Below, in pieces: positions 1 through 64,000 of a stretch of DNA of 64,000 nt. The translations under genes were made by a program, and so were the position numbers. The stretch is taken from assembly GCA_965203775.1 (NCBI GenBank), contig OZ241913.1, forward strand, positions 2,832,015 through 2,896,014, given 5' to 3'. This DNA is from Dehalococcoidia bacterium (lineage in GTDB: Bacteria; Chloroflexota; Dehalococcoidia; Bin125). The number at the start of each line of letters is the position of its first letter. Within the stretch, counting starts at the first letter, position 1. A model generated the notes under the pieces. That model worked only from the letters and a program-made list of their open reading frames with translations, searched no databases and had not been told where the DNA came from.

Positions 1-2
1 TC

Positions 3-137
3 GGCGGCAGCGACTGCCACGCGCTCCACGAAGTCGGCACCGCCGCCACAGAGTTCGAGCAGGAAATCCGCACGATGGCGGACTTGGTGGCCGCCCTCCG
101 CGAAGGCGCGCATCGCCCGATAGCCCTCCCTTACTAG
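3..137 (+). CDS. 3' end of a gene that begins upstream of the window (unknown product)
   Basis: Frame 3 is open from the window edge to a TAG at ~135-137. The peptide (...EVGTAATEFEQEIRTMADLVAALREGAHRPIALPY*) is non-repetitive and has coding-like composition. Confidence 0.3.
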   Translation, partial: GGSDCHALHEVGTAATEFEQEIRTMADLVAALREGAHRPIALPY

Positions 138-496
138 CGTCGCGCCCCGCCAGATTCAGCCCTCTGCGCCCGATTCATCACCCCGGCAAGGGGAGGTGAA
201 GGCGGGACGCGGCGAGTGGGCGACGACGGTGTTCAGATTTTGTTTTTTCGCGTGTTCGGAGGTGATTCGAGGGGCGGTCCTATCTGGTCGAGGGGCTTGG
301 CGATGTTCAGGTTTGTTCGGATTTGTTCGGGTTTGTTCGGAGGTGATTCGGGGGTGAACCGGCGTGGAGAGTCGCGCCTGGGGTGTGGGGCTGGGTGGGC
401 ATTGCTCGCACTTTCGTTCTGCTAGGGTATGGTAGCACGGTTGGGGGGAAGTGGGGGTTTGAGGGCGCGTCGGTTCCTGCCTGCGCAGGAATGACG

Positions 497-633
497 GAAG
501 TGCGAACAGGCCCGAAGTGCGAACAGGCCCGAAGCGCGAACAGGCCCGAAGCGCGAACAGGCCCGAAGTGTGAACAGGCCCGAAGTGCGAACAGGCCCGA
601 AGCGCGAACAAGCCCGAAGTGCGAACAGGCCCT
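497..633. repeat. Tandem repeat, 17-bp unit GCGAACAGGCCCGAAGY, ~8 copies, directly after a family-A repeat copy
   Basis: Read directly from 480-640: ...gaagtgcgaacaggcccgaagtgcgaacaggcccgaagcgcgaacagg.... It abuts the stop of the 632..1000 ORF. Confidence 0.85.
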
Positions 634-1000
634 AGGAGGGGGAGGGGATGCCGGGCTCCTCGTGGGTGAGGGTGAGGTGGATGGCGGCGCTGTTGGTTTC
701 GGGGTCGCGGTTGAGCTGGAACTCGCAGATCGTGCGGTCGGCGAGCTCCTTGAACTGGCGGTAGACCAGATCGGCGAACTCCTGCGAGACGGCGGAGTCG
801 GCGACGATGTTGAGGATGCTTTCGGCGGTGGCCGATGAGGCGGAGCTCCAGGCCCAGGCGGTGATGTCGGCGAAGGCGCGGAGCATCTCCTGGAGCTGGT
901 CCTCGCTGATCGTGAAGTGCTCTTCGTCCTCGTCCCAGGCGATCGTGAACTGCGCATCCGGCGCGCCGCCGGTTGCCGGCTGGGCGGGATCGTCGGCCAT
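632..1000 (-). CDS. hypothetical acidic protein (122 aa)
   Basis: ATG (cat at 998-1000) and TAG stop. The peptide is non-repetitive (MADDPAQPATGG...FTIAWDEDEEHFTISEDQLQEML...). It lies 16 bp downstream of the LLM oxidoreductase gene on the same strand. Confidence 0.45.
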   Translation of the reverse strand: MADDPAQPATGGAPDAQFTIAWDEDEEHFTISEDQLQEMLRAFADITAWAWSSASSATAESILNIVADSAVSQEFADLVYRQFKELADRTICEFQLNRDPETNSAAIHLTLTHEEPGIPSPS

Positions 1001-1015
1001 CGGCTCAGCCCCGCG

Positions 1016-1936
1016 CTACAGCTCGGGGGCGAGTTCGGCGAGGAAGGCGCGGGTGCGGGACTGCTCTTCCTCGCTGCCGAAGGCGGCGGCGCCGAAATCG
1101 GTCGCGCCGGCGTCGATCAAGCGGCGCAGCGACGCTTCCAGGCCCTCCTCGGTGCCGATCAGCGCGACATCGGCGGGATGCGCCGCGCCCTCGATGTCGA
1201 GCATCCCGCGGTAGGAGGGCAGGTTGCCGTAGTTGGCGAACTGGGCGGCTGCGGCCTCGCGGGCGGCGTCGGCGTCGTTGGTGAGCATGATCGGCAGGCC
1301 GACCACGATGCGCGGATCGGGCCGGCCGGCCTCGCGCGCGGCGGCGTTGATCGCCGGCGCGATGTGCGTCTCGACCGCTTTGGCGGCGGTCATCCAGAGG
1401 ATCGTGCCCTCGGTGCGCGCGCCGGCCAGCCGCAGCATCGCCGGGCCCATCGCCGCCAGCATGCAGTCGACCGGCTCCGCGTCCGCAATCTCCAGGAAGA
1501 GGTTGCCCTTGTACTGTTCGCCCTGATACTGCACGCGCTCGCCCGCGAGCAGCGGCAGCAGCACATCGAGATACTCCTTCATATGCCGCGCGGGGCGGTC
1601 AAACGACATCCCGAACATGCCCTCGATCACGACCGCGTGGGAGAGCCCGATGCCCAGCACGAAGCGGCGCCCGCCGCCTGCGGCCTGCACCGTCTTGGCC
1701 TGCTGCGCCATCGCGTGCGGGTGGCGCGGGTAGGTCGGCACGACCGCGGTCATCAGCTCGATCCGCTCCGTCTGCGCCGCGGCCAGCGTCAGCGCGCCCA
1801 TCGCGTCGTGCGAGAAGATGTTGGCCATCGCAAACGTGGCGAAGCCCTCGGCTTCCGCCGCGCGGGCGTCGGCCACCACATCGGTGACTTTGGCCGCGGG
1901 GCCGGTCGATCCGGTGAAGATGCCGATTTTCATTGC
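1016..1936 (-). CDS. LLM-class (luciferase-like) flavin/F420-dependent oxidoreductase
   Basis: Start chosen at MKIGIFTGS..., which is typical of the LLM family. The tracker ORF 1016..2074 has a low-complexity N-terminal extension that I did not include. Fold motifs: FATFAMANIF, GIGLSHAVV. Confidence 0.8.
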   Translation of the reverse strand, partial: AMKIGIFTGSTGPAAKVTDVVADARAAEAEGFATFAMANIFSHDAMGALTLAAAQTERIELMTAVVPTYPRHPHAMAQQAKTVQAAGGGRRFVLGIGLSHAVVIEGMFGMSFDRPARHMKEYLDVLLPLLAGERVQYQGEQYKGNLFLEIADAEPVDCMLAAMGPAMLRLAGARTEGTILWMTAAKAVETHIAPAINAAAREAGRPDPRIVVGLPIMLTNDADAAREAAAAQFANYGNLPSYRGMLDIEGAAHPADVALIGTEEGLEASLRRLIDAGATDFGAAAFGSEEEQSRTRAFLAELAPEL

Positions 1937-1979
1937 TGTGCTCCCGTCGTTTTGGGTCTGTGTGGTCGTGCCGGCGCGC

Positions 1980-2970
1980 TCAGGCGGGGCGGACGAGGAT
2001 GCGTCCGCGCACGCCGCCGGCGAGGATCTTGTTCGCGGCCTCGGGCACTGCTTCGAGCGAAATCCGCTCCTCAATCAGGTCCAGCAGCTTGCCGCTCGCG
2101 AAATCGTCCGCCATCCGCTGCCAGAGCGCGGCGCGGCGCTCCTGCGGGTAGTAGACGGACTCGATGCCAATCAGGCTGACGCCGCGCAGGATGAACGGCA
2201 TCACATTGGTCGCGACGGGCACGCCGCCGGTCAGCCCGGAGAGCGCCACCGCGCCGCCGTACTTGGTCTGCCGCAGGATCGACGCGGCGGTGCTGCCGCC
2301 GACCGGATCGACGGCGGCCGCCCAGCGCTCGGACTCCAGCGGGCGGCGGCTCTCTTCGGCCAGCTCGGCGCGATCCAGGATTTCCGACGCGCCCAGCTCG
2401 CGCAGGAAGTCGTGCGCGTCGGCCTTGCCCGTGCTGGCCGCGACGGTGTAGCCGCGCGCGGCCAGCATCGCCACGGCGGTCGAGCCGACCCCGCCCGTCG
2501 CGCCGCTGACGATCACGGGGCCGCTTTCGGGCGCGATCCCCGCGGCCTCGATCGCTTCAAGCGAGATCGCCGCGGTGAGCCCGGCGGTGCCCAACACCAT
2601 CGCCTCTTCCGCGCTCAGGCCCTCGGGCGCGGGCACGAGCCAGTCGGCGGGCACGCGCACGCGCTCGGCGTAGCCGCCTGCGTGCCCCGTGCCCAGCTCG
2701 TAGCCGGTCGCGATCACCGCGTCGCCGGCGCTGAAGCGGGCGTCGGACGATTCGACGACCGTGCCCGCGAAATCAATCCCCGGCACCATCGGGTAGGCGG
2801 TCACGACGCGCCCGTTGGGCGTGCAGGCGAGGCCATCCTTGTAGTTGAGGCCGGACCACTCGACGGCGACGGTCACCTCGCCGTCGGGCAGTTGGGCGTC
2901 GTCCCACTGCTCAACGCCGAGGCTGAAATCGTCGTCGCTCTTGTTGACCACGAAGGCGCGAAAGGCCACG
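1980..2970 (-). CDS. acuI: acrylyl-CoA reductase AcuI / YhdH-family NADPH:quinone oxidoreductase (MDR superfamily)
   Basis: Aligns along its full length with E. coli YhdH (VTVAVEWSGLNYKDGLA, PMVPGIDFAGTV, GATGGVGSTAVAMLAARGY, VMPFILRGVSLIGIDSV). Probable GTG start (VAFRAFVVNK) preceded by an aggggag RBS. The tracker N-terminal extension is low-complexity junk. Confidence 0.8.
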
Positions 2971-3030
2971 GGCGCACTCCCCTCAGGATCGCTCAGGCTG
3001 GCACAGGTCGGTACAGGTGGTTTGGGCGCA

Positions 3031-3846
3031 TCAGACGGGCCCAATCGGCGCGGGATGATGGGTGTGCGCCTCGTGCCCCGCGTGCAACTCGTGGCGCACG
3101 GCGACGCCCTCGGCGCTGAACTCGACGATCGTCGCCCCGCCGGAGTGGCGCGGCGCGCCGGGGTAGTAGGCCGGCACCGACCCGTCGCCCACGCCCTCAT
3201 GCACGTCGATGTGCCCCAGCGCCACGTAGTCGGCGTCGAGCCCCGCGATGTCGGCGGCGCGTATCTGGTAGGAGTAGCGCGACTCGCCTGTGCCGACGTA
3301 GTAGCCGTGGGCGATCGCGACGCGCCACAGATGCCGGTCGGGGTAGTGCCGCCAGGCGGGGCAGACCGCGGCCGGCGCGAAATCGTTGTAGCTCTCGTGC
3401 GCCTGCCCCCAGAACTGCACGCCGTGCTCATCCAGCACGACCAGCTCGCCCTCGGCGGAAGAGATGATGTGGACATTGGCCGGGAAGGCGTCGGGGAACT
3501 TGTCGTAGACGCCGTCGGGCATCGCCGGATCATGGTTGCCGGGCAGAATCACGACGGGCCGCCCGACGCCCGCCAGCAGCTCGCCGGTCGCCTCGACGTA
3601 GGGCCGCTTGACCCGCACGTGGTCGAAGAAGTCGCCCGCGATCACCACCACATCGACCTCGGCCTCTTTGCCCAGGTCCAGCACATGCTCAAAGGCGCGC
3701 AGCGCCGGCTCGAGCTCGCCGCTCTCGCGCCATGGCTCGGAGGTGTACGCGCCCAGATGCACATCGGAGGTGTGCAGCAGCCGCAGCGAATGCGCCGCCG
3801 CGCCGCCCCCAATGCGCTGGTGCGCCGGATACAAAGTGGTGGACAT
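3031..3846 (-). CDS. metallophosphoesterase (calcineurin-like/SbcD-like phosphoesterase)
   Basis: ATG (cat 3844-3846) gives MSTTLYPAHQR.... Motifs LHTSDVHLG, VVIAGDFFD and ILPGNHD are the classic metallophosphatase motifs I-III. Confidence 0.75.
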   Translation of the reverse strand: MSTTLYPAHQRIGGGAAAHSLRLLHTSDVHLGAYTSEPWRESGELEPALRAFEHVLDLGKEAEVDVVVIAGDFFDHVRVKRPYVEATGELLAGVGRPVVILPGNHDPAMPDGVYDKFPDAFPANVHIISSAEGELVVLDEHGVQFWGQAHESYNDFAPAAVCPAWRHYPDRHLWRVAIAHGYYVGTGESRYSYQIRAADIAGLDADYVALGHIDVHEGVGDGSVPAYYPGAPRHSGGATIVEFSAEGVAVRHELHAGHEAHTHHPAPIGPV

Positions 3847-3934
3847 GCAGGCTCGCGCTCCCCAGTCGCTCACGGCGTGCCGCGTGGGCTGCCCGCAGAG
3901 TAGCGGAGGGCCGTGTTTGGCGCGCGGGCGCTCC

Positions 3935-6900
3935 TTAATCGCGGTCGTTGCGGCGCTGGCTCTTTTCTCCGTCGTCGGTGAAGACGACGCGGGATTTCTT
4001 GCCGCCGTGGATTTGGGGTTCCCGGGCGAGCTTGCGGCGGAGCAGGTCAATGGGGCCGTCGGGCTCGCAGAGGGAGGCGGGCCGGCCGAGGACGTCGACG
4101 AGCAGGCGGCGGTCCAGCTCTGCGCGGGCCGGGCCTTCGTCGATCTGGTCGAACGGGAGGAAGCGGAACTCGCGCATCGCCTCGCACGCCTTGCGGGCGG
4201 CGGCGTGCTGCTCGTCGGTGAGCGCACGGGTGTCGAGCGTGGGAATGTTGGGAATTGAGGTGACGGTCACCGTACCGCGTCCGCTTTGCGACTTGTTCGA
4301 CGACCACCAGTACAAGAGCAGGCCGAGGGTGGAGTTGCACCAGAGCGAGAACGCGTACTCGTCGTCGCGGCGGGCGAAGACGACGGACGGCCAGGCGCGT
4401 CCGCCGATGCATGGACGGTCCGTCATCGCCACGACGAGCGAGTTGGCGTTGAACTGTAGGTCGCGGTTGACATGCGCGCGTGTGGCCGTCGCCCAGACCT
4501 GCTCCGCTTTCTGGTCGACTTCGGATTGCCGCTGCGGGAACGCCTTGACCTGCCCTTCTGAATCGCTCCCCACAGTGAGCGTCCGTTGCGCAGGGGAGTT
4601 GTGCGACCAGAGCATCGGGTAGGTTGGCACGGCGTTGTACGCCGGCTGCACAAGCTGAAACGGTCCGCGCGGCGAGCCGTCTTTCTGATCGCCGCGGATA
4701 TCCAGGTCGTAAGGTCCTCGCCCTGCAATTTCCCCGATCGGAACAATCGGCAGGGTCATGGATTCCGCAGCCGGCTCGGCCGGCAAGCGCAACAGCCCCT
4801 CCTCCAGAGCGCTCGCAGCGACGGCGAGGTCGAAATCACGGATTCCGGCGATCGGCCATGGTCCTCGTTCGGGCAACCTCGCGGCGATCATCTGGCCAAT
4901 GGCGTCGCCGCCGACGGCAAGCATCGGCTCTTGGATCGCCGCGGCATCGTCGACGGGCGCGGCGCGATCGTCAGCGACGGCGCGCGCGCGATCAATCGCC
5001 CGACCGACCTCAGAAGCCCACGCTTCACTGCGCGGGCGGTTTCGGAGCGCTACGAATGTCCCGCGCGGACGATCGGTCTCCGGCTTTCCCTTTCGCGCGA
5101 TCAGCAGACATTCCGCGATTCCGGTATCCGCAGAGAAGGATCGATCGCCAGATCCGGCGGCGGCGATGGTTACGACGACGATGTCGTGGCACAGGTCGGC
5201 GATAGCGCTCCGCGCTTTCTGCCATGCGCTGCCGCTCAACGCGCTGAGCGGCAGCACCATAGCAAGCGCGCCGTTCTCGCGGAGTTTGCGGAGCGCGAGG
5301 TCTGTGAAGTGGGAAGCCAGGCCGGCGTTGCCGTTGCCCAACCGTTGCTCGCCTGCGACGGCGAGCAGCCGGGCTTGCATGAGGTCGCGCACGTCGGGGG
5401 GCGTGTCGAACGCCGCAAAAGCGGGGTTCGCTACGCCGCGCAGCTCCGCTTCCTGGCCGCCTTGCCGAGTGAACGGCGGGTTCATAATCACGACATCGAA
5501 ACGGCCGTGTCCGATCCGCGACATGAGGTCGGTCACGTCTTCCGGGGCGTACCCACCGGACGTGACCGCGGTTGCGCGACGCAGCAGCCCGGCCTGAATG
5601 CCGTCGGCGAACAGGTCGAGCGAGCCGATGGCCACTCGCTCGCCGTCGAGCTCGTCGCTGAGCGCGCCGTAAGGCATCGTGAGCAAGCTGTCGCCGTTGA
5701 ACGGCGTCTCGGGGTGCGTGCTGGCGAGCATGGATGCGGTCAGGTGGACGGCGATGTTCAGGACATCGACGCCGACCAGGCCGGTCTGCATCATCGCGCC
5801 GTGCAACGCGGCAGGATCGCCTCCGTGCAGCTCGTGGAGTATTGACGTTCGTTGGTAGGCAGCGGCGAGCAGCGTGCCGGTTCCGCAGGCGAAGTCGGCG
5901 ATCTGCACTTCGCGCAGAGAATCCAGGTCGCCCCACTCAGCGCCGCGCGGGGCTCCCCGCGGCGGCAGGGCGAGGCTGGCGAGCAACACCGCCGCCTCCG
6001 GCCGGGTGTAGAATGTCGCCAGGAACTCGCGATCGGCGATCAGGCGCTGAAAAATCACTCCCGTGAGGTCGTGCGAGCGGGTCACGCCGCCCTGTACCAG
6101 CTCCGTCGCCGCATCCCAGAGCGGACCGAGCACCTGTCCGGCTGTCGCGGCGGGCAAGCGCCGCAGAATCGCCCTGGCGGCTGCGAAGATCGGCCAGTAG
6201 TTGACGTTCAGAATGCGCTGCCATTCATCGCTCAGCTCACCCAGGTGGAAGCGGTCGGCGTCCGCACGGAAATCGGAGAGCGGCGCGACGCCGCGCGATG
6301 CGCCGTCCGCGCCGCGCAGTGATTGGACGACCTGGAACGATGAGTCGGAGAGCGCGGCGTGAAAGATCAAGGCGTTGATCAGCACCGTCATCGCCATCCG
6401 TCTGGTCTGTCCCGCCTCGTCGTCCGTCTGGCCGAGCAGTGCGGCGATCTCGGCTCCGACCAACCCGGGCGACCGCGATGGCAGACGCAGCATGAAGCGA
6501 TTCGCTGCCGTTCTGATGCCCTGCTCGAGAATCTCGCTCAGACGTTGCACGTGTTGAGCCGGGACTGAGGCGCGATGAATGAGCATCGCCAGGTCGCGCG
6601 CTGAACCGCGCAGCCAGCCCGAACTCGGAAGCCGCTCAACTGTCCCGCCCGCCGCATCCGTGTAGAGCGCGTATTCGAGCGCGTCGCTGGCTGCCAGGGC
6701 GGCGCGGATTTGGGGGCCGCCGGTCTGCTCGCGCGCATCGGGCGGGTAGACGAGCGCCACGGCGCTCTCGATTGGGCGGCCGGTCTGGTGGACAATTTCG
6801 CCGAGGCGGGCGAGCGCGTCGGTTTCCGCAGCGGCGTGGTTCTCGCGCTCGGCTTCGATCACGACCGGCCAGCCGGCGGGTTCCTCGATCAGGATGTCGG

Positions 6901-7021
6901 GCCGGGCGGTCGTGTTGCGCAGGGTGCGCTGGTGCTCGGCGAGCACACGCCAGCTGGTCGGGCGGAGCTCCTGGAGGACCTCGCCGAGCTGGACATTGGT
7001 GGTGTCTTCGCGGGCCCGCAT
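3935..7021 (-). CDS. large gamma-class N6-adenine DNA methyltransferase-domain protein (~1028 aa), type IIG/IIL-like restriction-modification protein with N- and C-terminal extensions
   Basis: Motif X-like [27 protein letters not shown], motif [11 protein letters not shown], motif [10 protein letters not shown], then a post-catalytic [21 protein letters not shown] helix and a ~450-aa C-terminal TRD-like region. N-terminal segment [19 protein letters not shown] may be a degenerate PD-(D/E)XK. Start set at MRAREDTT (cat 7019-7021). The 1598-aa tracker ORF runs antisense through gatB and its first ~570 aa are spurious. Confidence 0.7.
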
Positions 7022-7108
7022 GGGGGACAGTGTAGCGGGTTTGGGGCGGTGCGGGAACGGACGTTCGGAGTCGCTGCTCAGATGCGCGCGAGTCGTAGAC
7101 TGTTCGGC
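7022..7108. promoter_or_regulatory. divergent intergenic region between the MTase-domain gene and gatB (probable divergent promoters)
   Basis: An 87-bp gap between divergently oriented starts. No motif was identified with confidence. Confidence 0.25.
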
Positions 7109-8620
7109 ATGACCACAGACACCGCAACCACCGCCGCCGCTGACTGGGAAACCGTGATTGGGCTTGAGGTCCACGCCCAGCTGCGCACTGAGAGCAAGAT
7201 GTTCTGCCGCTGCCCGGCCGACTACGCCGCGGCCGCGCCCAACACCTACGTCTGCCCGCTCTGCCTGGGCATGCCCGGCACTTTGCCCGTGATCAACCGC
7301 ACCGCCGTCGAGTGGACGATCCGCACCGCGCTCGCGCTCAACATGCGCATCCCCGAACTCTCCAAGTTCGACCGCAAAAACTACCCCTACCCCGACCTGA
7401 TGAAGGGCTACCAGATTTCGCAATACGACATGCCGCTCTCCGAGGGCGGCTGGATGGATGTCGAGACCGACGACCTGGGCCGCCAACGGATCGGCATCAC
7501 GCGCGTCCACCTCGAGGAGGACACCGCGCGGCTGCTGCACCGCGAGAGCGAGGCCGGCGAGCGCTTCTCGCTGGTCGACGTCAACCGCTCCGGCACGCCG
7601 CTGATGGAAATCGTCTCCGAGCCCGACATGCGCTCGCCCCAGCAGGCGCGCCAGTATCTGGTGCAGCTGCGCCAGATGCTGCGCTACCTGGGCGTCTCGA
7701 CCGCGGATATGGAGAAGGGCTCGTTCCGCTGTGACGCCAACGTCTCGCTGCGACGCCCCGGCGCGGCGGAGTTGGGCGCAAAGGTCGAGATCAAGAACAT
7801 GAACTCGTTCCGCAGCGTGCAGCGCGCGCTGGAGTTCGAGCAGTCGCGCCAGGCCGCCGCGCTCGAGGCGGGCGAGCTGATCGCGCAGGAGACGCGCGGC
7901 TGGGACGAAGAGGCGCAGATCACCGTCTCGCAGCGCTCCAAGGAGGAGGCGCACGACTACCGCTACTTCCCCGAGCCGGACCTGCCGCCGCTGCAGACCA
8001 GCCGCGCGACGGTCGAGGCGATTCGCGCCGCGCTGCCCGAGCTGCCCGCCGCCCGCCGCGCCCGCTTCGAGGCCGACTACGGGCTGCAACCGTTCGAGGC
8101 GGGGCTGCTCACCGAAGAGCCCGCGCCCTCGGAGTGGTTTGAAGCGTCGGTCGCCTCCTTGGGTGGCAAACAGGGGGACGGGAGCGCGGACGGGCTGCCG
8201 CGCATGATCGCGACCTGGTTCGTCGGCGAGCTGACCCGGCTGATGCACGAGGCCAAGCCGCCCGACACGCTGGACACGATCCGCGTGCAGCCCGCGCAGC
8301 TGGCCGGGCTGGTGCGGCTGATCGACGACGGAAGCATCAGCAACACCCAGGCCAAGGAGGTTTTCGCCGAGATGTACGCCTCGGGCGAGGACGCGGCTGC
8401 CGTCGTCGAGCGGCTCGGCGTCGCGCAGATTTCGGGCGAGGACGCGCTCGCGCCGATCATCCGCCAGGTGCTCGAGGAGCAGCCGCAGGCCGCGGCCGAC
8501 TACCGCGGCGGCAAGCCGGAGGCGCTGAAGTTTCTGGTCGGCCAGACAATGCGGCTGAGCCGCGGCCAGGCCAACCCCGCGCAGGCCTCCGAACTGCTCC
8601 GCGCCGCGCTCGAGGAGTAG
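7109..8620 (+). CDS. gatB: Asp-tRNA(Asn)/Glu-tRNA(Gln) amidotransferase subunit B
   Basis: MTTDTA...[13 protein letters not shown]...FCRCP...[15 protein letters not shown]...[11 protein letters not shown]... is a full-length GatB signature and includes the C-terminal YqeY-like tail. TAG stop at 8618-8620. Confidence 0.9.
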
Positions 8621-8627
8621 AGCGAGT

Positions 8628-11537
8628 ATGGCCGCGCAGCCGACCCAGACGACGATGACGATCGAGCCGTCGATGAGCGTCGACGAGTTCGTTGCCAAGT
8701 GGCGCAACGCGGCGCCGCGCGAGCGGGCCAACTCGCAAACTCACTTCAACGATCTCTGCGCCGTGCTCGACGTCGCCACGCCCGTCGAGGAAGACCCCAG
8801 CGGCGAGAGCTACACATTCGAGAAGCACGTCGATCTGCCCGGCGGCGGCAGCGGCGACGCCGATGTCTGGAAGCGCGGGCACTTCGGCTGGGAGTACAAG
8901 TCGGGCGGCAAGAGCCTCAGCGTCGCCTACGAGCAACTGCTGGGCTACCGCGAGGGGCTGGAGAACCCGCCGCTGCTCGTGGTCTGCGACATGAACCGCT
9001 TTGAAATCCATACCAACTTCACCAACACCGAGCCGCGCGTGATCGAGTTCACGCTCAAGCACCTGGAAGAAAATCCCACCCACTACATTCGGCTGCTGCG
9101 CGAGGTGTTTCTCGATCCCGAAGCGCTGCACCCGAATCGCGACCCGCGCTATATCACCGAAACCGCCGCAGCAAAGTTCGGCGAGGTGGCCGAGGCGCTG
9201 CGCGAGCGCGACGGGCACGACCCGGCGCTTGTCGCCCGCTTCCTCAACCGAATCATCTTCTGCTTCTTCGCCGAAAGCGTCGGCCTGTACCGCAATCTGC
9301 GCGGGGCAATCGAGAAGCCGGTCACCGATGTGTTCGACAACATGTCGGCCGACGCGACGCTGTCCAAACGGATCGTGGGGCAACTCTTCGAGGCGATGGC
9401 GGAACGCGACGTGCGCAACTTCGGCGCCTACTACATCCGCTGGTTCAACGGCGGCCTGTTCGACGAAACGGCGGTGCCCGAGACGTTGCAGCTGACGGGC
9501 GATCTGGCGCAGATCATCAACGAGACGGCGGAGTTGAACTGGTCGCGGGTGGATCCGGCGATCTTCGGGACGCTGTTCGAGCGCGGGCTGGATCCCAAGC
9601 GCCGCTCGCAGCTGGGCGCGCACTACACCGATCCGGACAACATCATGCGCGTGGTCGAGCCGGTCGCGCTGCGCCCCCTGCGCCGCGAATTCGACGCGCT
9701 GCGCGCCGAACTCGCGCCCGAACACAGGCTCGAAGACGCGCCGCCGCCCGGTTACGGCGAGAACAGCGCGCTGGCTTTCGAAGCGCCCGACCCCGACTCC
9801 CCCGCCGGGCGCATCCACGCCTTCCACCAACGCCTCGCGGCGGTGCGCGTGCTCGACCCCGCCTGCGGCTCCGGCAACTTCCTCTACATCGCAATGCGCG
9901 AGCTGAAAAACCTCGAACAGGAACTGATCGAGTGGGCGCAGCGCCTGGGCGTCAACGGCTTGCAGCGCCGCATCGGCCCCCAAAACATGCTCGGCATCGA
10001 TATCGACCCGTTCGCCGCCGACCTCACCCGTATGTCGCTCTGGATCGGCTACATCCAGTGGAACATCGAGCGAAACATCGACACCACCCGCGACCCCGTC
10101 CTCGGCCGCGCCGAGCAAATCGAATGCCGCGACGCCATCCTCGCCGAGGATGAGGAGGGCAACCCCATCCCCGCAGAGTGGCCCGAAGCGGAGTTCGTCG
10201 TGGGGAATCCGCCGTTTCTGGGCGGAAACCGATTACGCCGCGAGAGCGGCAATGCGTACGTTGACCGTCTTCAATCTGCCTACGCCAACGCCGTAGGCGG
10301 ACAAGCCGACCTTTGCGTCTATTGGCACGAGAGCGCTCGACGACAGATCGAGCAGCGCGCCACCCGCGCTGCTGGCCTCCTTGCCACGAACAGCATAGGC
10401 CAACCGTACAACCGCAAGGTCCTCGAGAACATCGCATCATCGGGAGGCATGTTCTTCGCGTGGCGTGATGAGCAGTGGTTCGACGACGGTACTGCCGTCC
10501 GCATTGCCATCGTCGGCCAAGACGACGGCAGCGAATCGGAACTCGAGCTCGACGGATCGCCAGTCGCCAAGATCAACCTCGATCTGACCGCAGGCGTCCC
10601 GGTTGCGTCAGCTGTGGAACTGGCTGAAAATTCCTCTATCGCGTTTCGGGGTGTTGGGCCTGCTGGACCATTTGACATCTCCTGGACCATTGCCGGGCGC
10701 ATGCTGGCGCGTCCCGTCAACGTGAATGGACGCCCGAATTCCGATGTGGTGATCCCGTTCGTCAACGCTCAAGACCTGGCGCAGACACGGCGGGGACAGC
10801 ACGTCATCGACTTCGGTCAGAGTACATCTATCGAAGACGCGGCTGACTATGAGGAGCCGTTCGAGTACGTGAGGCGACACGTTCTGCCGCGCCGCAAGCG
10901 CAGCAGGAACGACCAACTGCGCAACCAATGGTGGCTCCACGAGGCTTGGCGTCCCGGGATGCGCAAGGCGATCCAGCCGCTCAGTCGCTTCATTGCCACG
11001 CCAGTGACTTCCAAGCACCGCTTCTACGTGTGGCTGGATGCTGGCACACTGCCTGCCAGCTCAGTCAACGTCATAGCTCGTGACGACGACTACATATTCG
11101 GGGTTCTGCACTCGCGAATCCACCACGTTTGGGCTCTTGCGCAGGCAACACGCCTCGGTGTCGGGCCAGCAGACTCCCGCTACATCCACACTCGGTGCTT
11201 CAACACATTTCCGTTCCCTTGGCCACTGACGGCGTCCAACGATGATCTTACGGCCACTCAGCGACGGCAGCACAAAGCGATCTCCGCCGCGGCTGCATCG
11301 TTGGACGCAGCACGCACCCAATGGCTTAACCCCAGTGATGCGCCAGCGGAGCTCGTGCAAGAGCGCACGATGACCGACCTCTACAACGACACCGAAAAAG
11401 ATCCTCGCCCAAAGTGGCTGACCAACAGGCACCAGGCGATCGACAAAGCAGTGGCAGCCGCCTACGGCTGGCCCGCCGACCTGCCGGATGATGAAATCCT
11501 GTCCCGCCTGCTAGCCCTGAATCTGGAGCGCGCCTGA
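8628..11537 (+). CDS. MmeI-family type IIL restriction-modification enzyme (fused PD-ExK nuclease + gamma N6-adenine MTase + TRD), 969 aa
   Basis: Colinear with MmeI: nuclease D..EYK (HVDLPGG...FGWEYKSGGK vs MmeI VDLFW...LIEMKSRG); helical region (RIIFCFFAESVG); motif X (PAIFGTLFERGLDPKRRSQLGAHYTDPDNI vs PAIFGSLFQSIMDAKKRRNLGAHYTSEANI); motif I (VLDPACGSGNFL); motif IV (VVGNPPFLGG); C-terminal TRD. The start lies 8 bp after the gatB stop. Confidence 0.85.
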   Translation: MAAQPTQTTMTIEPSMSVDEFVAKWRNAAPRERANSQTHFNDLCAVLDVATPVEEDPSGESYTFEKHVDLPGGGSGDADVWKRGHFGWEYKSGGKSLSVAYEQLLGYREGLENPPLLVVCDMNRFEIHTNFTNTEPRVIEFTLKHLEENPTHYIRLLREVFLDPEALHPNRDPRYITETAAAKFGEVAEALRERDGHDPALVARFLNRIIFCFFAESVGLYRNLRGAIEKPVTDVFDNMSADATLSKRIVGQLFEAMAERDVRNFGAYYIRWFNGGLFDETAVPETLQLTGDLAQIINETAELNWSRVDPAIFGTLFERGLDPKRRSQLGAHYTDPDNIMRVVEPVALRPLRREFDALRAELAPEHRLEDAPPPGYGENSALAFEAPDPDSPAGRIHAFHQRLAAVRVLDPACGSGNFLYIAMRELKNLEQELIEWAQRLGVNGLQRRIGPQNMLGIDIDPFAADLTRMSLWIGYIQWNIERNIDTTRDPVLGRAEQIECRDAILAEDEEGNPIPAEWPEAEFVVGNPPFLGGNRLRRESGNAYVDRLQSAYANAVGGQADLCVYWHESARRQIEQRATRAAGLLATNSIGQPYNRKVLENIASSGGMFFAWRDEQWFDDGTAVRIAIVGQDDGSESELELDGSPVAKINLDLTAGVPVASAVELAENSSIAFRGVGPAGPFDISWTIAGRMLARPVNVNGRPNSDVVIPFVNAQDLAQTRRGQHVIDFGQSTSIEDAADYEEPFEYVRRHVLPRRKRSRNDQLRNQWWLHEAWRPGMRKAIQPLSRFIATPVTSKHRFYVWLDAGTLPASSVNVIARDDDYIFGVLHSRIHHVWALAQATRLGVGPADSRYIHTRCFNTFPFPWPLTASNDDLTATQRRQHKAISAAAASLDAARTQWLNPSDAPAELVQERTMTDLYNDTEKDPRPKWLTNRHQAIDKAVAAAYGWPADLPDDEILSRLLALNLERA

Positions 11538-11586
11538 CGATCCAGGACCCATGTGTTCCGCCAGCCACACTGTCTCACTTTGACGA

Positions 11587-12654
11587 TCAGGCAGGCTGCC
11601 GCTGATCTCTAATCGTCCAGCTCTCCACATAGGCGCGGGTGTCCGATTCCAAATGGACGACAAGTTCGCCATTATCGTTGAGGTAGCACCCACCATCCAG
11701 ATCACGGTGTACTCGCCCGCCTACCAGGCTGCCATCGTGGCATTCGCTGGCGGCTTGCAAGACATGTTGCTCGTATCCGGTGAGCCAGCCAGAGTCCTTA
11801 GTTCTGTGGGCCGCAGCAAAGCGGGTCGCGATAGCCCAGCAACCTGGCGTTTCGTAGTTGAAGGGATGGAAGGGCCGTTCGCGAATCTTGCCGAATCCAG
11901 GAGATTCGCCAATCTCGCGTAGGTCGACTGCCCAAGCTGGAACGACATCAGTAGGGTGCTCTAGGCTGGGAAATGAGAGCGAGTAAGAAGAGCGCTTCGC
12001 CGCCACCAAGATGAACATGTCCGGGATACAGTCAAACTGCTCCAAGCGTGCATCGACGGGGTTCGAGTTAACAGCAAGGTCGCGGAACTGACCGTCCGCA
12101 CTAAGCTTGATGGGGTTGAAGCGGTGGGTCTTGCGAAGCCTCCCGTGCCCACAAAAGAGCGCAAGCTCTTCTTGAGTACGGTTCCAAAACAGGTACTCTG
12201 CTGGTTCCGTGGCCCAGTCAAGCAAGTTCTCGTCGAGATTCATGTCGTCGTCGTCGTCCTTTGACATGAATACGTGCGGCCTATTCGGAGACCGATCCAG
12301 ACGTGGCTCGCTGTGGCGATTGTCACCGAGTACCACTCGATAGTCCGTCGCCAGATGCGTTTCCGGCGCAGGGCTAGAATGGCGATACTCGTTCACTGCC
12401 CGAACGGTCACCACAACCTCAGCAGGATCAACATCCGGTACTCGTACGACTACCGCGTGGTAGGTGTATCCCCAATGCACACGCTCGTTCGGAACGTCAC
12501 ACCAGTCGTCCTGTACTCCGTTGACGCGAAGGCGGATGCTGTACCCGAGTAAGCGACCGCCGACTGGCTTGTTCCAGAACACGAGCTGGTGCTTTCCATC
12601 AATCGCGCGAGCGCGCAGATTGCGGATAACCGGGCGAACCTTCGTGATATCCAC
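11587..12654 (-). CDS. hypothetical protein, FN3-like N-terminal segment plus unknown ~250-aa domain, low-GC gene
   Basis: A 355-aa ORF convergent with the type IIL gene. GC is ~52-55% against ~70% background. The peptide is non-repetitive and contains an acidic DDDDD linker. Confidence 0.55.
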   Translation of the reverse strand: MDITKVRPVIRNLRARAIDGKHQLVFWNKPVGGRLLGYSIRLRVNGVQDDWCDVPNERVHWGYTYHAVVVRVPDVDPAEVVVTVRAVNEYRHSSPAPETHLATDYRVVLGDNRHSEPRLDRSPNRPHVFMSKDDDDDMNLDENLLDWATEPAEYLFWNRTQEELALFCGHGRLRKTHRFNPIKLSADGQFRDLAVNSNPVDARLEQFDCIPDMFILVAAKRSSYSLSFPSLEHPTDVVPAWAVDLREIGESPGFGKIRERPFHPFNYETPGCWAIATRFAAAHRTKDSGWLTGYEQHVLQAASECHDGSLVGGRVHRDLDGGCYLNDNGELVVHLESDTRAYVESWTIRDQRQPA

Positions 12655-12990
12655 CTATCCGCCCTTTTCGGTTGAAGACTCAGAGTCGAGGCAGGCGGGT
12701 GTCGTATCGGCTACCGACGCGCGCAGCCCCGGCATCATCTCCTCCGGCGTCTTCCCCGTCAGGTCGAAATACACCCGGTCGGGGCAGATATCGAGCTCGT
12801 CGCTCCAGCCGATCGCGCGAAACGGTGTGATGTGAACCCGCTCGAAGAACGCTCGGTCCTCCCAGACTTTGAAGACGCCCCGGCCCGCCACATCGCTCAG
12901 GTCGACCTCGCCGGAAGCGCCGTCGTCGTACTCGACGTAGATGCGGTAGCCCTCGCGCGGCTCGACCTTGAGCAGTTTCGGCATCGCCAT
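12655..12990 (-). CDS. DUF2442 domain protein
   Basis: VEPREGYRIYVEYDDGASGEVDLSD...GVFKVWED...FERVHI...AIGWSDELDICPD is the DUF2442 consensus. ATG at 12990. Confidence 0.75.
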   Translation of the reverse strand: MAMPKLLKVEPREGYRIYVEYDDGASGEVDLSDVAGRGVFKVWEDRAFFERVHITPFRAIGWSDELDICPDRVYFDLTGKTPEEMMPGLRASVADTTPACLDSESSTEKGG

Positions 12991-13031
12991 AGTGTCCCCA
13001 GTCTAGCGCGCCGCTGCCAAAGCGGCAGAGT

Positions 13032-13334
13032 TCAGGCATCGACAGGCTGCGCGCGCAGCCCCGGCATCATCTCCTCGGGCGTCTTGCCGGTCAGCCGGAA
13101 GTAGACGGCGTCCGGGCAGATATCGAGCTCGTTGCCCCACCCAATCGCACCGTCCTCCGTGATGTGGACTCGCTCGAAGACGCCCGGTTCATCCCAGACT
13201 TTGAAGACGCCTTTGCCGGCGTTGTGGCTCAGGTCGACCTCGCCGCAGGCGCCGTCGTCGTATTCGACGTAGATGCGGTAGCCCTCGCGGGGCTCCACGC
13301 GGATTGGTTCGGGCATCGGAGCGTCTATGTCCAT
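13032..13334 (-). CDS. DUF2442 domain protein (tandem paralog)
   Basis: ~80% identical to the 12655..12990 protein at both peptide and DNA level. An alternative start at 13316 gives MPEPIRVEP. Confidence 0.75.
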   Translation of the reverse strand: MDIDAPMPEPIRVEPREGYRIYVEYDDGACGEVDLSHNAGKGVFKVWDEPGVFERVHITEDGAIGWGNELDICPDAVYFRLTGKTPEEMMPGLRAQPVDA

Positions 13335-13354
13335 GGTGCTGCCAGTGTAGCGCG

Positions 13355-14380
13355 TCAGCTGCGGGAGCGGCCGGTGGCGCGGGCGACGTGAATCACCTGC
13401 GGGGTGTTCTGGAACGTTTCGACGCCGACCTCGGCGAAGATTTGGTTGACGCCGTTGCGGATCTCGTCGGTCAGCTTCCAGTCGGTCGCGGCGACGTTTT
13501 CCTCGAGTTCCTGCTCGTTGCGCATGCCGACCAGGGCGCAGCTGACGGCGGGGTGGTCGAGCACCCAGGCGATGGCGAGTTGGGCGACGGTTTTGCCGTA
13601 GCCGTCGGCGAGTTCGGCGAGTCGGTTGGCGACTTCGACCTCTTTGACGAACTGCTCGCGCTCGAACAGCGGCAGTTCAAAGGCCATCCCGGAGCGGCTG
13701 CGCCAGTCGCCCTCGTCGAACGTGGTGTCGGGCGTGAACGCGCCGGTCAACAGCCCGAAGGCGAGCGAGCCGTAGGCCATGTAGCCGATGCCGTTGGCCT
13801 GGCACCAGGGCAGCACGCGCGATTCCATGCGCCGGTCGAACATGTGGTAGCCGACCTGGTTGGCGGCGATGTGCCCGTACTGCTCGCACTCCTGCATCAT
13901 GTCGATGTTGAAGTTGGAGACGCCGTAGTGGCGGATTTTGCCGTCCTGCTTGAGCTGCTCGAGCGCGCCGATCGACTCTTCGAAGGGCGTGTCGTGATCG
14001 GGCCAGTGGATCAGCATCAGGTCGATCACGTCGGTCTTGAGCCGGCGCAGGCAGCCTTCGGTGCGCTCGATGATGTAGTCGCGGGTCGCGTTGAGCCCGG
14101 CCACCGCGCCGCCCTCGTCGTATTGGAAGCCGACTTTGGTGACGAGCACGATTTCGTTGCGGCGCGAGCCGAGCGCGTCGGCGAGCAGCTCTTCGGAGTG
14201 GAAGGGGCCGTAGATCTCGGCGGTGTCGAAGAGGGTGATGCCGCGGTCGATGGCGGCGTTGACCGCGCGGGCGGCCTCGCCGACGTCGATGTGGCCGTAC
14301 ATCGTGGTGCTCATCTCCCAGGTGCCGAAGCCGACCGCTGAGGCCGTGAGGTCGGTGTCGCCGAATTGCCGCTGCTCCAT
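13355..14380 (-). CDS. aldo/keto reductase
   Basis: MEQRQFGDTDLTASAVGFGTWEM..., GITLFDTAEIYG, LIHWPD, HYGVSNF are AKR family signatures. Start set at MEQRQ (the tracker ORF extends 18 codons upstream). Confidence 0.85.
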   Translation of the reverse strand: MEQRQFGDTDLTASAVGFGTWEMSTTMYGHIDVGEAARAVNAAIDRGITLFDTAEIYGPFHSEELLADALGSRRNEIVLVTKVGFQYDEGGAVAGLNATRDYIIERTEGCLRRLKTDVIDLMLIHWPDHDTPFEESIGALEQLKQDGKIRHYGVSNFNIDMMQECEQYGHIAANQVGYHMFDRRMESRVLPWCQANGIGYMAYGSLAFGLLTGAFTPDTTFDEGDWRSRSGMAFELPLFEREQFVKEVEVANRLAELADGYGKTVAQLAIAWVLDHPAVSCALVGMRNEQELEENVAATDWKLTDEIRNGVNQIFAEVGVETFQNTPQVIHVARATGRSRS

Positions 14381-14532
14381 CGTGTCCCTCGCAAATCCAG
14401 ACTGCGTGCCGCCCGCGCGCCGTTCGCCGGGCAAGTACGCCAGTCTAGCCGCTCGGCCGAGCTTGCGTGAGGCTTGAGCTCGCTCGCCGCGGGCGCTACC
14501 GTGTTGTGTGGCGGGCGCATATAGTGTCGCAG

Positions 14533-15882
14533 ATGTCTCATTTGCCGGATCGCAGCATTCGCAAGTGGCTGGTCCCCGGGCTCGGCGTGAAGCGCTGGTT
14601 CCTGCTGCTGTTCGTCGGCACGGGGCTGCTCGGCTTGGGCGTGGCGTTCCTGCTGCGCGAGCTGTACGTGTCGGCGACGCTGCCGGACGCCTTCTACTAC
14701 ATCACCCTCCAGTTTCTGCCCTACGCGGCGCGCGGCGCGGTGCTGATCGGCGTGGCGCTGCTCTGCGTCGGCGTCGGCGTCTGGAAGTTCACCTCGCACG
14801 CGGTGGCGGCCGCCCGCAGCTCGGGCAACGGCGACCGCGACGAGCCGCTGGTCGAGCTGATCCACCGCTACCGCTTCTCCGGACGCGGCCCGCGAATCGT
14901 CTGCCTGGGCGGCGGCACCGGGCTCTCCGTGCTGCTGCGCGGGCTCAAGGAGTACAGCGACAACATCACGGCGATCGTGACGGTGGCGGACGACGGCGGC
15001 TCGTCGGGCCGGCTGCGGCGCGATCTGGGCGTGATCGCGCCGGGCGACCTGCGCAACTGCATCGCCGCGCTGGCCGACGCCGAGCCGCTCATGACGCGGC
15101 TGTTCCAGTACCGCTTCCCGGAAGGCTCCGGCGAGGGACTCGAGGGGCACTCGTTCGGCAACCTGTTCATCGTCGCGATGTCGGGCGTCGCCGGGGGGAT
15201 GGAGGAGGCGATCCGCGAGACCGGCCGCGTCCTGGCGGTGCGCGGGCGCATTTTGCCCTCAACGCTGGAGAACATCCGCCTGGCGGCGCTGACCAACGAC
15301 GGCGAGGTGATTCGCGGCGAGTCGAAGATCACCTCGGCCAAGCAGCAGATCCAGCAGCTCAGCCTGGAGCCGCAGCAGCCGCCCGCCTACCCGGACACGG
15401 TCAACGCGATCCGCAACGCCGACGTGATCGTGGTCGGGCCCGGCAGCCTCTACACCAGCGTGCTGCCCAACCTGCTCGTGCCGCAGCTGCGGATCGCCTT
15501 CCAGGAGTCGCAGGCGATGAAGATCTACGTCTCGAACGTGGCCACGCAGCCGGGCGAGACGGACGATTTCAGCGTGCAGGATCACGTGCGGACGATCGCC
15601 GAGCACATCGGCGGCACGCCGTTTGACCTGGTGCTGGCCAACAGCAACGCGTCGGCCCGCCTGCCGCGCCGCTGGCGCTCGGAGCCCGTCCAGCTCGACG
15701 CCGGCGAGGAGCTCGACGAGTTCGACGGCGCGGCGATCATCGAGGCCGACATCGTCGACACCGGCAACCGCTATCGCCACGACTCGGAGAAACTCGCGGC
15801 AGCGATTCTGACCGCGTACCATGAGCAGGGCGAGGCCGGCCTTCGCCCGCGCCGCGCGCAGCGGCTGGTCGCGGCCAAGTAG
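14533..15882 (+). CDS. YvcK/CofD-like gluconeogenesis factor (UPF0052, 2-phospho-L-lactate transferase fold) with N-terminal transmembrane segments
   Basis: GGGTGLSVLLRGLK, VTVADDGGSSGRLR, DLRNCIAAL, GPGSLYTSVLPNLLVP are YvcK/CofD motifs. ATG at 14533 (MSHLPD). Confidence 0.8.
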   Translation: MSHLPDRSIRKWLVPGLGVKRWFLLLFVGTGLLGLGVAFLLRELYVSATLPDAFYYITLQFLPYAARGAVLIGVALLCVGVGVWKFTSHAVAAARSSGNGDRDEPLVELIHRYRFSGRGPRIVCLGGGTGLSVLLRGLKEYSDNITAIVTVADDGGSSGRLRRDLGVIAPGDLRNCIAALADAEPLMTRLFQYRFPEGSGEGLEGHSFGNLFIVAMSGVAGGMEEAIRETGRVLAVRGRILPSTLENIRLAALTNDGEVIRGESKITSAKQQIQQLSLEPQQPPAYPDTVNAIRNADVIVVGPGSLYTSVLPNLLVPQLRIAFQESQAMKIYVSNVATQPGETDDFSVQDHVRTIAEHIGGTPFDLVLANSNASARLPRRWRSEPVQLDAGEELDEFDGAAIIEADIVDTGNRYRHDSEKLAAAILTAYHEQGEAGLRPRRAQRLVAAK

Positions 15883-15943
15883 CGCCGGCCGGTATGCTGG
15901 CGAGTATGCCGGCAACGCGCCGACAAGCAGGGGCGGGAGTGCG

Positions 15944-16168
15944 ATGAGCAGCTCGGAAATCCTCAACGTGTTTCAGATCTTCGTCGCGCTGCTCGTGATC
16001 GCGGCGGTGGTGATGCAGGCCAAGGGCGCCGGCCTGGGCAACATCTTCGGCGGCGCGGGCGGCGACGGCTACCGCACCCGACGCGGCATCGAGCGCACCC
16101 TGTTTCGCGGCACGATCGCGCTGATGCTGGTCTTCGTCGGACTCTCGATCGCGGCGGTGCGGCTCTGA
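15944..16168 (+). CDS. secG: preprotein translocase subunit SecG
   Basis: A 74-aa protein, MSSSEILNVFQIFVALLVIAAVVMQAKGAGLGNIFGG...; the MQxKG(S/A)GLG motif identifies it. TGA at 16166-16168. Confidence 0.8.
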   Translation: MSSSEILNVFQIFVALLVIAAVVMQAKGAGLGNIFGGAGGDGYRTRRGIERTLFRGTIALMLVFVGLSIAAVRL

Positions 16169-17115
16169 ATCTGGTCTTCTTCGGTTCGCCCGATTTCGCA
16201 GTACCCACCCTGCGGGCGCTGATCGACAGCCCGTGGCGGCCGGTCGCGGTCGTCGCGCAGCCTGATCGCGGCGCGGGGCGCGGGCGCAAGCTGCGCCGCC
16301 CGCCCGCCGCCGAGCTCGCGGCGGATGCGGGCATCGCGGTCCTACAGCCGCCGCGCCTGCGCGACGCCGAAGCGCTGGTGGCGATCGCCGAGTTCGCGCC
16401 CGACCTCCAAATCGTCGCCGCCTACGGCCAGCTGCTGCCGCCCGCCCTGCTCGACGCGCCACAGCACGGTACGCTCAATGTTCACGCCTCGCTGCTGCCC
16501 CGCTGGCGCGGGGCGGCGCCCGTCTCCGCCGCCATCGCCGCCGGCGACGCCGAAACGGGCGCGACGATCATGCTGGTCGACGAAACGGAGGACACCGGCC
16601 CAATCCTGGCGCAGCGCGCGACGCCAATCGGGCAACAGGAGACGGCCGGCGAGCTGAGCGATCGGCTGGCGGAGCTGGGCGCGGCGCTGCTGATCGAAAC
16701 GATCCCCCGCTGGCTGGCTGGCGAGATCGCGCCGCGTCCGCAAGACGACAGCCAGGCCACGCGAGCGCGGCGGGTGCGCAAGGAGGCAGGGCGAATCGAC
16801 TGGAGCGATTCGGCACAGCAGATCGCGCGAAACGTGCGCGCCTACACCCCTTGGCCGGGCGCGTTCACCGAGCTCGAGGGTCAGCGCGTGCGACTGGCCT
16901 CGGTGACGGCGGAGCCGTCAGCCGCGCCCACCACGGCTGGTGCGCCGGGCGAGATTATGTCACTGGACGAGCAGGCGATCCGCGTGGCCGCAGGCGACGG
17001 GATCGCGGTAATCCAACGCCTACAACGCGCAGGCAAGCGCGAGCTGTCGGCGGCCGAATTCGCGCGGGGCGCAGGCAACCTGCTCGGCAAGCGATTCGGA
17101 GCGGACGATGGCTGA
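16165..17115 (+). CDS. fmt: methionyl-tRNA formyltransferase
   Basis: The frame is open from 16126. The peptide (M/L)NLVFFGSPDFAVPTLRALIDS...HASLLPRWRGAAP... is a clear Fmt N-terminus. There is no ATG/GTG/TTG in frame before 16378, so the start is probably CTG at 16165, overlapping the secG TGA. The C-terminal domain is present. Confidence 0.75.
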   Translation: MNLVFFGSPDFAVPTLRALIDSPWRPVAVVAQPDRGAGRGRKLRRPPAAELAADAGIAVLQPPRLRDAEALVAIAEFAPDLQIVAAYGQLLPPALLDAPQHGTLNVHASLLPRWRGAAPVSAAIAAGDAETGATIMLVDETEDTGPILAQRATPIGQQETAGELSDRLAELGAALLIETIPRWLAGEIAPRPQDDSQATRARRVRKEAGRIDWSDSAQQIARNVRAYTPWPGAFTELEGQRVRLASVTAEPSAAPTTAGAPGEIMSLDEQAIRVAAGDGIAVIQRLQRAGKRELSAAEFARGAGNLLGKRFGADDG

Positions 17116-18184
17116 CGCGACAGAGCCAACGCTGCTCGACCTGGACCTGCCGCAACTCACCGCGCTGATGGCCGAGCTCGACCAGCCGCCTTGGCGCGCG
17201 CGCCAGGTCTGGCGGCAAGTCTGGCAGCGCGGCGTCCTCGATCCGCTGGAGATGAGCGATCTGCCCCGCTCGCTGCGCGAGCAGCTGGCGCAGCGCAGCG
17301 CCGACGCGCCCACGCCGCTGCAAACGCAAACCAGCGAGGACGGCTCAACCACCAAGGCGCTGTTGCCGCTGGGCGACGGCGAGCTGATCGAGACGGTGCT
17401 AATCCGCCACGACCCGCACGCGCAGACCAGCCCCACCCCGCGCCGCACCGTCTGCCTTTCGACCCAGGCCGGCTGCGCGATGGGCTGCACCTTCTGCGCC
17501 ACCGGCGCGCAGGGCTTCCGCCGCCAGCTGTCGGTCGGCGAGGTGCTCGCGCAGGCTCTGCTGGCCCGCGGCTGGGCCCGCGAGGAGGGCGGCGAGCTGT
17601 CCCACGTCGTCTTCATGGGCATGGGCGAGCCGCTGGCCAACTACGAAACGGTCAGCGCGGCGCTGGAGCGGCTCTCCGACGCCGACGCCTTCGCGCTCTC
17701 GCCGCGCCGTATCACGGTCTCAACGGTCGGCCTGCCGGCGCAGATACGCCGCCTGGCCGACGACCACCCGCAGGTCAATCTGGCCGTGAGCCTGCACGCT
17801 GCCGACGAGGCTCTGCGGCGCGAACTGGTGCCCGTGCCCCCCGCGTCGCCCGCCGAGATCATCGCCGCCGCCCGCGAGCACTCCCAGCGCACCGGCCGCC
17901 GCGTCACATTCGAATACGTGCTGCTGGCGGGCGCAAACGACTCCCGCGCCCAGGCCCGCGCGCTGGCCGACCAAATCGCCGGCATCCGCTGCCAGGTCAA
18001 CCTGATCCCATTCAACCCGTCGCCCGAGGTAGTCGGCCAACGCCCAACCCGCCGCGCCACGCTGGGCTTCCAACAAGCGCTCGCCGAGCGGGGCATCGCA
18101 GCGAACGTGCGAGTGGAGAAGGGCCAGGACATCGCCGCCGCCTGCGGCCAACTCCGCGGCGACCGCCTAACTGTCGCGCCCTGA
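17108..18184 (+). CDS. rlmN: 23S rRNA (adenine2503-C2)-methyltransferase RlmN (radical SAM)
   Basis: CLSTQAGCAMGCTFCATG (CxxxCxxC), VVFMGMGEPLAN, LIPFNP. Overlaps the fmt stop by 8 bp. Confidence 0.85.
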   Translation: MADATEPTLLDLDLPQLTALMAELDQPPWRARQVWRQVWQRGVLDPLEMSDLPRSLREQLAQRSADAPTPLQTQTSEDGSTTKALLPLGDGELIETVLIRHDPHAQTSPTPRRTVCLSTQAGCAMGCTFCATGAQGFRRQLSVGEVLAQALLARGWAREEGGELSHVVFMGMGEPLANYETVSAALERLSDADAFALSPRRITVSTVGLPAQIRRLADDHPQVNLAVSLHAADEALRRELVPVPPASPAEIIAAAREHSQRTGRRVTFEYVLLAGANDSRAQARALADQIAGIRCQVNLIPFNPSPEVVGQRPTRRATLGFQQALAERGIAANVRVEKGQDIAAACGQLRGDRLTVAP

Positions 18185-18189
18185 TCCAT

Positions 18190-19105
18190 CCACGCCACAC
18201 CCTCCGTCGCCACTGTGTCTTCCCACCGTCAATTCCTACACCGCCTCCGTTCTCAATTCCTGCCTCTCTTCCGCCATCAATTCCTGCACCGCCTCCGCCA
18301 CCAAATTCTGCCCCTCTTCCGCCATCAATTCCTGCACCCCCTCCGCCATTCCTGCCCCTTCCCGTCATTCCTGCGACCCTTCCGTCATTCCTGCGCAGGC
18401 AGGAACCACCCCACACCCCCACTTCCCCCAAATCCTGCTATGCTCACAACAGAACAGGAGTGCCGAACCATGCCTCTCTCCCCACAACAACGCCGCCGCG
18501 CCCCTCTTCCGTCATTCCTGCGCAGGCAGGAACCCAGCCCCACCTCACCCTCTCCCTTCCCCAATTCATCCCTCCCCCCTTTTAGGGGGAGGTTAGGTGG
18601 GGGGTGGGAACTTGCGAGCGCGTAAGAGGGTGCTGCGGCAGAGGCGCTCGCTCGGCCGCCAGCGCCGGCTCGGTGCGCCGACCCCCTCTTAGTCTCTCCC
18701 CTGGAAGGGGGGAGAGATGAATTGGGGCGCTTGCGCTCCTGCCGTCGTTCCTGCCTGCGCAGGAATGACGGAAGAGAGGGGCGTAGGAATCGGAAGTGGC
18801 GGGGCGCAGGAATGACGGATAACGGGGCGGGAATAACGGAAGTAGCGTTCGAGGCGTAGAACAGCGGTCGCTGCCTCATCGTTACTTCCCACCCCCCACC
18901 TAACCTCCCCCCTAAAAGGGGGGAGGGATGAATTTTTCTTGGGGTAGGTGTTTTGGTGTTTGGTTTGCGTGTTTGCGCGTCCGCGTGCGTCCGCGTGTGC
19001 GCACTCCTTTTCCTGGATCTTCCTCCATTCCGGTCCCTCCCCCCTTTTAGGGGGGAGGTTAGGTGGGGGGTGGGATGCACCGAGCGCGCACAGCGATCGC
19101 CCCCC
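18190..19105. repeat. intergenic repeat island (family-A TTCCTGCCTGCGCAGGAATGACGG units plus family-B hairpin elements)
   Basis: Multiple copies in both orientations of ccgtcattcctgcgcaggcaggaa and of cccaccccccacctaacctcccccctaaaaggggggagggatgaatt. Tracker ORFs here translate to SFLRRQE/VIPAQAGT artefacts. Confidence 0.8.
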
Positions 19106-19110
19106 CCCCC

Positions 19111-19521
19111 TCACGGCTGCGCGCCTAGGTCGAACCAGGCGTGGGTGGCGCCCAGGTCGTAGCCTCTGAGCCAGCCTTCTTGGCGGGCGTGCTCGATCAG
19201 CGGAGCGAGGCCGCGGATGAGGTCGCGGCGGCCGGCCAGCGCGCCGGCGATTAGGCCGGAGGGATTGGGCAGATAGTCGAGCGTGGGCGCGGCGCTGGTC
19301 GCCAGCAGGCCGCGCGCGTAGCCCTGCTGCTCGCGCTCGTCGGCTTCGAGCCGCATGCGCTGCTCGGCGGCCTCCGCGCCGGCGGACCAGCCCGACTCGC
19401 GGGCGGCGTTGAGGTCGGCCTGGGTGGGGCCGCGCTCGAATGCGCCGCTCAGCCCGCCGATTAAGGCGGCGGCGGCCGCGCCCAGGATGAAGGCGGCGAG
19501 CAGCAGCGCGGCGCGGCTCAT
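19111..19521 (-). CDS. hypothetical membrane-anchored protein (136 aa), paralog of the upstream gene
   Basis: MSRAALLLAAFILGAAAAALIGG... is a signal/TM segment, followed by a GPTQADLNAA motif. The ATG overlaps the stop of the upstream paralog (ATGA). Confidence 0.5.
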   Translation of the reverse strand: MSRAALLLAAFILGAAAAALIGGLSGAFERGPTQADLNAARESGWSAGAEAAEQRMRLEADEREQQGYARGLLATSAAPTLDYLPNPSGLIAGALAGRRDLIRGLAPLIEHARQEGWLRGYDLGATHAWFDLGAQP

Positions 19522-20051
19522 CTCGCGCCCGCTTCCGCGTCGCCCGACGGCGCTGCGGGCGAGCTTGCGGGCGCTCTTGAGGGCGCTCTTGAGGGCGATC
19601 TTGAGGGTGGGGCGGCGCCGATCCGCTGCCAGGCGGCGCGGTAGCCCTCGCGCCAGCCCTGATCCCAGGCTTCGGCCAGCTCGCGCTCGGCGAGGGCCTG
19701 CGCCGCGTCGTAGGCCGCTTCGTAGGTGAAGCCGTGGCGGAAGCGATCCATCGCTTCGGGCGTGACCTGCGAGGCGACGCTGCGCCCATGCGCGAAGCCG
19801 ACCAGCTCGCGCCGCTCGAGCTCGGCCTGCCACTCCGCCTCGGTCGCGGCTGCGCCGTCTTCCACGCCGCGCCGGAAGGCGGCGTCGACATCGGCCTGAG
19901 TCGGGCCGTCGTCGAACCAGTCGGTGCCAAAGCCGAGCGTGAGGGCGAGGGCCGCGCCGGCCAGGCAGGCGGCGGCGAGCCAACGGCGGGGCGTCGGCGG
20001 GCGCGCCTCGGGCTCGCGCTCCAGCTCGCGCCAGCCGGCCCCCTGCGCCAC
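19518..20051 (-). CDS. hypothetical membrane-anchored protein (177 aa), paralog of the 19111..19521 gene
   Basis: Hydrophobic LAAACLAGAALALTLGF followed by GPTQADVDAA. The 3' end carries a 12-bp tandem repeat encoding (ALKS)n. Confidence 0.5.
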   Translation of the reverse strand: MAQGAGWRELEREPEARPPTPRRWLAAACLAGAALALTLGFGTDWFDDGPTQADVDAAFRRGVEDGAAATEAEWQAELERRELVGFAHGRSVASQVTPEAMDRFRHGFTYEAAYDAAQALAERELAEAWDQGWREGYRAAWQRIGAAPPSRSPSRAPSRAPASSPAAPSGDAEAGAR

Positions 20052-20054
20052 CGG

Positions 20055-21272
20055 TCAAGCTCCCGAGGCGGCCAGCGCCGGGTTGGGCCGCGTCCAACCC
20101 CTCATCCGACCGAAGAGCAGCGAAACGAGCGCGAAGACGGAGAACACGGCGGCCGCCCAGAAGACCATCTCGACCGAGAGCAGCGCGCCGACGACGGCGA
20201 AGATCGGCCCGGCGACGAAGCCGCCGATGTCCCAGGCGAGCTGGAAGGTGGCGGTCGCGCCGCCGCGCTGGTTGGCGGCGACGCGGTCGACCGCCAGCGC
20301 GAGCAGCCCGGTGTGCGCCGCGCCCATGCCGATGCCGGTCAGCGCGCCGGCCGGCATCAGGGTCAGGGGCGAGTCGGCCTGGGTCAGCAGCACCAGCCCG
20401 GCGACCGTCGCAATCAGCCCGGGGATGATCACCGGCACGCGCCCGACGATGTCGGAGACGCGCCCGGCGATCGGGCGGGTGACCATCGCGCCCGCGCCGC
20501 TGAACAGGAAGAAGAAGATGCCGATGCCCTCGACGCCGCCGAAATTGCGGTCCGGGTCGGCGTTCTCCAGCGAGGGCAGGAAAGCCGCGGCGACGCTGAA
20601 GGTGAGCGTGATGCTGAGGAAGACGAACATGGGGAAGACGGCCGGCGGCGGCACCAGCGAGCGCAGCGAGAGCGGCGGCGGTGGGCGCCCCGAGCCGGCC
20701 GGCTCGCGCTTGAAGAAGGTCAGCCCGAAGGACGCGGCGGCGGTGGCGACGGCGAGGATCAGCACGGCGTCGAAGCCGCCCAGATAGGCGAAGACGACCC
20801 CGCCGAGCATCGGCAGCAGCGTCTGCGCCGCCGAGGTCGAGAGCCCGAAGAAGCCCAGCCCCTCGCCGCGGCGGGGAATGGGCACGATCTCCGCGACGAA
20901 CGATCCGGCCGCGGTGGGGTAGGCGGCCATGCTGATCCCATGCACGCAGCGCAGCGCGAAGAGGATCCAGATGTCCTCGACGAAGATCATCAGCGCGAAG
21001 GATGCGGCGAAGGAGAGCAGCCCGATGCGCATCAGGCGGATGCGCCGCCCGGCGTCGCTCCAGCGCCCGACGAAGGGCCGCAGGAAAATCGGGATCAGGT
21101 TGTAGCCGCCGACGATCAGCCCGATTTCGAGCACGGTCGCGCCGCGCTCGACCAGCTCGCCGGGCAGCGTCGCGGTCAGGTAGAAGAAGCAGGCGAAGAA
21201 GGAGAAGGTGCCGAGCAGGGCTAGCAGGTACTGGTTGGTCCAGAGTTTGGGCCGCTGGCCGCGCAGCCGCAC
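20055..21272 (-). CDS. MFS transporter
   Basis: Twelve predicted TM segments (LLALLGTFSFFACFFY, GLIVGGYNLIPIFLRPFVGRWSD, ...). Proposed GTG start giving (M)RLRGQRPKLWTN. The upstream tracker extension is Arg-rich junk overlapping the DUF3090 gene. Confidence 0.65.
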   Translation of the reverse strand: MRLRGQRPKLWTNQYLLALLGTFSFFACFFYLTATLPGELVERGATVLEIGLIVGGYNLIPIFLRPFVGRWSDAGRRIRLMRIGLLSFAASFALMIFVEDIWILFALRCVHGISMAAYPTAAGSFVAEIVPIPRRGEGLGFFGLSTSAAQTLLPMLGGVVFAYLGGFDAVLILAVATAAASFGLTFFKREPAGSGRPPPPLSLRSLVPPPAVFPMFVFLSITLTFSVAAAFLPSLENADPDRNFGGVEGIGIFFFLFSGAGAMVTRPIAGRVSDIVGRVPVIIPGLIATVAGLVLLTQADSPLTLMPAGALTGIGMGAAHTGLLALAVDRVAANQRGGATATFQLAWDIGGFVAGPIFAVVGALLSVEMVFWAAAVFSVFALVSLLFGRMRGWTRPNPALAASGA

Positions 21273-21391
21273 GGCGGTGTTGCGGGCGGCATTGTTGGCC
21301 GCGAGCGCGAGGCCGTTGGCGATGGAGGCACGCTGCGGCGCGGCGCGCGCCGTCCAGCCGGCGTGTGAGAGCGGCGCGCGCGGGGAAACGA

Positions 21392-21931
21392 TCAGAACTC
21401 CGGCGGGCCGATGCCCGCGAGGGCGCCGTCGCCGTGTCCGTTGGTCTGGGGGCAGAGGTGCTCGTCTTCTTCCAGCGGCTGTTTGCAGAGCGGGCAGGTC
21501 GGCCGCCCGCCGGCCACGGCCGTCTCCGCCTGCACCGTGAAGCGCCGCGCGATTTCGCGGCTGAAATCGACCCGCAGCGTGGGCGTGTCGGCGTCGGTCT
21601 CGATGTCGGTGGCGAAGAGCGAGAGCGTGCGGGCGTCTTCGTCGTAGCCCAGCGCGAGCCGCCCGGCCTGGAATTCGTGGGTCGGGTTGAGCGGGAAGTC
21701 GCCCAGCTCGGGCGAGGCCGGCCGGCGGCCTTCTCCCTCGCGCCGGAAGCGCGCGAGGATTTGCTGCACGGCGGTGGCCAGCGAGTTGACCTGCTCCTTC
21801 TCGCACCAGATCGAGGCGGTCACATCGCCGGCGCTGACGCGCAGCCGAAAGCGCCGCTGCCCGGCCGGGCCGATCGCTTCAGCCTCAAGCGCGGTGGCGG
21901 AGCCCAGGTCCCATTCGGCGGCGGCGCTCAT
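21392..21931 (-). CDS. DUF3090-like protein with C-terminal CxxC...C zinc-ribbon motif
   Basis: 179 aa, non-repetitive, ends with TCPLCKQPLEEDEHLCPQTNGHGD. Confidence 0.65.
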   Translation of the reverse strand: MSAAAEWDLGSATALEAEAIGPAGQRRFRLRVSAGDVTASIWCEKEQVNSLATAVQQILARFRREGEGRRPASPELGDFPLNPTHEFQAGRLALGYDEDARTLSLFATDIETDADTPTLRVDFSREIARRFTVQAETAVAGGRPTCPLCKQPLEEDEHLCPQTNGHGDGALAGIGPPEF

Positions 21932-21976
21932 AGGGAGAGTGTATAGGCAGCGGGCGGGTTTGCGATCGCTGGGGGA

Positions 21977-23479
21977 GTGAGCGGCTGCGAGGCTGTAGCA
22001 TCAGGGGGTGTTGGAGAGCGCGATTGGAGGATCGCCGTGGGTCTGCGAACGCCGGCGGAGTACATCGAGTCGCTGCGCGACGAGCGCGAGGTCTGGTACC
22101 GCGGTCAGCGCGTCGACGACGTGACGACCCACCCGACGATCGGCAAGGCCGTGCGCCACGCCGCGATCGACTATGAGATGGCCGAGTCGGAGCAGTACCG
22201 CGAGCTGGCCCGCTACGAGGAAGACGGCGCGGAGCACAGCCGCTACTACAAGATTCCGCGCTCGCAGGCGGACCTGCTCGATCGCTCGCGGCTGATCGAG
22301 GCGGCCACCGCCGAAGGCGACACGCTGGTCGTGCTGATCAAGGAAATCGGCACCGACGCGCTCTTCGCGCTGCTCGCCGTCACCGCCGAGTTTGACGACC
22401 CCGTCTACCACGAGCGCGCGCGCGACTACTACGAATACTGCCGTGACAACGATCTGGCGCTGGCCGTCGCGCAGACCGACGTCAAGGGCGACCGCGTGAA
22501 GCGCCCCAGCCAGCAGGCGGATCCCGACATGTACCTGCGGGTGGTCGAGCGGCGGCCCGACGGCGTGGTGGTGCGCGGCGCAAAGGCGCACACCTCGGTG
22601 GTGACCAACACCAACGAGGTGATCGTGCTGCCGACGCGGGCGATGGGCGCGGACGAGCAGGACTGGAGCATCGCCTTCGCGCTGCCCGTCGCCAGCGCCG
22701 GGCTGCGCTTCATCGCCAGCCCGTTCGGCGACGGCGCGAACCACAGCGGCGAGCGCCCGATCTCCGCCGTGCGCAAGATGATGGAGACGATCACGATCTT
22801 CGACGACGTGTTCGTGCCCAACGAGCGGATCTTCCTCGACGGCGATGTGGATGCCGCGGGGCAGCTGGCGCTCACGTTCGTCGAGTACCACCGCTTCACC
22901 GCGGTCTCCTACAAGCTGCCGCTGGTCGACGCGCTGGGCGGGGCGGCGGCGCTGGCGGCGGACTACAACGGGATCATCGGCGCGGGCCACGTGCGCGAGA
23001 AGTTCGTCGACCTGATCGCCTACGCCGAGACCACCCGGGCGTTGCTGGAAAAGTCGGCCGAGCGCTGCATTGGCAAGCCCAACGGCCAGGTCGCGCCCGA
23101 CCCGATGACGGTCAATCTGGCCAAGAGCCACTTCGCGCACGGCTATCACGAGGCGGTGCAGCACGTGCAGGAGATCGCCGGCGGCATCCTCGTCACCGGC
23201 CCGGGCGATGAAGACTGGGAGCAGGAGGAGCTGCGCCCGTTCCTGCAGAAGTACCTGGCGGGGCGCGAGGGCGTGGGCGGCGAGCAGCGCATGCGGCTGC
23301 TCAACTTCGTGCGCGACCTGACCTCGTCCGACTACGGCGCGTATCAGGAGGTGCTGGCGATTCACGCCGAAGGCTCGCTGCAGGCCGAGCGCTTGCAGGT
23401 CTTCCGCGCGTTCAACGAGAACGGCGGCGCGCGCCGCGTCACGCGCCTGGTCGGGCGCATGGCTGGGCTGCGCGGCTAG
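21977..23479 (+). CDS. 4-hydroxyphenylacetate 3-monooxygenase oxygenase-component family (HpaB / 4-hydroxybutyryl-CoA dehydratase fold) flavin monooxygenase
   Basis: ~500 aa with PAEYIESLRDEREVWYRGQRVDDVTTHP near the N-terminus, as in the HpaB family. The true start could be the internal GTG (VGLRTPAEY). Confidence 0.8.
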   Translation: MSGCEAVASGGVGERDWRIAVGLRTPAEYIESLRDEREVWYRGQRVDDVTTHPTIGKAVRHAAIDYEMAESEQYRELARYEEDGAEHSRYYKIPRSQADLLDRSRLIEAATAEGDTLVVLIKEIGTDALFALLAVTAEFDDPVYHERARDYYEYCRDNDLALAVAQTDVKGDRVKRPSQQADPDMYLRVVERRPDGVVVRGAKAHTSVVTNTNEVIVLPTRAMGADEQDWSIAFALPVASAGLRFIASPFGDGANHSGERPISAVRKMMETITIFDDVFVPNERIFLDGDVDAAGQLALTFVEYHRFTAVSYKLPLVDALGGAAALAADYNGIIGAGHVREKFVDLIAYAETTRALLEKSAERCIGKPNGQVAPDPMTVNLAKSHFAHGYHEAVQHVQEIAGGILVTGPGDEDWEQEELRPFLQKYLAGREGVGGEQRMRLLNFVRDLTSSDYGAYQEVLAIHAEGSLQAERLQVFRAFNENGGARRVTRLVGRMAGLRG

Positions 23480-23492
23480 GCGGCGGGCGAGC

Positions 23493-24140
23493 ATGGTTCG
23501 GCTGCCGCTCTTCCCGCTGCAAATCGTCGTCTTCCCCGGCGAAGAGGTGCCGCTGCACATCTTCGAGCCGCGCTACCGACAGCTGGTGCAGGACATGACC
23601 GAGTCGGGCGAGCCGTTCGGCATCGCGCTGCTGCGGCGCGGCGGGCGCGCCGAAGAGACGCACGAGATCGGTTGCACCGTGCGCATCGAGGCGACCGAGC
23701 CGTTCCCCGACGGGCGCTTCAACATCATCTGCCGCGGCGTGCAACGCTTTCGGATCATCGATCGGCTCGACGCCGCGCCCTACTGGATTGCCGAGGTCGA
23801 GCTGCTCGACGAGCCGCACGACGCGGAGAGCGACAACGCCTACGCAGCGCACAGCGAGACGAGCGATCTGTTCCGCGAGCACCTGGAGTTGGCGCTGGCG
23901 CTGCAAAACTCCTGGCAGCGGCGCTTTCGCATTCCCGAGCGGCCGATCGCGCTGGTCAACCACATCGGCGCGCAGGTCGAAGCGCCGCCCTCGGTCAAGC
24001 AGGAAGTGCTCAAGGCGGAGACGGCGGTCGAGCAGCTGCGCCTCATCGCCCGCCTGCTGCGCGCGACCAACCGCCAGCTGGCCGATCGTGTAAGCCTGCA
24101 CCAACGCCAGCGCTGGTCCGGCCTGGGCGCCGCCAACTGA
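23493..24140 (+). CDS. LON N-terminal (substrate-binding) domain protein
   Basis: MVRLPLFPLQIVVFPGEEVPLHIFEPRYRQLV is the LON-N domain consensus. 215 aa. Confidence 0.7.
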   Translation: MVRLPLFPLQIVVFPGEEVPLHIFEPRYRQLVQDMTESGEPFGIALLRRGGRAEETHEIGCTVRIEATEPFPDGRFNIICRGVQRFRIIDRLDAAPYWIAEVELLDEPHDAESDNAYAAHSETSDLFREHLELALALQNSWQRRFRIPERPIALVNHIGAQVEAPPSVKQEVLKAETAVEQLRLIARLLRATNRQLADRVSLHQRQRWSGLGAAN

Positions 24141-24149
24141 CGAACGATG

Positions 24150-24600
24150 CCCCCGTCATTCCTGCGCAGGCAGGAACCTGCGCCCTTCTCCGTCATTCCT
24201 GCGCAGGCAGGAACGCGCAGGCAGGAATGACGGAATGGAGCAGGGGCGGCCACTCGGCCGCTGGTAGATGCTCGGTGCGTCGCACCCCCCACCTAGCCTC
24301 CCCCCTAAAAGGGGGGAGGGATGAATTGGGGAAGGGGGAGAGGGGGTGCGTGCGTGCGCGGGAATGACGGCTTGCGCGGTTCCTGCCTGCGCAGGAATGA
24401 CGGAAAGGGTGGGCAGGAATGACGGAATGGAGCAGGGGCGGCCGCTCGGCCGCTGGTAGACGCTCGGTACGTCGCACCCCCCACCTAGCCCCCCCCTAAA
24501 AGGGGGGAGGGATGAATTGGGGAAGGGGGAGAGGGGGTGCGTGCGTGCGCAGGAATGACGAGAGGGGCGCGGGTTCCTGCCTGCGCAGGAATGGCGGGAG
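24150..24600. repeat. intergenic repeat island (two near-identical ~200-bp blocks, family A + family B)
   Basis: 24160-24360 and 24360-24560 are near-duplicates containing ccgtcattcctgcgcaggcagga... and cacccccccacctagcctcccccctaaaaggggggagggatgaattgggga. Confidence 0.8.
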
Positions 24601-24612
24601 CGCGGACGGGCG

Positions 24613-25284
24613 CTAGGCGTTGGAAGCCTCGGGCTCGGCGTCGGTGGGGGTTTCGGCGGTGGGCGCGGCTTCTTCGGCGGCCTCGGCTGCGGCTTCGGCC
24701 TCTTCCTCTTCGTCCTCGGCGGCGAGGCGCGGGGCGAGCACGGTGGCGATGCCGACCGCCTCATCGGCGAGCACGCGGACGCCCTCGGGCAGCGTGAGGT
24801 CGCGGACCAGCACGCTGGAGCCGAACTCGGCGAGACCGCTGATGTCGACCTCAAGCTCGGAGGGCATCTCGAGCGGCAGCGCTTCGAGCAGGATGTATTC
24901 GACCGACTGGACAAGCGTGCCGCCCAGCGCCACCGCTTCGGGGTCGCCGACCAGCACGAGGCGCGCCTCGCTGTGAATCGCGCGCGTCAGGTCCACCTGG
25001 TAGAAGTCGACGTGCAGCAGCTCGCCGCTGACCGGGTGGCGTTGCACCTCGCGGAGGACGACGGGCACGGTGCCGTCGCGTCCGTCAATCGCCATCTGCA
25101 CCACGGCGTTGCGGTCGACGGAGCGAAAGACGCGGCGCAGCTCGGCGAGCGGAGTTTGGATCGCGATGGAGTCGATGCCGCGCCCGTAGACGTTGCAAGG
25201 CAGCACGCCGTCGCGCCGCAGTCGCTTGACGGCGCTGCCGGTAACGCTGCGGGGCTGCGTGCGCAAGGTGGCCTGGTCGGGCAT
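24613..25284 (-). CDS. rplY: 50S ribosomal protein L25 / general stress protein Ctc
   Basis: MPDQATLRTQPRSVTGSAVKRLRRDGVLPCNVYGRG...; start at cat 25282-25284; acidic Ala/Glu-rich C-terminal tail typical of Ctc-type L25. Confidence 0.85.
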   Translation of the reverse strand: MPDQATLRTQPRSVTGSAVKRLRRDGVLPCNVYGRGIDSIAIQTPLAELRRVFRSVDRNAVVQMAIDGRDGTVPVVLREVQRHPVSGELLHVDFYQVDLTRAIHSEARLVLVGDPEAVALGGTLVQSVEYILLEALPLEMPSELEVDISGLAEFGSSVLVRDLTLPEGVRVLADEAVGIATVLAPRLAAEDEEEEAEAAAEAAEEAAPTAETPTDAEPEASNA

Positions 25285-25429
25285 GGCGGTCGCTCCAAGA
25301 GCGAGATTATGAGCCAAACGGCAAGTGGTCAAGCCCGCGCGCCACAAAGCCGCGGGAGCTTGCCGGCTCACCCCAAGCCTCCACTCGCCCCTTCCCCAAT
25401 TCATCCCTCCCCCCTTTTAGGAGTCTCCT

Positions 25430-25522
25430 GCAAAATGCCCAATTTCGGCGGATCCGCCGATCAGGCTCTATCTGGTCGGCACCCGCGTGCAGGCCCCAGA
25501 TCTGCCTTTTGCAGGAGACTCC
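25430..25522. other. ~93-nt structured element X1, inserted in the loop of a family-B hairpin (candidate ncRNA or novel MITE)
   Basis: Perfect 16-bp terminal inverted repeat ggagtctcctgcaaaa/ttttgcaggagactcc. The core cccaatttcggcggatccgccgatcaggctctatctggtcgg is shared with X2 at 39322..39425. It is flanked by a duplicated cttttag. Confidence 0.5.
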
Positions 25523-25612
25523 TTTTAGGGGGGAGGTTAGGTGGGGGGTGGGAGGTAGCGAGTGGGCGCACCGATCGTGTCCGCTCCTCCGACCCCCAAG
25601 GGTTTCGCAATT

Positions 25613-25750
25613 CCGTCATTCCTGCGCAGGCAGGAACGCGCGCTAGGTGCGGCCTCGTCCTGCGATGGGCGTTCGGCGGGCCGTCGCGGGATGCGCAGCG
25701 CATGCAGGCGCTAGCGGCCGCCCCCATTCCTGCCTGCGCAGGAATGACGG
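25613..25750. mobile_element. MITE-1 copy a (138 bp, family-A 25-bp terminal inverted repeats)
   Basis: ccgtcattcctgcgcaggcaggaac + ~90-nt internal (gcgcgctaggtgcggcctcgtcctgcgatgggcgttcggcgggccgtcgcgggatgcgcagcgcatgcaggcgctagcggccgcc) + ttcctgcctgcgcaggaatgacgg. Two more copies at 37589..37727 and 38795..38933. Confidence 0.7.
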
Positions 25751-26628
25751 GATGGGGGGGCGCAGGAATGACGGAGGGGGAGGAGAGGGGGTAGGAATGC
25801 TGGAGGTGGGGTGGCGTGGTTCCTGCCTGCGCAGGAAATGACGGCTTGCGCGGTTCCTGCCTGCGCAGGAATGACGGGAGGGGGGACGCAGGAATGACGG
25901 GAGTGTGGATGCGCTCTGGAGGGGTGCGGGGAGGAGAGCGTGGGCGGCCACTCGATCGCTGGTGGCGGCTCGGTGCTTCCCACCCCCCACCTAGCCTCCC
26001 CCCTAAAAGGGGGGAGGGATGAATTGGGGAAGGGGGGAGAGGGGTGGGGGTGGTTCCTGCCTGCGCAGGAATGACGGGTGGCGCGGTTCCTGCCTGCGCA
26101 GGAATGACGGAAAGGGGGGGGGGGGGGGCGCGGGAATGACGAGTGAAGGGGGGCGAGGGATGTACGGATGGTGGCCGCTCGGTGCCTCCCACCCCCCACC
26201 TAACCTCCCCCCTTTTAGGGGGGAGGGATGAATTGGGGAAGGGGGAGGGTGGGTGGTTCCTGCCTGCGCAGGAATGACGGTTTGCGCGGTTCCTGCCTGC
26301 GCAGGAATGACGGAAGGGGGCGCGCAGGAATGACGGAAAGGGGGGCGCAGGAATGACGGGAGTGTGGATGCGCTCTGGAGGAGTGGGGGGAGGAGTGTGG
26401 GCGGCCACTCGATCGGTGGTGGCGGCTCGGTGCTTCCCACCCCCCACCTAGCCTCCCCCCTAAAAGGGGGGAGGGATGAATTGGGGAAGGGGGGGTTCCT
26501 GCCTGCGCAGGAATGACGGGCGCGCCGCCGCGCCCACTCCTGCGCTTGCGCGGTTCCTGCCTGCGCAGGAATGACGGGAAGAGGGGCGCACGAATGACGG
26601 GCGCGCCGCCGCGCCCCCCACTCGCGGG

Positions 26629-29600
26629 CTAGTTGCCTAGCACGATTACGGAGCCGGGGGCGATTTGGAAGTTGGTGGCGCCGGGGATGGGGATGCCGGC
26701 GATCACGTTGTAGCGCAGCCAGACGCCGTCGGAGCGCCAGAAGAGCACCGAGTTGATGCCCAGCAGCTCCGCGACCAGCTCCGCCGCGCTGATTGGCTCG
26801 GCGCCCAGCCAGGTGTTGAAGCCGACGATTGCGCGGTTGCCCAAGTCGCCCGCGACGCCCGGCAGGGGCGGCGGCGGGGCCGTTGCGCCGTTGGGCAGGG
26901 GCACCGTGAGCAGCTGCACGTCGCTCACCGCGCACTGCGAGGTGCGCGCTTCCGCCGCGCCCGGCGCGTCTTCGGCGGCCGTGTCAGCGGCCGCCTGCGC
27001 GCCGCAGTTTGCGCCCGCCGTGACCACCACGCTGCCCGGCGTCACGACCAGATAGCTCGCCGTCGCCTGGCCGTCGGTGGTTGTGCGCTGGCGGGTCAGC
27101 TCGACGAGCACGACCGCGGCGCCCGTGGGCGTGCTGGACCACTCAACCGGCGTGCCGTTGGGCACCCGCGCGTCGTTCGCGTCGGTCAGCGTCGCGGTGA
27201 CCGTCAGCTGGTCGCCCACGCTGGGCGCGCCGTCGGGCGCGCTGAGCGCGACCGCCGCGGGCGGCCCGGCGACCATGAAGGTCTGCCGCCCGGTCAGCGA
27301 GCCGGCGCGCAACTCGATGGTGTACTCGCCGTTGGCCAGCGGCTGGGTCGACGCGCGGTTGACGTTGATTCGCACCTGCTCGTTGCGGTTGCCGTCGAGC
27401 GTCGGGCTGTCCGCCCCGCCCAGCGGCCACTCCACCGTCACGCCGCTGCTGACCAGCTTGCCGTCGGGATCGAGCACCCGCGCCAGCGAGCGGCCCGAGG
27501 GCAGCGCGACTTTCATCCCGTTCTCGTCGGCTGCGGTGACCGCCAGCGTCAGCTGGTCGCGGTGGTCGGTGTCGGTGCCGGCTTCTTCCGCACCTTCCGT
27601 CGATTCGGCGTTGATGTTGAGCACGCCGCTCTTGGGCGCGGCGATGCCGACTGAATCGGCGCTGCCCAGGAACATCACGGTGATCGGGCCGGCGGTGAGC
27701 GCTTCGCCGTTGTCCTTGGTCAGCCGCACGCGCAGCTCGGCGCTGCTCGCCGTCGAGCCGCCGGGGTGGGTGATGGTGACGTCGATCTTGTCCGAGTTGG
27801 CGCTGGTCAGCGACGCGACGGGAATTTGGCAGATCAGCCCGCCGCTGTTGCGGCAGCCGCTGCCGATGGTGGTGCCGAGCGAGCCGGCGCTGGTGGTGAC
27901 GAAGATGGTGTTGATGGTGGCGGGGGCGGAGGCGGTGCCGCCCTCGTTGAGCACCTTCAGCCGCAGCCGGGTGCTCTGGCCGGTGGCGATGCTGGACGGA
28001 TACGGCTGGCCGCGCCGCGCCACGACCGTCTGCTCGGCGAAGCCGAACTGCAGCGCCGCGACCTCCTCGAACGTGGCCGGATCGATCACCTGCACGGCGT
28101 AGGCTTCCGACTTGACTTCGGCGCCGTTGATGTTGAGCGTGCCGGAGATGGCGAAGTCGCCCAGCTCCGCGCCGGCGGGGATCACGATGTCGGCGTTGCC
28201 CAGGTCGATCGAGCAGGTCCACAGCGTGATGCCGGTATCGCCGGAGCCGCGGCACTCAGCGCCGCCGGTCGTCCAGTCGCTCGCGCTGGAGCCCACGAAG
28301 CCCTGGCCAAGCGGCATCTGCTCGCGGAGCAGCGCGGCGCGCGAGCGCGCCGTCACGCCCGGTATGCCCGTGTAGGTGTTGCGCCCCGTCGCCTCCCACT
28401 CGAGGTCGCCGGCGATCCGCAGCGTGCCGCCCGTCACATGCAGCGCCGAATCCAGGCCGTCGCCCGGACCGCTGAAGGTCAGCACGCCGCGCAGCCGCGC
28501 GGTCGAGCCGACCGCCGCCATGTTGTCCGAATCGTCGGCCAGCCGCAGGCTGAACGCCAGATCCTCGGGCAGCGCGGCATACTCCTCGCCGACGTTGAAC
28601 CACGCGATGTCGATCGGGTGATCATGGCGAGTCCGGATCGTTTGGTCGAACGTCTGCTGGAAGATGCCGCTCCCTACGGTCACGGTCCTGGTGTACGAGC
28701 TGCCGCGACGGGCAATCACGTAGCCCTGGCCTGCGGCGTCGACGTCAAAGGTGTACTCCGCTTTGCCGGCGGGATCGTCGCCGCCCAGCGTCGGCGTTGT
28801 CGAGTATGTGATGGTGCCGTCGCCGTACTTCGAGAGCACCGTCTGGCCGGCCGTCGCCGGAACGCCGCCCTCGTCCCAGAACACGTGGCTGCCATCCGGC
28901 ACCGGCTCGCCCTCGGCGTCGGTCAGCGCGGCGGTCAGCTTGATGGTGGAGGTGTCGTCCGGATCCAGGAGCTGCCAGCGCTCCTGCCCCGTCGCTCGCT
29001 CCAATTCGAGGCCGACCGTCGCTCCATCGCCGGTCGCGGCGGTCTGGTCCGTCTCGAAGTAGACGGAGGCGCTGGCGTCGCCGGCGCTGGCGATCACCAG
29101 CACTTTGTTGTTGCTGGCCTGCGTTGGGACGCGCGCGAACGTGGCCTCGGCGACGCCGCCGGTGGTGGTCTGGTCGGCCGCGCTGGCCCGCCACAACTCC
29201 GCATCCAGCTCTGCCGCTCCGCTGAAGCCGATCGCCCGCCAGGCGACGGGCGTGCTGTCGGGCATGGCGCCGCCGTTGGCGTCGGTCACCAGCGCCTGGA
29301 CGGTGAAGCGGCCCGAGGTGCGGCGCTGCTCGAGGGGCGCGACGACCCAGACGCGGCCCGGCTCGGACAGCACCGCGGAGGCGGTTTGGCCGGTCTCGAC
29401 ATCGAGGCTGTCGCTTGCCGGATCGCGCGTTCCGGCGACGGCCGTGGCCGTGATCGTGACGCTGCCTTCGGAGAGCACGCGGAAGACGCCCCAGGCGCGT
29501 CCGTTGCTGTCGGTGCGGGTGGTCTGGAAATTGCCCCTCGCCTCGACGATGCAGGGCTGGACGGGGCACGTGACGGGATCACCCGACTCACCCGTGGCGG

Positions 29601-29955
29601 CCACCTGCCAGGTCACCGTTGCGCCGTCGGCGTAGTCGGGGACGAGCACTCCCTCGTCCTCGCGGCCGGCCTTACAGACGCGGAAACCGCCTGGTTCTGC
29701 AGCGTCGCCGCTGCATTCTAAGGTCGAGCCGGTCTGCACCCGCGCTTCGACGTAGAAGTAGCTCCAGAGGGCGAGCGAGCCGACCGGCTCGCTAAGTGTG
29801 ACTGTCGCCGGGGCGACTCGAATCTGCTGCGCGCCCGCGCCGGGCGAGAGGGCGAGCAGGGCGGCGGCGGCCAACAGCGCGAGCAGCGCCGCCGACACCC
29901 AACGCGCTCCCCCCCCCGCCACGGCGGAACCGGCTCGTTTGACAGGCAGCATCAA
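26629..29955 (-). CDS. giant secreted protein with multiple bacterial Ig-like (Big/invasin-like) domains, 1108 aa
   Basis: Signal peptide MMLPVKRAGSAVAGG...LLALLAAAALLALSPGAGAQQ. Recurring ~90-aa beta-rich repeats (…LTVTATLTDANDARVPNGTPVEWS…). The C-terminal ~65 aa are shared with the proteins at 33689..37249 and 62370..>64000. Confidence 0.75.
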   Translation of the reverse strand: MMLPVKRAGSAVAGGGARWVSAALLALLAAAALLALSPGAGAQQIRVAPATVTLSEPVGSLALWSYFYVEARVQTGSTLECSGDAAEPGGFRVCKAGREDEGVLVPDYADGATVTWQVAATGESGDPVTCPVQPCIVEARGNFQTTRTDSNGRAWGVFRVLSEGSVTITATAVAGTRDPASDSLDVETGQTASAVLSEPGRVWVVAPLEQRRTSGRFTVQALVTDANGGAMPDSTPVAWRAIGFSGAAELDAELWRASAADQTTTGGVAEATFARVPTQASNNKVLVIASAGDASASVYFETDQTAATGDGATVGLELERATGQERWQLLDPDDTSTIKLTAALTDAEGEPVPDGSHVFWDEGGVPATAGQTVLSKYGDGTITYSTTPTLGGDDPAGKAEYTFDVDAAGQGYVIARRGSSYTRTVTVGSGIFQQTFDQTIRTRHDHPIDIAWFNVGEEYAALPEDLAFSLRLADDSDNMAAVGSTARLRGVLTFSGPGDGLDSALHVTGGTLRIAGDLEWEATGRNTYTGIPGVTARSRAALLREQMPLGQGFVGSSASDWTTGGAECRGSGDTGITLWTCSIDLGNADIVIPAGAELGDFAISGTLNINGAEVKSEAYAVQVIDPATFEEVAALQFGFAEQTVVARRGQPYPSSIATGQSTRLRLKVLNEGGTASAPATINTIFVTTSAGSLGTTIGSGCRNSGGLICQIPVASLTSANSDKIDVTITHPGGSTASSAELRVRLTKDNGEALTAGPITVMFLGSADSVGIAAPKSGVLNINAESTEGAEEAGTDTDHRDQLTLAVTAADENGMKVALPSGRSLARVLDPDGKLVSSGVTVEWPLGGADSPTLDGNRNEQVRINVNRASTQPLANGEYTIELRAGSLTGRQTFMVAGPPAAVALSAPDGAPSVGDQLTVTATLTDANDARVPNGTPVEWSSTPTGAAVVLVELTRQRTTTDGQATASYLVVTPGSVVVTAGANCGAQAAADTAAEDAPGAAEARTSQCAVSDVQLLTVPLPNGATAPPPPLPGVAGDLGNRAIVGFNTWLGAEPISAAELVAELLGINSVLFWRSDGVWLRYNVIAGIPIPGATNFQIAPGSVIVLGN

Positions 29956-30099
29956 CCACGCTCCTCACACCGGCCGGCGCCGCATCGGGGCAACGCCGGC
30001 TGTACGGCAGACTCAGGCAGGATACAGCATCCCCGCCAGGCAGGCGCAACGCGCCAACTCCACTATGTCCGCAGGCTACAGCCCCAATCGGCAGCCCCC

Positions 30100-30640
30100 C
30101 CCCCCCCCGGCGAGATTTGACACTCTCTTTACACCGTTCCGCCACTCCCTACTTCCCGCTCTCCCCTCCCCCAATTCATCCCTCCCCCCTTTTAGGGGGG
30201 AGGTTAGGTGGGGGGTGGGAAGCCCCGAGCCGGCGCTGGCGGCCCTCTTGCACCGCGATCGCCTCGCCCGCGTTCCTGCCTGCGCAGGAATGACGAGTGG
30301 GGGGCGCAGGAATGACGGGCGGGCGCGGTTCCTGCCTGCGCAGGAATGACGGAGGAGGGGCGTGGGCGGCCACTCGATCGCTGGTGGACGCTCGGTGCCT
30401 CCCACCCCCCACCTAACCTCCCCCCTAAAAGGGGGGAGGGATGAATTTTCTTGGGGTAGGTGTTTTGGGGTGGGGAGGTGCTTGGTGTGCTGCGTGTGCG
30501 GTTCCTGCCTGCGCAGGAATGACGGAGGGGGCGCAGGAATGACGGAAGTGTGGAGCGCAGGAATGACGGGCGGGCGCGGCGGGTTCCTGCCTGCGCAGGA
30601 ATGACGGAGGAGGGGCGCAGGAATGACGGGAGTTTGGACA
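30100..30640. repeat. intergenic repeat island
   Basis: Family-B hairpins at ~30180 and ~30400 and family-A units throughout. Contains a poly-C/G run at 30100-30115. Confidence 0.8.
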
Positions 30641-30644
30641 GGCG

Positions 30645-31166
30645 CTAGCCGGCGGATGCTTCGGCCTCCTGCTCGCGGCGGTCGGCGCAGCGTCGGGCGG
30701 CGCGGCGGTAAGGCTGGTTGTCGGGCGGAGCGAGGTCGAGCGGCAGCGTGCGGTGGGCGTCGTCGAGCATTGCGCAGAAAGACTGGATGGTCGGCACCCA
30801 GAAGCGAATGTCATCCGGGTACTGAAGGTCGTCGTAGAAGTTCAGGTGCAGCCGTTCGGCGGCGGCGAAGCTGCGGCTGAGCTCGGGCGAGTCTGTGCCG
30901 AGCGCCTCGTCGATGCGCCGCACCAGCTGGTGGGCGATGCCGTGCTCGCAGTAGTACCACTCGCGGGCGTCCGCGAACACTCTGAGCCGGCGAGTGACTG
31001 CGCCCCACAATTTCTCGCACACTTGGGCGCGGAGTTCGCCGTCAATCTCTACATCCGGCCGCGCGAGGATCTCTTCTGCGGCGGCGAGCAGTCCGTCGCT
31101 GGTGCGGAGGTGCGGCTCAATCGGTGGCTGGGGCGGGCGGTAGGGGATTGGTTCGGGGGTGGGCAT
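30645..31166 (-). CDS. paralog-array protein 1 (173 aa), uncharacterized family with HEPN-like R-x6-H motif
   Basis: MPTPEPIPYRPPQPPIEPHLRTSDGLLAAAEEILARPDVEIDGELRAQVCEKLWGAVTRRLRVFADAREWYYCEHGIAHQLV.... Its start shares 1 nt with the stop of the upstream paralog (TAATG). Confidence 0.7.
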   Translation of the reverse strand: MPTPEPIPYRPPQPPIEPHLRTSDGLLAAAEEILARPDVEIDGELRAQVCEKLWGAVTRRLRVFADAREWYYCEHGIAHQLVRRIDEALGTDSPELSRSFAAAERLHLNFYDDLQYPDDIRFWVPTIQSFCAMLDDAHRTLPLDLAPPDNQPYRRAARRCADRREQEAEASAG

Positions 31167-31678
31167 TACTGCGCCTCCTGCGCGCGCCGGTCGGCGCAGC
31201 GTCGGGCGGCGTTGCGGTAACGCCGGCTGCTGGGTGGGGCCAGGTCGAGCGGCAGCCTGCGGTGGGCATCGTCAAGCATCGCGCAGAGGATCTGAACGAT
31301 TGACATCTGGCGACGGATCGCCGCCGGCTCCAGAAGGTCGTCATAGAAATTTCTATGCAGCTGTTCGGCGACGGCAAAGCCGCGGGTGAGTTCGGGCGGA
31401 TCGGGCTCAAGCGCCTCGTCAATGCGATCCACCAGATCGGCCGCGACGCCGTGTTCGCAGTAGTACCACTCCCGCGCATCCGCGAAGACCCGCAGGCGGC
31501 GAGTGACGGTGCCCCACAGTTTTTCGCAGGCTTGGGCGCGGAGTTCGCCGTCGATCTCGTCGTCGGGGCGGGCGAGGATCGCCTGCGCGGCGGCGAGCAG
31601 GCCGTCGCTGGTGCGGAGGTGCGGCTCGATGGGCGGCTGGGGCGGGCGGTAGGGGATTGGTTCGGGGGTGGGCATCAC
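31166..31678 (-). CDS. paralog-array protein 2 (170 aa)
   Basis: ~75% identical to array protein 1. Translationally coupled (GTGA/ATGA overlaps) on both sides. Confidence 0.7.
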   Translation of the reverse strand: MMPTPEPIPYRPPQPPIEPHLRTSDGLLAAAQAILARPDDEIDGELRAQACEKLWGTVTRRLRVFADAREWYYCEHGVAADLVDRIDEALEPDPPELTRGFAVAEQLHRNFYDDLLEPAAIRRQMSIVQILCAMLDDAHRRLPLDLAPPSSRRYRNAARRCADRRAQEAQ

Positions 31679-32208
31679 GTCGCCTCCTGCGCGCGCTGGG
31701 CCTCCTCTTGCGCGCGCCGGTCGGCGCAGCGGCGGGCGGCGCGGCGGTAAGGCTGGTTATCGGGCGGGGCGAGGTCGAGCGGCAAGGTGCGGTGGGCGTC
31801 GTCGAGCATCGCGCAGAGGGTTTGGACATTCGGCATCCGGAGGCGAATGTCATCCGGGTGCTGAAGGTCGTCGTAGAAATTCACGTGCAGTCGTTCGACG
31901 GCTTCGAATCGGAAGAGGAGTTGAGGCGGATCGACGCCGAGCGCCTCATCGATGCGATTCACCAGTTGATGCGCGATGCTGTGTTCGCAGTAGTACCACT
32001 CGCGGGCGTCGGCGAACACCCGCAGGCGGCGGGTGACGGCGCCCCAGAGCTTTTCGCAGGCCTGGGCGCGGAGTTCGCCGTCGATTTCGTCGTCGGGGCG
32101 GGCGAGGATTGCTTGGGCTGCCGAGAGCAGGCCGTCGCTGGTGCGGAGGTGCGGCTCGATCGGTGGCTGGGGCGGGTGGTAGGGGATTGGTTCGGGGGTG
32201 GGCATCAT
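31675..32208 (-). CDS. paralog-array protein 3 (177 aa)
   Basis: Same family, with a 4-nt start/stop overlap. Confidence 0.7.
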   Translation of the reverse strand: MMPTPEPIPYHPPQPPIEPHLRTSDGLLSAAQAILARPDDEIDGELRAQACEKLWGAVTRRLRVFADAREWYYCEHSIAHQLVNRIDEALGVDPPQLLFRFEAVERLHVNFYDDLQHPDDIRLRMPNVQTLCAMLDDAHRTLPLDLAPPDNQPYRRAARRCADRRAQEEAQRAQEAT

Positions 32209-32717
32209 CGCGCCTCCTGTGCGCGCCGCTCGGCGCAGCGGCGGGCGGCGCTCTTGTAGCGGCTGTTGTCGGGCGGGGCGAGGTCGAGCGGCAATGTGCG
32301 GTGGGCGTCGTCGAGCATCGCGCAGAAGGACAGCACGCTCCGCATCCGGAAGCGAATGTCATCCAGGTCCATGAGGTCCTCGTAGAACCCCTCGCGGTGC
32401 AGCCGTTCGGCGCTGTCGAATCTTTCGACGAGTTCGGGCGGATCGAGATCAAGCGCCTGGTTGATGCGATTCACCAGCTGGCGTGCGATGCTGTGTTCGC
32501 AGTAGTACCAGCGGCGCGCGTCGGCAAACACCCTGAGGCGGCGGGTCGCCGCGCCCCACAATTTCTCGCACACTTGGGCGCGGAGCTCGCCGTCGATTTC
32601 GTCGTCGGGGCGGGCGAGGATTGCCTCGGCGGCGGCGAGCAGGCCGTCGCTGGTGCGCAGGTGTGGCTCGATGGGCGGGCGGGGCGGGTGGTAGGGGATT
32701 GGTTCGGGGGTGGGCAT
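32205..32717 (-). CDS. paralog-array protein 4 (170 aa), first gene of the array
   Basis: Same family (MPTPEPIPYHPPRPPIEPHLRTSDGLL...ARRWYYCEHSIARQLV). It is preceded by a repeat island. Confidence 0.7.
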   Translation of the reverse strand: MPTPEPIPYHPPRPPIEPHLRTSDGLLAAAEAILARPDDEIDGELRAQVCEKLWGAATRRLRVFADARRWYYCEHSIARQLVNRINQALDLDPPELVERFDSAERLHREGFYEDLMDLDDIRFRMRSVLSFCAMLDDAHRTLPLDLAPPDNSRYKSAARRCAERRAQEAR

Positions 32718-32749
32718 CGCTGCTCCTGTTCGGCAGGGCGCATGGGCAG

Positions 32750-32890
32750 CGTATCACCGCGCGTTCCTGCCTGCGCAGGAATGACGGGGAGGAGGGGCAG
32801 GAATGACGATTGGGGGGCGCGGGTTCCTGCCTGCGCAGGAATGACGGGGAGGGGCGCGCGGTTCCTGCCGGCGCAGGAACCAACGGAGGC
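32750..32890. repeat. short repeat island (family-A units)
   Basis: Four family-A copies: gttcctgcctgcgcaggaatgacgg. Confidence 0.8.
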
Positions 32891-32894
32891 GTCC

Positions 32895-33251
32895 CTAGCC
32901 CCCGCCGCGCGCAATCAGCCAGCCGAGCATGGCGAGGTTGGACCCTGCCAGCAGACCAACCGCCCAAGTCAGCATCGTGAAGCGGCGGTCGGTGCTCTCT
33001 TTGAAGTCGTCGAAGCGTTGGTTGACGTTTTCCTTGAAGTCGCTGAAGCGTTGCCCCAGAGCTTTCTGCTCCTGCTCGAGGACGATCAGGTGCTGCTCAA
33101 CACCGTTGAGGCCCTGCTCAAGGTCCTTCTGGCCCTGGCGCAGATCGCGCAGGCCGTCGTCAAGGTGCGTGAAGCGCCGGTCGAACTCCGCCGAGCGGCG
33201 CTCGAATTCGTCGCGGTGGACGAAGGGGGGTTGCTCTTCTGCGGTGACCAT
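32895..33251 (-). CDS. hypothetical tail-anchored coiled-coil protein (118 aa)
   Basis: Internal RF(S/D)DFKE(N/S) repeats, then a C-terminal TM helix WAVGLLAGSNLAMLGWLIARGGG. Good codon usage. Confidence 0.5.
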   Translation of the reverse strand: MVTAEEQPPFVHRDEFERRSAEFDRRFTHLDDGLRDLRQGQKDLEQGLNGVEQHLIVLEQEQKALGQRFSDFKENVNQRFDDFKESTDRRFTMLTWAVGLLAGSNLAMLGWLIARGGG

Positions 33252-33254
33252 GAG

Positions 33255-33665
33255 CGAAGCATAGCAGGGCTGGGGGTTCCTGCCTGCGCAGGAATGACGG
33301 GGAGGGGGCGCGGGAATGACGGGGAGGGGGCGCAGGAATGACGGGTGGGGCGCGCGGTGGCCACTCGATCTCTGGTGGACGCTCGGTGCCTCCCACCCCC
33401 CACCTAACCTCCCCCCTAAAAGGGGGGAGGGATGAATTGGGGAAGGGGTGGGGAGGGGGTGGGTGGGTGCGCGGTTCCTGCCTGCGCAGGAATGACGAAG
33501 TGGGGCGCAGGAATGACGGAGGGGGGGCGCGGTTCCTGCCTGCGCAGGAATGACGGGAGGGGGGCGCGGTTCCTGCCTGCGCGGTTCCTGCCTGCGCAGG
33601 AATGACGAAGTGCGGGGATGACGGGTGGGGGTGGGTTATAGTAAACTGGCTGGCAGATTTCGCTC
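33255..33665. repeat. intergenic repeat island
   Basis: One family-B hairpin (~33400) flanked by family-A units. Confidence 0.8.
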
Positions 33666-33688
33666 TGCGCGTGTAGGGAGGCATTGCC

Positions 33689-36600
33689 GTGAAGCTGATC
33701 CACACCGTTCTCGGGGGGGGGGGGGATACCGCCCGCCTGCTCGCGCTGGCTTCGCTGCTGGCGCTGCTCGCCGCGGCGCTGCTGCCGCTCGCGCCCGCCG
33801 CCGCCGACGGGCACCCCGACAGCCTCGGGCTGGAACTGGCGCTCAGCCTCGACGACGACTCCGACAACATCGTCCAGGCCGGCAGCGAAATTACGGTCAA
33901 GGCCGAGCTGCGCTTTCCCTGGCAACGCGCCACCGCGCCGCCCGCCGAGCTGCCCAGCTACACCGCCTATTCGCTCGATGTGCCGGCCGCCTCCGTGGCC
34001 GCTTCCAATCTGCGCATCAGCGGCAATCTGGAGTGGGACAGCGCCGGCCGCCGCCGGTTCGACATCCCCGCCCACTCGCCGCTGAACTCCGACCTGCCCT
34101 GGCCGCCCGTCACCAACCAACTCATGATCAAGGGGCTCGACGGGCGCACCCTCATCGCACGCGACAACCGCACCAGGATCCACATCTACGACTCCTACAC
34201 GCTCGAGTACAAGACGACGCTCGCCCCGCCGCCCGGCGCGGACACCCACCACAACAGCGGCTTCGGCGCTTCCGTCGCCTACAACTCCCGCAGCTTCGGC
34301 GCATGGTTCGGCAAGGCGATCGCCGTCTGGCACGAAACCGAGGACCGCGCCTGGCTGTTCGTCGGCTCCTGGGGCGACACCGTGGAATCGCACGGCGGGA
34401 TGGGCCGGCTTTACATCTACCGGCTGGACTGGGACGGTGACAGCGTGACGGCGACGCAGGAAGCCGCCCTGGCGCCGACGCTGGCCGAGGCCAATAACCG
34501 CCACGGCACCGCCGTCGCCCACTACGGCGCAGCCGTCGATCTCTCGCGCGACGGCGGCACGCTGGCGGTCAGCGCCACCCGAATGAACGTGATGGGCGCG
34601 GTCTACGTCTACACCCGTCCCGACGGCGCGGGCGAAGACTGGGGCGACATCACCTACGCCGACGGGGTCAAGGTGACCGTCGGCGCGGTGCCGTCCTTTG
34701 GCACCACCCAGTCGAACATGCCGTTCCTGCCCAACACGGCCTACAGCGCGAGCAACCCGCGCTCCTGCGGCGACTGGTGCGCGATGGTCTGGTCCAGCGT
34801 GGCGACGAGCGGCTACGACGGCGTCGACCTCGGCGCGCAGCGGGTGTCGCTCTCGGCCGACGGGAGCGTGCTGCTGGTCGGCGCGGGCGAAAAGGAGCAC
34901 CCGGTAACCAGGCCGTACTCCAGCGGCAACCGGAAGGACAACGCGGGCGAGGCGTTCGTCTGGGTCGCGCCCGAGGGCGGCTGGGCGAACGCGCCGCGGG
35001 CGGACCTTGACGCCAACGGCAACGCCAAGACGCTGATCGCGGCCAAGACCGACGCGACCGCCTTCCGCCGCGCGACGCACTACTCGCCCGGCCCGCTGCG
35101 CCGGGTGACCGAGCCCGCCGCCGTGCTGGTCGCCGCCGACTGGCCCAACCCGGGCAACGGCTACTTCGGCCTCGACGCCGTGATCTCGCCCGACGGCTCC
35201 ACCGCCGTTGTGGCGGGCGATCTCGTTCACGTCTTCCAGCGCGACTCGGCGAGCGATTGGGCCAGCGCCAACGGCGGCTACCGCGGCTACCTGGCGCCCA
35301 GCGCCACGCTCGGCAACACCGGGGAGGCGGCTTCCGCGACGATGCAGTTCAGCTTCGACGGGAGCGAGCTGGCGATCGGCCTGGTCGCGCATTCGAGTCC
35401 GTCATGGAGAGTCGGTGCGATCCGGGTCTTCTCCCGGCCGGAAGACGGGACCTGGGCCAGCACCAGCGCATCGAGGCTGTTGCAGGAGCGGGATGGCGTG
35501 AGGAGCGGCAGCGCGAGGTACGGCAATGTCGTCCCGGAGCTCACCGGCCGGCGCGTGGCGATCGGCACTCAAGCGGCGGGGCGCAACTATCTGAACACGC
35601 TGACCGCGCGCCGCTGCACGCTGCGCACGCTCGACGGCATCACCACCGCCACTTGCCCGATCTATTTGCCCAACTCCACGATCATCATCCCCGAGGGCAC
35701 GCCCGACGGGCCCGTCAGCATTCAGGCAACCGTCGCCCTGCGGCTGGCCGCGACCACCCGGGAGATGCCGACGACCGTGACGCTGAGCGACACGCTGGAG
35801 TTGACGGTCGGCGAGGTCGATGAGTTGACCGAGGTGGAGTTTGATTTCGCCACGGACACGCGGGGCGACAGCGATTCATCGAATGATCGTCCCTATCCGG
35901 GCGCGATCGCGGCGGGGGAGAGCACGACGCTGCTGCTGAAGCTGCTGAACGAGAACGGCAAGGCGGCGGCGAAGGGCGCGGCGGCGTCGGTGCTGTTCAC
36001 CACCAGTTTGGGCAAGCTGAGCGCGAAGCTGGGCGGCGCCGACGCGGAGGCCTGCACCGCAGGCGGCGGGCAGACCTGCCGCATCGCCACCCCGGCGACG
36101 GCGCTGACGGCGAGCAATTCGGATCAGATTCGGCTGACGGTGGAGCATCCGGGGGCGGGCCGGAGCGGCGCGGTGCTGGTGCGGGCGAATGTGCTCGCGA
36201 GCGACGGGGAGAGTTTCGCGGCGGAGCCGATTCGGCTGATTTTCAGCGGTTCGGCCAGCGCGATCGCGCTCTCCGCGCCGACCCGCGGGGTGCTCAGCCA
36301 CGACACCTGCGACGCGCCGGCGTCGGACGGCCCGGACGGCTGCAAGGTGGCGGGCGATCGGGATGATCGCGATGTGCTCACGCTGGAGGTCACGGCGACG
36401 GACGCGGCGGGCAACAAGGTGGCGGTGCCGAGCAGCGGCTACGGGGCGACGAAGATCACGGGGCCGGACGGCAAGCGTGTGCCCGACAGCGCGATCGCGG
36501 TGACCTGGCCGCTGCGCAAGGACGGCGACGACGCCGGCGCGGAGATCGGCAATAACGATCCGCTGGACACCAGTCTCGGCGGGGCGCCGCAGGCGCAGCT

Positions 36601-37249
36601 CAACGTCAACGCCGCGCAGTCCGCGCAGCTGCCGGCGGGCGAATACACGCTCGAGTTGGGCGTGGGCGCGTTGAAGGCGAGCCAGACGTTCAGCGTGAGC
36701 GGCGCGCCGGCCAGCGTGACGCTGATCACGACGCTGGCCGAGCTGTCGGTGCGGGACTCGTTCACGGTGCGCGCGCGGATTCTCGACGCGGGCGGGGCGG
36801 CGGTGCCGGACGGCACGCCGGTCAGCTGGAGCGCGACGCCGATCGGCGCGGCGTCGACGCTGGTCGAGACGGCCAGCGAGCGTCGGACGACGGGCGGGCA
36901 TGCGGAGGCGAGCTATCTGGTGGTGGCGCCGGGCCGCACTTCGCTGCGGGTCGCCGCGGGGGCGGCGGCGGAGCTGGCGCTGATCGAGGTGGCCGGCCCG
37001 CCCGCGCCGCCGATCCGCCTGGCGGATTTGCTGGCCAGCCCCAACCCGCTGGGCAGCAACATCTGGTTCGGCGACTTCTTCATCCGCGCCTCCGCGCTGC
37101 TGCGCGAGCTGCCCGACGCGGACGTGGTCCACGTCTGGCAGGGCAACCGCTGGTACCGCTACAGCGAGGTGGAGGGCGAGCAGGGCGAGGAGTCGATCGA
37201 TTTCACGATTCCGCCGAACGCCATCCTCTGGTTCGGGGATGATGATTAA
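33689..37249 (+). CDS. giant secreted protein: FG-GAP/beta-propeller-like N-terminal repeats + Ig-like (Big) domains + shared C-terminal domain, 1186 aa
   Basis: GTG start and signal peptide (LLALASLLALLAAALLPLAPAAADG). FG-GAP-like segments (LSRDGGTLAVSAT...GAVYVYTRPDG; LSADGSVLLVGAGE; ISPDGSTAVVAGDLVHVF). Big-like repeats (LTVEHPGAGRSGAVLVRANVLASDGESFAAEPIRL). The C-terminus aligns with 26629..29955 and 62370... Confidence 0.75.
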   Translation: MKLIHTVLGGGGDTARLLALASLLALLAAALLPLAPAAADGHPDSLGLELALSLDDDSDNIVQAGSEITVKAELRFPWQRATAPPAELPSYTAYSLDVPAASVAASNLRISGNLEWDSAGRRRFDIPAHSPLNSDLPWPPVTNQLMIKGLDGRTLIARDNRTRIHIYDSYTLEYKTTLAPPPGADTHHNSGFGASVAYNSRSFGAWFGKAIAVWHETEDRAWLFVGSWGDTVESHGGMGRLYIYRLDWDGDSVTATQEAALAPTLAEANNRHGTAVAHYGAAVDLSRDGGTLAVSATRMNVMGAVYVYTRPDGAGEDWGDITYADGVKVTVGAVPSFGTTQSNMPFLPNTAYSASNPRSCGDWCAMVWSSVATSGYDGVDLGAQRVSLSADGSVLLVGAGEKEHPVTRPYSSGNRKDNAGEAFVWVAPEGGWANAPRADLDANGNAKTLIAAKTDATAFRRATHYSPGPLRRVTEPAAVLVAADWPNPGNGYFGLDAVISPDGSTAVVAGDLVHVFQRDSASDWASANGGYRGYLAPSATLGNTGEAASATMQFSFDGSELAIGLVAHSSPSWRVGAIRVFSRPEDGTWASTSASRLLQERDGVRSGSARYGNVVPELTGRRVAIGTQAAGRNYLNTLTARRCTLRTLDGITTATCPIYLPNSTIIIPEGTPDGPVSIQATVALRLAATTREMPTTVTLSDTLELTVGEVDELTEVEFDFATDTRGDSDSSNDRPYPGAIAAGESTTLLLKLLNENGKAAAKGAAASVLFTTSLGKLSAKLGGADAEACTAGGGQTCRIATPATALTASNSDQIRLTVEHPGAGRSGAVLVRANVLASDGESFAAEPIRLIFSGSASAIALSAPTRGVLSHDTCDAPASDGPDGCKVAGDRDDRDVLTLEVTATDAAGNKVAVPSSGYGATKITGPDGKRVPDSAIAVTWPLRKDGDDAGAEIGNNDPLDTSLGGAPQAQLNVNAAQSAQLPAGEYTLELGVGALKASQTFSVSGAPASVTLITTLAELSVRDSFTVRARILDAGGAAVPDGTPVSWSATPIGAASTLVETASERRTTGGHAEASYLVVAPGRTSLRVAAGAAAELALIEVAGPPAPPIRLADLLASPNPLGSNIWFGDFFIRASALLRELPDADVVHVWQGNRWYRYSEVEGEQGEESIDFTIPPNAILWFGDDD

Positions 37250-37254
37250 GGGGG

Positions 37255-38005
37255 GGTCATTCCTGCGCCTCTCTCCGTCATTCCTGCGTAGGCAGGAACC
37301 CCCCGATCGCCCCCGCACCCGTCATTCCTGCCTACGCAGGAATGACGGGCGATTTCCCCAATTCATCCCTCCCCCCTTTTAGGGGGAGGTTAGGTGGGGG
37401 GTGGGAGGCCGCGAGCGAGCGCCGGCCGCCCGTTCGCGCCGCGCTCGCTTCCCCCCGTTCCGTACATTCCTGCCCCTTCTCCCCGTCATTCCTGCGCAGG
37501 CAGGAACCCGCGCGACCCCACCGTCGTACTCCTCCCCCCTCCGTCATTCTGCGCCCCTCCCCCGTTCCGTACATTCCTGCCCCCCTCTCCGTCATTCCTG
37601 TGTAGGCAGGAACGCGCGGTGGGTGCGGCCTCGTCCTGCGGTGGGCGTTCGGCGGGCCGCCGCGGGATGTGCGGCGCATACGGGCGCTAGCGGCCGCCCC
37701 CCATTCCTGCCTACGCAGGAATGACGGAATAGGCGATCGGGGTACAGAAGAGCGGCCGGCAAACGCTCGCACCTCCCACCCCCCACCTAACCTCCCCCCT
37801 TTTAGGGGGGAGGGATGAATTGGAGAAGTCAACCGTCATTCCTGCGTAGGCAAGGAGCCAGGGGAGGGGTCGCGCGGTTCCTGCCTGCGCAGGAATGACG
37901 GTGGGGTCGCGCAGGTTCCTGCCTGCGCAGGAATGACGGTGGGATCGCGCAGGTTCCTGCCTGCGCAGGAATGACGGGAGTCTGGACACGCCCTAGCCGG
38001 GGGAG
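37255..38005. repeat. intergenic repeat island (includes MITE-1 copy b at 37589..37727)
   Basis: Family-B hairpins at ~37370 and ~37790; family-A units; a MITE-1 with a TIR variant (cctgtgtaggcaggaac). Confidence 0.8.
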
Positions 38006-38009
38006 GCCA

Positions 38010-38507
38010 TCACTGCGCCTCCCGTGCGCGACGCGCGGCGCGGCGGTAACGCTGGCTGTCGGGCGGAGCCAGGTCCAGCGGCAAGGTGCGATGGGCCTCA
38101 TCGAGCATCGCGCACAGAGCTTGAACATTCGGCATCTGACGACGGATCCTTGCCGGCCTCAGAAGGTCGTCGTAGAAATTCACGTGCAGCCGTTCGGCGG
38201 CGGCGAACCTGACGCTGAGCTCGGGCGGGTCGGGCTCAAGCGCCTCGTCGATGCGATCCACCAGCTCGCCCGCGACGCCGTGCTCGCAGTAGTACCACTC
38301 GCGGGCGTGGGCGAAGACTTTGAGCCGGCGCGTCACCGCGCCCCACAGCTTCTCGCACACTTGAGCGCGGAGTTCGCCGTCGATCTCCGCGTCCGAGCGG
38401 GCGAGGATTGCGGCGGCTGCCGCCAGCAGGGCGTCGCTGGTGCGGAGGTGCGGCTCGAGGGGCGGCTCTGGGGGGAGGTAGGGGATTGGCTGGGGGCTGG
38501 CCATCAC
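38010..38507 (-). CDS. fifth member of the paralog-array family (165 aa), stand-alone copy
   Basis: MMASPQPIPYLPPEPPLEPHLRTSDALLAAAAAILARSDAEIDGELRAQVCEKLWGAVTRRLKVFAHAREWYYCEHGVAGELV.... Flanked on both sides by repeat islands. Confidence 0.65.
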   Translation of the reverse strand: MMASPQPIPYLPPEPPLEPHLRTSDALLAAAAAILARSDAEIDGELRAQVCEKLWGAVTRRLKVFAHAREWYYCEHGVAGELVDRIDEALEPDPPELSVRFAAAERLHVNFYDDLLRPARIRRQMPNVQALCAMLDEAHRTLPLDLAPPDSQRYRRAARRAREAQ

Positions 38508-38529
38508 ATCGCCTCCTGTGTATGGCGCA

Positions 38530-39545
38530 TGGGCAGCGTATCACCGCCTGGGGGGCTGTTCGTCGCTTCTGCGCCCCTCTCCGTCATTCCTGCGCAGGCA
38601 GGAATGACGGGCGCCTTCCCCAATTCATCCCTCCCCCCTTTTAGGGGGGAGGTTAGGTGGGGGGTGGGAGGCTGCGAGCGAGCGCCGACCGCCCGTTCGC
38701 GCCGCGCGCTCAAAATCGTCATTCCTGCGCAGGCAGGAACCGCGCGACCCCACCGTCGTACCCCTCCCCCCACCGTCATTCCTGCGCCCTCTTTCCGTCA
38801 TTCCTGCGCAGGCAGGAACGCGCGGTGGGCGCGGCCTCGTCCTGCGATGGGCGTTCGGCGGGCCGCCGCGGGATGTGCGGCGCATACGGGCGCTAGCGGC
38901 CGCCCCCCATTCCTGCCTGCGCAGGAATGACGGAAAATGGCGCAGGAGTGACGGAGAGAGGGGGTAGGAGTGACGGGGAGAGAGGGGGTAGGAGTGACGG
39001 AAGAAGCAGGAGTGACGGGGAGAGAGGGGGTAGGAGTGACGGAATTGTGAAGCCCTTTGGGGGTTGGGGGAGTGGACACGATCGGTGCGCCCGCTCGGTA
39101 CGTCCCACCCCCCACCTAACCTCCCCCCTAAAAGGGGGGAGGGATGAATTGGGGAATTCAACCGTCATTCCTGCGTAGGCAGGAAGCCAGGTGTGTGCGC
39201 GCGCGGGTTCCTGCCTGCGCAGGAATGACGGAATTGCGAAGCCCTTGGGGGTCGGGGGAGTGGACACGATCGGTGCGCCCGCTCGGTACGTCCCACCCCC
39301 CACCTAGCCTCCCCCCTAAAAGCAGACCTTCGCGTAACCCCCAAATTCGGCGATGCAGGCCGATCGCCTCTATCTGGTCGGGTTGTCCACCACACAGCGA
39401 AATTCGGGGTTGCGCGAAAGTCTGCTAAAAGGGGGGAGGGATGAATTGGGGAAGTCGCCCGTCATTCCTGCGGAGGCAGGAAGCAGGGGTGTGAGTGCGC
39501 AGGTTCCTGCCTGCGCAGGAATGACGGAATAGGCGCGTGGATGCC
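38530..39545. repeat. intergenic repeat island (includes MITE-1 copy c at 38795..38933 and element X2 at 39322..39425)
   Basis: Family-B hairpins at ~38630, ~39110, ~39300 (interrupted) and ~39420. Tandem ggtaggagtgacgg units at 38960-39040. Confidence 0.8.
39322..39425. other. ~104-nt structured element X2, inserted in a family-B hairpin loop (candidate ncRNA or novel MITE)
   Basis: Closing stem gcagaccttcgcg/cgcgaaagtctgc (13 bp, different sequence from X1 but still complementary). Shares the core ccaaattcggcg...gccgatcgcctctatctggtcgg with X1. Flanked by ctaaaag duplicated. Confidence 0.5.
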
Positions 39546-39558
39546 GATGGTTGCGTGC

Positions 39559-39855
39559 TTAGCTGGCGTCTTGGACGCGCTTGCCGGAGTCTACCAGGTT
39601 GGCGAAGCGGGTGCGGCTGAGGGGGTCGTTGCGGGCGGCTTTTTCCCAGGCGGCGTCTACCATCTTGGCGTACTTGGGGTGCATCTCGCGCATTTTGGTC
39701 TTTTCGTCCTTGATGAAGGCGCTGCTCGCGATCAGGCGCTCGACCTGGGCGGTCTCGCCGCAGGACTCGCAGGGCGGGGCGTCGGCCCCGATTTTGCGCT
39801 GGAACTTCTCGAACTCCACGCCGCAGGCGCGGCAGGCGTATTCGTAGATCGGCAT
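39559..39855 (-). CDS. FmdB-family zinc-ribbon putative regulatory protein
   Basis: MPIYEYACRACGVEFEKFQ...PPCESCGE...: the YEYxCxxCG...CxxCG FmdB signature. Confidence 0.7.
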   Translation of the reverse strand: MPIYEYACRACGVEFEKFQRKIGADAPPCESCGETAQVERLIASSAFIKDEKTKMREMHPKYAKMVDAAWEKAARNDPLSRTRFANLVDSGKRVQDAS

Positions 39856-39954
39856 CGTCGGCCTCCATCCGCCACGCGCGCGTCGGGCATGCGCCGCGCG
39901 GCTGCTGCGATGGTACGCTCATTGGCGTTCCCGCGTGAACAGAGAGGTGCTGCG

Positions 39955-40860
39955 ATGGGCGGCTACGGGGTGCGGACGGTCTTCCTGATGGTGCTGATGG
40001 CGGGTCTGCTGATGGTGATCGGCTACGCCTTCGGCGGCACGACCTGGCTGATCATCTTCGGGGTGATCGCGATCGCGATGAACTTCTTCTCCTATTGGAA
40101 GTCGGATTCGATCATCCGCACGGCGATGGGGGCGCAGGAGGTGACGGCGCAGCAGCAGCCGATGCTGCACCGGATCGTGGAGCGCGCGGCGGTCGACGCC
40201 GAGTTGCCCAAGCCGAAGATCTACGTGGTCGACACGCCGGTGCCCAACGCTTTCGCGACGGGTCGCAGCCCGAAGCACGCGGCGGTGGCGGCCACGACGG
40301 GGATCATGAGCATCCTGACCGAGCGAGAGTTGGCCGGGGTGATGGCGCACGAGATGGCGCACGTGAAGAACCGCGACACGCTCTGGAGCACGATGGTGGC
40401 GATGATGGCCTCGGTCATCATGCTGGTCGCAATGCTGGCCAAGTGGTCGCTGATGCTGGCCTTTCTGTTCGGCGGGATGGGCGGCAACAACGAGCAGGGC
40501 GGCGGCGTGGGTCATCTGGCGGCGATGCTGGTGCTGGCGTTCGTCGCGCCGGTGATCGCGGGGATGATTCAGATGGCGGTGAGCCGTCAGCGGGAGTACG
40601 GGGCGGACGAGGCGGGGGCGCGCAACTCGCGCGATCCGCACGCGCTGGCGAGCGCGCTGACCAAGCTGCAGGCGGCCAGCCAGTCGCCGCAGGCGCGCCA
40701 CGCGGCGGAGGAGATGGCGACGGCGGAGGTGGCGAATCATCTGTTCATCGTCAATCCGCTGGCGGGCGGCGCGGGCAAGTGGTTCAGCAGTCACCCGCCG
40801 ACGAAGGATCGCGTGGAGCGGCTGCGCCAGTTGGGCCGCGAAATCGGGCAGATTTTCTAG
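39955..40860 (+). CDS. htpX: zinc metalloprotease HtpX (M48 family)
   Basis: HEMAHVKNRD (HExxH), two N-terminal TM helices, C-terminal ...FSSHPPTKDRVERL. RBS agagagg upstream of the ATG at 39955. Confidence 0.85.
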   Translation: MGGYGVRTVFLMVLMAGLLMVIGYAFGGTTWLIIFGVIAIAMNFFSYWKSDSIIRTAMGAQEVTAQQQPMLHRIVERAAVDAELPKPKIYVVDTPVPNAFATGRSPKHAAVAATTGIMSILTERELAGVMAHEMAHVKNRDTLWSTMVAMMASVIMLVAMLAKWSLMLAFLFGGMGGNNEQGGGVGHLAAMLVLAFVAPVIAGMIQMAVSRQREYGADEAGARNSRDPHALASALTKLQAASQSPQARHAAEEMATAEVANHLFIVNPLAGGAGKWFSSHPPTKDRVERLRQLGREIGQIF

Positions 40861-40875
40861 CGGGGCGACGCGGTC

Positions 40876-41559
40876 GTGCGCGCGCTGCCGCTGGCGGTTC
40901 TGATTCTGGGCGGGATCGTCGCGATCGGCGGCGGCGAGCGTATCGCCATCTTTCGCGCTTCAACGTTATTGCCCAACGCTGCTGTGCTCGGCGATGGGCG
41001 GATCGTACTCAACGACGGGCTGCTGCAAACGCTCAACGAAGCGGAGCTTGAGGCGGTGCTGCGGCATCTGCAAGAGCGGTCCGACGGGCGCAGCGGCGCG
41101 GCTGTCGCGGTGTTACTGTTACCGATCGTGTTCGCGGCTGCGCTGCTCAAATCTCTGCTAACAATTTTTGCCGCCTTCGCGCAATCCGAAGTGGAAGGCG
41201 GCTCCGTCGGCGAAGCGCAAAGCATCGGTCCGGTGAGCGCTGGCGTTATCGTCGGTCCGTTTGCGCGGCTCCTGCTCTGGTTCGGCGCGAGCCGTGGCTC
41301 AGTCTGGACGGCTGACGACGCTACAGCGCCACTCGCGCTACAGCGCGAGGCGCTGATCCGCGTGCTTGAGAAAGCCGACCGCGTATCGCGGCCGCCAATC
41401 GTGTTCCGAACCGCTCGGTACAGTCTGATCTCGTTGTTCTGGAATCACCTCTTCTTCTCCAGCCCACTCGATTACACCCCGCTCCAACGCTTCGCCCACC
41501 TCCCTACCAGTCGCGCCCGGCTTGCGCGGCTCGGCGATCCGCACAATCGCGCATCCTGA
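40876..41559 (+). CDS. hypothetical membrane protein (possibly degenerate M48-like; lacks HExxH)
   Basis: GTG start, N-terminal TM, lower GC (~60%). The weak similarity to protease-like segments is not convincing. Confidence 0.4.
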   Translation: MRALPLAVLILGGIVAIGGGERIAIFRASTLLPNAAVLGDGRIVLNDGLLQTLNEAELEAVLRHLQERSDGRSGAAVAVLLLPIVFAAALLKSLLTIFAAFAQSEVEGGSVGEAQSIGPVSAGVIVGPFARLLLWFGASRGSVWTADDATAPLALQREALIRVLEKADRVSRPPIVFRTARYSLISLFWNHLFFSSPLDYTPLQRFAHLPTSRARLARLGDPHNRAS

Positions 41560-41640
41560 CCCCGCTCTGCACACCAAGGATTCACAGCAGGCGCTAGCGT
41601 AGGGATGACGCGAACCCGTCAAGGGCTTTCAGGAGCGCAT

Positions 41641-42147
41641 ATGCCAAGCCACGACCTGGGCGACCTGCCGCGCAAGATGCTCCTCTATCTGGACGACGCT
41701 CGCTGGCGGCGGGACGACCAGATTGAGCGGATCGCCAGTCTCGACCGGAAGCTGGCGACGATGTTCGCGCTCAACGCAGCGGTGATCGCATTCTTCGCCG
41801 CGCTGCTGTCGTTCGCGATCGGGACAGAGCGCTACCCGTTGCCGGTCCTGGCGCTGCTTTCGGCCGCGCTTGCCGTCTTTCTCGTGAACATCGCGCTGTC
41901 ATCCCGTGCCTACCGCGTGTCCAAGTGGATTAGGTACCCCACTCCGCAGACGCTCAAGCGCTACACCCTGCTCTACAGCGAAGCCGGGATGATCCTTTGG
42001 GTCGCCGACGAGATCAACCGGCAGGTGGACCTCAACGAAGATCAGGTGCAGAGAAAGGCGCGGCTGGTGACCTGGTCGGTGGTGCTGTCCGTGCTGACCA
42101 TCGTGCTGGTCGTCGCAGCCGCCACTGCGGCCCTCTGGCTGCGCTGA
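41641..42147 (+). CDS. hypothetical membrane protein (3 TM)
   Basis: Start at MPSHDLGDLPRK. Hydrophobic segments LNAAVIAFFAALLSFAIG, LPVLALLSAALAVFLVNIAL, VVLSVLTIVLVVAAATAALWL. Confidence 0.5.
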   Translation: MPSHDLGDLPRKMLLYLDDARWRRDDQIERIASLDRKLATMFALNAAVIAFFAALLSFAIGTERYPLPVLALLSAALAVFLVNIALSSRAYRVSKWIRYPTPQTLKRYTLLYSEAGMILWVADEINRQVDLNEDQVQRKARLVTWSVVLSVLTIVLVVAAATAALWLR

Positions 42148-42148
42148 C

Positions 42149-42448
42149 TTAGTCCTCGACGTCAACGGGATCTTCGTCGAGCCGCCGCCAGTTCTTCGGA
42201 TCCGTCTCGCGGTGCGGGTAGCCGTCGGTCACGTAGTAGCCGGGCCCCGGCGGCGGGACCTCAATTTCGTCAAGCGGCGCTTGCTCGCGCGCGGGGCGGT
42301 CGTCCAGTTCTTGGGCTGTTCGGCGTTCAGGCATGATGCACTCCTGTTCTGAGTGTAGCACAGCTGCGAGCTTACGCATGCGACGCTGCCCCAGCCGCCG
42401 GGCAAGGTCGTCAGTCAACACGATCACCGGCTTCGGCGCAGCCATCAT
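42149..42448 (-). CDS. small hypothetical protein (possible RHH-like N-terminus)
   Basis: MMAAPKPVIVLTDDLARRLGQRRMRKLAA...: beta-strand then helix, reminiscent of ribbon-helix-helix. Weak. Confidence 0.3.
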   Translation of the reverse strand: MMAAPKPVIVLTDDLARRLGQRRMRKLAAVLHSEQECIMPERRTAQELDDRPAREQAPLDEIEVPPPGPGYYVTDGYPHRETDPKNWRRLDEDPVDVED

Positions 42449-42501
42449 CCGCTCCTGTCCCACTCCCTGCCGCCAGCGTAGCAACTCCGCCAGCCCCTCG
42501 T

Positions 42502-42702
42502 TCACCACGGTTTCGGCTTGATTCGCAGCAAGCGGTCGATCCACTTGGTGAACAGCACGCCTTCTTTGGTCCGCGGGAAGCCGCCGAGAATCTCCCAGCC
42601 GCCTTTGGCTGGCGGCGGCAGATCGGGGCGCTCTTCGGGACTCGGCCAGCCCGGCGGCGCGTCCTCACCACGCTCCGGCACGGCCTGCTCTTGTGCTGCC
42701 AT
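42502..42702 (-). CDS. small hypothetical protein (66 aa)
   Basis: ORF 50 bp downstream of the acyl-CoA synthetase gene with a non-repetitive peptide. Weak. Confidence 0.3.
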   Translation of the reverse strand: MAAQEQAVPERGEDAPPGWPSPEERPDLPPPAKGGWEILGGFPRTKEGVLFTKWIDRLLRIKPKPW

Positions 42703-42751
42703 CGTTCGCTCCTTGCCGCCAGAGTACCAACTCCGTCGCGCTGTTGCGGCC

Positions 42752-44707
<1,956 letters not shown>

Positions 44708-44787
44708 TAGCGTATGCGCAGGGTACCAGCAGCCGGGCGGCGCCCGGCACAGCAGCAGGGCGCAACGGCAAGGAACAGCAGCAGGGA

Positions 44788-46329
44788 GTGGGGCAGATGG
44801 ACGACGAACTGATCCAGGAGGTGCTCGATGCGCGCGCGGCGGCGATGGACGACGCGCGCCCCGAAGCCGCGGCCAAGGTCCACGCGCGGGACAAGTTCAC
44901 CGCTCGCGAGCGAATTGCGATGCTGCTCGACCCGGACTCATTCGTCGAATATGGCGTGCTCGCCGTGCCCGGCAACCCGCAGATCGAAGGGCCCGCCGAC
45001 GGACTCGTGCAGGGCGTCGGTGCGATCGACGGCTCGCCCGTGGCCATCGCCTCCTACGACTACACCGTGCAGGGCGGCACGCAATCCTCGCTGAATCACG
45101 GCAAGTTCGATCGCCTCGTCGAGCTGTGCTACGACCGCGGCTGGCCGCTGGTCACGTTCGCCGACGGGGGCGGCGCGCGCGCCAACGACCTCGGCGGCGG
45201 CTCACTGACGGGCGGCGCGAGCGCCCTGAGCGGACGCTGGGGCACCTGGGACGGCATGGCCGCCCTCTCCGGCTGGGTGCCCACCGTCTCGGTCGTCTCC
45301 GGGCGCTCCTTCGCCGGCAACGCCAGCATCGCGGGTATCTCCGATGTCGTGATCGCGACCAGAGACTCGGCGATCGGCATGGGCGGCCCGCCGCTCGTCG
45401 AAGCCGCCCTGGGGATCAAAATGACGCCCGACGAGCTCGGCCCCGCCGAGCTGCACGAGAGCGTCGGCGGCGTCGATCTGATGGTCGAAACGGAAGCCGA
45501 GGCGATCGAGGCCGCCGGCCGCTACCTGCGCTACTTCCTCGGCGATCTCGAGCAATACGAGGAATCGCCCCAGGCCGCGCGAATCCGCTCAATCGTGCCC
45601 TCCAACCGACGCCGCGCCTACGACATGCGCAAGGTGCTGCGCGCGGTGATGGATCACGACTCGGTGATGGAGCTGCGCCCGGTCTGGGCGCCCCAGGCGA
45701 TCACCGCGCTGGCGCGGCTTGGCGGCCGCGCCGTGGGCGTGATCGCCAATCAGCCGCTCAGCGCCATCGCCGGCGCGATTGACTCCGACGCCTCCGACAA
45801 GCTGGCCCGCTTCATCCAGCTCTGCGACGCCTACGACCTGCCGATGGTCTCGTTCATCGACAACCCGGGCTACATGGTCGGGCGGCCCGCGGAAGCGTCG
45901 GGCATCGCGCGGCATCACGCCCGCCCGATCATCGCCCATCACCACCGCACCGTGCCGCTCTACACAATCCAGCTGCGCAAGGCCTACGGGCTCGGCCCGG
46001 CGGCGATGGGCAACAGCTACGCGCAGCGCGATCTGCGCCTCGCCTGGCCCACGGCCGAGTCGGGCGCGATGGGCCTGGAGGGCGCGGCGCTGCTCGTCCG
46101 CCGCGACGAAATCGCCGAGACCGACGACCCGGCCGAAGCCCGCCGCATCCGCGACGAGTTCGCCGAAAACCTGCGCCAACAGGGCTCCGCGCTCAACGCC
46201 GGCCGCCGCTACGAATTCGACGACGTGATCGCCCCCGAGGAGACGCGAGAGCGTCTAATCGCGCTGCTCCGCCTCACCCCAAAACCCCCGCCGCGCACAA
46301 AAAAGAAGCACCCCATCGACGCCTGGTAG
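44788..46329 (+). CDS. acyl-CoA carboxylase carboxyltransferase subunit (propionyl-CoA carboxylase beta / methylmalonyl-CoA carboxyltransferase family)
   Basis: ARERIAMLLDPDSFVEYG, GGTQSSLNHGKFDRL (N-terminal carboxyltransferase subdomain), ANQPLSAIAGAIDSDASDKLARFIQLCDAYDLPMVSFIDNPGYMVG (C-terminal subdomain). Confidence 0.85.
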   Translation: MGQMDDELIQEVLDARAAAMDDARPEAAAKVHARDKFTARERIAMLLDPDSFVEYGVLAVPGNPQIEGPADGLVQGVGAIDGSPVAIASYDYTVQGGTQSSLNHGKFDRLVELCYDRGWPLVTFADGGGARANDLGGGSLTGGASALSGRWGTWDGMAALSGWVPTVSVVSGRSFAGNASIAGISDVVIATRDSAIGMGGPPLVEAALGIKMTPDELGPAELHESVGGVDLMVETEAEAIEAAGRYLRYFLGDLEQYEESPQAARIRSIVPSNRRRAYDMRKVLRAVMDHDSVMELRPVWAPQAITALARLGGRAVGVIANQPLSAIAGAIDSDASDKLARFIQLCDAYDLPMVSFIDNPGYMVGRPAEASGIARHHARPIIAHHHRTVPLYTIQLRKAYGLGPAAMGNSYAQRDLRLAWPTAESGAMGLEGAALLVRRDEIAETDDPAEARRIRDEFAENLRQQGSALNAGRRYEFDDVIAPEETRERLIALLRLTPKPPPRTKKKHPIDAW

Positions 46330-46334
46330 CAGCC

Positions 46335-46690
46335 GGAGCCCTCTCTCCATCGCACCCTTTCCCTCCGCCATACCCGCACCCTTTCCCTCCGTCATTCCTG
46401 CGCAGGCAGGAACCCACCCACCCCCGCCCCTTCCTCAATTTATCCCTCCCCCCTTCCAGGGGGGAGGTTAGGTGGGGGGTGGAAGGCAGCGAGCCGACAC
46501 CCCAGTCGCACCGCGCCCCGATCGCCCCCGCCGCCCTCTCCGTCGCACCCCCCCTCCGTCGCACCCGCCCCCTTCGTCATACCTGCGCCCTCTCCGTCGC
46601 ACCCGTCCCCTTTCCGTCATACCCGCACCCCTCTCCGCCATTCCTGCGCCCCTTTCCGTCATTCCTGCGCAGGCAGGAACGGCGGAAATG
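46335..46690. repeat. intergenic repeat island
   Basis: Family-B hairpin at ~46450 and family-A units. The tracker ORF 46472..47995 reads through this island before the real start. Confidence 0.8.
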
Positions 46691-46726
46691 ACGCGCCAGC
46701 GGCGATACGCTGCGGGCGAGGACCAA

Positions 46727-47995
46727 ATGCCGCACCGCCGCGCCCTGACCGCCCTGGCCGCGATCGCTCTCTGCGCCCTGCTGGCGGCGGCCGTCGGCTG
46801 CGCCCGCGACAGCGCCGTCGCGCCGGGCCCGCTGGGCGCAGTCGAACTGACGGCGGAAGAACCGATCCAAATCGGCGCGCTCCTGGCCTTCTCCGAGCTG
46901 CCCGAACTCAGCCAGACAGTGGCCGACGGCGTGCGGCTGGCGATCGCCGACTACGGCGAGATCGCCGGGCGGGCGGTGCGCCTGACCGATCCGCTCGACA
47001 GCGGCTGCTCGCCGGAAGCGGGCCAGGACGCCGCGCGCGAAGCGATCGCCGACTCCGACCTGATCGGCGTGATCGGCACGATCTGTTCCAGCGCGGCCAT
47101 CGAGGCCGCGCCGCTGATCAGCGATGCCGGAATGGTCATGATCTCCCCCTCCAACACTGCGGCCTCGCTCACCTCGGACCTGCGCGGCGCGCGCGGCGCA
47201 AATCACCACAACGGCTACCTGCGCGTGATCAATAACGACCTCAACGAAGGACTCGCGCTGGCCGACTTCGTCTACTACGAACTCGGTCTGCTGCGCGCCG
47301 CGGCGATCCACGACCGCGACACCTACCACGCCGAGCTGACGGCGGCCTTCGGCGACGCATTCGAGACGTTGGGCGGCGAACTGTCGCTGGTCGAAACGAT
47401 CACGCGCGGCGCGACCGACATCTCCGCGGCCCTGCAGGCGCTCGCCGAGACCGCGCCGGAGGTCGTCTTCTTCCCACTCCAGCCCGACGACGCGCTGCGT
47501 TTCATGCGCCAAGCGCGGCAAAACGCCGCCTTCGACCAAACGGTGTTCGTGACCGGCGACCTGACATTCTCCGAAGCGTTTCTCGCGGTGCCCGAGACGG
47601 ACGGCGTCTACGCCGCCGGGCCGGCGTTTGAGCTGGGCGGCAATGTCAACGAGGCGACGGGCAAGAGCATCGAACAGGCTCTGGCCGAATACCGCGAGCG
47701 GTTCGGCGAGCCGGAGTCCGACCTGTGGGCCTACGGCTACGACGCGGCGACGCTGCTGCTATCGGCGATCGAGGCGGTCGCGGTTGAGGACGGCGGCGCG
47801 CTGCGCATCGACCGCGCGGCGCTGCGCGAGGCGCTCTACGGCCGCCAGCGCTTCCACGGCCTGACCGGCGCGCTCGGCTGCGACGAGTTCGGCGACTGCG
47901 GCCACGGCGAGGTCGTCATCTATCGCCACGACGCAGGCGTCACCGACTTCAACCAGCTGCCAATCATCTTCCGCTACGAGCCCTGGCGGCCCTGA
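46727..47995 (+). CDS. branched-chain amino acid ABC transporter substrate-binding lipoprotein (LivJ/LivK-like, PBP type 1)
   Basis: Lipoprotein signal MPHRRALTALAAIALCALLAAAVGC, then IQIGALLAFS...GVIGTICSSAAIEAAP, the periplasmic-binding-protein type I fold pattern. Alternative start at 46688 (MTRQRRY). Confidence 0.8.
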   Translation: MPHRRALTALAAIALCALLAAAVGCARDSAVAPGPLGAVELTAEEPIQIGALLAFSELPELSQTVADGVRLAIADYGEIAGRAVRLTDPLDSGCSPEAGQDAAREAIADSDLIGVIGTICSSAAIEAAPLISDAGMVMISPSNTAASLTSDLRGARGANHHNGYLRVINNDLNEGLALADFVYYELGLLRAAAIHDRDTYHAELTAAFGDAFETLGGELSLVETITRGATDISAALQALAETAPEVVFFPLQPDDALRFMRQARQNAAFDQTVFVTGDLTFSEAFLAVPETDGVYAAGPAFELGGNVNEATGKSIEQALAEYRERFGEPESDLWAYGYDAATLLLSAIEAVAVEDGGALRIDRAALREALYGRQRFHGLTGALGCDEFGDCGHGEVVIYRHDAGVTDFNQLPIIFRYEPWRP

Positions 47996-48044
47996 GGCCC
48001 GTTCACACTTCCGCCAGCCCGCGCTCGCCACAGCCATCTCGCCG

Positions 48045-48296
48045 AGCCCAGCGCCCAGCCAACACCCACACCTTCCCCAATTCATCCCTCCCCAATTCAT
48101 CCCTCCCCAATTCCAGGGGGGAGGGATGAATTGGAGGTGAGAGCGGTCGTTGGGGTGGGTGGGTTCCTGCCTGCGCAGGAATGACGGAGGGGGCGCAGGA
48201 ATGACGGAGGGGGCGCAGGAATGACGGAGGGGGCGCAGGAATGACGGAGGGGGCGCAGGAATGACGGGAGTGTGAACACGCCCCGGGCGGGCGCAC
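48045..48296. repeat. short repeat island with a 19-bp tandem array (GCGCAGGAATGACGGAGGG x4-5)
   Basis: 48176-48270: ggagggggcgcaggaatgacgg repeated head-to-tail, preceded by a truncated family-B copy. Confidence 0.85.
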
Positions 48297-48584
48297 TTAT
48301 TCGCCGAGGCGGCCGATGCCGTCTACCTTCCACTCGCCGTTGACCTCCAGCCAGTCGGTGTAGATGCCGCCCCCGCCTTCGTCGCCCTGGAACCAGATTT
48401 CGTAGCGGTTGCCCTCCTGGGGGCGCAGCTCGAAGGAGTCGGAGCCTTCGGCGCTTTGCTCGCCGCTTTGCAGGGCGAGCGCTTGCATCAGGCCTTGCGG
48501 GGTGAACATCGGCATCAGCAGCGCGATGTTGTTGGCGACCAGCGCCTCGGCCAGCTGCTCGACGGTCTCTCGGAGGTCTGCCAT
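48297..48584 (-). CDS. small hypothetical protein (95 aa)
   Basis: ATG (cat 48582-48584) with aaggaaacc RBS. Peptide MADLRETVEQLAEALVANNIALLMPMFTPQG...YEIWFQGDEGGGGIYTDWLEVNGEWKV. Confidence 0.5.
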   Translation of the reverse strand: MADLRETVEQLAEALVANNIALLMPMFTPQGLMQALALQSGEQSAEGSDSFELRPQEGNRYEIWFQGDEGGGGIYTDWLEVNGEWKVDGIGRLGE

Positions 48585-48719
48585 TGGATCGGTTTCCTTA
48601 CCTGGCGCTGTCGCGCGGCTTACGCCGCGTAGTTCGGATTTCGCATACGCTCGCAGGATACGCGCAGGCGCGCCGCAGGTCTGCGGGCGCGTTCGCCCGC
48701 AGTGGGGAGCGGAGACCGC

Positions 48720-49604
48720 ATGGCCGACAATCTGCCCGACATTTCGCCCGATCATTCGCCCAATACGACGCCCGCCGAGATGGCCGGTGGCGGGCCGATC
48801 ATCGTCGCCTCGAACGTCCACAAGACCTACGCCGCCGAGGGGCAGCCGGTGCATGCGCTGCGCGGCGTCTCGCTCTCGGTCGACCGCGGCGAGATGGTCT
48901 CGATCATGGGTCCTTCGGGCTGCGGCAAGACCACGCTGCTCAACTGCCTTTCGGGGCTTGAGGTGATCGATGAGGGCGAGATCACGATCGAGGGCTCGCC
49001 GATTCAGACGATGCCCGACAACGTGCGCACCGACTACCGCGCGCGGCGGATGGGCTTCGTCTTTCAGTTCTACAACCTGCTGCCGGTGCTGACCGCGGTC
49101 GAGAATGTGGAGATGCCGCTGCTGCTCAGCGGGGTGCGTCCGGGCGAGGCGCGGCGGCGGGCGATGGAGGCGCTGGAGACGCTCTCGCTGGGCGACTGGG
49201 CGCGGCACCGCCCGGCGCAGCTGTCGGGCGGGCAGCGGCAGCGCGTCACGATCGCCCGCGCGCTGGTCAACAATCCAACCATCGTCTGGGGCGACGAGCC
49301 AACCGGCGACCTCGACTCGACCACCGCGGACCAGATTATGAGGCTGATGGAGCAGCTCAACGAGGAGCGCGGGCAGACATTCATCATCGTCACGCACGAT
49401 CAGGGCGTGGGCGCGCGCGCGCACCGCACGATCCACATGCGCGACGGCGAGATCGAGGACGAAACCGTACACCGCCCGTTCGCGCGGCGCGGCGCGGCGG
49501 GGCCGAGCGCCGCCGATCCGGAGGCGGTCTGGGCGGGGCAGCACGACGCCGGCGAGCAGCAGGATGAGCGCGGGATGGCGGCCGCCGCGGAGCCGCGGCG
49601 ATGA
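48720..49604 (+). CDS. ABC transporter ATP-binding protein (MacB/LolD/FtsE-like)
   Basis: Walker [10 protein letters not shown], signature [15 protein letters not shown], Walker [14 protein letters not shown]-loop VTHD. Confidence 0.85.
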
Positions 49605-52600
49605 ACAACATCTTCGGCGCGGACATCAACGACATCGCGCTGGGCGTCGGCATCGCCGTCGCCGTCGTGATGGCGGTGCTGGTCTTCTTCACGCTGCGCC
49701 GCCCGCTGGTGGTCAAGATGGGGCTGCGCAACATCCCGCGTCGGCGGGCGCAGACCGTGTTGATCGTCTTCGGCCTGACCCTGGCCACGATCATCGTGGC
49801 GATGTCGTTTGTGACGGGCGACACGCTGGCGATCTCGGTGCGCGAGGCGGCGCTCGACAACCAGCGGCGGATCGATCACGCGATCAGCGTGGCCGACGAC
49901 GCCGAGACCGCGCCGGGCGCGAATCGGCTCGTCTCCGATCAGGTGATCGACGACCTGCGCCGACAGTTCGACGGCGATCCGCGGGTGGACGGCGTTTTCG
50001 GCATCCGCTTCGTGCCGGCCTCGGTGCGCAATCTCGATACGCGGCTCTCCGAGCCGACCTTCTGGCTGGTCGGCGTCGATCCGTCCGATGTGGACCGGGT
50101 TGGCGCGGTGCCGGACGAGCGCGGGGGCGATTTCGCGATGTCGGGCGTCGGCGCGAACGAGATCGTGATCAACGAAACGACCGCGCAGCAGATTGCGGCC
50201 GAGGTGGGGCACACGCTGGAGCTGCGGATCGGCCCGCGTGCCTACGAACTGCGCGTTGCGGCGGTCGCCCAGGACTCACTGATCACCGGCCAGGTTGACG
50301 ATTCCGACAGTTCGACCGGGGGCGTCGTGCCGATTGACACGCTGCGCGACGCGCTGCGCGGCGTAGATGCGGTCGAGGGCTGGACGCTCGTCGCGGTCGC
50401 CTCGGGCGGGAGCATTCGCGGCGGGCTGGATCTGTCGGATGATCTCGACGGCGTGCTGGAGGAGTACCTGACTCACCGCACGCAGGAAGAGCAGCAGCAG
50501 CGCACGGCGGGGCGGCTGGGCGAGGCGGACCAGTCGATCTACTACGACCCGCTGAATTTGACCGAGCGGCTACAGACCGATCCCTCGAAGAAGGACGCGG
50601 TGGACGGCGCGGAGCTGCTGGGCGCGGTGCTGGTGCTGCTCTTCCTCTTCATGGGTTCGTTCTCGGTTGCCGCGGGCGTGCTGCTGATTTTCCTGATCTT
50701 CGCGATGCTGGCGGAAGAGCGGCGCTCGGAGATGGGGATGTCGCGGGCGATCGGGATGCAGCGCGACCACCTCATTCAGATGTTCATGTCGGAGGGGATG
50801 GTCTACAACCTCGGCGCGTCGGTGGTCGGCGTGGCGCTCGGCCTGGTGATCACGCTGGGGATGGTCTCGTTCCTCAACTCGGCGCTGGACGCCTTCGGCT
50901 TCACCTTCACCTGGAGCGTAACCTGGCAGGCGCTGGTGATCTCCGGCGGGATCGGGCTGGTGATCACGTTCATCACGATGACGGTCTCCTCATTCCGCGC
51001 CAGCGTGCTGAACATCGTCGCGGCGATTCGCGACTTGCCCGATACGTCGTTGAGCCGGCGAAAGAAATTGTCGCTGGTGGGCATCGTGACGACTCCGCTC
51101 GGTGTCGGGTTGCTGCCTACCACGCTGATCACTTTCCCGGCCGGTTCAGTACTTCTTCTGCTGCTGGGCCGAACTGGCAATCGCCGCCCGCCGACAACCT
51201 CTTGGTGGTTGATGCCTGCCTGGCGACTGATGCTGTGGCGCGCCGAGTGGGGTATGTACACCACGCCCATCGGCCTCGTTCTGTTGCCGACCCTCCCGCT
51301 CACGCTCCTGCTTGGCGCGCTGGCATTGGTGTTCATAGGCATGCTCGGTGGGCTGCGGGCCTCAGCCGTGCCGTGGCTGCTAGTGCCAGCGTGGAAAATC
51401 TTGACCTGGCGCCCTGAGTGGTGGGTTCCCTTGTTCGCCGGCGGCGTGGGGCTGATCCTCTACGGGCTCGACCGCGAGACGCTGTTCTACTACTCGATCG
51501 GCGGCTCGATCGCCCCGCTGGGACTGGTGATGCTGCTGACCCGCGTGGGGCTGCCCGGGCGCCCGCTGTGGACGCTGGCCTCCGCGTTCGTGCTCTTCTT
51601 CTGGCTCTCGCCCCGCGCCTGGCACAACGATCTGTTCAACATCGACCTCGACGGCGGCCCCGAGCTGTTCGTCGTCAGCGGGATGATGATGACCGCGGCC
51701 GGCGCGCTGCTGCTGGTCTTCAACCTGGAAACGCTGGTGCGCATCTTCAGCGTGGGGATGGCGCGGGCGGGCAAGTACGCGCCGGTGCTGCGCGCCGCGG
51801 CGGCCTACCCGGCGGCGTCGCGCTATCGCACGGGGATGACGATCGCGATGATCGCGCTGATCATGTTCGCGCTGGTCAACTTCACCGTGGTCAACTCATC
51901 GTTCAACCGCTCGACGGGCACTGACGATCAGCTGGCGGGCTACGCGATTCAGGCCGAATCGACGCGGCTCGAAGCGATTGACGACCTCCGCGCGGCGCTT
52001 TCGGAGGCCGGCGCGAGCGATACGCTGGCGCGAATTCGCAGCAGCGGTGCGCTGACCGCGGGCCCGCTGACCGGCACGCCGGTGCAGACGCTGCGCAGCG
52101 AGCGCTGGGATCCCAGCCTCAACGCGGCGATTGAGGGCGCGGGCGGCGCGCCGATCGTCGATGATCTGAGCGGCGATGAGGAGAATCACGCCGGCGAGGT
52201 GGTGCTGCTCGCGGGCGACGACGGCTTCTACGACGGCAACGAGATTTTGCTGCAGGCGCGCACCGCCGACTACGCCTCCGACGGCGAGGTTTGGGCCGCG
52301 CTGAAGCGCGGCGAGCCTGTGGCAATAATCAGCCGCGCGACCGTCGAGGGCGGCGCCTTCGCCGGCGGCGACAACTGGCGGATGCCCTCCGATGTCGATC
52401 AGCGCGCCTCCGCGCTGCCGCGCACCACGCTGCAAATCGGCCACTCCGCCGGCGCGAAGGTCGAGGTGGAGGTGATCGCGCTGACGCCCACGCTGGCCTT
52501 CGACGCGTTCGAGCCGCCGGGCGAGGCGGGCGCCCGGCCGGCTGTGATCGTGCCGCGCGCGGTCTGGGATCAGCTGATCGGCGAGGCGAGCCTGGTGCGG

Positions 52601-53122
52601 CATCTGGTCGCGGTGCGCGGCGGCGAGGACTCGCTGGAGGTCGCGCAGGAGATCGAGTCGACGCTGCTGATCGAGGCCAACGACCTGGCCGGCGAACAGG
52701 AGCGCAACGCGCGGCTGACCAACTCGTTCCTGCGTGCATTCCAGGCGTTTATCGGCATCGGCCTGGCAGCAGGTCTGGCGGCGCTGGGCGTGATCGCAGT
52801 GCGCGCAGTGGTGGAGCGGCGCGGGCAGATCGGCGTGCTGCGCTCGCTCGGCTTCCGCTCGCGGATGGTCGGCCTCGAAATGCTGCTGGAAATGGGCTTC
52901 ATCGCCTTCCTCGGCGTCGCGCTGGGCACCACGCTGGCGCTCGCGCTCGCCTGGCGGCTGTTCGATGAGCAGACTTTCGGCCCCGGCATCTCGCTCTACA
53001 TTCCCGTCGGCACGATCGCGATCTTCGTCGTGGGCGCGCTGGCCGCGTCGCTGGTGCTGACCTATCTGCCCGCGCGGCAGGCGGCGCGCACGACCATCGC
53101 CGAAGCGCTGCGCTACGAGTAG
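49601..53122 (+). CDS. ABC transporter permease, FtsX-like family (MacB-type, two FtsX domains, ~1170 aa)
   Basis: Overlaps the ATPase gene by 4 bp. N-terminal TM then a large periplasmic domain. Two 4-TM FtsX-like blocks (…[25 protein letters not shown]… and …[18 protein letters not shown]...[12 protein letters not shown]). Confidence 0.85.
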
Positions 53123-53131
53123 CATCTACAT

Positions 53132-53962
53132 ATGCCCGATACCGACGCGCTGTTCGAGCTGGCCTTCGGCTACGACCGCGACCTGCCGCTTGAGGTTGAG
53201 CGGCGCACGGTGCGCGAGGCGGACTCGCTCAAGCTTGAGCGGTTCGAGCTGAGCTCGCGCAACGAGCAGCGCGTGCCCGGCCTGCTGCTCTCCGACCCTA
53301 CCGTCGCGGGCCCGCGCCCGCTGGTGCTGGTGGGGCATCCCGGCACGCTCGACAAGGCGGCCGACTACGTGCTCTGGCCGGCGCAGCAGTGGGTCGCGCG
53401 GGGCGCGATCTGCGCCACGATCGATCAGGCCGGCCACGGCGAGCGGGCGCAGCGCCCGGTGACGATGGACGACTTCCGCAACTGGCCGATGCGCCGCCTC
53501 GACCAGTCGCTGCAAACGGCGGTGGATTGGATGCGCGCGCTCGACTGGCTCTCCACGCTGCCCGAGATTGACGCCGAGCGGGTCGGGTTCGTCGGCTTCA
53601 GTATGGGCGGAATGCGCGGGGCGCCGTTCGTCGGTCTGGATCAGCGGGTGCGCGCCGCGGCGTTCTGCATCAGCGGCGCGACCACGTTGGGAGGTTCAGA
53701 CTCGCCGGCCGCGCAGCTCGCGTCGCGGCTGACCGACCCCGGCGTCTACGCGCCGATGACTGAGGGGCGGCCGATCCTGGTGGTCGCCGGCGAGCGCGAT
53801 GATCTGGTCACGCCCGAAGCGACGCAGCGCTTCTACGACCTGCTGCCCGAACCCAGGGAGATCGTCTGGCTGCCCTGCGGGCACTGGGATTTCATGCCGC
53901 AGGGCATTGAGCCGGTCGGCCCGTTCCTGGAGCGCGCGCTCGCCTACGGCGATGCGAGCTAG
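53132..53962 (+). CDS. alpha/beta hydrolase (dienelactone hydrolase / acetyl-xylan-esterase-like)
   Basis: GFVGFSMGG nucleophile elbow, the acid in VVAGERDDLV, the His in LPCGHWDF. Confidence 0.75.
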   Translation: MPDTDALFELAFGYDRDLPLEVERRTVREADSLKLERFELSSRNEQRVPGLLLSDPTVAGPRPLVLVGHPGTLDKAADYVLWPAQQWVARGAICATIDQAGHGERAQRPVTMDDFRNWPMRRLDQSLQTAVDWMRALDWLSTLPEIDAERVGFVGFSMGGMRGAPFVGLDQRVRAAAFCISGATTLGGSDSPAAQLASRLTDPGVYAPMTEGRPILVVAGERDDLVTPEATQRFYDLLPEPREIVWLPCGHWDFMPQGIEPVGPFLERALAYGDAS

Positions 53963-54606
53963 TCGTTCCAGATACGCGCGAGATCGACGGTCAGGCCAAC
54001 CAGCACGTCCTCGCCGCTCAGCGAGTCGGGTTTGTCCAACTCCTCCGGCTCGTCCTGCCCCTCGCGGTAGACCCAGACCTTCTCGCTGTAGGCGTCGACC
54101 AGCCAGCCGAGGCGAGCGCCGTAGGCCATCCACTGCTCCATCTTTTCCTGCTGGCGCGAGACGGAGTCGCTGCGCGAACGGATTTCGACTACGAAGTCGG
54201 GGCAGACCGGGATCAGTACCCCTTCGTAGTCCTGCGGGCGCTGCGCCATTCGCTCGTCGCTGGTCCAGGAGACATCGGGCGCGCGCAGCACGCCGCCGGG
54301 CAGGTGGGCCATGCCCGCCTCTCCGCCGATCCGCCCGCCTCCGCCGGCGCGCCGCCAGTTGCCGACGTCAATCAGAAACTCGGCGGCTCGTTCGCTGTTG
54401 TCCAATCCGGTGCCGGGCATGATCACCAACTCTCCGGCGGCAGTGGTCTCGAACTCCCAGCCTTCGTTGAGCTCGCACAGCTCGAGGAAGCATTCCTCAG
54501 TCAGCCGCCACTCGGGCGGCAGGCGCAGGTGGATGCACTCGAAGCCCCACTCGTTGGGCAGCGGCGCGCTGAGATCGGGTTTCGCCTCTGCTTCGGCAGT
54601 GACCAT
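53959..54606 (-). CDS. Uma2-family (DUF820) PD-(D/E)XK endonuclease-like protein, tandem copy 1
   Basis: MVTAEAEAKPDLSAPLPNEWGFE...VLIPVCPDFVVEIRSRSD...WVYREG. The Uma2 family carries the PDFVVEI nuclease motif. Confidence 0.8.
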   Translation of the reverse strand: MVTAEAEAKPDLSAPLPNEWGFECIHLRLPPEWRLTEECFLELCELNEGWEFETTAAGELVIMPGTGLDNSERAAEFLIDVGNWRRAGGGGRIGGEAGMAHLPGGVLRAPDVSWTSDERMAQRPQDYEGVLIPVCPDFVVEIRSRSDSVSRQQEKMEQWMAYGARLGWLVDAYSEKVWVYREGQDEPEELDKPDSLSGEDVLVGLTVDLARIWND

Positions 54607-54661
54607 CTCGCACTCCTCTCGGTCGGCTCAACCAGCATAGAAGCGCAGCGCTGCGCTTCAG

Positions 54662-55309
54662 CTAGTTGTTCCAGATGCGCGCCAGATTGACGACCAGACC
54701 GACCAGCACATCCTCGCCGCTGAGCGAGTCGGGTTTGTCCAGTTCCTCCGGCTCATCCTGCCCCTCGCGGTAGACCCAGACCTTTTCGCTGTAGGCGTCG
54801 ATCAGCCAGCCCAAGCGCGCGCCGTAGGACACCCACTGCTCCATTTTCTCCTGCTGGCGCGAGACGGAGTCGCTGCGCGAGCGGATTTCGACCACGAAGT
54901 CGGGGCAGACCGGGATCAGCACGCCGTCGTAACCTTCCTGACGCTGGCCAATCCGCTCAGGGCTGATCCAGGCAACATCAGGCGACCGCATTATCCCGTC
55001 GGGATGCCGCACCATTCCGTCGCCGGGGTGGTATTCGCCGTCGCCGCCCGAGCGGCTCCAGTTGCCAACGTCGACCAGAATTTCGGCGGCTCGCTTGCTG
55101 TTCTCGCGTCCGGTGCCGGGCATGATCACCAACTCTCCGGCGGCAGTGGTCTCGAACTCCCAGCCCTCGTTGAGCTCGCACAACTCGAGGAAGCACTCTT
55201 CCGTCAGCTGCCACTCCGGCGGCAGCCGCAGGCAGATGTATTCGAAGCCCCACTCGTTGGGCAATGGTGCGCTGAGATCGGGTTTCGCCTCTGCTTCGGC
55301 GGTGACCAT
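54662..55309 (-). CDS. Uma2-family endonuclease-like protein, tandem copy 2
   Basis: ~85% identical to copy 1. Same 215-aa length. Confidence 0.8.
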   Translation of the reverse strand: MVTAEAEAKPDLSAPLPNEWGFEYICLRLPPEWQLTEECFLELCELNEGWEFETTAAGELVIMPGTGRENSKRAAEILVDVGNWSRSGGDGEYHPGDGMVRHPDGIMRSPDVAWISPERIGQRQEGYDGVLIPVCPDFVVEIRSRSDSVSRQQEKMEQWVSYGARLGWLIDAYSEKVWVYREGQDEPEELDKPDSLSGEDVLVGLVVNLARIWNN

Positions 55310-55365
55310 CTTGGCCTCCTCTCGGTCGGCTCAACCAGCATAGAAGCGCCGTGCGGCGGCGCGGG

Positions 55366-56013
55366 TCAGTCGGTCCAGATACGCGCGAGATCGACGACCA
55401 GGTCGACCAGCACATCCTCGCCGCTGAGCGAATCCGGCTTGTCCAACTCCTCCGGCTCGTCCACGCCCTCGCGGTAGACCCAGACCTTCTCGCTGTAAGC
55501 GTCGACCAGCCAGCCCAGGCGAGCGCCGTAGGACATCCACTGCTCCATCTTCTCCTGCTGGCGTGAGACGGAGTCGCTGCGCGAGCGGATTTCGACTACG
55601 AAGTCGGGGCAGACCGGGATCAGTACCCCTTCGTAGTCCTCGGGGCGCTGCGCCATCCGCTCGTCGCTGGTCCAGGAGACATCGGGCGCGCGCAGCACGC
55701 CGCCGGGCAGATGCGCCATACCCGCTTCGCCGCCGATCCGTCCGCTACCGCCGGCGCGCCGCCAAATCACGACATCGGCCCCAATAAGCACCGCGCGCTC
55801 GCTGTTGTCTAATCCGGTGCCGGGCATGATCACCAACTCTCCGGCGGCAGTGGTCTCGAACTCCCAGCCCTCGTTGAGCTCGCACAACTCGAGGAAGCGC
55901 TCTTCCGTCAGCTGCCACTCCGGCGGCAGCCGCAGGCGGATGCACTCAAAGCCCCACTCGTTGGGCAATGGCGCGCTGAGATCGGGTTTTACTTGCGCTT
56001 CGGCAGTGACCAT
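55366..56013 (-). CDS. Uma2-family endonuclease-like protein, tandem copy 3
   Basis: ~88% identical to copy 1. The variable stretch is ERAVLIGADVVIWRRAGG. Confidence 0.8.
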   Translation of the reverse strand: MVTAEAQVKPDLSAPLPNEWGFECIRLRLPPEWQLTEERFLELCELNEGWEFETTAAGELVIMPGTGLDNSERAVLIGADVVIWRRAGGSGRIGGEAGMAHLPGGVLRAPDVSWTSDERMAQRPEDYEGVLIPVCPDFVVEIRSRSDSVSRQQEKMEQWMSYGARLGWLVDAYSEKVWVYREGVDEPEELDKPDSLSGEDVLVDLVVDLARIWTD

Positions 56014-56036
56014 CTTGGCCTCCTCTCGTAATCGTG

Positions 56037-57293
56037 TTACGCCAGCACGCCGGCGGCGGTGAGTTCCGCTACTTCTTCGGCGCTGTAACCGAGAATTTCG
56101 GTGGCGACGCGGTAGGTGTGCTCGCCGAACAGCGGCGCGGGCGCGGCCAGCTCGCCGGGCGTCTCGTGCAGCTTCACGATCGGGCCGTCGTACAGCGAGA
56201 CGCCCGTTTCGGGGTGGTCGAGATACTCGTAGTAGCCGCGCTGGCGCAGGTGGCGATCATGCTCGCAGACATCCTCGGCGTCCTGCACGACGCCCGCGGG
56301 GACGCCCGCCGCCTGCAACGTTTCCACCAGCTCGGCCGCGTCCCAGAGGGCGGTCCATTCGCCGATTTGTTCGTTCAGCTCGTCCTCATGCTCGCGGCGG
56401 CCGAGCAGCGTAGCGAAGCGCTCATCGGCAGCGAACGCCGCGTCCGCGGCTACGACGCAGAGCGTGTTCCACTCCGTATCGCTGCGCGCTGCGATCGCGG
56501 CCCAGCGCTCGCGCGTGGTCGAGCCGTCGGGATGCGGCGCGCCGCGATCAGCGTCGCGGCAGCGGTAGATCGCGTGCGGTGCCATCCACGACGAGCGGTT
56601 GCCCTTGCGCGTCTGATTGCGCCCGTTGGCCGTGTAATCGAGCAGCGCCGGGCCCATCGCCGCGGCGACCGACTCCAGCTGCGCCAGCTCGATCCGCTGT
56701 CCTTCGCCCGTGCGGCGGCGGTGGCGCAACGCCGCCAGGATCGCGATGACGGTATGGCCCGGATTGATCGCGTAATCCGGGTAGTTGGTGCCCACTCCGA
56801 CCGGCTTGCGCTGTGGGTCGCCGGACAGATGCGAGATGCCTGTTACAGGCGTAAGCACCGCGCCGAAACCGAGGAAATCGCGGTGCGGTCCGAACGTGCC
56901 CTGCATCGGCTGGTACGCCGCGATGATCGCCGGGTTCGCCTCGCGCAACTCTTCGTAGGTCAGCTCCCAACGCTCGATCACGCGCGGCGTGAGATTGGAC
57001 AGAAACACATCCGAGCGCTCGATCAGCCGCAGCGCCACCTCCCGCGCGCTCTCCGCGCCCATGTTGAGCAGCAGCGACGCCTTGCCCGCGTTGAAGTTAT
57101 TGAAGTAGGCGCAGACGTTATAGCCCGACATGCCCGGCTTCTGCGGCTGGCCGAGCCGCAGGCCGTCGACCCGCGCCTCGCTCTCGACGCGAATCACCTC
57201 CGCGCCGAAGTCGGCCAGCGTGCGCCCGGCGATCGGCCCCGCGCCGAACCAGGAGAAGTCCGCCACTCGGATACCGTCCAGCGGTTGTGTCAT
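56037..57293 (-). CDS. CaiB/BaiF family (family III) CoA-transferase
   Basis: GIRVADFSWFGAGPIAGRTLADFGAEVIRVE is the family-III CoA-transferase N-terminal motif. The conserved Asp region is present. Confidence 0.8.
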   Translation of the reverse strand: MTQPLDGIRVADFSWFGAGPIAGRTLADFGAEVIRVESEARVDGLRLGQPQKPGMSGYNVCAYFNNFNAGKASLLLNMGAESAREVALRLIERSDVFLSNLTPRVIERWELTYEELREANPAIIAAYQPMQGTFGPHRDFLGFGAVLTPVTGISHLSGDPQRKPVGVGTNYPDYAINPGHTVIAILAALRHRRRTGEGQRIELAQLESVAAAMGPALLDYTANGRNQTRKGNRSSWMAPHAIYRCRDADRGAPHPDGSTTRERWAAIAARSDTEWNTLCVVAADAAFAADERFATLLGRREHEDELNEQIGEWTALWDAAELVETLQAAGVPAGVVQDAEDVCEHDRHLRQRGYYEYLDHPETGVSLYDGPIVKLHETPGELAAPAPLFGEHTYRVATEILGYSAEEVAELTAAGVLA

Positions 57294-58567
57294 ATCGCGC
57301 CCTCCCCCGCGTAGACCGGCAGATCCTCGAACGGGATGCCGACCTCTTCGACCCAGATTTCGCGGTTATGCTCGCCGATGCGCGGCGCGCCGCGGCGAAT
57401 CTGCGCCGGCGTCTCCGACAGTCGATACGGCGCGCCGGGCATCCGCAGCTGCGCCGGCTCCGCGCCCGGACCGCGCGGCTGCTCAAGTTCGACCCACCAC
57501 TCGCGCGTGGCCAGATGATGGTTCTCGGCGATATCGGCGGGCGCCGCCACCATCCCGATCAAGAGCCGCCGCGCCTGGCCCTGCTCGTAGGCCTCCATCG
57601 ACGTCTTGCCGGCGTAGAACGCGGTCAGCACTTCCTGCGCGCGGTTGAGCGTCGGCGCGAGCGCGGCCAGCTTTTCGGGATCGCCGAGCGTGCGCATGTC
57701 GAAGGCGGCGAATGTCTCGGCGAATTGCGGCTCGGTCAGGTCTTCCGCCTGGCCCTCCTCGGCCATCCACGCGATCAGCGTGGGCCAGGGCGCGCCGAAG
57801 CCGGGGATGCCCACCGCGCTGTAGATGTAGCCGTCGCGCGTGCGATAGGTGCCGATGCCGGGCATGCGGTGCTGCTCGCCGATCCGCTCGCGCGACCAGC
57901 GCTGGAAATCCCAGCCCAGATGGGCCGTCTCCTGGCAGATCGAGAGCGCCTCCTGCAGCGAGGTTTCGACCATCTGCCCCTGCCCCGTCGCCTCGGCGTG
58001 GAGCAGCGCGAGCAGCGCGCCCTGCGCCGCCGAGATGCCCGCCACGATGTAGGCCTGGTTGCCCGCGATCCGCTGCGGCGGCCCGTCGGGGTAGCCCGCC
58101 AGCACCGCCACGCCCGAAACGGCCTGCGCGATGAGGTCGGTCACCTCCCAGCCCGCGTGCGGGCCGTCCAGCCCGAAGCCGGTGATCGAGGCCCAGACCA
58201 GCGCCGGGTTGCGCTCGCGCAGCGCCGCGATGTCCAGCCCCAACGCCTCGAGCTCGCCGGGGCGAAACGACTCGAGCACGATGTCGGCGGTGTCCGCGAG
58301 CAGCCCGAACAGATGCCGCCCGTCGTGCTGCGCGAGGTCGAGCGTGACCGAGCGCTTGTTGGCGTTGAAATACCAGAAGCGCAGCGAGGTCTCGCGCCCC
58401 GGCTGGTCGGCGTGAAAGGGCGGCAGCCCGCGCCCCGGATCGCCGCCCGGCTGCTCGACCTTGATCACGTCCGCGCCCAGGTCCGCGAGCAGCTTGCCGG
58501 CGTACCAGCCCAGCTCGGAGGTGAGGTCGAGCACCCGAACGCCGTCCAGCGCAGCAGTCATACCCAT
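57290..58567 (-). CDS. CaiB/BaiF family (family III) CoA-transferase, second subunit/paralog
   Basis: GVRVLDLTSELGWYAGKLLADLGADVIKVE. Its stop overlaps the downstream paralog start by 4 bp. Confidence 0.8.
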   Translation of the reverse strand: MGMTAALDGVRVLDLTSELGWYAGKLLADLGADVIKVEQPGGDPGRGLPPFHADQPGRETSLRFWYFNANKRSVTLDLAQHDGRHLFGLLADTADIVLESFRPGELEALGLDIAALRERNPALVWASITGFGLDGPHAGWEVTDLIAQAVSGVAVLAGYPDGPPQRIAGNQAYIVAGISAAQGALLALLHAEATGQGQMVETSLQEALSICQETAHLGWDFQRWSRERIGEQHRMPGIGTYRTRDGYIYSAVGIPGFGAPWPTLIAWMAEEGQAEDLTEPQFAETFAAFDMRTLGDPEKLAALAPTLNRAQEVLTAFYAGKTSMEAYEQGQARRLLIGMVAAPADIAENHHLATREWWVELEQPRGPGAEPAQLRMPGAPYRLSETPAQIRRGAPRIGEHNREIWVEEVGIPFEDLPVYAGEGAI

Positions 58568-58594
58568 AGAGTAGAGCGTGCGGTGGCTAATCGC

Positions 58595-59317
58595 TCACGG
58601 TGGGGCGCGGATGAGCCGGCGAAGAGCGGCGATCTCCTGCTCGTCGAAGCTGAGTTGCCACTTGCGCTTGATTTGGATCCAGTGGACGGCGTACTGCTGC
58701 CAGACGTCGGCGCGCGCGGGGCGCCAGCCGGCGGGGTCGTAGGCCCATTTTTCGCGATTGGCGGCGGCGGGCAGGCGGAAGATGTTCTCCGCGTCGAGCG
58801 CGAACTCGACCTTGCGGCTCGGCTGCCAGTATGCGCCGCCGCTCTGGTGCGCCTCGGCGAGCGCCACGAGGTGGTCGCGCTGCCGCGCGCCGTCGTAGAG
58901 AGATTCCGGCGTCGGCGCGTAGAACGCCCAGGCGTACTCAGCCTCGTAGTAGCGCTCCAGCGGAAAGCTCTCCCAGTCGGAGCGCTCGTAGAACGGATGC
59001 GGCGCGTCCCAGAGTTCCGCCGTCGGCTGGATGCTGTTCAGATACGCGAGCGCCTCGGCGGCGTCCGCCGACTGCCGCTGCCAGCGCTCGCCGAGCCAGA
59101 TCCAGAAATCGCCGTCGTCCCCAACCGCAATCCAGGAGGCGTCTCCGCTGTCCTCAACGCAGCCCGTCAGCCGCCACTCGCCGCGCTCAAGCTCGACGCA
59201 GCCCGCGCCGCCCGCCGACGCCATCAAGACAGCCGCCAGCGCCGCAATCAGCGCCACCGCGCCGCCCAGCCCGAACCAGAGCCGATACCGGATCGCCCAA
59301 CGTGCAGTCATCCGCAT
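58595..59317 (-). CDS. hypothetical membrane-anchored/secreted protein (240 aa)
   Basis: N-terminal TM (LWFGLGGAVALIAALAAVLMASAGG), a Trp/Tyr-rich body, non-repetitive. Confidence 0.5.
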   Translation of the reverse strand: MRMTARWAIRYRLWFGLGGAVALIAALAAVLMASAGGAGCVELERGEWRLTGCVEDSGDASWIAVGDDGDFWIWLGERWQRQSADAAEALAYLNSIQPTAELWDAPHPFYERSDWESFPLERYYEAEYAWAFYAPTPESLYDGARQRDHLVALAEAHQSGGAYWQPSRKVEFALDAENIFRLPAAANREKWAYDPAGWRPARADVWQQYAVHWIQIKRKWQLSFDEQEIAALRRLIRAPP

Positions 59318-59469
59318 CTCCCATCGCCCGCCGACGGGAGCATCATAGCACGTTTGTACGCATTGTGGTCAAGCGTGTTTCGCCAGAACGGAGGCGCACG
59401 CCGCCCTCGCCGGCCGTCCACCTTATTCACGTGTCCCACACCTCTGTGGTTACGACGCGCGAACTGGCC

Positions 59470-59730
59470 TTAATCGAGCGGGGCGATCTTGCCCGGGAGC
59501 TGGTTGCGCGAGGCGCGCTCCCAGGCGGCGCGCAACTCTGCTTGCCGCTCGGACGCCCACTTGAGCACTTGCGCTTGAACGCGCGGCGGCAGCCGGCCGT
59601 GCAGCACTTCCGGATTTGCGATGCTGACCCGCGCTTCGGCCTCGGCGTAGCGCACATGAATATGCGGCGGCGCATGGTCGCCGCAGAGCATCGTGATCAC
59701 GATGCCGTTGAAGCGGCAGAGCTCAGGCAT
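59470..59730 (-). CDS. DUF4160 domain protein
   Basis: MPELCRFNGIVITMLCGDHAPPHIHVRYAEAEA matches the DUF4160 consensus (FxGIxIxMxxxDHxPPHxHVxY). Confidence 0.75.
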   Translation of the reverse strand: MPELCRFNGIVITMLCGDHAPPHIHVRYAEAEARVSIANPEVLHGRLPPRVQAQVLKWASERQAELRAAWERASRNQLPGKIAPLD

Positions 59731-60076
59731 CTACGACGGAAGCAGCCAGCTTCGGCCAGAGCTCCTCGACCGACTTGCCGGTCAGCTCGAGGTAGAGCGC
59801 GTCGGAGCAGAGCTGCGCGTCGTCGGACCAGGCGATGGCGTAGTCCTCGGTGATGCGGACCGACTCGAACACGCCCGGCTCAGCCCAGACCTGGAAGACG
59901 CCCTGGCCCACTCGGTCGGAGAGATCGACGAGGCCCGATGCGCCATCGTCGTATTGGAGCCAGATACGGAAGCCGTCGCGCGGTTCGACGCGGATTGGTC
60001 GGATGAACATTGGCCGTCTCCAGTGCCCAAGCATAGCGCGAACACTCGGGGGCGGGTAGTGACCGGAAAAATTCAT
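59723..60076 (-). CDS. DUF2442 domain protein (partner of the DUF4160 gene)
   Basis: IRVEPRDGFRIWLQYDDGASGLVDLSD...GVFQVW. Overlaps the DUF4160 gene by 8 bp. Confidence 0.75.
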   Translation of the reverse strand: MNFSGHYPPPSVRAMLGHWRRPMFIRPIRVEPRDGFRIWLQYDDGASGLVDLSDRVGQGVFQVWAEPGVFESVRITEDYAIAWSDDAQLCSDALYLELTGKSVEELWPKLAASVVDA

Positions 60077-60079
60077 CCC

Positions 60080-62345
60080 TCCCCCCTTTTAGGGGGGAGG
60101 TTAGGTGGGGGGTGGGATGTACCGATTGGGCGACGACCGCTGTTCTACGCCTCATTCGCTCTGCGCCCCACCACTTCCGTTATTCCCGCCCCTTTATCCG
60201 TCATTCCTGCGCTCTCTTCCGTCATTCCTGCGCAGGCAGGAACCTGCCGCGCGCACCCAGATATCGGCGGCATCGAACATCGCTTGGGCGGGCCGTCGGG
60301 CTGGTGCGCCGCATACCGACGCCGGAGGCCCCGCCGTTCCTGCCTGCGCAGGAATGACGGGGTGGTGGGGGGCGGGAATGACGGGTGGGGAGAGCGGGAA
60401 TGACGGGGGGGGGGAGGGCGGGAATGACGGGGTGGTGGTTCCTGCCTGCGCAGGAATGACGGAATTGAGCGCGGGCATGGCGGGGGACAAGAATGACGCA
60501 GGTGGAGGGAAGTGGTGTGGGGAGGGCGGGGGCGAGAGACGATCGCTGTGCGCGCTCGCAAGCTCCCACCCCCCACCTAACCTCCCCCCTAAAAGGGGGG
60601 AGGGATGAATTGTCTTGGGGTAGGTGTTTGGGTAGGTGCTTGGGGTAGGTGCTTGGGGTAGGTGCTTGGGGTAGGTGCTTGGGGTAGGTGCTTGGGGTAG
60701 GTGCTTGGGGTAGGTGCTTGGGGTAGGTGCTTGGGAAGATGTTTGGTGTGCGCGTATGTGCGCATGCGTCCGTGTCCGCGCGCGCCCTTTACCTGTCCCT
60801 TCTCCCTTCCCCAATTCATCCCTCCCCCCTTTTAGGGGGGAGGTTAGGTGGGGGGTGGGAGGTACCGAGCGTCTCCCTCACGCCTGTTAACGCCTCATCC
60901 GCTCTGCGCCCCGTCACTTCCGTCATTCCTGCGCCCTCCCCCGTCATTCCTGCGTAGGCAGGAACCTGCCGCGCGCGCACCCAGATATCGGCGGCATCGA
61001 ACATCGCTTGGGCGGGCCGTCGGGCTGGTGCGCCGCATACCGACGCCGGAGGCCCCGCCGTTCCTGCCTGCGCAGGAATGACGGGGTGGTGGGGGGCGGG
61101 AATGACGGGTGGGGAGAGCGGGAATGACGGGGGGGGGGAGGGCGGGAATGACGGGGTGGTGGTTCCTGCCTGCGCAGGAATGACGGAATTGAGCGCGGGC
61201 ATGGCGGGGGACAAGAATGACGCAGGTGGAGGGAAGTGGTGTGGGGAGGGCGGGGGCGAGAGACGATCGCTGTGCGCGCTCGCAAGCTCCCACCCCCCAC
61301 CTAACCTCCCCCCTAAAAGGGGGGAGGGATGAATTGTCTTGGGGTAGGTGTTTGGGTAGGTGCTTGGGGTAGGTGCTTGGGGTAGGTGCTTGGGGTAGGT
61401 GCTTGGGGTAGGTGCTTGGGGTAGGTGTTTTGGAAGATGTTTGGTGTGCGCGTATGTGCGCATGCGTCCGTGTCCGCGCGCGCCCTTTGCCTGCCCCTTC
61501 CCCCATTCCGGTCCCTCCCCCCTTTTAGGGGGGAGGTTAGGTGGGGGGTGGGAGGTACCGAACCACTACCAGCGACCGAGGGGCGCCTGCGCTTCATTCC
61601 GTCATTCCTGCGTAGGCAGGAACCTGCCGCGCGCGCACCCAGATATCGGCGGCGGCGAACATCGCTTGGGCGGGCCGTCGGGCTGGTGCGCCGCATACCG
61701 ACGCCGGAGGCCCAGCCGTTCCTGCCTGCGCAGGAATGACGGAGGGGGAGGGCAGGAATGACGGGGGGAGGGGGCGCGGGGATGGCGGGGCGGTGGTTCC
61801 TGCCTGCGCAGGAATGACGGAAGGGAGCGCAGGAATGACGGGTGGGGAGGGTGGGAATGACGGGGGGGGGAGTGGTGTGGGGAGGGCGGGGCGAGAGACG
61901 ATCGCTGTGCGCGCTCGCAAGCTCCCACCCCCCACCTAACCTCCCCCCTGGAAGGGGGGAGGGATGAATTTTCTTGGGGGAGGTGTTTTTGGGTAGGTGC
62001 TTGGGGAAGATGTTTGGTGTGCGCGTATGTGCGCATGCGTCCGTGTCCGCGCACGCCCTTTGCCTGTCCCTTCCCCCATTCGTCCCTCCCCCCTTTTAGG
62101 GGGGAGGTTAGGTGGGGGGTGGGATGTACCGAGCGAGCGCCGACCGCTGTTCTACACCCCGATCGCCTCCCCCGCCGTTCCTGCCTGCGCAGGAATGACG
62201 GATGGAGGGCGGGAATGACGGGGGGAGGGGGCGCGGGGATGGCGGAGGGGAGTGGGTGCGAGAGACGATCGCTGTGCGCGCTCGCAAGCTCCCACCCCCC
62301 ACCTAACCTCCCCCCTAAAAGGGGGGAGGGATGAATTGGGGAGGG
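60080..62345. repeat. 2.3-kb repeat island / macrosatellite: ~720-bp unit in ~3 tandem copies, each with a family-B hairpin, a MITE-2 and a 13-bp G-rich minisatellite
   Basis: 60080-60830 is near-identical to 60830-61555. 61555-62340 is a diverged third copy. 13-mer arrays (GGGGTAGGTGCTT)x9 at ~60614-60735 and x8 at ~61334-61436. Confidence 0.85.
60219..60360. mobile_element. MITE-2 copy a (family-A TIRs, ~95-nt internal region distinct from MITE-1)
   Basis: ccgtcattcctgcgcaggcaggaac + ctgccgcgcgcacccagatatcggcggcatcgaacatcgcttgggcgggccgtcgggctggtgcgccgcataccgacgccggaggccccgcc + gttcctgcctgcgcaggaatgacgg. More copies at 60941..61084 and 61599..61742. Confidence 0.7.
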
Positions 62346-62369
62346 GGGGAGTGGGGTGGAGGGCGACCC

Positions 62370-64000
62370 CTACTCCCCGTTGCCTAGCCAGAGGACGGCG
62401 CCTAGCTCGATTAGGTAGTCCGTCGAGCCGGGGATTACGCGGCCGTCTTCGGTTTGGCCGTAGCGCAGCCAGATCTCGTTGGTGCCCTCCCAGAGCAGCA
62501 GGGCGCTCACGCCGTCGAGCGCCGGTAGCAGCGTCGAGGCCAGCACGCGGGTGCGCGCCAGCCAGGTGCTGAAATCGTTCGGCGTTGCGCTGCTCAGCGA
62601 CTCGGCCAGCGACGCTCGCGGCGCCGTCGCGGCGCTGACCCGCAGCAACTCCGCGTCGGCCACCGTGCCCGACTCGGCCATCACGTAGGCGCTGCCCGGC
62701 GCGACGACCAGGAAGTTCGCGCTCGCCTCGCCGCCCCTGGTCACGCGCTGCGCGTCCAGACGCACCAGCACCGTCGTCGCGCCCACCGGGCGATCCTGCC
62801 ACGTCACCGCCGTGCCGTCCGGCACCGCGTTGCCGTCCTCGTCGGTCACCATCACCGTCAGCCGCACCTGGCTGTTCAGCTGCGGCGCGCTCTCCGGCGG
62901 CGAGAGGTCAATCGAGGCCGGGCCGCCGCTGATGCGGAACGTCTGCGTCGTGCGCAGCGTCCCCGCGCGCAGCTCGAGCGTGTACTCGCCCGCCGCCAGC
63001 TTGGCCGTCTCCTCGACGTTCACGTCCAGCCGCGCCTGCGGCGCCCCGTTTCGGGTGACCAGCGGGTCAGTCGACGTCACCTCATCGCCGTCGTCGTCGC
63101 CGTCGCGGCGCAGCGGCCAGTCGACCGCGATCTTGTCCGTGCCCACGGCTCGACCGTCCGGCCCGGTGATGCGCGCCAGCCCGAAGCTGCTCGGCACCGC
63201 GGTCGGGTTGCCCCCGCGGTCCTCAGCCGTCACCGCCAGCGTGAGCACGTCGCGGTTGTCGATCGAGATGCAGCCCTCGTCGCTGGCCGAGTCGCACGTG
63301 TTGAAATTGAGCAGGCTGACGCTCGGCTTGGCGATCGCCAGCTCCGTCGCCATCCCCGCGAACGTCACCGTGAGCGGCTCCGGCGCGTAGCTCTCGCCGT
63401 CGCTCGCCAGCACATTGACCCGCACCGTCGCCGTGCCCGTCTGGTCCCCGCCCGGATGCGTCAGCGTCAGCCGGATCTTGTCCGCGTTGCCCGCGTTCAG
63501 CGCCGTGGCCGGCGTATTGATCTGGCAGGTCAGGCTGCCCGTCGTGCGGCACGCCCCGGCGCTGCCCGCCAGCGAGGCGCTCAACCGACCCTGCGTCGTC
63601 GTGAACAGCACCGACGAAATTGTGCCACGCGCCGACGCCCCGCCGTTCTCGTTGAGGATCTTCAGCAGCATCCGCGTGCTGGTCACGCCCGTGCGCGCCA
63701 CGCTCGACGGATACGACGAGCCGTCCGCCTGCGTGTCGAAGCCGAACTCCACGTTCGTCACCTCGTCGACCGCGCCGATCCGCACCTGCAGCTGGTCGGT
63801 CACCGTCTGCCCGTCCACCGTCACGTTGCCCGAAATCGTGAACGTGCCGTCGGGCGCGCCCGGCGGAATCTCGATCACCGCGTTGCCCAGCGCCAGCTCG
63901 CAGGCGACCGTGTCGTCGCCGTTGAACGCCACGCCGTCGACCGGGTCGAAGCGGCAGGGGCCGCCGTTGTCCGGGTCGCCCGGCAGCAGATTGAGGTCCT
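62370..64000 (-). CDS. giant secreted Ig-like (Big-domain) protein, C-terminal ~540 aa; the gene continues beyond the window end
   Basis: Frame open to the window edge. Big-like repeats (LTVTFAGMATELAIAKPSVSLLNF..., RLTVMVTDEDGNAVPDGTAVTWQ). The C-terminal domain ...FSTWLARTRVLASTLL...LLLWEGTNEIWLRYGQTEDGRVIPGSTDYLIELGAVLWLGNGE is shared with the other two giant proteins. Confidence 0.7.
   Translation of the reverse strand, partial: DLNLLPGDPDNGGPCRFDPVDGVAFNGDDTVACELALGNAVIEIPPGAPDGTFTISGNVTVDGQTVTDQLQVRIGAVDEVTNVEFGFDTQADGSSYPSSVARTGVTSTRMLLKILNENGGASARGTISSVLFTTTQGRLSASLAGSAGACRTTGSLTCQINTPATALNAGNADKIRLTLTHPGGDQTGTATVRVNVLASDGESYAPEPLTVTFAGMATELAIAKPSVSLLNFNTCDSASDEGCISIDNRDVLTLAVTAEDRGGNPTAVPSSFGLARITGPDGRAVGTDKIAVDWPLRRDGDDDGDEVTSTDPLVTRNGAPQARLDVNVEETAKLAAGEYTLELRAGTLRTTQTFRISGGPASIDLSPPESAPQLNSQVRLTVMVTDEDGNAVPDGTAVTWQDRPVGATTVLVRLDAQRVTRGGEASANFLVVAPGSAYVMAESGTVADAELLRVSAATAPRASLAESLSSATPNDFSTWLARTRVLASTLLPALDGVSALLLWEGTNEIWLRYGQTEDGRVIPGSTDYLIELGAVLWLGNGE

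Follow-up and report, generated by a model that had tools for sequence, protein, structure and literature searches.

The window analysed here, by which we mean the whole stretch of 64,000 nucleotides, carries the gatB gene between two large genes of the restriction-modification (RM) type (Table 1). The gatB protein scores 625.8 bits against the NCBIfam model NF004012 (equivalog cut-off 338) and contains both the GatB_N catalytic domain (7e-117) and the GatB/YqeY tail (Pfam GatB_Yqey, 1e-38), which identifies it as the housekeeping Asp/Glu-tRNA amidotransferase subunit B and bears out its assignment in an earlier reading made from the DNA letters only (the sequence-only reading). This gene stays in place throughout and anchors the locus; it does not belong to a defence system and marks the chromosomal landing site of the RM genes. 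On its 3' side lies a gene of the MmeI type, and upstream of it, in divergent orientation, lies the gene for a 1028-aa protein that we call bigMT. The GC3 value of gatB is 0.93, compared with 0.81 for bigMT and 0.80 for the MmeI-like gene, which points to a foreign origin of the latter two. Neither has a second copy within the 64-kb window.

Table 1. Features of the gatB locus, in window coordinates.
Feature	Position	Strand	Evidence
bigMT-gene-sized indel, 3242 bp (116 bp in L037)	3870..7111	.	closest relative, gatB 98%
bigMT, 1028-aa single-chain type IIG-like RM candidate	3935..7021	-	single ORF, weak Pfam matches, fold matches
bigMT aa 846-1028, conserved C-terminal region with '[14 protein letters not shown]' element	3938..4486	-	conservation
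bigMT aa 600-845, most variable segment, putative specificity-determining part of a TRD	4487..5224	-	allele identity
bigMT aa 340-600, gamma-class N6-adenine MTase core	5222..6004	-	Pfam and PADLOC methyltransferase matches
bigMT aa 155-330, all-helical connector between nuclease-like domain and MTase	6032..6559	-	AF2 helices 155-328
bigMT aa 1-150, PD-(D/E)xK-type nuclease-like domain	6572..7021	-	candidate catalytic E14, D42, E56, E58
gatB	7109..8620	+	NCBIfam GatB equivalog, Pfam GatB_N and GatB_Yqey
MmeI-like type IIL RM gene, 969 aa	8628..11537	+	Pfam, PADLOC, PDB 5HR4
MmeI-like gene aa ~531-969, exchanged C-terminal half	10230..11537	+	identity drop against L037
Cargo gene, 355 aa	11587..12654	-	variable slot 3' of the MmeI-like gene

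The MmeI-like protein is, on its sequence, an ordinary MmeI-type enzyme and a real member of that family. Each of the four MmeI domains of Pfam is detected above its cut-off (MmeI_N 2e-13, MmeI_hel 6e-10, MmeI_Mtase 6e-32 and MmeI_TRD 1.5e-9), the PADLOC model REase_MTase_IIG gives 836 bits, and MmeI itself (PDB 5HR4) is matched with an E value of 6e-51. Residues D78...E89-Y-K91 align with D70...E80-M-K82 of MmeI, in which D70, E80 and K82 are the catalytic residues (PMC4833311), and DPACGSG, from aa 410, and NPPF, at aa 527, are motifs I and IV of the MTase. A PD-(D/E)xK endonuclease, a helical spacer, a gamma-class MTase and an MmeI-type TRD are thus joined in a single polypeptide, and the complete type IIL gene that the sequence-only reading had placed behind gatB is indeed there. 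Enzymes of the family characteristically modify a single strand themselves, cut about 20 nt away from their site and have no separate methyltransferase gene, and no small companion MTase adjoined the MmeI-like gene in any gatB locus examined. MmeI-type enzymes are reported to modify one strand only (PMC2731913). By analogy with MmeI, as presented there and in PMC4833311, a single shared TRD would steer both adenine methylation within the enzyme's own site and distant cleavage. Covariation rules from which recognition sequences can be predicted are published for the MmeI family (PMC2731914).

The stop codon of gatB occupies positions 8618-8620 and the ATG of the MmeI-like gene begins at 8628, preceded by GAGGAG some 10 nt upstream; the close spacing noticed earlier therefore holds, with 7 nt between the genes by coordinates and not the 8 bp first given. 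Wherever the gene occurs among the relatives, at eight gatB loci, the gap measures 6-28 nt. Judged solely by the shortness of this gap, the two genes are probably co-transcribed, and the MmeI-like gene appears to exploit the transcription of the essential gatB. A scan of positions 3700-13400 for promoter and terminator consensus sequences returned nothing and is uninformative for a high-GC genome of the Chloroflexota type. The operon-like arrangement with gatB sets this gene apart from the MmeI family, as does the exchange between close strains of everything that follows its NPPF motif (see below).

The bigMT gene is a single ORF, whose start is supported by full-length homologues beginning at the same Met. 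A divergent gamma-class N6-adenine MTase protein of about 1030 aa had been predicted here, and the prediction holds: Pfam Eco57I (25.4 bits, cut-off 25.3) and N6_Mtase (22.1 bits, cut-off 20.4) both match, weakly and barely above their thresholds, and motifs I (DFACGTG, aa 376-382) and IV (NPPF, aa 514-517) are in place. Among 50 homologues, D376, F377, C379, G380 and T381 of the former and the whole of the latter (N514-P515-P516-F517) are invariant. bigMT is under purifying selection, with dN/dS values of 0.15-0.17 for the whole protein, 0.21-0.23 for the N-terminal domain and 0.05-0.07 for the MTase core, its most constrained segment. PADLOC gives weak scores only (mad2, the best, 26.6 bits; PglX 15 bits; the type IIG model 13 bits), no NCBIfam family matches at E <= 0.01, its BREX PglX and MAD2 models included, and searches of PDB chains with the single sequence and with a 50-sequence profile returned non-significant matches only (BrxX motif I, E 0.33; DrdV, 0.89). 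The AF2 model of bigMT has a pLDDT of 75.8 and a pTM of 0.75 and is weak, with pLDDT below 50, at aa 415-460 and 479-530, in and around the catalytic core. In a Foldseek search of the PDB its top matches were BpuSI (4e-14) and PglX/BrxX (7e-12), followed by CamA, DrdV and LlaBIII, all of them DNA adenine MTases or RM enzymes.

The N-terminal 150 residues, in which the sequence-only reading had seen a possible PD-(D/E)xK remnant (PDILIEE...VVIEAER), are modelled with a pLDDT of 88.6 as an alpha-beta-beta-beta-alpha-beta core, the topology of PD-(D/E)xK domains, in which D42 immediately precedes strand 2 while strand 3 contains E56 and E58. E14, D42 and E56 are invariant in the 50 homologues and E58 is nearly so; the PD...E-x-E pattern is kept in homologues at 33-37% identity, and distant relatives have the canonical E-x-K (E-N-K in L027, E-G-K in plasmid homologues). 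Model topology, motif conservation and these E-x-K forms together support the suggestion. Searched alone with Foldseek, the domain had no significant match in the PDB (best E 0.11), the weak top matches being PD-(D/E)xK nucleases (Hjc, R2 endonuclease, Bax1, AdnA, EndoMS and McrC); when 16 N-terminal domains of the family were compared with Pfam at E <= 10, the sole nuclease match was a weak one to HSDR_N in one member.

The connector that follows this domain occupies the position of the helical spacer of MmeI, residues 156-300 (PMC4833311). At the other end of bigMT, the last region is conserved at 0.8-0.9 among the 50 homologues, and its '[14 protein letters not shown]' element is retained in distant and plasmid homologues. 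We take this element to resemble the 'LNS...' element in other type IIG and type I TRDs. The fold alignments of BpuSI and PglX to full-length bigMT extend over the C-terminal part of the protein.

The history of the locus can be read from a comparison of the window with ten related gatB loci (11 in total; percentages in this paragraph are gatB identities to the window unless stated otherwise). The metallophosphatase...aldo/keto reductase-CofD synteny is kept around gatB orthologues of 72-98% identity. Neither RM gene is found in L040 (72%), whose empty site reads metallophosphatase-gatB-aldo/keto reductase-CofD, nor in L035 (81%); the MmeI-like gene stands alone in L037 (98%), L034 (84%), L036 (75%) and L041 (74%); and both genes are present in the window, L039 (94%), L038 (90%) and L002/L003 (91%). 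With the window counted, the MmeI-like gene thus occurs in 9 of the 11 loci and bigMT in 5. It had been anticipated that relatives with the same gatB context might lack the flanking genes, which was to be taken as a sign of mis-annotation; such relatives do exist, but they indicate insertion.

In the closest relative, L037, a 116-bp interval stands in place of the 3242 bp that hold bigMT in the window, and the flanks align on both sides (window 1-3869 with L037 6085-9911 at 94.8% DNA identity, window 7112-10230 with L037 10028-13143 at 97.6%). In another genome (OZ251529.1, L001), a copy of window positions 3919-7081, at 89.6% DNA identity and comprising the bigMT gene alone, lies at a different chromosomal site. 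Between the window and L039, dS is 0.11 for bigMT and 0.40 for the adjoining gatB. The insertion junctions showed no terminal repeats or target-site duplications, only 7-mers at chance level and no repeat longer than 7 nt, and no transposase or integrase marks the insertion. We propose that the MmeI-like gene is an old resident, probably read from the gatB promoter, and that bigMT would be a later, gene-sized insertion into the metallophosphatase-gatB intergenic region of roughly 115 bp. Of the earlier idea that an RM island had inserted around gatB, the insertion stands, whereas the single event gives way to two independent ones that differ in age, one at each end of gatB.

In both RM genes the putative specificity regions appear from sequence comparison to have been swapped. 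The MmeI-like protein is 99% identical to that of L037 over aa 1-530 and about 55% identical over the remainder, from aa 531 on. The two proteins do not differ at all up to aa 520, and their identity breaks down directly past the NPPF motif, where the breakpoint lies. The exchanged half contains the TRD and the C-terminal helices together with the last part of the MTase domain; this replacement of everything after motif IV by a diverged allele would have changed the specificity of the enzyme. In bigMT, aa 600-845 are 39-48% identical to the same-locus alleles of L002, L003 and L038, as against 72-85% at both ends, and window positions 4498-5232 cannot be aligned at the DNA level to L002 or L003. 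L039 shares its bigMT allele with the window (92-98% across the compared regions) and carries a different MmeI allele (68, 49 and 61% over three regions). RM genes are known as mobile elements that shuffle their specificities, as in the TRD or 'domain movement' exchange of Helicobacter pylori (PMC3983042). Both genes described here resemble that case in being allele mosaics centred on the recognition region, and bigMT resembles mobile RM genes further in its presence/absence polymorphism and its near-identical copy at another locus; it differs from them in that no transposase, integrase, terminal repeat or target duplication marks its insertion.

A variable slot lies 3' of the MmeI-like gene. 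In the window it holds a cargo gene with a GC3 of 0.64, which has no Pfam or PADLOC match and cannot be matched at the DNA level to any of the related gatB loci. The same slot contains an ApeA_NTD1 protein in L038 and an unrelated 300-aa ORF in L037, and the cargo gene, when compared with both, proved to be related to neither.

bigMT belongs to a large family that is without a name in databases. It has more than 3000 homologues; among the 120 listed, nearly all are full-length and every named one is labelled 'hypothetical protein'. When clustered at 50% identity, the family falls into at least 1508 clusters; genomes carry several diverged paralogues, up to 4 or more. Members occur mostly in MAGs that, to judge by their names, stem from metagenomes of sponges or other marine hosts, and plasmid homologues occur in cultured hosts (Nitrosospira sp. 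NRS527, Aminobacter sp. MSH1 and Sulfuricystis multivorans). The homologue on plasmid pNRS527-2 of Nitrosospira sp. NRS527 is 40% identical to bigMT. Among 31 bigMT loci examined, an MmeI homologue is present in L002 and L003 only, and none lies within 10 kb at the 29 loci away from gatB. All-against-all clustering of the ORFs of the 31 loci and the window revealed no conserved neighbour, and in L032 and L033 the bigMT homologue stands alone amid metabolic and housekeeping genes. In the loci examined, bigMT is thus a stand-alone gene with no obligatory partner.

These observations make it likely, in our view, that each end of gatB was colonised, at a different time, by a self-contained single-polypeptide RM gene, and that the two genes do not form one system. 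bigMT itself is most likely, judging from its predicted structure and conserved motifs, a second and independent single-chain type IIG-like enzyme. It begins with a PD-(D/E)xK-type domain with a PD...E-x-E motif, which a helical connector joins to the gamma-class MTase; the variable TRD-like region comes next, and the C-terminus is conserved. We infer that a single recognition module serves bigMT both for methylating host DNA and for cutting DNA that is unmodified. The order of nuclease-type domain, helical spacer, gamma-class MTase, TRD-like region and C-terminal region is that of the MmeI family. We considered bigMT as a member of this family by sequence, or as a diverged paralogue of the MmeI-like protein of the window, and rejected both: no MmeI Pfam domain was detected in it, and hhalign aligned the two proteins over 64 columns around motif I with a probability of 7%. 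In its best structural match, the type IIG enzyme BpuSI (PDB 3S1S), one chain holds a PD-(D/E)xK endonuclease at the N-terminus, then a helical connector, and finally the gamma-class MTase and its TRD, a layout that bigMT would share; the Foldseek alignment extends over the whole protein. The identity to BpuSI is only 10%, a different placement of the domains keeps the TM-scores at about 0.3, and bigMT has E-x-E where BpuSI has E-x-K.

This last difference bears on an alternative that we regard as unlikely, namely that bigMT is a solitary DNA adenine methyltransferase, serving epigenetic marking or acting as an anti-restriction or protective methylase, whose N-terminal nuclease-type domain is catalytically dead and might have taken on a part in regulation or in binding DNA. 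Most members of the family have Glu in place of the canonical Lys of (D/E)xK, and both the orphan MTase CamA and PglX, which is a methylase only, are among the fold matches. Anti-restriction methylases are typical of plasmid regions for conjugation and establishment, and distant homologues lie near such genes on pNRS527-2 (a T4SS and a coupling protein), pUSP4 (a zincin-like metallopeptidase and DUF5710) and pSTJ1 (PRTRC genes); one distant plasmid homologue is annotated as 'N-6 DNA methylase' only. However, the E-x-E catalytic site is active in BamHI, and it is precisely the homologues in plasmid contexts that retain the canonical E-x-K. The near-complete conservation of the four candidate catalytic residues and the dN/dS of the N-terminal domain also argue against a dead domain, and the several diverged paralogues per genome, together with the variable TRD-like region, fit a diversifying defence function better. 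Nuclease activity at the E-x-E site, DNA methylation and a role in defence are what we infer for bigMT.

The sequence-only reading had raised the possibility that the large protein protects DNA for the type IIL enzyme, or that the two form a combined or antagonistic RM pair. A functional pair, in which bigMT would methylate the second strand or the same site as a protection against the type IIL enzyme, or in which the two would compete as mutually exclusive RM systems, seems very improbable to us. All five gatB loci with an adjoining bigMT (the window, L039, L038, L002 and L003) also carry the MmeI-like gene, and the one-strand modification reported for MmeI-type enzymes (PMC2731913) makes an additional methylase conceivable. 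Against this, the MmeI-like gene occurs without bigMT at four gatB loci (L037, L034, L036 and L041), bigMT homologues occur without it at 29 other loci and in L032 and L033, the two genes are divergent with gatB in between, their variable regions have been exchanged independently (as in L039) and the profile comparison finds similarity at motif I only. Since the other bigMT loci examined lack an MmeI gene or any common neighbour, bigMT is very probably not the protecting methylase of the MmeI-like enzyme, and it has a nuclease-type domain of its own; for a combined or antagonistic pair we found nothing in support.

That bigMT might supply both methylation and specificity to a defence system of several genes, of the BREX (PglX), MADS (MAD2) or DISARM type, with its partners elsewhere, is barely credible. 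PglX/BrxX (PDB 8C45 and 9EWZ), its second-best structural match, is likewise a large MTase of the gamma class, has its TRD at the C-terminus and shares the motif I region, also hit by the profile; the weak mad2 and PglX scores in PADLOC speak for this reading as well. Yet PglX, encoded in BREX clusters with brxA, brxB, brxC, pglZ and brxL, needs other BREX proteins to work, and no BREX, MADS or DISARM partners lie within 10 kb of bigMT in the window, L032 or L033, nor is any gene cluster common to the 31 loci. The comparison with BREX PglX models that had been proposed earlier for this protein thus ended in a rejection, with no NCBIfam match, 15 bits as the best PADLOC score for PglX and neighbours of housekeeping or metabolic type. 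bigMT also differs from PglX in its additional nuclease-type N-terminal domain, which PglX is not known to have.

If bigMT is indeed a second, independent single-chain type IIG-like enzyme, the members of its family would be left out of RM counts obtained with Pfam, NCBIfam and PADLOC models, and defence inventories based on NCBIfam or PADLOC would not record these genes as RM enzymes. We suggest, quite speculatively, that the family is a very large set of single-chain RM enzymes with a BamHI-like PD...E-x-E site that spread as bare gene-sized cassettes into intergenic regions beside housekeeping genes without a recognisable mobility gene, possibly in a homing-like manner through their own nuclease. 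The plasmid homologues in cultured hosts open the family to experiment. For the MmeI-like gene, the series of gatB loci provides a clean natural example of how recombination at the NPPF motif, itself conserved, would alter the specificity of an MmeI-type enzyme, and in the engineering of MmeI-type enzymes for new specificities a swap of the whole post-NPPF half may merit consideration.

The two restriction-modification (RM) genes that flank gatB do not appear to be a pair. The identity of gatB (NCBIfam GatB equivalog, 626 bits; both GatB Pfam domains) and that of the complete MmeI-family type IIL enzyme said to follow it were both borne out: this MmeI-like gene encodes all four MmeI Pfam domains, scores 836 bits against the PADLOC type IIG model and matches the MmeI crystal-structure sequence 5HR4 (E 6e-51). 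Its D78...E89-Y-K91 aligns with D70...E80-M-K82 of MmeI, in which D70, E80 and K82 are catalytic (PMC4833311), and motifs I (DPACGSG) and IV (NPPF) are intact. The tight adjacency to gatB also holds, although 7 nt, not the 8 bp of the sequence-only reading, separate the gatB TAG from the MmeI-like start; GAGGAG lies within the final gatB codons. GC3 is 0.93 in gatB, 0.80 in the MmeI-like gene and 0.81 in bigMT, the large methyltransferase (MTase) gene on the other side of gatB, in a window of about 68-70% G+C.

Features of the window, bigMT domains and bigMT-related loci elsewhere
Feature	Position	Strand	Description
bigMT	3935-7021	-	1028 aa; divergent from gatB, 87 bp upstream
bigMT alpha/beta domain	aa 1-150
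bigMT helical connector	aa 155-330
bigMT MTase core	aa ~340-600		fold may reach ~660
bigMT variable region	aa 600-845
bigMT C-terminal region	aa 846-1028		conserved
gatB	7109-8620	+
MmeI-like gene	8628-11537	+	969 aa
orf11587	11587-12654	-	355 aa; GC3 0.64, markedly below neighbours'
DUF2442 paralogues	12655-12990, 13032-13334, 59726-59995	-	first two tandem, adjoining RM locus
ORF	26629-29964	-	Big_1 domain only
Large ORF	33677-37249	+	1190 aa, high GC3
Large ORF	62370-63998	-	at least 542 aa, high GC3
L024, Hyphomonadaceae MAG OZ253505.1	6803-9727, 10001-12874, 13151-16081		three bigMT paralogues, tandem, head-to-tail
L031, bigMT homologue	9932-13000	+
L031, gatB	14596-16104	-
L001, OZ251529.1	2194284-2217370
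L003, OZ251529.1	1977776-2000826

The orthologous gatB locus was gathered from ten other assemblies (percentages are gatB protein identity to the window). The suggested check for relatives that lack the flanking RM genes gave two of the ten: L040 (72%) is an empty site with the order metallophosphatase-gatB-aldo/keto reductase-CofD-SecG-Fmt-RlmN, and L035 (81%) has neither RM gene and carries unrelated genes 3' of gatB. Four loci are gatB-MmeI (L041, 74%; L036, 75%; L034, 84%; L037, 98%), and the remaining ones are bigMT-gatB-MmeI (L038, 90%; L002 and L003, 91%; L039, 94%). This distribution, together with a gatB-to-MmeI spacing of 6-28 nt in every related locus with an MmeI-like gene, marks the latter as an old and widely kept resident, apparently joined to gatB in an operon. 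The insertion of bigMT is patchy among the loci and more recent. DNA identity between the window and L037 is 94.8% over positions 1-3869 and 97.6% over 7112-10230, and the intervening 3870-7111 (3242 bp) corresponds to 116 bp in L037; a search of the insertion junctions found neither terminal repeats nor a target duplication. The proposal of an RM island inserted around gatB is supported, but in the form of two separate events rather than one. In L031, a distant Dehalococcoidia MAG (gatB 55% identical), a 34% identical bigMT homologue lies 1.6 kb from gatB in an arrangement unlike that of the window; this may reflect chance or a recurrent hotspot.

A combined or antagonistic pair, also proposed, found no supporting evidence. 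With one genome scanned per species, an MmeI homologue occurs within 10 kb of bigMT at 2 of 31 loci, L002 and L003, both orthologous to the window's, and all-against-all clustering of the ORFs neighbouring bigMT loci found no accompanying gene. The paralogues in L032 and L033 stand alone amid thiolase, CoA-transferase, P450, tRNA-synthetase and similar genes. The two genes' alleles also assort independently: L039 has the bigMT allele of the window (92-98% identical throughout the regions compared) together with a different MmeI allele. The 2/31 count and the four gatB loci with an MmeI-like gene and no bigMT speak against bigMT as the protecting MTase of the type IIL enzyme.

The description of bigMT as a gamma-class N6-adenine MTase-domain protein is upheld by Eco57I and N6_Mtase Pfam matches, both borderline, and by invariant DFACGTG and NPPF motifs; the Pfam, NCBIfam and PADLOC models tried gave no restriction-enzyme call. 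The AlphaFold2 model made with 50 homologues (pLDDT 75.8, pTM 0.75) has as its best PDB match the type IIG enzyme BpuSI (E 4e-14, aligned over the whole length), followed by the BREX methylase PglX/BrxX (7e-12) and by CamA, type IIL DrdV, type ISP LlaBIII and M.BseCI. The sequence-only reading had allowed for a non-DNA methyltransferase; because the top fold matches are all DNA adenine MTases or RM enzymes, bigMT is by this test not an RNA or protein methyltransferase. Its domain order runs parallel to that of MmeI (1-155 endonuclease, 156-300 spacer, 301-620 MTase, 621-825 target recognition domain (TRD), 826-919 helices; PMC4833311).

The N-terminal domain, suspected of being a degenerate PD-(D/E)XK nuclease, gives when modelled alone (pLDDT 88.6) an alpha-beta-beta-beta-alpha-beta core, with D42 directly before strand 2, E56-A-E58 in strand 3 and an invariant E14 in helix 1. 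PD...E-x-E is kept in homologues at 33-37% identity, one of which (L027) has E-N-K, and the canonical PD...E-G-K occurs in distant plasmid homologues from Aminobacter sp. MSH1 (pUSP4, L042) and Sulfuricystis multivorans (pSTJ1, L043). Glutamate at the lysine position has a precedent in BamHI. Foldseek against the PDB gave no significant match (best E 0.11), but its weak top matches are nearly all PD-(D/E)xK nucleases (Hjc, R2 endonuclease, Bax1, AdnA, AF1548, EndoMS, McrC). Topology, motif, the E-x-K of distant homologues and these matches make a PD-(D/E)xK-type fold likely and the domain a candidate nuclease. bigMT is maintained by selection (dN/dS 0.15-0.17 for the whole gene, 0.21-0.23 for the N-terminal domain, 0.08-0.11 for gatB). 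The plasmids of L042, L043 and L044 (Nitrosospira sp. NRS527 pNRS527-2) belong to cultured bacteria; their bigMT homologues (27-40% identity) lie among T4SS and coupling-protein, zincin-like metallopeptidase, DUF5710 and PRTRC genes.

Specificity regions appear to have been swapped in both RM genes. The MmeI-like protein is 99% identical to that of L037 over aa 1-530 (100% to residue 520) and about 55% from aa 531 to the end, the collapse falling right past NPPF at aa 527; recombination at this conserved catalytic motif swapped the distal MTase part, TRD and C-terminal helices. Same-locus bigMT alleles (L002, L003, L038) are 72-85% identical at both ends and only 39-48% over aa 600-845, and the DNA of this region (4498-5232) gave no alignment to L002/L003. 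Between the window and L039, the dS of bigMT (3935-7021 against 6827-9913) is 0.11, far below the 0.40 of the adjoining gatB (7109-8620 against 10001-11527), which suggests that this bigMT allele is a recent horizontal replacement. A gene-only copy of the window allele (89.6% DNA identity) lies at another chromosomal site, L001, in OZ251529.1, the genome that also holds L003 some 200 kb away. The aldo/keto reductase-CofD-RlmN block, which in the window and in L002 flanks the gatB locus, lies there about 4.5 kb from a bigMT copy other than that of L003 (the 91% allele); this rearrangement in OZ251529.1 has a breakpoint close to a bigMT paralogue.

The region just 3' of the MmeI-like gene is a variable slot. 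Here it holds orf11587, without a match in Pfam or PADLOC; relatives have an ApeA_NTD1 protein (L038), an unrelated 300-aa ORF (L037) or DUF2442/DUF4160 gene arrays. Arrays in relatives comprise 2-3 DUF2442 genes, with DUF4160 interleaved in L039, and the two may be a toxin-antitoxin-like pair. Both large ORFs elsewhere in the window lack a Pfam match at E <= 0.001.

Database searches show the bigMT family to be large, with its full length preserved: there are more than 3000 homologues, the best 120 of which are 970-1058 aa long and 55-98% identical, and an exhaustive profile search (E <= 1e-30) returned 1508 representatives of 50%-identity clusters, most spanning profile positions 1-1000. Every name attached to the sequences found is "hypothetical protein". 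Carrier genomes have several paralogues: OZ251529.1 has four, OZ251457.1 three and the Hyphomonadaceae MAG its tandem three. They are MAGs that belong to Dehalococcoidia, Acidimicrobiia, Arenicellales, Alphaproteobacteria and "Ca. Porisulfidus", the last named in a sponge metagenome report, and many seem from names and sample types to be sponge- or marine-host associated. In L015, L026 and L028 the frame is broken into ORFs of 452-551 aa, one such cluster also having 274-, 290- and 407-aa fragments on one contig; the interruptions reflect either pseudogenisation or indel errors in the long reads.

We propose that the locus encodes two independent single-chain RM enzymes, each of which would use one recognition module both to methylate adenine in host sites and to cleave unmodified DNA, as PMC2731913 and PMC4833311 establish for the MmeI family and as the architecture of bigMT suggests for that protein. 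Given the conserved 6-28 nt gap, the MmeI-like gene probably depends on gatB for its transcription. Within its family this gene is ordinary; its operon position is unusual and stable. bigMT represents a new sequence family, large and unnamed, of a known type IIG-like kind, with putative nuclease activity and specificity.

Follow-up and report, generated by a model that had tools for sequence, protein, structure and literature searches.

The MmeI-family (type IIL) restriction-modification gene described here is a mosaic. Directly behind the NPPF motif of its methyltransferase, an N-terminal backbone almost identical to that of close relatives gives way to a DNA-recognition module that differs among them. 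We think it very probable that homologous exchange of this module at the junction, together with a separate slot for cargo genes downstream, explains the observed pattern. Coordinates below refer to the 64-kb stretch of DNA that was analysed (the window).

7100..8620, plus strand: gatB, Asp/Glu-tRNA amidotransferase subunit B (Pfam GatB_N, GatB_Yqey; NCBIfam GatB equivalogs)
8628..11537, plus strand: MmeI-family (type IIL) bifunctional restriction-modification gene, intact, 969 aa (Pfam, PADLOC, phmmer)
8628..10224, plus strand: N-terminal backbone, aa 1-532 (nuclease domain, helical spacer, methyltransferase N-half through motif IV); GC3 0.89, 98% DNA identity to loci L001, L006 and L003
10206..10217, plus strand: NPPF codons, methyltransferase motif IV (aa 527-530, equivalent to MmeI 481-484), within the conserved 5′ recombination anchor EWPEAEFVVGNPPFLGG
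10220..10232, plus strand: 5′ recombination junction (identity drop, breakpoint peak, GC3 change point)
10227..11222, plus strand: exchangeable module M3, aa 534-865 (methyltransferase C-half from the post-NPPF loop, TRD-N, TRD-C); GC3 ~0.70
11223..11432, plus strand: separately exchangeable module M4, about aa 866-935, C-terminal helical bundle (identity windows, breakpoint peaks)
11433..11534, plus strand: conserved 3′ tail, aa 936-969 (HQAIDKAV...LNLERA), the 3′ recombination anchor between C-modules and cargo slot; 86-90% DNA identity to L001, L006, L003 and L002
11587..12654, minus strand: convergent cargo gene, 355 aa, orphan family; GC 0.575, GC3 0.64
12600..12654, minus strand: first ~18 cargo codons, conserved (98.2% identity to L001), the right boundary of the divergent tract against L001
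12655-12990 and 13032-13334, minus strand: two tandem DUF2442 genes (Pfam DUF2442)
13355..14434, minus strand: aldo/keto reductase (AKR), conserved flank and end of the variable locus (Pfam Aldo_ket_red, 1.9e-75)

Enzymes of the MmeI family act without a separate cognate methyltransferase, recognise an asymmetric site, cleave about 20/18 nt away from it and methylate only one strand. The assignment of the gene to this family, made in a preliminary description of the DNA, is confirmed by four Pfam domains that all pass their gathering scores: MmeI_N (aa 16-193, 2e-13), MmeI_hel (aa 202-278, 5.7e-10), MmeI_Mtase (aa 395-632, 5.9e-32) and MmeI_TRD (aa 767-864, 1.5e-09). The product has the MmeI architecture of N-terminal nuclease, helical spacer, gamma-class N6-adenine methyltransferase (MTase), target recognition domain (TRD) and C-terminal helical region. 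Pfam yields no match to MmeI_C (PF20467) in the 969-aa protein, but the tail still aligns to MmeI 830-885. PADLOC assigns the protein to REase_MTase_IIG (9.5e-252), and in phmmer three stretches between aa 76 and 953 match the MmeI structure 5HR4 (E = 5.9e-51). The catalytic motifs are intact. D79, E89 and K91 align with D70, E80 and K82 (phmmer), the residues named as the PD-(D/E)XK catalytic residues of MmeI (PMC4833311), and LDPACGSGNFL in MTase motif I (xDPACGxGxFL) aligns with FDPACGCGNFL of MmeI. No MTase gene adjoins the gene in its operon. A 1,028-aa N6-MTase-like gene beyond gatB (3935-7021, minus strand) is missing from L001, L004 and L006, all of which have an MmeI homologue, and is therefore not an obligate partner of the enzyme.

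The host is a Dehalococcoidia genome of high GC content (68.5%). The gatB stop codon lies 7 nt ahead of the MmeI-family start codon, and the two genes are probably co-transcribed; the start of gatB is approximate, the listed ORF (6710-8620) being over-extended relative to the 492-516 aa called in relatives. In 21 related loci gatB, at 69-99% amino acid identity, is found directly 5′ of an MmeI homologue, and AKR lies downstream in 17 other syntenic loci (77-99%); the interval from gatB to AKR is a conserved chromosomal site in 18-21 genomes. The MmeI-family gene is a long-standing chromosomal resident of this clade, directly 3′ of gatB. Several related genomes have at least two copies of it, and phages and plasmids hold no close relatives, the best reaching 42% amino acid identity or less.

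Composition changes abruptly within the gene. GC content is 0.661 over 8628-10000 (and likewise over 8628-10224), about 0.61 over the C-terminal part (0.612 for 10225-11537, 0.611 for 10250-11537), 0.575 in the convergent gene, 0.647 over 12655-13334 and 0.685-0.69 in the remainder of the window. Earlier estimates of ~70%, 57-60% and 52-55% for the first three had the direction of the fall right but were 3-5 points off in absolute terms. The low-GC tract from 10225 to 12654 is unbroken (GC 0.595), and the lowest two of all 64 1-kb bins are 11001-12000 (0.595) and 12001-13000 (0.596). Third codon positions show the signal far more strongly. Across the ORF, GC1 and GC2 are flat in 150-codon windows, and GC3 runs at 0.84-0.91 until ~nt 10250 and at 0.66-0.73 thereafter; for the two parts as wholes it drops from 0.89 to ~0.70 (Fisher's exact test, p = 5.6e-13). 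In a two-segment likelihood fit the change point falls behind codon 526, at nt 10205 (LLR 28.2; 2-lnL support interval nt 10103-10229), and none of 2000 permutations reached that LLR (p < 5e-4). Four of the five lowest GC3 values among 146 130-codon coding windows in the 64 kb (mean 0.894, sd 0.069) fall in 10323-11103. The preliminary description had placed a break right behind the NPPF motif, and windowed GC3 finds a significant one there, the NPPF codons lying inside the support interval. Composition is normal again in the DUF2442 pair (12655-13334; GC3 0.84), following a cargo gene with a GC3 of 0.64.

Comparison with closely related loci places the junction at the same point. L001 and L006 are 98% identical to the window in DNA over 8628-10224, 58-62% over 10233-11222, 54% over 11223-11432 and 86-89% over 11433-11534. 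The switch from 98% to less than 60% spans ~10 nt directly behind the GNPPFLGG codons, and the first 12-nt window with seven or fewer matches begins at 10222 against L006 and at 10220 against L001. The independent GC3 change point (10103-10229) agrees in place with this junction (10220-10232), across which the ORF remains open. Flanking genes in the same two loci are nearly identical to those of the window (AKR 99% and gatB 98-99% in amino acids). Conceivably, diversifying selection on specificity made the C-terminal third diverge without any exchange, its lower GC3 reflecting local codon or mutational effects; selection should favour novelty in the TRDs of restriction-modification enzymes (PMC4833311), and in almost every allele examined the C-part does not exceed the N-part in GC3. 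An identity drop from 98% to less than 60% inside about 10 nt, and C-modules only 52-59% identical between genomes with 99-100% identical flanks, make such divergence very improbable. The mosaic TRD region claimed for this gene is real, and we read the break as a recombination junction.

Beyond the junction the recognition region is itself composite. M3 is 58-62% identical in DNA to L006 and L001, 99.3% to L003 and 91% to L002. The window and L003, at 99.3% in M3, fall to 86.7% in M4, and conversely L001 and L006 share only 52% of amino acids in M3 and 97% in M4. Sequence flanking the 3′ tail is only 54-55% identical to L001/L006. Across the family, 315 of 1296 pairwise breakpoints fall into a peak at aa 530-539, with further peaks at aa 860-869 and 930-939, although these counts are not independent events, one ancestral exchange being counted in many pairs. 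We also considered whether reads of two co-existing strains had been joined at the conserved NPPF stretch during assembly. The relatives of the window are metagenome-assembled genomes (MAGs) from mixed populations, and assembler chimeras do arise at conserved anchors between polymorphic regions. Nevertheless, a separate sample yielded the identical pairing of N-part and C-module in an independent assembly (L003, 98-99% identity over the junction), a third sample contains a version at 91% (L002), the ORF is unbroken where the two parts meet and similar mosaics occur in closed long-read MAG chromosomes of 3.3-3.5 Mb. An artefact is thus most unlikely.

Modules are combined reticulately. On N-parts of 99-100% amino acid identity, the window, L001 and L006 each have a C-module of their own, the three being 52-59% identical among themselves, and across the family the M2 backbone of the query is paired with 13 different M3 clusters. 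Conversely, one C-module type, 86-97% identical, is found on backbones only 64-68% identical, and the protein pairs P0003/P0033 (M3 97%, M2 65%), P0004/P0021 (96%, 64%) and P0019/P0024 (97%, 64%) behave likewise. The same C-module on backbones of 64-68% identity, and 13 C-modules on one backbone, point to reticulate exchange rather than fast divergence; M3 modules at 96-97% on backbones at 64-65%, together with many M3 modules on a single backbone, form a four-gamete-type pattern that in-place change does not predict. Closely related genes of the family are almost identical except in the TRD region, where identity falls steeply, and the phylogeny is discordant, with the same variable module on different backbones. 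The nuclease domain and the MTase N-half recombine as well. When the two parts of the protein are compared separately, the best N-part matches are P0001 (from L003, with the same C-module as the window) and P0003-P0010, at 95-100%; P0003-P0010 are only 50-65% identical to the query in the C-part, where P0001, P0002, P0007 and P0013 match best. The expectation that the two halves would have different nearest neighbours holds at strain level but not for distant taxa, as both sets come from Dehalococcoidia and from the same chromosomal locus. The exchange is allelic, within the clade, and not an import from a distant taxon.

Low GC3 is a trait of the exchanged segments in general. In high-GC relatives every C-module has a GC3 of 0.68-0.79, versus 0.85-0.89 in the N-part, and C-modules and slot genes together lie at about 0.64-0.79 in all of these relatives. 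Because it is common to all their C-modules, low GC3 marks an exchangeable pool and does not date a recent event, and the earlier suggestion of a 'recent' import is not supported by it, low GC3 not being peculiar to the allele in the window. C-modules and slot genes are a circulating accessory pool that has yet to take on host composition. Composition is nonetheless an imperfect marker of exchange, since at other sites GC3 falls hardly or not at all in some members of the family (L008, L009, L014, L016, L019), and others outside the gatB-AKR locus have a large drop (L022, L025). The non-syntenic paralogues L008 and L009, from equally GC-rich genomes, have a C-part GC3 of 0.84-0.86; low GC3 is thus not forced by the coding sequence, a further point against divergence in place. 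No donor of the window C-module was found. Its nearest other C-modules (L004, L005; about 79% amino acid identity) also come from high-GC genomes, so the low GC3 is not traced to a low-GC lineage.

The cargo gene behaves as a unit of its own. The segment from the MmeI tail to the DUF2442 array holds unrelated genes in relatives or is empty, and over 11587-12599 DNA identity to L001 is 55%. The cargo protein has no Pfam, NCBIfam or PADLOC match, only 15 homologues in 5.8e9 proteins and five full-length representative clusters in 1.84e9. An AF2 model (mean pLDDT 50.5), for which Foldseek returns FN3 domains only (E about 2e-3), suggests that the N-terminal domain is FN3-like and leaves the C-terminal domain without a fold assignment. 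A defence role would be a guess from context. The neighbouring DUF2442 pair forms a 269-nt direct repeat of 80% identity; in L001-L006 such genes are interleaved with DUF4160 in arrays whose size varies from one to eight genes, and NCBIfam gives a weak hit to antitoxin DhiA.

Whether recognition region and cargo arrived as one ~2.4-kb low-GC block, in a single recent event from a lower-GC donor, can be judged from how the two assort. Such an import would fit the contiguity of the low-GC tract, the divergence of both parts from L001 with similarity returning only at ~12600, and the existence of the same locus in lower-GC Dehalococcoidia, with a C-module GC3 of 0.61-0.70. However, the conserved ~100-nt anchor divides the tract, L002 combines a window-type C-module (93% amino acid identity) with a slot gene unrelated to that of the window, of the ApeA-like HEPN type, and L086 has an 80%-identical cargo gene beside a C-module about 50% identical. 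C-module and cargo therefore assort independently, contrary to the proposal that the TRD was imported together with its downstream gene. C-modules of the low-GC clade, moreover, reach only 51-60% identity to that of the window, and low GC3 occurs in all C-modules and slot genes of high-GC relatives. A single block import is thus unlikely, and the slot is a second, independently exchanged cassette site.

Exchange of the recognition module would proceed as follows. The gene consists of four modules (nuclease domain; spacer and MTase N-half; MTase C-half and TRD; C-terminal bundle) separated by short, highly conserved motif-coding stretches, at which alleles from different strains or species of the clade would recombine homologously, swapping whole modules. 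The segment from ~10225 to ~11432 is another allele than in otherwise 98%-identical genomes, and holds every sequence-reading part, including the post-NPPF MTase loop that corresponds to MmeI K487-K489 and both TRD subdomains. In MmeI, K487, S488, K489 and TRD residues contact bases, and a single TRD serves nuclease and methylase, so that a swap alters both together (PMC4833311). At the positions aligned with K487/S488/K489 the window has GNR, L001 GKL and L006 SNQ, and the loop aligned with MmeI 805-810 reads GVGPADSRY, ADG-PSRRY and GKG-NDLRY, respectively. Given these differences, in stretches that align to MmeI with low identity, the swap most likely alters the recognition sequence. Because nuclease and methylase share one TRD, restriction and modification specificity would most likely change together without a lethal intermediate. 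We infer a selective cause for the exchange as well.

The window shows no sign of phase-variable or shufflon switching within the genome. No silent TRD cassettes or flanking inverted repeats occur around the locus (8000-14500), the best pairing between the flanks (37 nt at 73% complementarity) being no better than chance, and no recombinase was seen there (Pfam; locus annotations, including those of relatives). The 64 kb contain no tRNA and only one copy each of the MmeI-family gene and the cargo gene, and no stretch of 10225-12654 recurs in them. Intragenomic paralogues beyond the window may be donors.

Parallels to this arrangement exist in several known systems. As in type I systems, conserved regions beside variable TRDs serve as anchors, and near-identical genomes have different TRD combinations. 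However, type I enzymes use a separate S subunit with two TRDs, often with inverted-repeat shufflons and a recombinase, whereas here a single polypeptide carries one TRD and the window lacks silent cassettes and inverted repeats. In Helicobacter pylori a 'domain movement' of methyltransferase TRDs is reported to diversify strain methylomes (Furuta et al. 2014, PMC3983042). TRDs there likewise move between alleles or genes via flanking conserved sequence and so change specificity; the organism and the enzyme types studied differ. The slot resembles the variable slots of defence islands, with unrelated genes per genome behind the MmeI gene (ApeA-like HEPN in L002) and adjoining DUF2442/DUF4160 arrays of variable copy number, but the slot gene of the window has no match to a defence family in PADLOC, Pfam or NCBIfam.

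The closest precedent lies within the enzyme family itself. Natural TRD exchange was proposed for IPF4888 and IPF5080 of Microcystis aeruginosa PCC7806, which are 98.5% identical outside the TRD region and 55% within it (Morgan & Luyten 2009, PMC2731914). The phenomenon here is the same, with 98% DNA and 99-100% amino acid identity versus 52-59%. Unlike those paralogues of one genome, the genes compared here are orthologous alleles at one site in 18-21 genomes, with one backbone carrying many alleles and a junction that maps no more than about 10 nt from motif IV. What is exchanged also exceeds the TRD by adding the MTase C-half, the C-terminal bundle is a further module, and the nuclease domain and MTase N-half recombine as well. 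The locus thus provides a natural and well-documented instance of a mechanism that had been put forward before for the MmeI family.

The open reading frame at 8628-11537 encodes a single-chain type IIL restriction-modification (RM) enzyme of 969 aa that carries four MmeI-specific Pfam domains, all above threshold, and matches the PADLOC type IIG profile (9.5e-252) and the sequence of the MmeI crystal structure 5HR4 (5.9e-51). Residues D79, E89 and K91 align to the MmeI catalytic residues D70, E80 and K82 (5HR4 alignment; residue roles from PMC4833311), and motif I (LDPACGSGNFL) and motif IV (NPPF, aa 527-530, nt 10206-10217) are both intact. With its domains, catalytic residues and motifs in place, this MmeI-family gene therefore looks functional from its sequence.

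A genome scan placed relatives of this locus in Dehalococcoidia MAGs of 3.0-3.7 Mb, where the order gatB, MmeI homologue, variable content, aldo/keto reductase, cofD-like gene and secG recurs. The homologue lies directly downstream of gatB in 21 loci whose gatB identity ranges from 99% to 69%, which makes the RM gene a long-standing occupant of a fixed position and not a sporadic island. It has been kept at a housekeeping-linked position across deep divergence, with turnover limited to its recognition half. In the window its downstream neighbours are a convergent 355-aa gene without a family match (the cargo gene), two tandem DUF2442 genes, an aldo/keto reductase and a YvcK/CofD-like gene. Only 7 nt separate the gatB stop from the MmeI-family start in the window (8620-8628), in L001 (9993-10001) and in L002, L003 and L006 (L numbers denote relatives' loci). 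This spacing suggests that the restriction enzyme shares a transcript with gatB, which as an essential gene of translation is an uncommon operon partner.

gatB is bordered on its other side by a 1028-aa gene (3935-7021, minus strand) with weak N6-adenine MTase and Eco57I-type matches (Pfam Eco57I 1.8e-05 and N6_Mtase 1.1e-04; PADLOC mad2 and MTase_II). A segment of ~3.2 kb (3869-7112) is present in L002, L003 and L005 and missing from L001, L004 and L006, so that gatB has a variable RM-type gene on both sides. Elsewhere in the window, three tandem 215-aa paralogues (53959-56013, minus strand) belong to the Uma2 family of putative restriction endonucleases (PF05685, E 4e-29 to 3e-27).

The preliminary description had reported a fall in GC inside the MmeI-family gene, just after NPPF, and a low-GC interval at 10250-12654 that extends through the cargo gene. 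Its direction and coordinates hold, although its absolute GC values are off by 3-5 points. Mean GC of the whole window is 68.5%, and the lowest two of its 64 1-kb bins are 11001-12000 (GC 0.595) and 12001-13000 (GC 0.596).

Composition of the low-GC patch and its surroundings, with DNA identity of the MmeI-family gene to L001/L006
8628-10224, N-part of the MmeI-family gene: GC 0.661; identity 98%
10225-11537, C-part of the MmeI-family gene: GC 0.612; identity 58-62% over 10233-11222, 54% over 11223-11432 and 86-89% over 11433-11534
11587-12654, minus strand, cargo gene: GC 0.575
12655-13334, minus strand, DUF2442 pair: GC 0.647
Remainder of the window: GC 0.685-0.69

Along the MmeI-family gene GC1 and GC2 are flat, and it is mainly the third codon positions that shift: GC3 is 0.84-0.91 to about nt 10250 and 0.66-0.73 beyond. 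In a two-segment likelihood fit the change point falls after codon 526 (nt 10205; 2-lnL support interval 10103-10229), a result that together with windowed GC3 bears out the reported break. The observed likelihood ratio was matched by none of 2000 permutations, and a separate Fisher's test of N-part against C-part GC3 yields p=5.6e-13. GC3 was also taken in 146 coding windows of 130 codons spread over the 64 kb (mean 0.894, sd 0.069); of the five lowest values, four come from 10323-11103. Elsewhere in the window, GC3 drops to the level of the MmeI C-module only at ~60204-61418 (coding-window GC3 0.68-0.72), around or near which lie two more ORFs of 215-216 aa without a Pfam match (60816-61463 and 62152-62802, minus strand). 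Two neighbouring M48-peptidase-like genes (39541-41559, plus strand) are located in a stretch of reduced GC (0.637-0.677 per kb; GC3 0.72-0.76).

The flanking proteins of L001 and L006 are 98-100% identical to those of the window (aldo/keto reductase 99%, gatB 98-99%), as are the N-parts (aa 1-532; 99-100%), yet the three C-modules share only 52-59% with one another. The switch occurs within ~10 nt directly 3′ of the GNPPFLGG codons (alignment A1), the first 12-nt window with seven or fewer matches starting at 10220-10222, and its position is within, or borders on, the change-point interval obtained independently from GC3. All alleles keep the last ~35 codons (HQAIDKAV...LNLERA; alignment A2). 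Beyond them, the cargo gene is 55% identical to its L001 counterpart over 11587-12599 and 98% identical again in its first 18 codons (12600-12654). Measured against L001, the divergent tract thus ends at ~10225 and ~12600, within ~25-55 nt of the interval first proposed. On this mapping the crossover lies no more than ~10 nt from the catalytic NPPF motif, and this boundary suggests a cut site for building chimeric MmeI-type enzymes. Immediately before the junction, a stretch of ~700 nt (9450-10170) is 99-100% identical to L001, L006 and L003, against 94-98% for the other shared backbone and gatB; it may have undergone conversion recently or be strongly constrained beside the crossover site.

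Such a pattern might reflect either exchange or fast divergence of the C-part, and comparison of individual segments decides for exchange. L001 and L006 are 52% identical in M3 (aa 534-865) yet 97-100% identical in M4 (~aa 866-935) and the tail (aa 936-969), while the window and L003 agree to 99.3% at the DNA level in M3 and to 86.7% in M4. Near-identical M3 modules also occur on different backbones, as in the homologous proteins P0003/P0033 (M3 97%, M2 65%), P0019/P0024 (M3 97%, M2 64%) and P0004/P0021 (M3 96%, M2 64%). Because the last pair also matches in M1 (97%), the middle module moves too. Among the best 120 homologues, 13 different M3 clusters (85% single-linkage) occur with the window's M2 backbone (aa 205-533), which places this family, with at least 13 recognition modules on one backbone, among the cleanest natural datasets on specificity change in single-chain RM enzymes. 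The matches listed by a separate homologue search with the C-terminal 436 aa were almost exclusively truncated proteins of no more than 60% identity and did not include P0001 and P0002, two full-length homologues with 93-99% identity in this region; per-segment identities were used instead.

A change-point scan of 2415 protein pairs yielded 1296 large identity steps, 315 of them at aa 530-539, with lesser peaks at aa 100-109, 190-229, 250-279, 860-869 (the FNTFPFPWP stretch) and 930-939. The pairs do not represent independent events, yet the steps clearly cluster at conserved motifs.

The content of the slot between the MmeI-family gene tail and the DUF2442 genes differs among relatives.

Slot content in five relatives
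L001: 361-aa homologue of the cargo, 47% identical
L002: unrelated ApeA-like HEPN protein
L004: unrelated protein
L005: unrelated proteins
L006: empty

In L002 the window's C-module (93% aa) is paired with a different cargo, and in L086 a cargo 80% identical to that of the window stands beside a ~50%-identical C-module. The two low-GC parts therefore assort independently, with the conserved tail anchor between them, and a single co-import of both in this lineage, as first envisaged, is not needed. A tie between cargo type and M4/tail allele was considered, since in P0025 75% identity over aa 871-969 goes with an 80%-identical cargo, and was rejected as a rule because P0030 (76% in the same region) carries the other cargo type (47%).

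The cargo family is small: 15 homologues were found among 5.8 billion proteins, and an exhaustive profile search of 1.84 billion representatives gave five full-length clusters and a few FN3-only matches. The gene has no Pfam, NCBIfam or PADLOC match. Its AlphaFold model has a pLDDT of only 50.5, falling below 50 past the N-terminal ~100 aa, and these ~100 residues, to which the weak FN3 matches that were the only Foldseek hits against the PDB are limited, look FN3-like in the model. One family member, P0126, is itself a mosaic of a near-identical window-type N-terminal ~100 aa and the other type's C-terminal domain (alignment A3). The two tandem DUF2442 genes (12655-13334, minus strand) are 80% identical in DNA to each other and weakly match the type II antitoxin DhiA in NCBIfam. 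In relatives these arrays reach up to eight genes interleaved with DUF4160 (L001 14022-16200; L006 13365-15722), and copy number varies among genomes with near-identical flanks.

Low GC3 is general to the exchanged parts. In all high-GC relatives examined (L001-L006, L043) C-part GC3 is 0.68-0.79, compared with 0.85-0.89 for the N-part, and all slot genes have a GC of 0.55-0.62 and a GC3 of 0.64-0.75; DUF2442 genes and the reductase remain at 0.84-0.92. The coding sequence does not force these values, because C-parts of the non-syntenic paralogues L008 and L009, from equally GC-rich genomes, still have a GC3 of 0.84-0.86. Low GC3 is thus the mark of an exchangeable pool, not of a single datable event, and the anomaly can be accounted for in genome annotation without a mobile element. 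No donor lineage of the C-module was found, and the next-nearest C-modules (~79%, L004 and L005) likewise come from high-GC genomes. The preliminary interpretation, a mosaic gene with an exchanged target recognition domain (TRD) region, is largely right but has to be corrected on three points. The patch consists of two cassettes and not one, the exchange took place between alleles of the clade and not by import from a distant taxon, and low GC3 is a general property of the pool and does not date a recent event.

The simplest mechanism that we infer is allelic homologous recombination, in which alleles would recombine while anchored in conserved motif-coding stretches. The window contains no tRNA genes and no second copy or silent cassette of the patch, no significant direct or inverted repeats were found flanking it, and the 49-nt convergent gap between the MmeI-family and cargo genes has no terminator or promoter consensus. 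Best matches in phage and plasmid collections reach 26% and 39-42% aa identity, respectively. Paralogues elsewhere in the genome could also donate modules, as several relatives have at least two copies.

By alignment, MmeI residues 485-489 are the counterpart of the junction. The MmeI-DNA structure shows base contacts in the minor groove by the MTase-domain residues K487, S488 and K489, whereas TRD residues 621-825 read the major groove and loop 805-810 reads positions 4-6 (PMC4833311). The equivalents of K487-K489 are GNR in the window, GKL in L001 and SNQ in L006, and the loop aligned to 805-810 is GVGPADSRY, ADG-PSRRY and GKG-NDLRY, respectively. Every known sequence-reading element is thus part of the exchanged unit, and the boundary implies that the post-motif IV MTase loop travels with the TRD. 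On this alignment, module swaps have likely changed the recognition sequence.

A broader joint reading, which we consider about as apt to fail as to hold, is that the gatB-linked gene is a core locus of an entire Dehalococcoidia lineage, conserved across deep divergence (gatB down to 69% aa) and working as a combinatorial system of four modules (nuclease domain; MTase N-half; MTase C-half plus TRD; C-terminal bundle). Its modules would recombine at fixed motif-coded junctions, with dozens of recognition modules kept in the population, presumably via phage-driven frequency-dependent selection. If so, the post-NPPF boundary would define the natural minimal specificity cassette of type IIL enzymes, one that takes in the MTase minor-groove loop and not the TRD alone.

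TRD exchange by recombination is already established. Two Microcystis paralogues share 98.5% identity outside the TRD region and 55% within it (Morgan & Luyten 2009, PMC2731914). Related phenomena include the "domain movement" of TRDs in H. pylori (PMC3983042) and, in type I systems, recombination of hsdS modules (cited in PMC2731914). The advance here is therefore one of detail and scale, not of kind. Unlike the Microcystis paralogues, the alleles compared here are orthologous and occupy one conserved site. Many modules occur on one backbone, the junction is mapped to motif IV and a neighbouring slot is exchanged separately, making this locus a new, unusually well-resolved instance.

Follow-up and report, generated by a model that had tools for sequence, protein, structure and literature searches.

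Background

The closest described counterpart of the repeats analysed here is the SsnA/SRM system, which was described in 2025, mainly in Pseudomonadati (Chenal et al., Nat Commun 2025, PMC11893778). Its recognition site in Neisseria, NTS, is a 28-nt oriented hairpin with the dRS3 repeat as its core. SsnA is a single-domain GIY-YIG protein of 94 aa that binds the NTS hairpin as sense-strand ssDNA only and cuts a few nucleotides upstream of it; the GTC upstream of the hairpin governs cleavage, and the C after the palindrome is the most critical base for binding (PMC11893778). NTS-like motifs, named SRM, flank ssnA homologs in many phyla, and 81% of the genomes with more than 200 SRMs carry ssnA (PMC11893778).

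Two further systems invite comparison. The dRS3/NIME arrays of Neisseria are intergenic mosaics in which an inverted-repeat unit of about 20-26 bp alternates with spacers of 50-150 bp, and they are concentrated next to variable or surface genes and where synteny breaks. The REP/BIME elements of E. coli, Pseudomonas and Stenotrophomonas are likewise intergenic palindrome mosaics that can yield spurious ORFs; their hallmark is a 5' GTAG tetranucleotide, and they go with RAYT, a domesticated HUH/Y1 enzyme that recognises ssDNA hairpins and whose gene is flanked by the repeats.

Here, we analysed a 64-kb stretch of a high-GC Chloroflexota genome (the window) in which hairpin repeats form dense intergenic islands. 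The main component of these islands belongs to the system already described in 2025. To that system the window adds a widespread variant that the search pattern missed, polar arrays of half-units and a second, co-amplified hairpin family.

Two hairpin families fill the intergenic regions of the window

An earlier note on this DNA had described two palindromic repeat families, A and B, in islands making up about 15% of the window. Both families proved to be far above chance. The family-A 26-mer GGTTCCTGCCTGCGCAGGAATGACGG gave 56 matches at up to 3 mismatches against 0 in 100 shuffles (59 units at up to 4 mismatches), and the family-B core was found at about 24 loci against 0 expected (25 units by a loose 52-mer search). 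Beyond the full copies we counted 41 A half-units, GCGCAGGAATGACGG, with a chance expectation of 0. As the note had stated, copies occur in both orientations, nested and as tandem half-units, forming true hairpin-repeat families in REP/BIME-like mosaics.

The repeats were placed on a GC3-guided, Pfam-confirmed gene map. None of the 59 A copies lies inside a called gene; all are intergenic. The repeats fill 10 intergenic regions with a total of 9,594 bp, or 15.0% of the window, in agreement with the share given before, and within these regions the repeat cover by self-BLAST is 7.8-8.1 kb (12-13% of the window). The 'seven islands' in the title of the note, and the 11 intervals listed under it, are replaced by these 10 regions and one solitary A unit at 472..497 (+, antisense on the + strand), which is directly followed by an unrelated 17-nt tandem repeat. 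The note had also placed the islands almost only between convergent or terminating genes. Three of the 10 regions are indeed convergent, five are tandem and two divergent, and 8 of the 10 hold at least one gene 3' end; the claim was overstated, because two regions are divergent.

Between 24.1 and 39.5 kb each intergenic gap is an island. These islands bracket L25, a 1108-aa Big_1 protein, four PaREP1-like paralogs, a 1186-aa protein and a fifth PaREP1-like gene, and, as described before, the two giant proteins and the paralog array are flanked on both sides. Fifteen ORFs of at least 150 aa lie mostly within islands and are probably spurious, in line with the fake ORFs that the note had warned of; the only island ORF tested (60816-61463) had no Pfam match. 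Recognising such islands should improve the annotation of environmental genomes, because 64 kb can hold at least 15 probably spurious ORFs of this size and because MAG assemblies break at the repeats.

Family A is a variant of the NTS/SRM hairpin

The sense strand of family A is CGTCATTCCTGCGCAGGCAGGAAC. Compared with the Neisseria NTS, CGTCATTCCCGCGMAVGCGGGAATCYRG, it is identical at about 25 of 28 positions (counted by eye), and the two differences in the stem form one compensatory pair (C:G to T:A). The inner palindrome noted before was borne out by folding, and a better hairpin was found in TTCCTGC/GCAGGAA, with a 7-bp stem and a 4-nt loop (-7.2 kcal/mol, z = -2.8, DNA fold); by the same fold, the Neisseria NTS has 8 bp, a 4-nt loop and -8.9 kcal/mol. 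Most copies in the window end in GGAAC, not GGAAT, which weakens the outer base pair. A representative unit read in NTS sense, CCGTCATTCCTGCGCAGGCAGGAACC, lies at 18382..18407 (+) with two half-units upstream (18343-18376).

We tested the published SRM pattern, HGTCWYN(0-2)YYVSBRHN(0-5)WNVSBRGN(0-2)RNCYNB. In its strict form it had 0 matches in the window; relaxed at two positions of one compensatory stem pair, it had 38 against 0.9 expected. Family A is thus a variant that the published SRM census would miss, and its failure under the strict pattern reflects a narrow search pattern, not a different architecture. In the 38 copies fitting the relaxed pattern, CCGTCAT precedes the stem, and it is invariant in the module alignment. 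All abundant A variants of the window read ...GCAGGAA(C/T)C..., keeping the C after the palindrome. Family A retains, in other words, both elements found critical in the SsnA paper, the upstream GTC for cleavage and the post-palindrome C for binding.

Taken together, the CGTCAT flank, the 7-8-bp hairpin, the 4-nt GCAG/GMAV loop, the C after the palindrome and the strand asymmetry are shared with NTS/SRM, and both kinds of repeat number in the hundreds between genes, in clusters around surface or accessory genes. Judged by sequence and fold, family A represents a variant form of SsnA's pan-bacterial target hairpin, hugely expanded in a high-GC Chloroflexota genome. It differs in the T:A stem pair and the frequent loss of the outer pair, and its host belongs to a group, the high-GC Chloroflexota, without mention in the main text of PMC11893778. 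The reach of SsnA/SRM is hereby extended to such genomes, with a local density of about 0.9 hairpins per kb.

The family-A core is spread over many phyla

The 22-nt core TTCCTGCCTGCGCAGGAATGAC was scanned exactly in the genome collection. A single lineage had been expected; the core was found at 111 or more loci in at least 10 phyla, in DNA of 30% to 70% GC. Among the matches listed were Flavobacteriia, Planctomycetota, Chloroflexota, Alpha-, Beta- and Gammaproteobacteria, CPR/Patescibacteria, Spirochaetia, Nitrospirota, Ignavibacteriota and others. The usual form at these foreign loci is tGGATTCCTGCCTGCGCAGGAATGAC, and hairpins in its neighbourhood have the same flanks and covarying stems. 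In 804 kb of foreign loci, GTCA-anchored perfect 8-bp hairpins numbered 216, compared with 0-7 for control anchors. When the fetched variant was left out, 64 foreign-locus hairpins with 28 distinct compensated stems remained, most of them followed by C. The prevalence of SRM is probably underestimated, because the published pattern fails to capture a stem variant that is present in at least 10 phyla.

The HpaB protein of the source groups with those of high-GC 'Dehalococcoidia' (Chloroflexota) MAGs at 86-94% identity. Around the orthologous HpaB genes these relatives have 0-0.21 A per kb, compared with about 0.9 in the window, indicating that the density of A is strongly lineage-specific. Gene order is shared with them for HpaB-LonN only, and synteny stops exactly at the start of island 2. 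On the nearest chromosome-level relatives, A loci lie hundreds of kb apart; as minimum counts, OZ244584.1 has at least 4 (1.05, 1.06, 1.31 and 1.57 Mb), OZ241849.1 at least 2 (0.42 and 1.50 Mb) and OZ242281.1 at least 2 (1.20 and 1.76 Mb). The earlier suggestion of a genome-wide family is supported: A is not a local duplication, since its core is dispersed on the chromosomes of relatives and present in at least 10 phyla.

A small GIY-YIG gene, not a transposase gene, accompanies the motif

We clustered every ORF lying no more than 600 bp from the motif at the 111 listed loci. A small GIY-YIG family ranked first and was the sole recurrent family. With an HMM built from the motif-adjacent proteins, a GIY-YIG gene of 95-109 aa was found in 9 of the 111 loci, and in the six full-length genes measured the distance to the motif was 43-156 bp. 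Several Chloroflexota loci (L072, L122-L128) carry a 97-aa GIY-YIG gene at a conserved syntenic site, with A hairpins on both sides and their CGTCAT ends outward; one of them (L128) contains the exact A 26-mer of the window. Beyond the right-hand hairpin of this syntenic site follows the same half-unit array as in the window.

A gonococcal chromosome, in a record mis-filed as a plasmid, encodes an SsnA ortholog of 94 aa within an NTS/dRS3 mosaic, with Y6, Y17 and E64 as reported (PMC11893778). The 97-aa protein of Chloroflexota shares 55% identity with this ortholog (E = 5e-35), and the three residues are invariant across seven SsnA sequences. Hairpins flanking an SsnA homolog on both sides, with conserved catalytic residues, are thus a further likeness between related genomes and the described system. 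By sequence, the Chloroflexota protein had no relative in the PDB, and no SsnA-like gene was seen among 50,697 phage records.

The window differs from the described arrangement in having no ssnA within its 64 kb: neither gene nor remnant was detected by regex, by an HMM from 6 motif-adjacent GIY-YIG proteins or by tblastn with three Chloroflexota SsnA (best E = 0.5). None of the SsnA homologs found was placed on the chromosomes of the nearest relatives, and the left edge of the window (the A at 472 and a luciferase-like gene) is not syntenic with the relatives' ssnA locus. A cognate SsnA is presumably encoded in this organism outside the window. As a separate idea, we considered the island spacers as cassettes from which ssnA had been deleted. 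With the hairpins masked, likeness to the ssnA cassettes was confined to the half-unit arrays, and the idea was rejected because nothing matches the ssnA gene body or promoter.

These neighbours bear on a link to RAYT/IS200-like transposases, as the earlier note had implied, in which the repeats would be classical REP/BIME elements kept by a RAYT (an IS200/IS605-like Y1 transposase) encoded elsewhere. The repeats are intergenic, palindromic, in both orientations and mosaic, and the analogy is noted in the Ssn paper itself (PMC11893778). However, the 5' GTAG is absent and the conserved flank is CGTCAT; Pfam found no RAYT, transposase or other mobile-element gene in the window; no transposase or RAYT cluster, of the Y1 kind or other, stood beside the motif in the 111 listed foreign loci, where the GIY-YIG cluster was found instead; and it is a GIY-YIG gene in Chloroflexota that is flanked by exactly these hairpins. 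Both systems involve a domesticated enzyme that recognises ssDNA hairpins, but the enzyme is HUH/Y1 in one and GIY-YIG in the other. Kinship with GTAG-type REP gives way to a match with the SsnA-cognate NTS/SRM hairpin, and we regard upkeep by a RAYT as extremely unlikely.

Half-units, inverted pairs and super-modules build the islands

The half-unit consists of the CGTCAT flank and the 5' arm, and it forms arrays with a period of 20-24 nt. On the sense strand, 17 half-units lie upstream and 0 downstream of the hairpin at foreign loci of several phyla, and the window has 39 upstream vs 14 downstream. The surroundings of gonococcal ssnA show the same polarity. In all, polar half-units were seen in the window, beside ssnA in Chloroflexota and Neisseria, and in Alphaproteobacteria, Planctomycetota, Spirochaetia and CPR. 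The side of the hairpin that is rich in half-units is the side where SsnA cuts. The main text of PMC11893778 does not mention the word 'tandem', half-unit polarity or super-module duplication, nor a co-amplified hairpin like B. The polarity across phyla offers a testable clue to the origin of the repeats, which that paper left open.

Twelve A(-)...A(+) pairs with CGTCAT outward occur in the window, the same configuration as hairpin-ssnA-hairpin elsewhere. Some of them form MITE-like paired modules with interiors of 91-96 bp, in two families: C1 at 25613-25750, 37589-37727 and 38795-38933, and C2 at 60219-60360, 60941-61084 and 61599-61742. Islands 2 and 3 contain repeated A-a-B modules of 190-250 bp, and in island 10 copies of a super-module share 300 nt at 100% identity, indicating that islands also grow through tandem duplication of super-modules.

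Island 1 (18185..19110), between the convergent genes for RlmN and hyp328, holds 3 A, 3-4 B and degenerate half-unit arrays (18229-18394). Island 2 (24141..24612), between convergent LonN and L25, holds 5 A, 2 B and a 191-192-bp super-module twice. Between the leftward tandem genes L25 and Big_1, island 3 (25405..26628) has 9 A, 3 B, a C1 module and super-module periods of 209 and 248 bp; between Big_1 and a PaREP1-like gene, again in leftward tandem, island 4 (29956..30644) has 4 A, 2 B and a half-unit array at 30511-30629. Island 5 (32718..33688) separates the divergent genes for a PaREP1-like protein and the 1186-aa protein, with 6 A, 1 B and a non-repeat stretch (32890-33255). Island 6 (37250..38009) lies where the 1186-aa gene converges with a PaREP1-like gene; its 10 A (5+/5-) include a symmetric double-sense unit of overlapping, nested copies (37321-37346) and 38-nt tandem full units (37866-37977), and it has 2 B and a C1 module. 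Divergent PaREP1-like and M48 genes flank island 7 (38508..39540), with 8 A, 2 intact and 1 interrupted B, a C1 module and an array of the variant half-unit GGAGTGACGG (38944-39042).

The remaining islands are all between tandem genes. Island 8 (46330..46861), between the rightward genes for a carboxyltransferase and PBP, has 2 A, 1 B (a GGAA-loop variant) and an array of the variant half-unit CCGTCATACCCG (46532-46670). Island 9 (47996..48701), from PBP to ABC, also rightward, has 1 A followed by 4.8 perfect 20-nt half-units (48173-48267), and a symmetric B variant with 15-nt tandem units of its flank (48074-48140). Island 10 (60089..62369), between leftward DUF2442 and hyp520, holds 10 A, 7 B and the three C2 modules; its 2.3 kb amount to about 3 tandem copies of a 660-724-bp super-module, with 60248-60547 being 100% identical to 60972-61271.

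Such mosaics share their architecture with the dRS3/NIME arrays of Neisseria and with the gonococcal ssnA locus, and like those arrays they are enriched next to variable or surface genes and where synteny breaks. They differ in phylum and in their spacer modules, which here are family B, C1 and C2. The local density is also much higher here, with 59 units in 64 kb, when set against several hundred dRS3/NIME repeat units in a 2.2-Mb Neisseria genome.

The pairs could also be read as non-autonomous MITEs, in which the inverted A copies would be TIRs moved by a conventional transposase (e.g. of the IS110 or IS630 family) for which the hairpin is target or cargo. In the relatives, A was seen solely as discrete inverted pairs 115-150 bp apart, and three other relatives have a much shorter intergenic gap where one relative carries such a pair. 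Contigs of a Caldilineaceae MAG break at an A pair with a 47-bp spacer, which is typical of a high-copy MITE, and the dRS3 of Neisseria is a known target of a phage recombinase (PMC11893778). However, the alignment of the paired unit in L115 with three empty-looking sites has 49% column identity, too diverged to resolve insertion boundaries or a target-site duplication; paired units of different genomes have unrelated interiors, and those of the window alone form two families; cut-and-paste movement leaves single copies, half-unit arrays and tandem full units unexplained; and the ORF clustering at the 111 listed loci associated no transposase with the motif. We consider mobilisation as MITEs improbable.

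A model of nicking by SsnA at family A

At a probability of roughly 80%, we favour the reading that A is the Chloroflexota NTS/SRM hairpin, the cognate signal of an SsnA encoded outside the window, and that the islands are intergenic mosaics of A and B enlarged by super-module growth. Under this model, A would act as a strand-specific ssDNA hairpin, 5'-CGTC followed by ATTCCTGC-GCAG-GCAGGAA(T/C) and then C-3', with a predicted role as signal for SsnA binding and cleavage. Copies would accumulate in intergenic DNA as NIME/BIME-like mosaics of three forms: single hairpins; MITE-like inverted pairs with CGTCAT ends outward, enclosing 90-150 bp; and hairpins with tandem copies of the 5' half ahead of them, on the cleavage side. 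The ~85-nt family-B hairpin would be interleaved in the role of the 'RS' spacers of Neisseria NIMEs, and whole A-a-B super-modules, duplicated in tandem, would account for further growth.

When the sense strand becomes single-stranded, in incoming DNA, on the lagging-strand template or in repair intermediates, SsnA would bind the hairpin and nick a few nucleotides upstream. By analogy with the described system, this may limit recombination by shortening its tracts, and it may bracket accessory cassettes (the Big_1 giant protein, the PaREP1-like array and the 1186-aa protein) as 'repeat-gene-repeat' units. More speculatively, the upstream nick would be the most plausible trigger of the polar half-unit duplications, via slipped repair. 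A bolder version would make the half-units footprints of nick-and-slip repair by SsnA, with the nuclease seeding and expanding its own repeats in a self-propagating, hairpin-templated system of a class distinct from transposition, and with B as the site of a second hairpin-specific enzyme; this version is tentative and, in our view, rather unlikely.

Family B and the orientation of the repeats

Folding supported the 10-bp G/C stem and 3-nt loop of family B as described before, and the described length was too short: the unit measures about 85 nt and comprises a conserved left flank (...GCTCGGTGCCT), an outer 5-bp stem and a right flank GATGAATTGGGGA. A full unit of about 82 nt with all these parts lies at 33367..33448 (+). 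Around the hairpin B reads ...AATTCAT-CCCTCCCCCC-TTTTA-GGGGGGAGG-TTAGG, with the stem preceded by TTCAT and followed by T; the SRM flank rules are GTC before and C after the hairpin, and B follows neither.

Of the 59 A copies, 43 have a sense strand that is also the coding strand of their nearest gene; for copies at gene 3' ends the figure is 30 of 34. This statistic is inflated and indicative only, since copies are not independent owing to tandem duplication. The 30:4 bias could instead point to an RNA-level or transcription-coupled role, with the repeats mainly serving as 3'-UTR stabilisers, terminators or insulators and the link to SsnA being incidental in this genome. The gene 3' ends in 8 of the 10 islands would suit such a role, as would a sub-variant of B with a T-rich tail that scores as terminator-like. 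The earlier idea that B hairpins might be terminators was not borne out by a terminator scan, however: 15 terminator-like sites were found vs 9.5 +/- 3.5 expected, only two B copies scored between 18 and 38 kb, both of the T-tailed sub-variant, and one of these is on the wrong strand for both neighbouring genes. A U-tract is missing from every A copy and from the majority of B copies, and B is not a canonical terminator. Moreover, two islands lie in divergent promoter regions, the repeats match no Rfam family at gathering thresholds (chance miRNA matches alone at E <= 1), and SsnA does not bind RNA (PMC11893778). A mainly RNA-level role is very unlikely on these grounds, and recognition of A by SsnA as ssDNA remains the preferred reading.

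Full-length B was found elsewhere only in a 70%-GC Dehalococcoidia MAG that also has A (L003). The exact 30-mer core of B had 0 matches in the metagenome collection, and a looser pattern hit 4 metagenome contigs. B is lineage-restricted, because the exact core has no match there and the loose pattern recovers the bare hairpin core alone. In the DNA available, no gene was associated with B, GIY-YIG genes included. Judged by eye, B is mostly co-oriented with the neighbouring A. We interpret B as a lineage-specific spacer module co-amplified with A, like the RS elements of NIMEs. A half-unit array of B analogous to those of A occurs once, at 48074-48113, and in one B copy a 102-bp element, bounded by inverted ends and accompanied by a 7-bp duplication, splits the loop.

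Local rearrangements of the hairpin repeats

One family-B hairpin, a lineage-specific module with a G/C stem, is interrupted in its loop by a 102-bp element (39323-39424), of which only one copy was found within the window. The ends of this element form terminal inverted repeats that are imperfect and ~28 bp long (CAGACYTTCGCG.AACCCC...), and it is accompanied by a 7-bp direct duplication, CTAAAAG. The element resembles a MITE whose insertion duplicated its target site. We also observed a symmetric family-B variant at 48074-48140, in which the right half is faced by its reverse complement, TCCCCAATTCATCCC, in 2.5 perfect tandem copies with a period of 15 nt. Family A, the SRM-type hairpin repeat, has half-unit arrays as well, and this one is their counterpart in family B.

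Short tandem repeats were found beside members of both families. A 17-nt repeat, GAAGTGCGAACAGGCCC, present in 8 copies with 93% match at 497-632, comes immediately after the solitary A copy and is not related to A or B. Within the super-modules (tandemly duplicated A/B blocks) of island 10, a 13-nt repeat, CTTGGGGTAGGTG, comes after the T-tailed B sub-variant, with 9.5 copies at 60614-60735 and 7 at 61338-61427.

Hairpin repeats and ssnA loci in other genomes

Local duplication also affects the cassette of ssnA, the small GIY-YIG nuclease gene, itself. At positions 3640-4000 of locus L128, 5′ of a Chloroflexota ssnA, the hairpin, a promoter-like region and the first ssnA codons (ATGCCGAAACAGCCTGCC) are tandemly duplicated, and half-units come next. 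The replicon that supplied the gonococcal SsnA ortholog (NZ_CP119140.1, L129; 2.17 Mb, essentially unannotated) is labelled 'plasmid' in a plasmid collection and is evidently the N. gonorrhoeae chromosome.

In the Dehalococcoidia MAG contig OZ241849.1 (L003, 4057-4510), a second SRM-type hairpin, GTCATACCCGCGCTCGCCGCGGGTAT, occurs in 4 copies spaced 134-159 bp apart. This genome also carries A and full-length B, and therefore several hairpin 'dialects' are possible per genome. In the Caldilineaceae MAG H76_764, one and the same pair of A copies, inverted and separated by a 47-bp spacer, recurs in many contigs (L005, L006, L027, L038, L047, L075, L084, L088, L091, L094 and L097), several of which begin or stop at the pair; this assembly is fragmented by the high-copy MITE-like unit.

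Gene content outside the repeat islands

The stretch at 8628-13002 carries genes for a 969-aa restriction-modification enzyme of the MmeI type and for a 355-aa protein that had no match in the Pfam search, together with a DUF2442 gene. Its GC content is lower, 59-62% against ~69%, and it was probably acquired horizontally as a defence islet. No confident gene was found in the 2.5 kb separating the metallophosphoesterase from GatB (4228-6709), and a putative 328-aa ORF adjoining island 1 (19111-20097) had no Pfam match and was rejected by the GC3-based coding filter. Five PaREP1-like paralogs of 165-177 aa (30645-32717 and 38010-38507), an assignment checked with Pfam for three of them, are bracketed by repeat islands, while the Uma2-family genes at 53959-56013, three paralogs in tandem that each encode a putative restriction endonuclease of 215 aa, stand without such bracketing.

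Follow-up and report, generated by a model that had tools for sequence, protein, structure and literature searches.

Two elements of about 100 nt, X1 and X2, each interrupt a repeated intergenic hairpin in its loop within the window (the whole 64,000-nucleotide stretch of Dehalococcoidia DNA analyzed here), and this arrangement raises the question of what kind of entity they represent. An earlier note had taken their conserved interior and compensatory stem changes as the signature of a structured RNA, possibly a noncoding RNA (ncRNA) gene or a ribozyme-like mobile element, rather than of a simple transposon with terminal inverted repeats. The window has a G+C content of 68.5%, and its intergenic DNA is dense in two repeat families, A and B. 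When uninterrupted, the core of family B is a hairpin, CCTCCCCCC-TTTTA-GGGGGGAGG, and the site that receives X is the tip of this 9- to 10-bp G/C stem, where the loop is invariably T-NNN-A. A scan of the window for CCCCCC-N5-GGGGGG recovered 24 pattern matches (0.03 expected) and 22 intact B hairpins, with 24 intact hairpins recovered by a looser 5+5 scan; within the window, B hairpins are split at just two places, the X1 and X2 sites (25409 and 39311). Across ~290 kb of related loci, we found 72 intact B-like hairpins; each split one contains an X element, and no insert other than X splits a B hairpin in these loci.

The B loop occurs in several variants (TTTTA, TAAAA, TGGAA, TTCCA, TCCCA, TACCA, and TGGCA), and some copies carry it flipped with respect to the asymmetric flanks (window positions 26207-26223 and 37794-37810; compare 25998-26014), which suggests loop inversion inside the palindrome. 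Family A (CCGTCATTCCTGCGCAGGCAGGAAC; form CCGTCATTCCTGC-N4-GCAGGAATGACGG) is a CGTC-tagged, REP-like palindrome found at dozens of sites in the window (e.g., 25610-25643, 39162-39231, and 37275-37348) in alternating, BIME-like arrays (compare PMC3733652 for such an arrangement). A related genome (OZ241849.1) has a different REP variant, CCGTCATACCCGCG..., where the window has family A.

Both elements split a B hairpin in the loop and are flanked by duplicated CTTTTAG or CTAAAAG just as had been described, the 7-mers being exact on both sides of X1 and of X2. The boundaries proposed for them need correction: X1 starts at 25420/25421 instead of 25430, and the X2 arms, previously given as a 13-bp stem, reach 28 bp with 4 mismatches. 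The features of the two loci are as follows.

25406..25536, unstranded: B hairpin hosting X1 (CCTCCCCCC at 25406-25414, GGGGGGAGG at 25528-25536)
25414..25420, unstranded: left target copy of X1, CTTTTAG (closing C, loop TTTTA, closing G)
25421..25521, unstranded: X1 element, subfamily 1, 101 bp under a 7-bp duplication (alternative limits 25420-25522 under one of 5 bp)
25420..25435, unstranded: X1 left arm, GGAGTCTCCTGCAAAA, 16/16 paired with 25507-25522
25468..25478, plus strand: X1 central motif, CTATCTGGTCG, offset 49 of 103
25507..25522, unstranded: X1 right arm, TTTTGCAGGAGACTCC
25522..25528, unstranded: right target copy of X1, CTTTTAG
39308..39439, unstranded: B hairpin hosting X2, in the orientation opposite to that of the X1 host hairpin
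39316..39322, unstranded: left target copy of X2, CTAAAAG
39323..39424, unstranded: X2 element, subfamily 2, 102 bp (alternative limits 39322-39425 if the duplication is 5 bp)
39322..39349, unstranded: X2 left arm, 28 bp, 4 mismatches relative to the right arm
39370..39380, plus strand: X2 central motif, CTATCTGGTCG, offset 49 of 104
39398..39425, unstranded: X2 right arm
39425..39431, unstranded: right target copy of X2, CTAAAAG

The cores of X1 and X2 point in the same direction although their host B units face opposite ways. BLAST within the window aligned them over a common core of 44 nt (84% identity; E = 4e-5), in keeping with the conserved interior that had been claimed, except that CCCCAAATTCG, which was counted as part of that core, belongs to the X2 arm.

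We then searched ~290 kb of related loci by using a covariance model built from X1 and X2 together with BLAST. X is present in six copies in ~290 kb, two of which were found through a targeted motif search; the four copies other than X1 and X2 come from related genomes and do away with the possibility, entertained in the earlier note, that only two exist. The copy in L006 (chromosome OZ241849.1) is 100% identical to X2 over 106 bp and lies in a TGGCA loop, at a locus unrelated to that of X2 and in the opposite orientation relative to B. The two genomes with identical X2 copies diverge by 2-18% in shared genes, and the 106-bp identity in the face of this divergence points to a recent spread of X2. 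X3 (L024 13589-13690) is of the X1 type (93% identity) and lies outside a B hairpin; it has no clean duplication, its flanks having only GTG in common, or ATGTG versus GTGTG. X4 (L027, from ~6732) is likewise of the X1 type, sits in a B loop (TTTTAG joined to GAGTC...), lies in the orientation opposite to that of X1, and is truncated by the contig end. X5 (L028, ~3119-3220) represents a third subfamily, lies in a B loop with TGGAA duplicated, and has perfect arms of 18 bp (AGACCTTTGAAAAAGTCC and GGACTTTTTCAAAGGTCT). Hence, five of the six copies occupy B loops, and the expectation that every copy would sit in such a loop with a duplication breaks down only for X3. For subfamilies 1 and 2 alike, copies occur in either orientation with respect to the asymmetric flanks of B.

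Beyond these loci, a scan of species-representative genomes for the core recovered one true copy (that of L006) and five chance matches in coding DNA, and all 14 loci recovered in a metagenome scan for the core were chance matches in coding DNA. Viral contigs yielded no match to the X core or to the motif of a second repeat, Y (see below), and a plasmid collection yielded no BLAST match to X. X is a lineage-restricted element of low copy number, and its hosts are a small clade of uncultured bacteria with ~69% G+C and genomes of 3.2-3.5 Mb.

A sister genome preserves the state of the sites without X. Locus L021 is colinear with the window over ~25.3-48 kb at ~93-96% identity, and its orthologous X1 site (~160-200) reads ...aattcatccctcccccc-tttta-ggggggaggttaggtgggggg..., i.e., an intact hairpin with the same flanks and a single 7-mer; the X2 site (L021 15560-15600) is also occupied by an intact hairpin. 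As these sites are empty with the hairpin intact, X1 and X2 are real and recent insertions. In L024, the hairpin downstream of the P0011 gene is uninterrupted, and its left flank equals that of the X4 site in L027. L022 and L026 were considered as empty sites and rejected, since the repeat block itself is absent there.

The sequence that flanks X follows its target: the repeats are CTTTTAG (X1), CTAAAAG (X2), CTGGCAG (L006), and CTGGAAG (X5), corresponding to duplicated loops TTTTA, TAAAA, TGGCA (in the X2-type copy of L006), and TGGAA, respectively. Because the duplicated bases vary with the target, the duplication arises at insertion and is a genuine target-site duplication. The insertion-like character attributed to X1 and X2 is thus borne out by a target-derived duplication, by orthologous empty sites in L021, and by other duplicated loop bases elsewhere. 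The closing pairs of B are equally possible as ends of the element, and the length of the duplication can therefore lie anywhere between 3 and 7 bp; a 3-bp duplication would leave ends of the form AG...CT, one of 5 bp G...C, and one of 7 bp variable ends, the ends being best conserved under the 3-bp model. The idea that all copies have one and the same duplication length was considered and rejected, since no model of 3, 5, or 7 bp accommodates X3 alongside the copies at B sites.

We next compared the arms and the centre of the element. The five full-length copies align nearly gap-free over 104 columns. The arms, which are 16-28 bp long in the three subfamilies, are paired at 16/16, 18/18, and 24/28 positions. 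Over 20 arm pairs, 11 are changed on both sides across subfamilies and 93.6% of the cells are paired, versus 32-49% in a control in which the partner was slid by 1-3 columns; the closing stem therefore does covary, as had been proposed. The accompanying statement that the terminal stems differ completely was too strong, given that they align without gaps and are identical at 7-10 of 20 positions between subfamilies (~35-50%). X elements are 100-104 nt long, and C-CTATCTGGTC lies at their exact centre in all three subfamilies (offset 48-49 of 102-104 nt), its position being constant within 1 nt. This centre is identical at 10/10 positions, while most of the interior flanking it cannot be aligned from one subfamily to another. 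Once the third subfamily is added, the conserved core shrinks to ~10-12 nt, C-CTATCTGGTC.

X resembles a MITE in being smaller than ~500 bp, in lacking coding capacity, and in having terminal inverted repeats, a target-dependent duplication, and both filled and empty sites. However, the terminal repeats of a MITE are its conserved part, whereas in X the arms retain only those 7-10 of 20 positions and the centre all 10 of 10. The pattern of conservation is thus reversed relative to that of a normal MITE: the arms, which are the expected target of a transposase, diverge, and the centre is invariant. Arms that are diverged but complementary need three cognate transposases, very loose recognition of the ends, or recognition of shape.

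The only invariant sequence of X is also found in Y, a conserved intergenic block of ~130 bp that is separate from X and of which related loci contain at least 11 copies. The recurrence of an 11-mer at ~278, mentioned in the earlier note, belongs to the window copy of this block and is located at 280-290.

215..345, plus strand: repeat Y copy in the window, with TCCTATCTGGTCGAGG at 278-293, adjoining GTTC repeats with a 10-bp period
L023 8609 and 9103, L024 13980, L026 9691: other Y copies, first set
L028 2838, 14413, and 19792, L029 14413 and 19783, L030 14577 and 20144: other Y copies, second set

The sole invariant stretch of Y is CCTATCTGGTCG; after it come GGCGTT and four or five copies of GTTC that recur every 10 bp. 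A shuffled X1 had an 11-mer in common with the Y block in 0.55% of the trials (chance, ~0.0055). A motif common to X and Y is most simply a DNA site for some protein, and we interpret the central motif as a putative protein-binding site. The motif also occurs inside genes for large (~1,150-aa) proteins, where it encodes S-Y-L-V, a match that is regarded as coincidence. Readings of the motif as a sigma-54, IHF, or dif-like site were rejected by eye, as none fits across the subfamilies. Y additionally includes a T-rich tract, and some copies are followed by a promoter-like TTCGCA-N16-TATGGT. In L024 (13800-13900), about nine TTGACA-containing repeats (GGTTGACA; period, ~11-12 bp) lie between X3 and a Y copy.

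One explanation would grant the centre no function at all, with X1, X2, and X5 being ordinary MITEs derived from three related insertion sequences (IS) and with the centre and its match in Y resulting from descent or chance. Arms homologous at ~35-50% are what diverged relatives would show, and MITEs frequently originate from one IS end by fold-back, an origin under which perfect arms would arise without selection. We nevertheless consider such a history unlikely: the centre has stayed identical amid a neighboring interior that is largely unalignable, its position has remained constant to within 1 nt, and the same 11- to 12-mer constitutes the invariant block of the unrelated Y, for which the above chance of ~0.0055 applies.

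The interpretation of X as a structured ncRNA gene or ribozyme-like element, in which the centre would be the RNA core, the arms its closing helix, and mobility secondary or achieved via RNA, has several observations in its favor. The covariation of the closing helix is strong, but since the arms of a DNA transposon are inverted copies by construction, compensated changes in them cannot separate RNA from DNA. X folds are also far more stable than those of shuffled sequences (z = -4.5 to -8). For the motif-sense strand, RNAalifold predicts an interior helix that depends on G-U pairs and brings together columns 23-32 and the motif's 3' half; 4/9 of its pairs are compensated in three lineages, as tested on the same four sequences from which it was derived, and 85% of its cells are paired, versus 28-47% when slid (on the same four sequences). 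Within this helix, a G-to-A change in the X5 motif is matched by a change of C to T. The motif-sense strand is antisense to adjacent genes in 5/5 decidable copies (not significant at n = 5; two-sided p, ~0.06), and in 4/4 copies the RNA fold of the opposite strand is better by 1.3-7.2 kcal/mol, a strand bias that would fit cotranscription.

Several results weigh against this interpretation. A search of the whole window with Rfam at the gathering threshold gave no match to X, and at an E value of ≤10, both X loci matched only generic long-hairpin miRNA models (27 bits, versus cutoffs of 77-200); consensus scans of X detected no sigma-70-type promoter or intrinsic terminator. The interior structure comes from the very sequences on which it was tested and differs between strands, RNAalifold giving a different and poorer one for the other strand, and the hairpins visible inside X1 and X2 display no covariation. 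The absence of copies from sister genomes indicates that they are dispensable, the target-following duplication points to integration at the DNA level, and the occurrence of the motif in Y, in another context, is easier to reconcile with a DNA site than with an RNA fold. We therefore do not retain the preference for an RNA over a transposon with terminal inverted repeats, and we regard an RNA gene or ribozyme as improbable. A hammerhead-like reading of CUGAUC...GAAA in X1 was rejected by eye, as G8 and A9 of the hammerhead core are absent, and X2 lacks the CUGAUC...GAAA motif altogether. A small open reading frame (ORF) in X was also rejected because the reading frame of the core shifts between X1 and X2.

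Another alternative holds that X is specified by its shape and might move as a folded single strand, comparable to attC sites or the substrates of HUH nucleases, with B also being recognized in folded form. Consistent with this, the arms maintain complementarity without maintaining sequence in three subfamilies, while the length and the place of the motif stay fixed; the target, too, is a hairpin loop; and the Y motif beside GTTC repeats of 10-bp period resembles iterons with a nick site. However, seven bases are duplicated in four different target contexts, whereas single-strand/HUH and tyrosine recombinase systems are not known to leave a target duplication. Moreover, no HUH or integrase gene is found near any copy, the sole Phage_integrase match being an ordinary Xer-like gene in L026. 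On balance, transfer of this kind, which is proposed by analogy alone, appears doubtful. Put in more general terms, X may be a 100-nt hairpin that is recognized by its shape, as folded DNA or folded RNA, and not by the sequence of its ends, and that enters a second hairpin at its loop; the invariant motif at its apex, which it has in common with Y and the iteron-like GTTC arrays there, would potentially act as the binding or nicking site of one enzyme serving both repeat families. We give this a small chance only; if true, it would amount to hairpin-into-hairpin transposition, a mechanism other than DDE end recognition and those of IS200/IS605, IS110, and integrons. The divergent arms and fixed centre leave some room, at long odds in either case, for shape recognition or for an RNA or single-stranded stage.

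We favor, with a probability of roughly 0.6, the reading of X as a non-autonomous, foldback MITE-like transposon that targets hairpin loops and contains a central protein-binding site. We infer that a transposase acting in trans would make staggered cuts across the tip of the B hairpin, C-T-NNN-A-G, where X would be joined in either orientation, and that gap repair would leave 3-7 bp (the loop, either alone or together with its closing pairs) duplicated. The recognized target would be the palindromic B hairpin, which would account for both the precision of insertion and the lack of an orientation preference. The 16- to 28-bp arms would need only mutual inverted complementarity, and the motif would be a site for a mobilization factor or for a host DNA-binding protein that recognizes Y as well. 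No transposase domain was detected in the window genes scanned against Pfam or among the genes of those loci that were retrieved with gene calls, and no longer element with X-type arms was found in the window or the fetched loci. If the MITE-like reading is correct, X is a recently active miniature transposon that homes to a repeated hairpin loop, a behavior so far documented for full-size insertion sequences. Arms that drift while remaining complementary around a fixed centre raise the question of what the mobilizing enzyme reads, and the motif common to X and Y provides a candidate site for protein identification in an uncultured lineage whose intergenic DNA is unusually dense in repeats. 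With one small clade and few copies, the wider impact is limited unless shape recognition proves true.

Among the known systems closest to X are the bacterial MITEs (such as Correia/NEMIS of Neisseria, RUP, ERIC, and CIR), which are ~100-200 bp long and have transcripts that fold as long stem-loops (PMC2229807). X is like them in being small and noncoding, with terminal inverted repeats, target duplications, and filled and empty sites. Some members of this group have an internal motif: the 155-bp Correia element contains an IHF site, and CIR contains a conserved GANTC (methylase) site (PMC2229807). The central motif of X parallels both. In Correia, RUP, ERIC, and CIR, however, the terminal repeats are conserved and the duplication is usually TA, whereas in X the arms diverge around an invariant centre and the duplication is the 3- to 7-bp tip of a specific hairpin. 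The copy number of X (six in ~290 kb) also appears to be low.

With regard to the target, IS1397 inserts in the loop of palindromic units with a 3- to 4-bp duplication. More broadly, REP palindromes serve as targets for insertion sequences from five families (PMC1525189), including IS1397 and ISKpn1 (IS3 family), ISPsy8, ISRm22 (IS4), and IS621, ISPpu9, ISPpu10, and ISPa11 (IS110) (PMC1525189; PMC3184786). X has in common with these elements the specific insertion into repeated extragenic palindromes, but they are autonomous, 1-1.5 kb long, and encode a transposase, whereas X is 100 bp long without an ORF. IS110-type elements share only a dinucleotide with their target and have no long inverted repeats, in contrast to the 16- to 28-bp arms and 7-base flanking repeat of X; the TG...CA ends of the IS3 family are not matched by those of X under any of the duplication models (AG...CT, G...C, or variable). 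The ssr9 module of ISPpu9 in Pseudomonas putida is a small RNA that uses the transposase of the IS for its selfish spread into REP (PMC12288879). Like X, ssr9 is small and noncoding and lands in a repeat palindrome, but it has conserved A'/B' boxes in place of self-complementary arms and integrates at an AG dinucleotide without a multibase duplication. Its partner IS is known, whereas none was found for X in the window or the fetched loci.

The attC sites of integrons are hairpin elements in which structure is conserved while sequence is variable. Their recombination, however, entails no target duplication, uses conserved R and L boxes at the base of the stem, and needs IntI, none of which is seen for X. 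The PATEs of IS200/IS605 and REP/RAYT systems insert 3' of a fixed tetra- or pentanucleotide without duplication and have noncomplementary ends, whereas X has a target-dependent duplication and complementary ends. The combination of long complementary arms and a target-following duplication thus makes X unlike the IS110, IS200/IS605, and integron elements.

The genes of the window include two large ones that are flanked by dense repeat blocks: one for a 1,108-aa protein with a single Big_1 domain (26629-29955, minus strand) and one for a 1,186-aa protein without a Pfam match (33689-37249, plus strand), whose family is represented by several paralogues in each of about ten related genomes. Small genes form a tandem array at 30645-32753 (minus strand) and 38010-38507 (minus strand); those at 32205-32717 and 38010-38507 match the archaeal PaREP1/PaREP8 family, and the orthologous array in L021 comprises five PaREP1/PaREP8-type genes. 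Farther away are a gene for an MmeI-like type IIL restriction-modification fusion protein (8559-11537, plus strand) and two adjacent genes of the Uma2 family of putative endonucleases (53959-54627 and 54662-55330, both on the minus strand), a family that recurs in related loci. A 439-aa ORF at 39541-40860 (plus strand) is a high-G+C artifact; the calls in related genomes place here a 98-aa Zn_ribbon_8 protein (minus strand, 39559-39855) and an M48 peptidase of 301 aa (to 40860). Two other genomes match this region at 98.2% identity, whereas their DNA next to it is only 82-94% identical.
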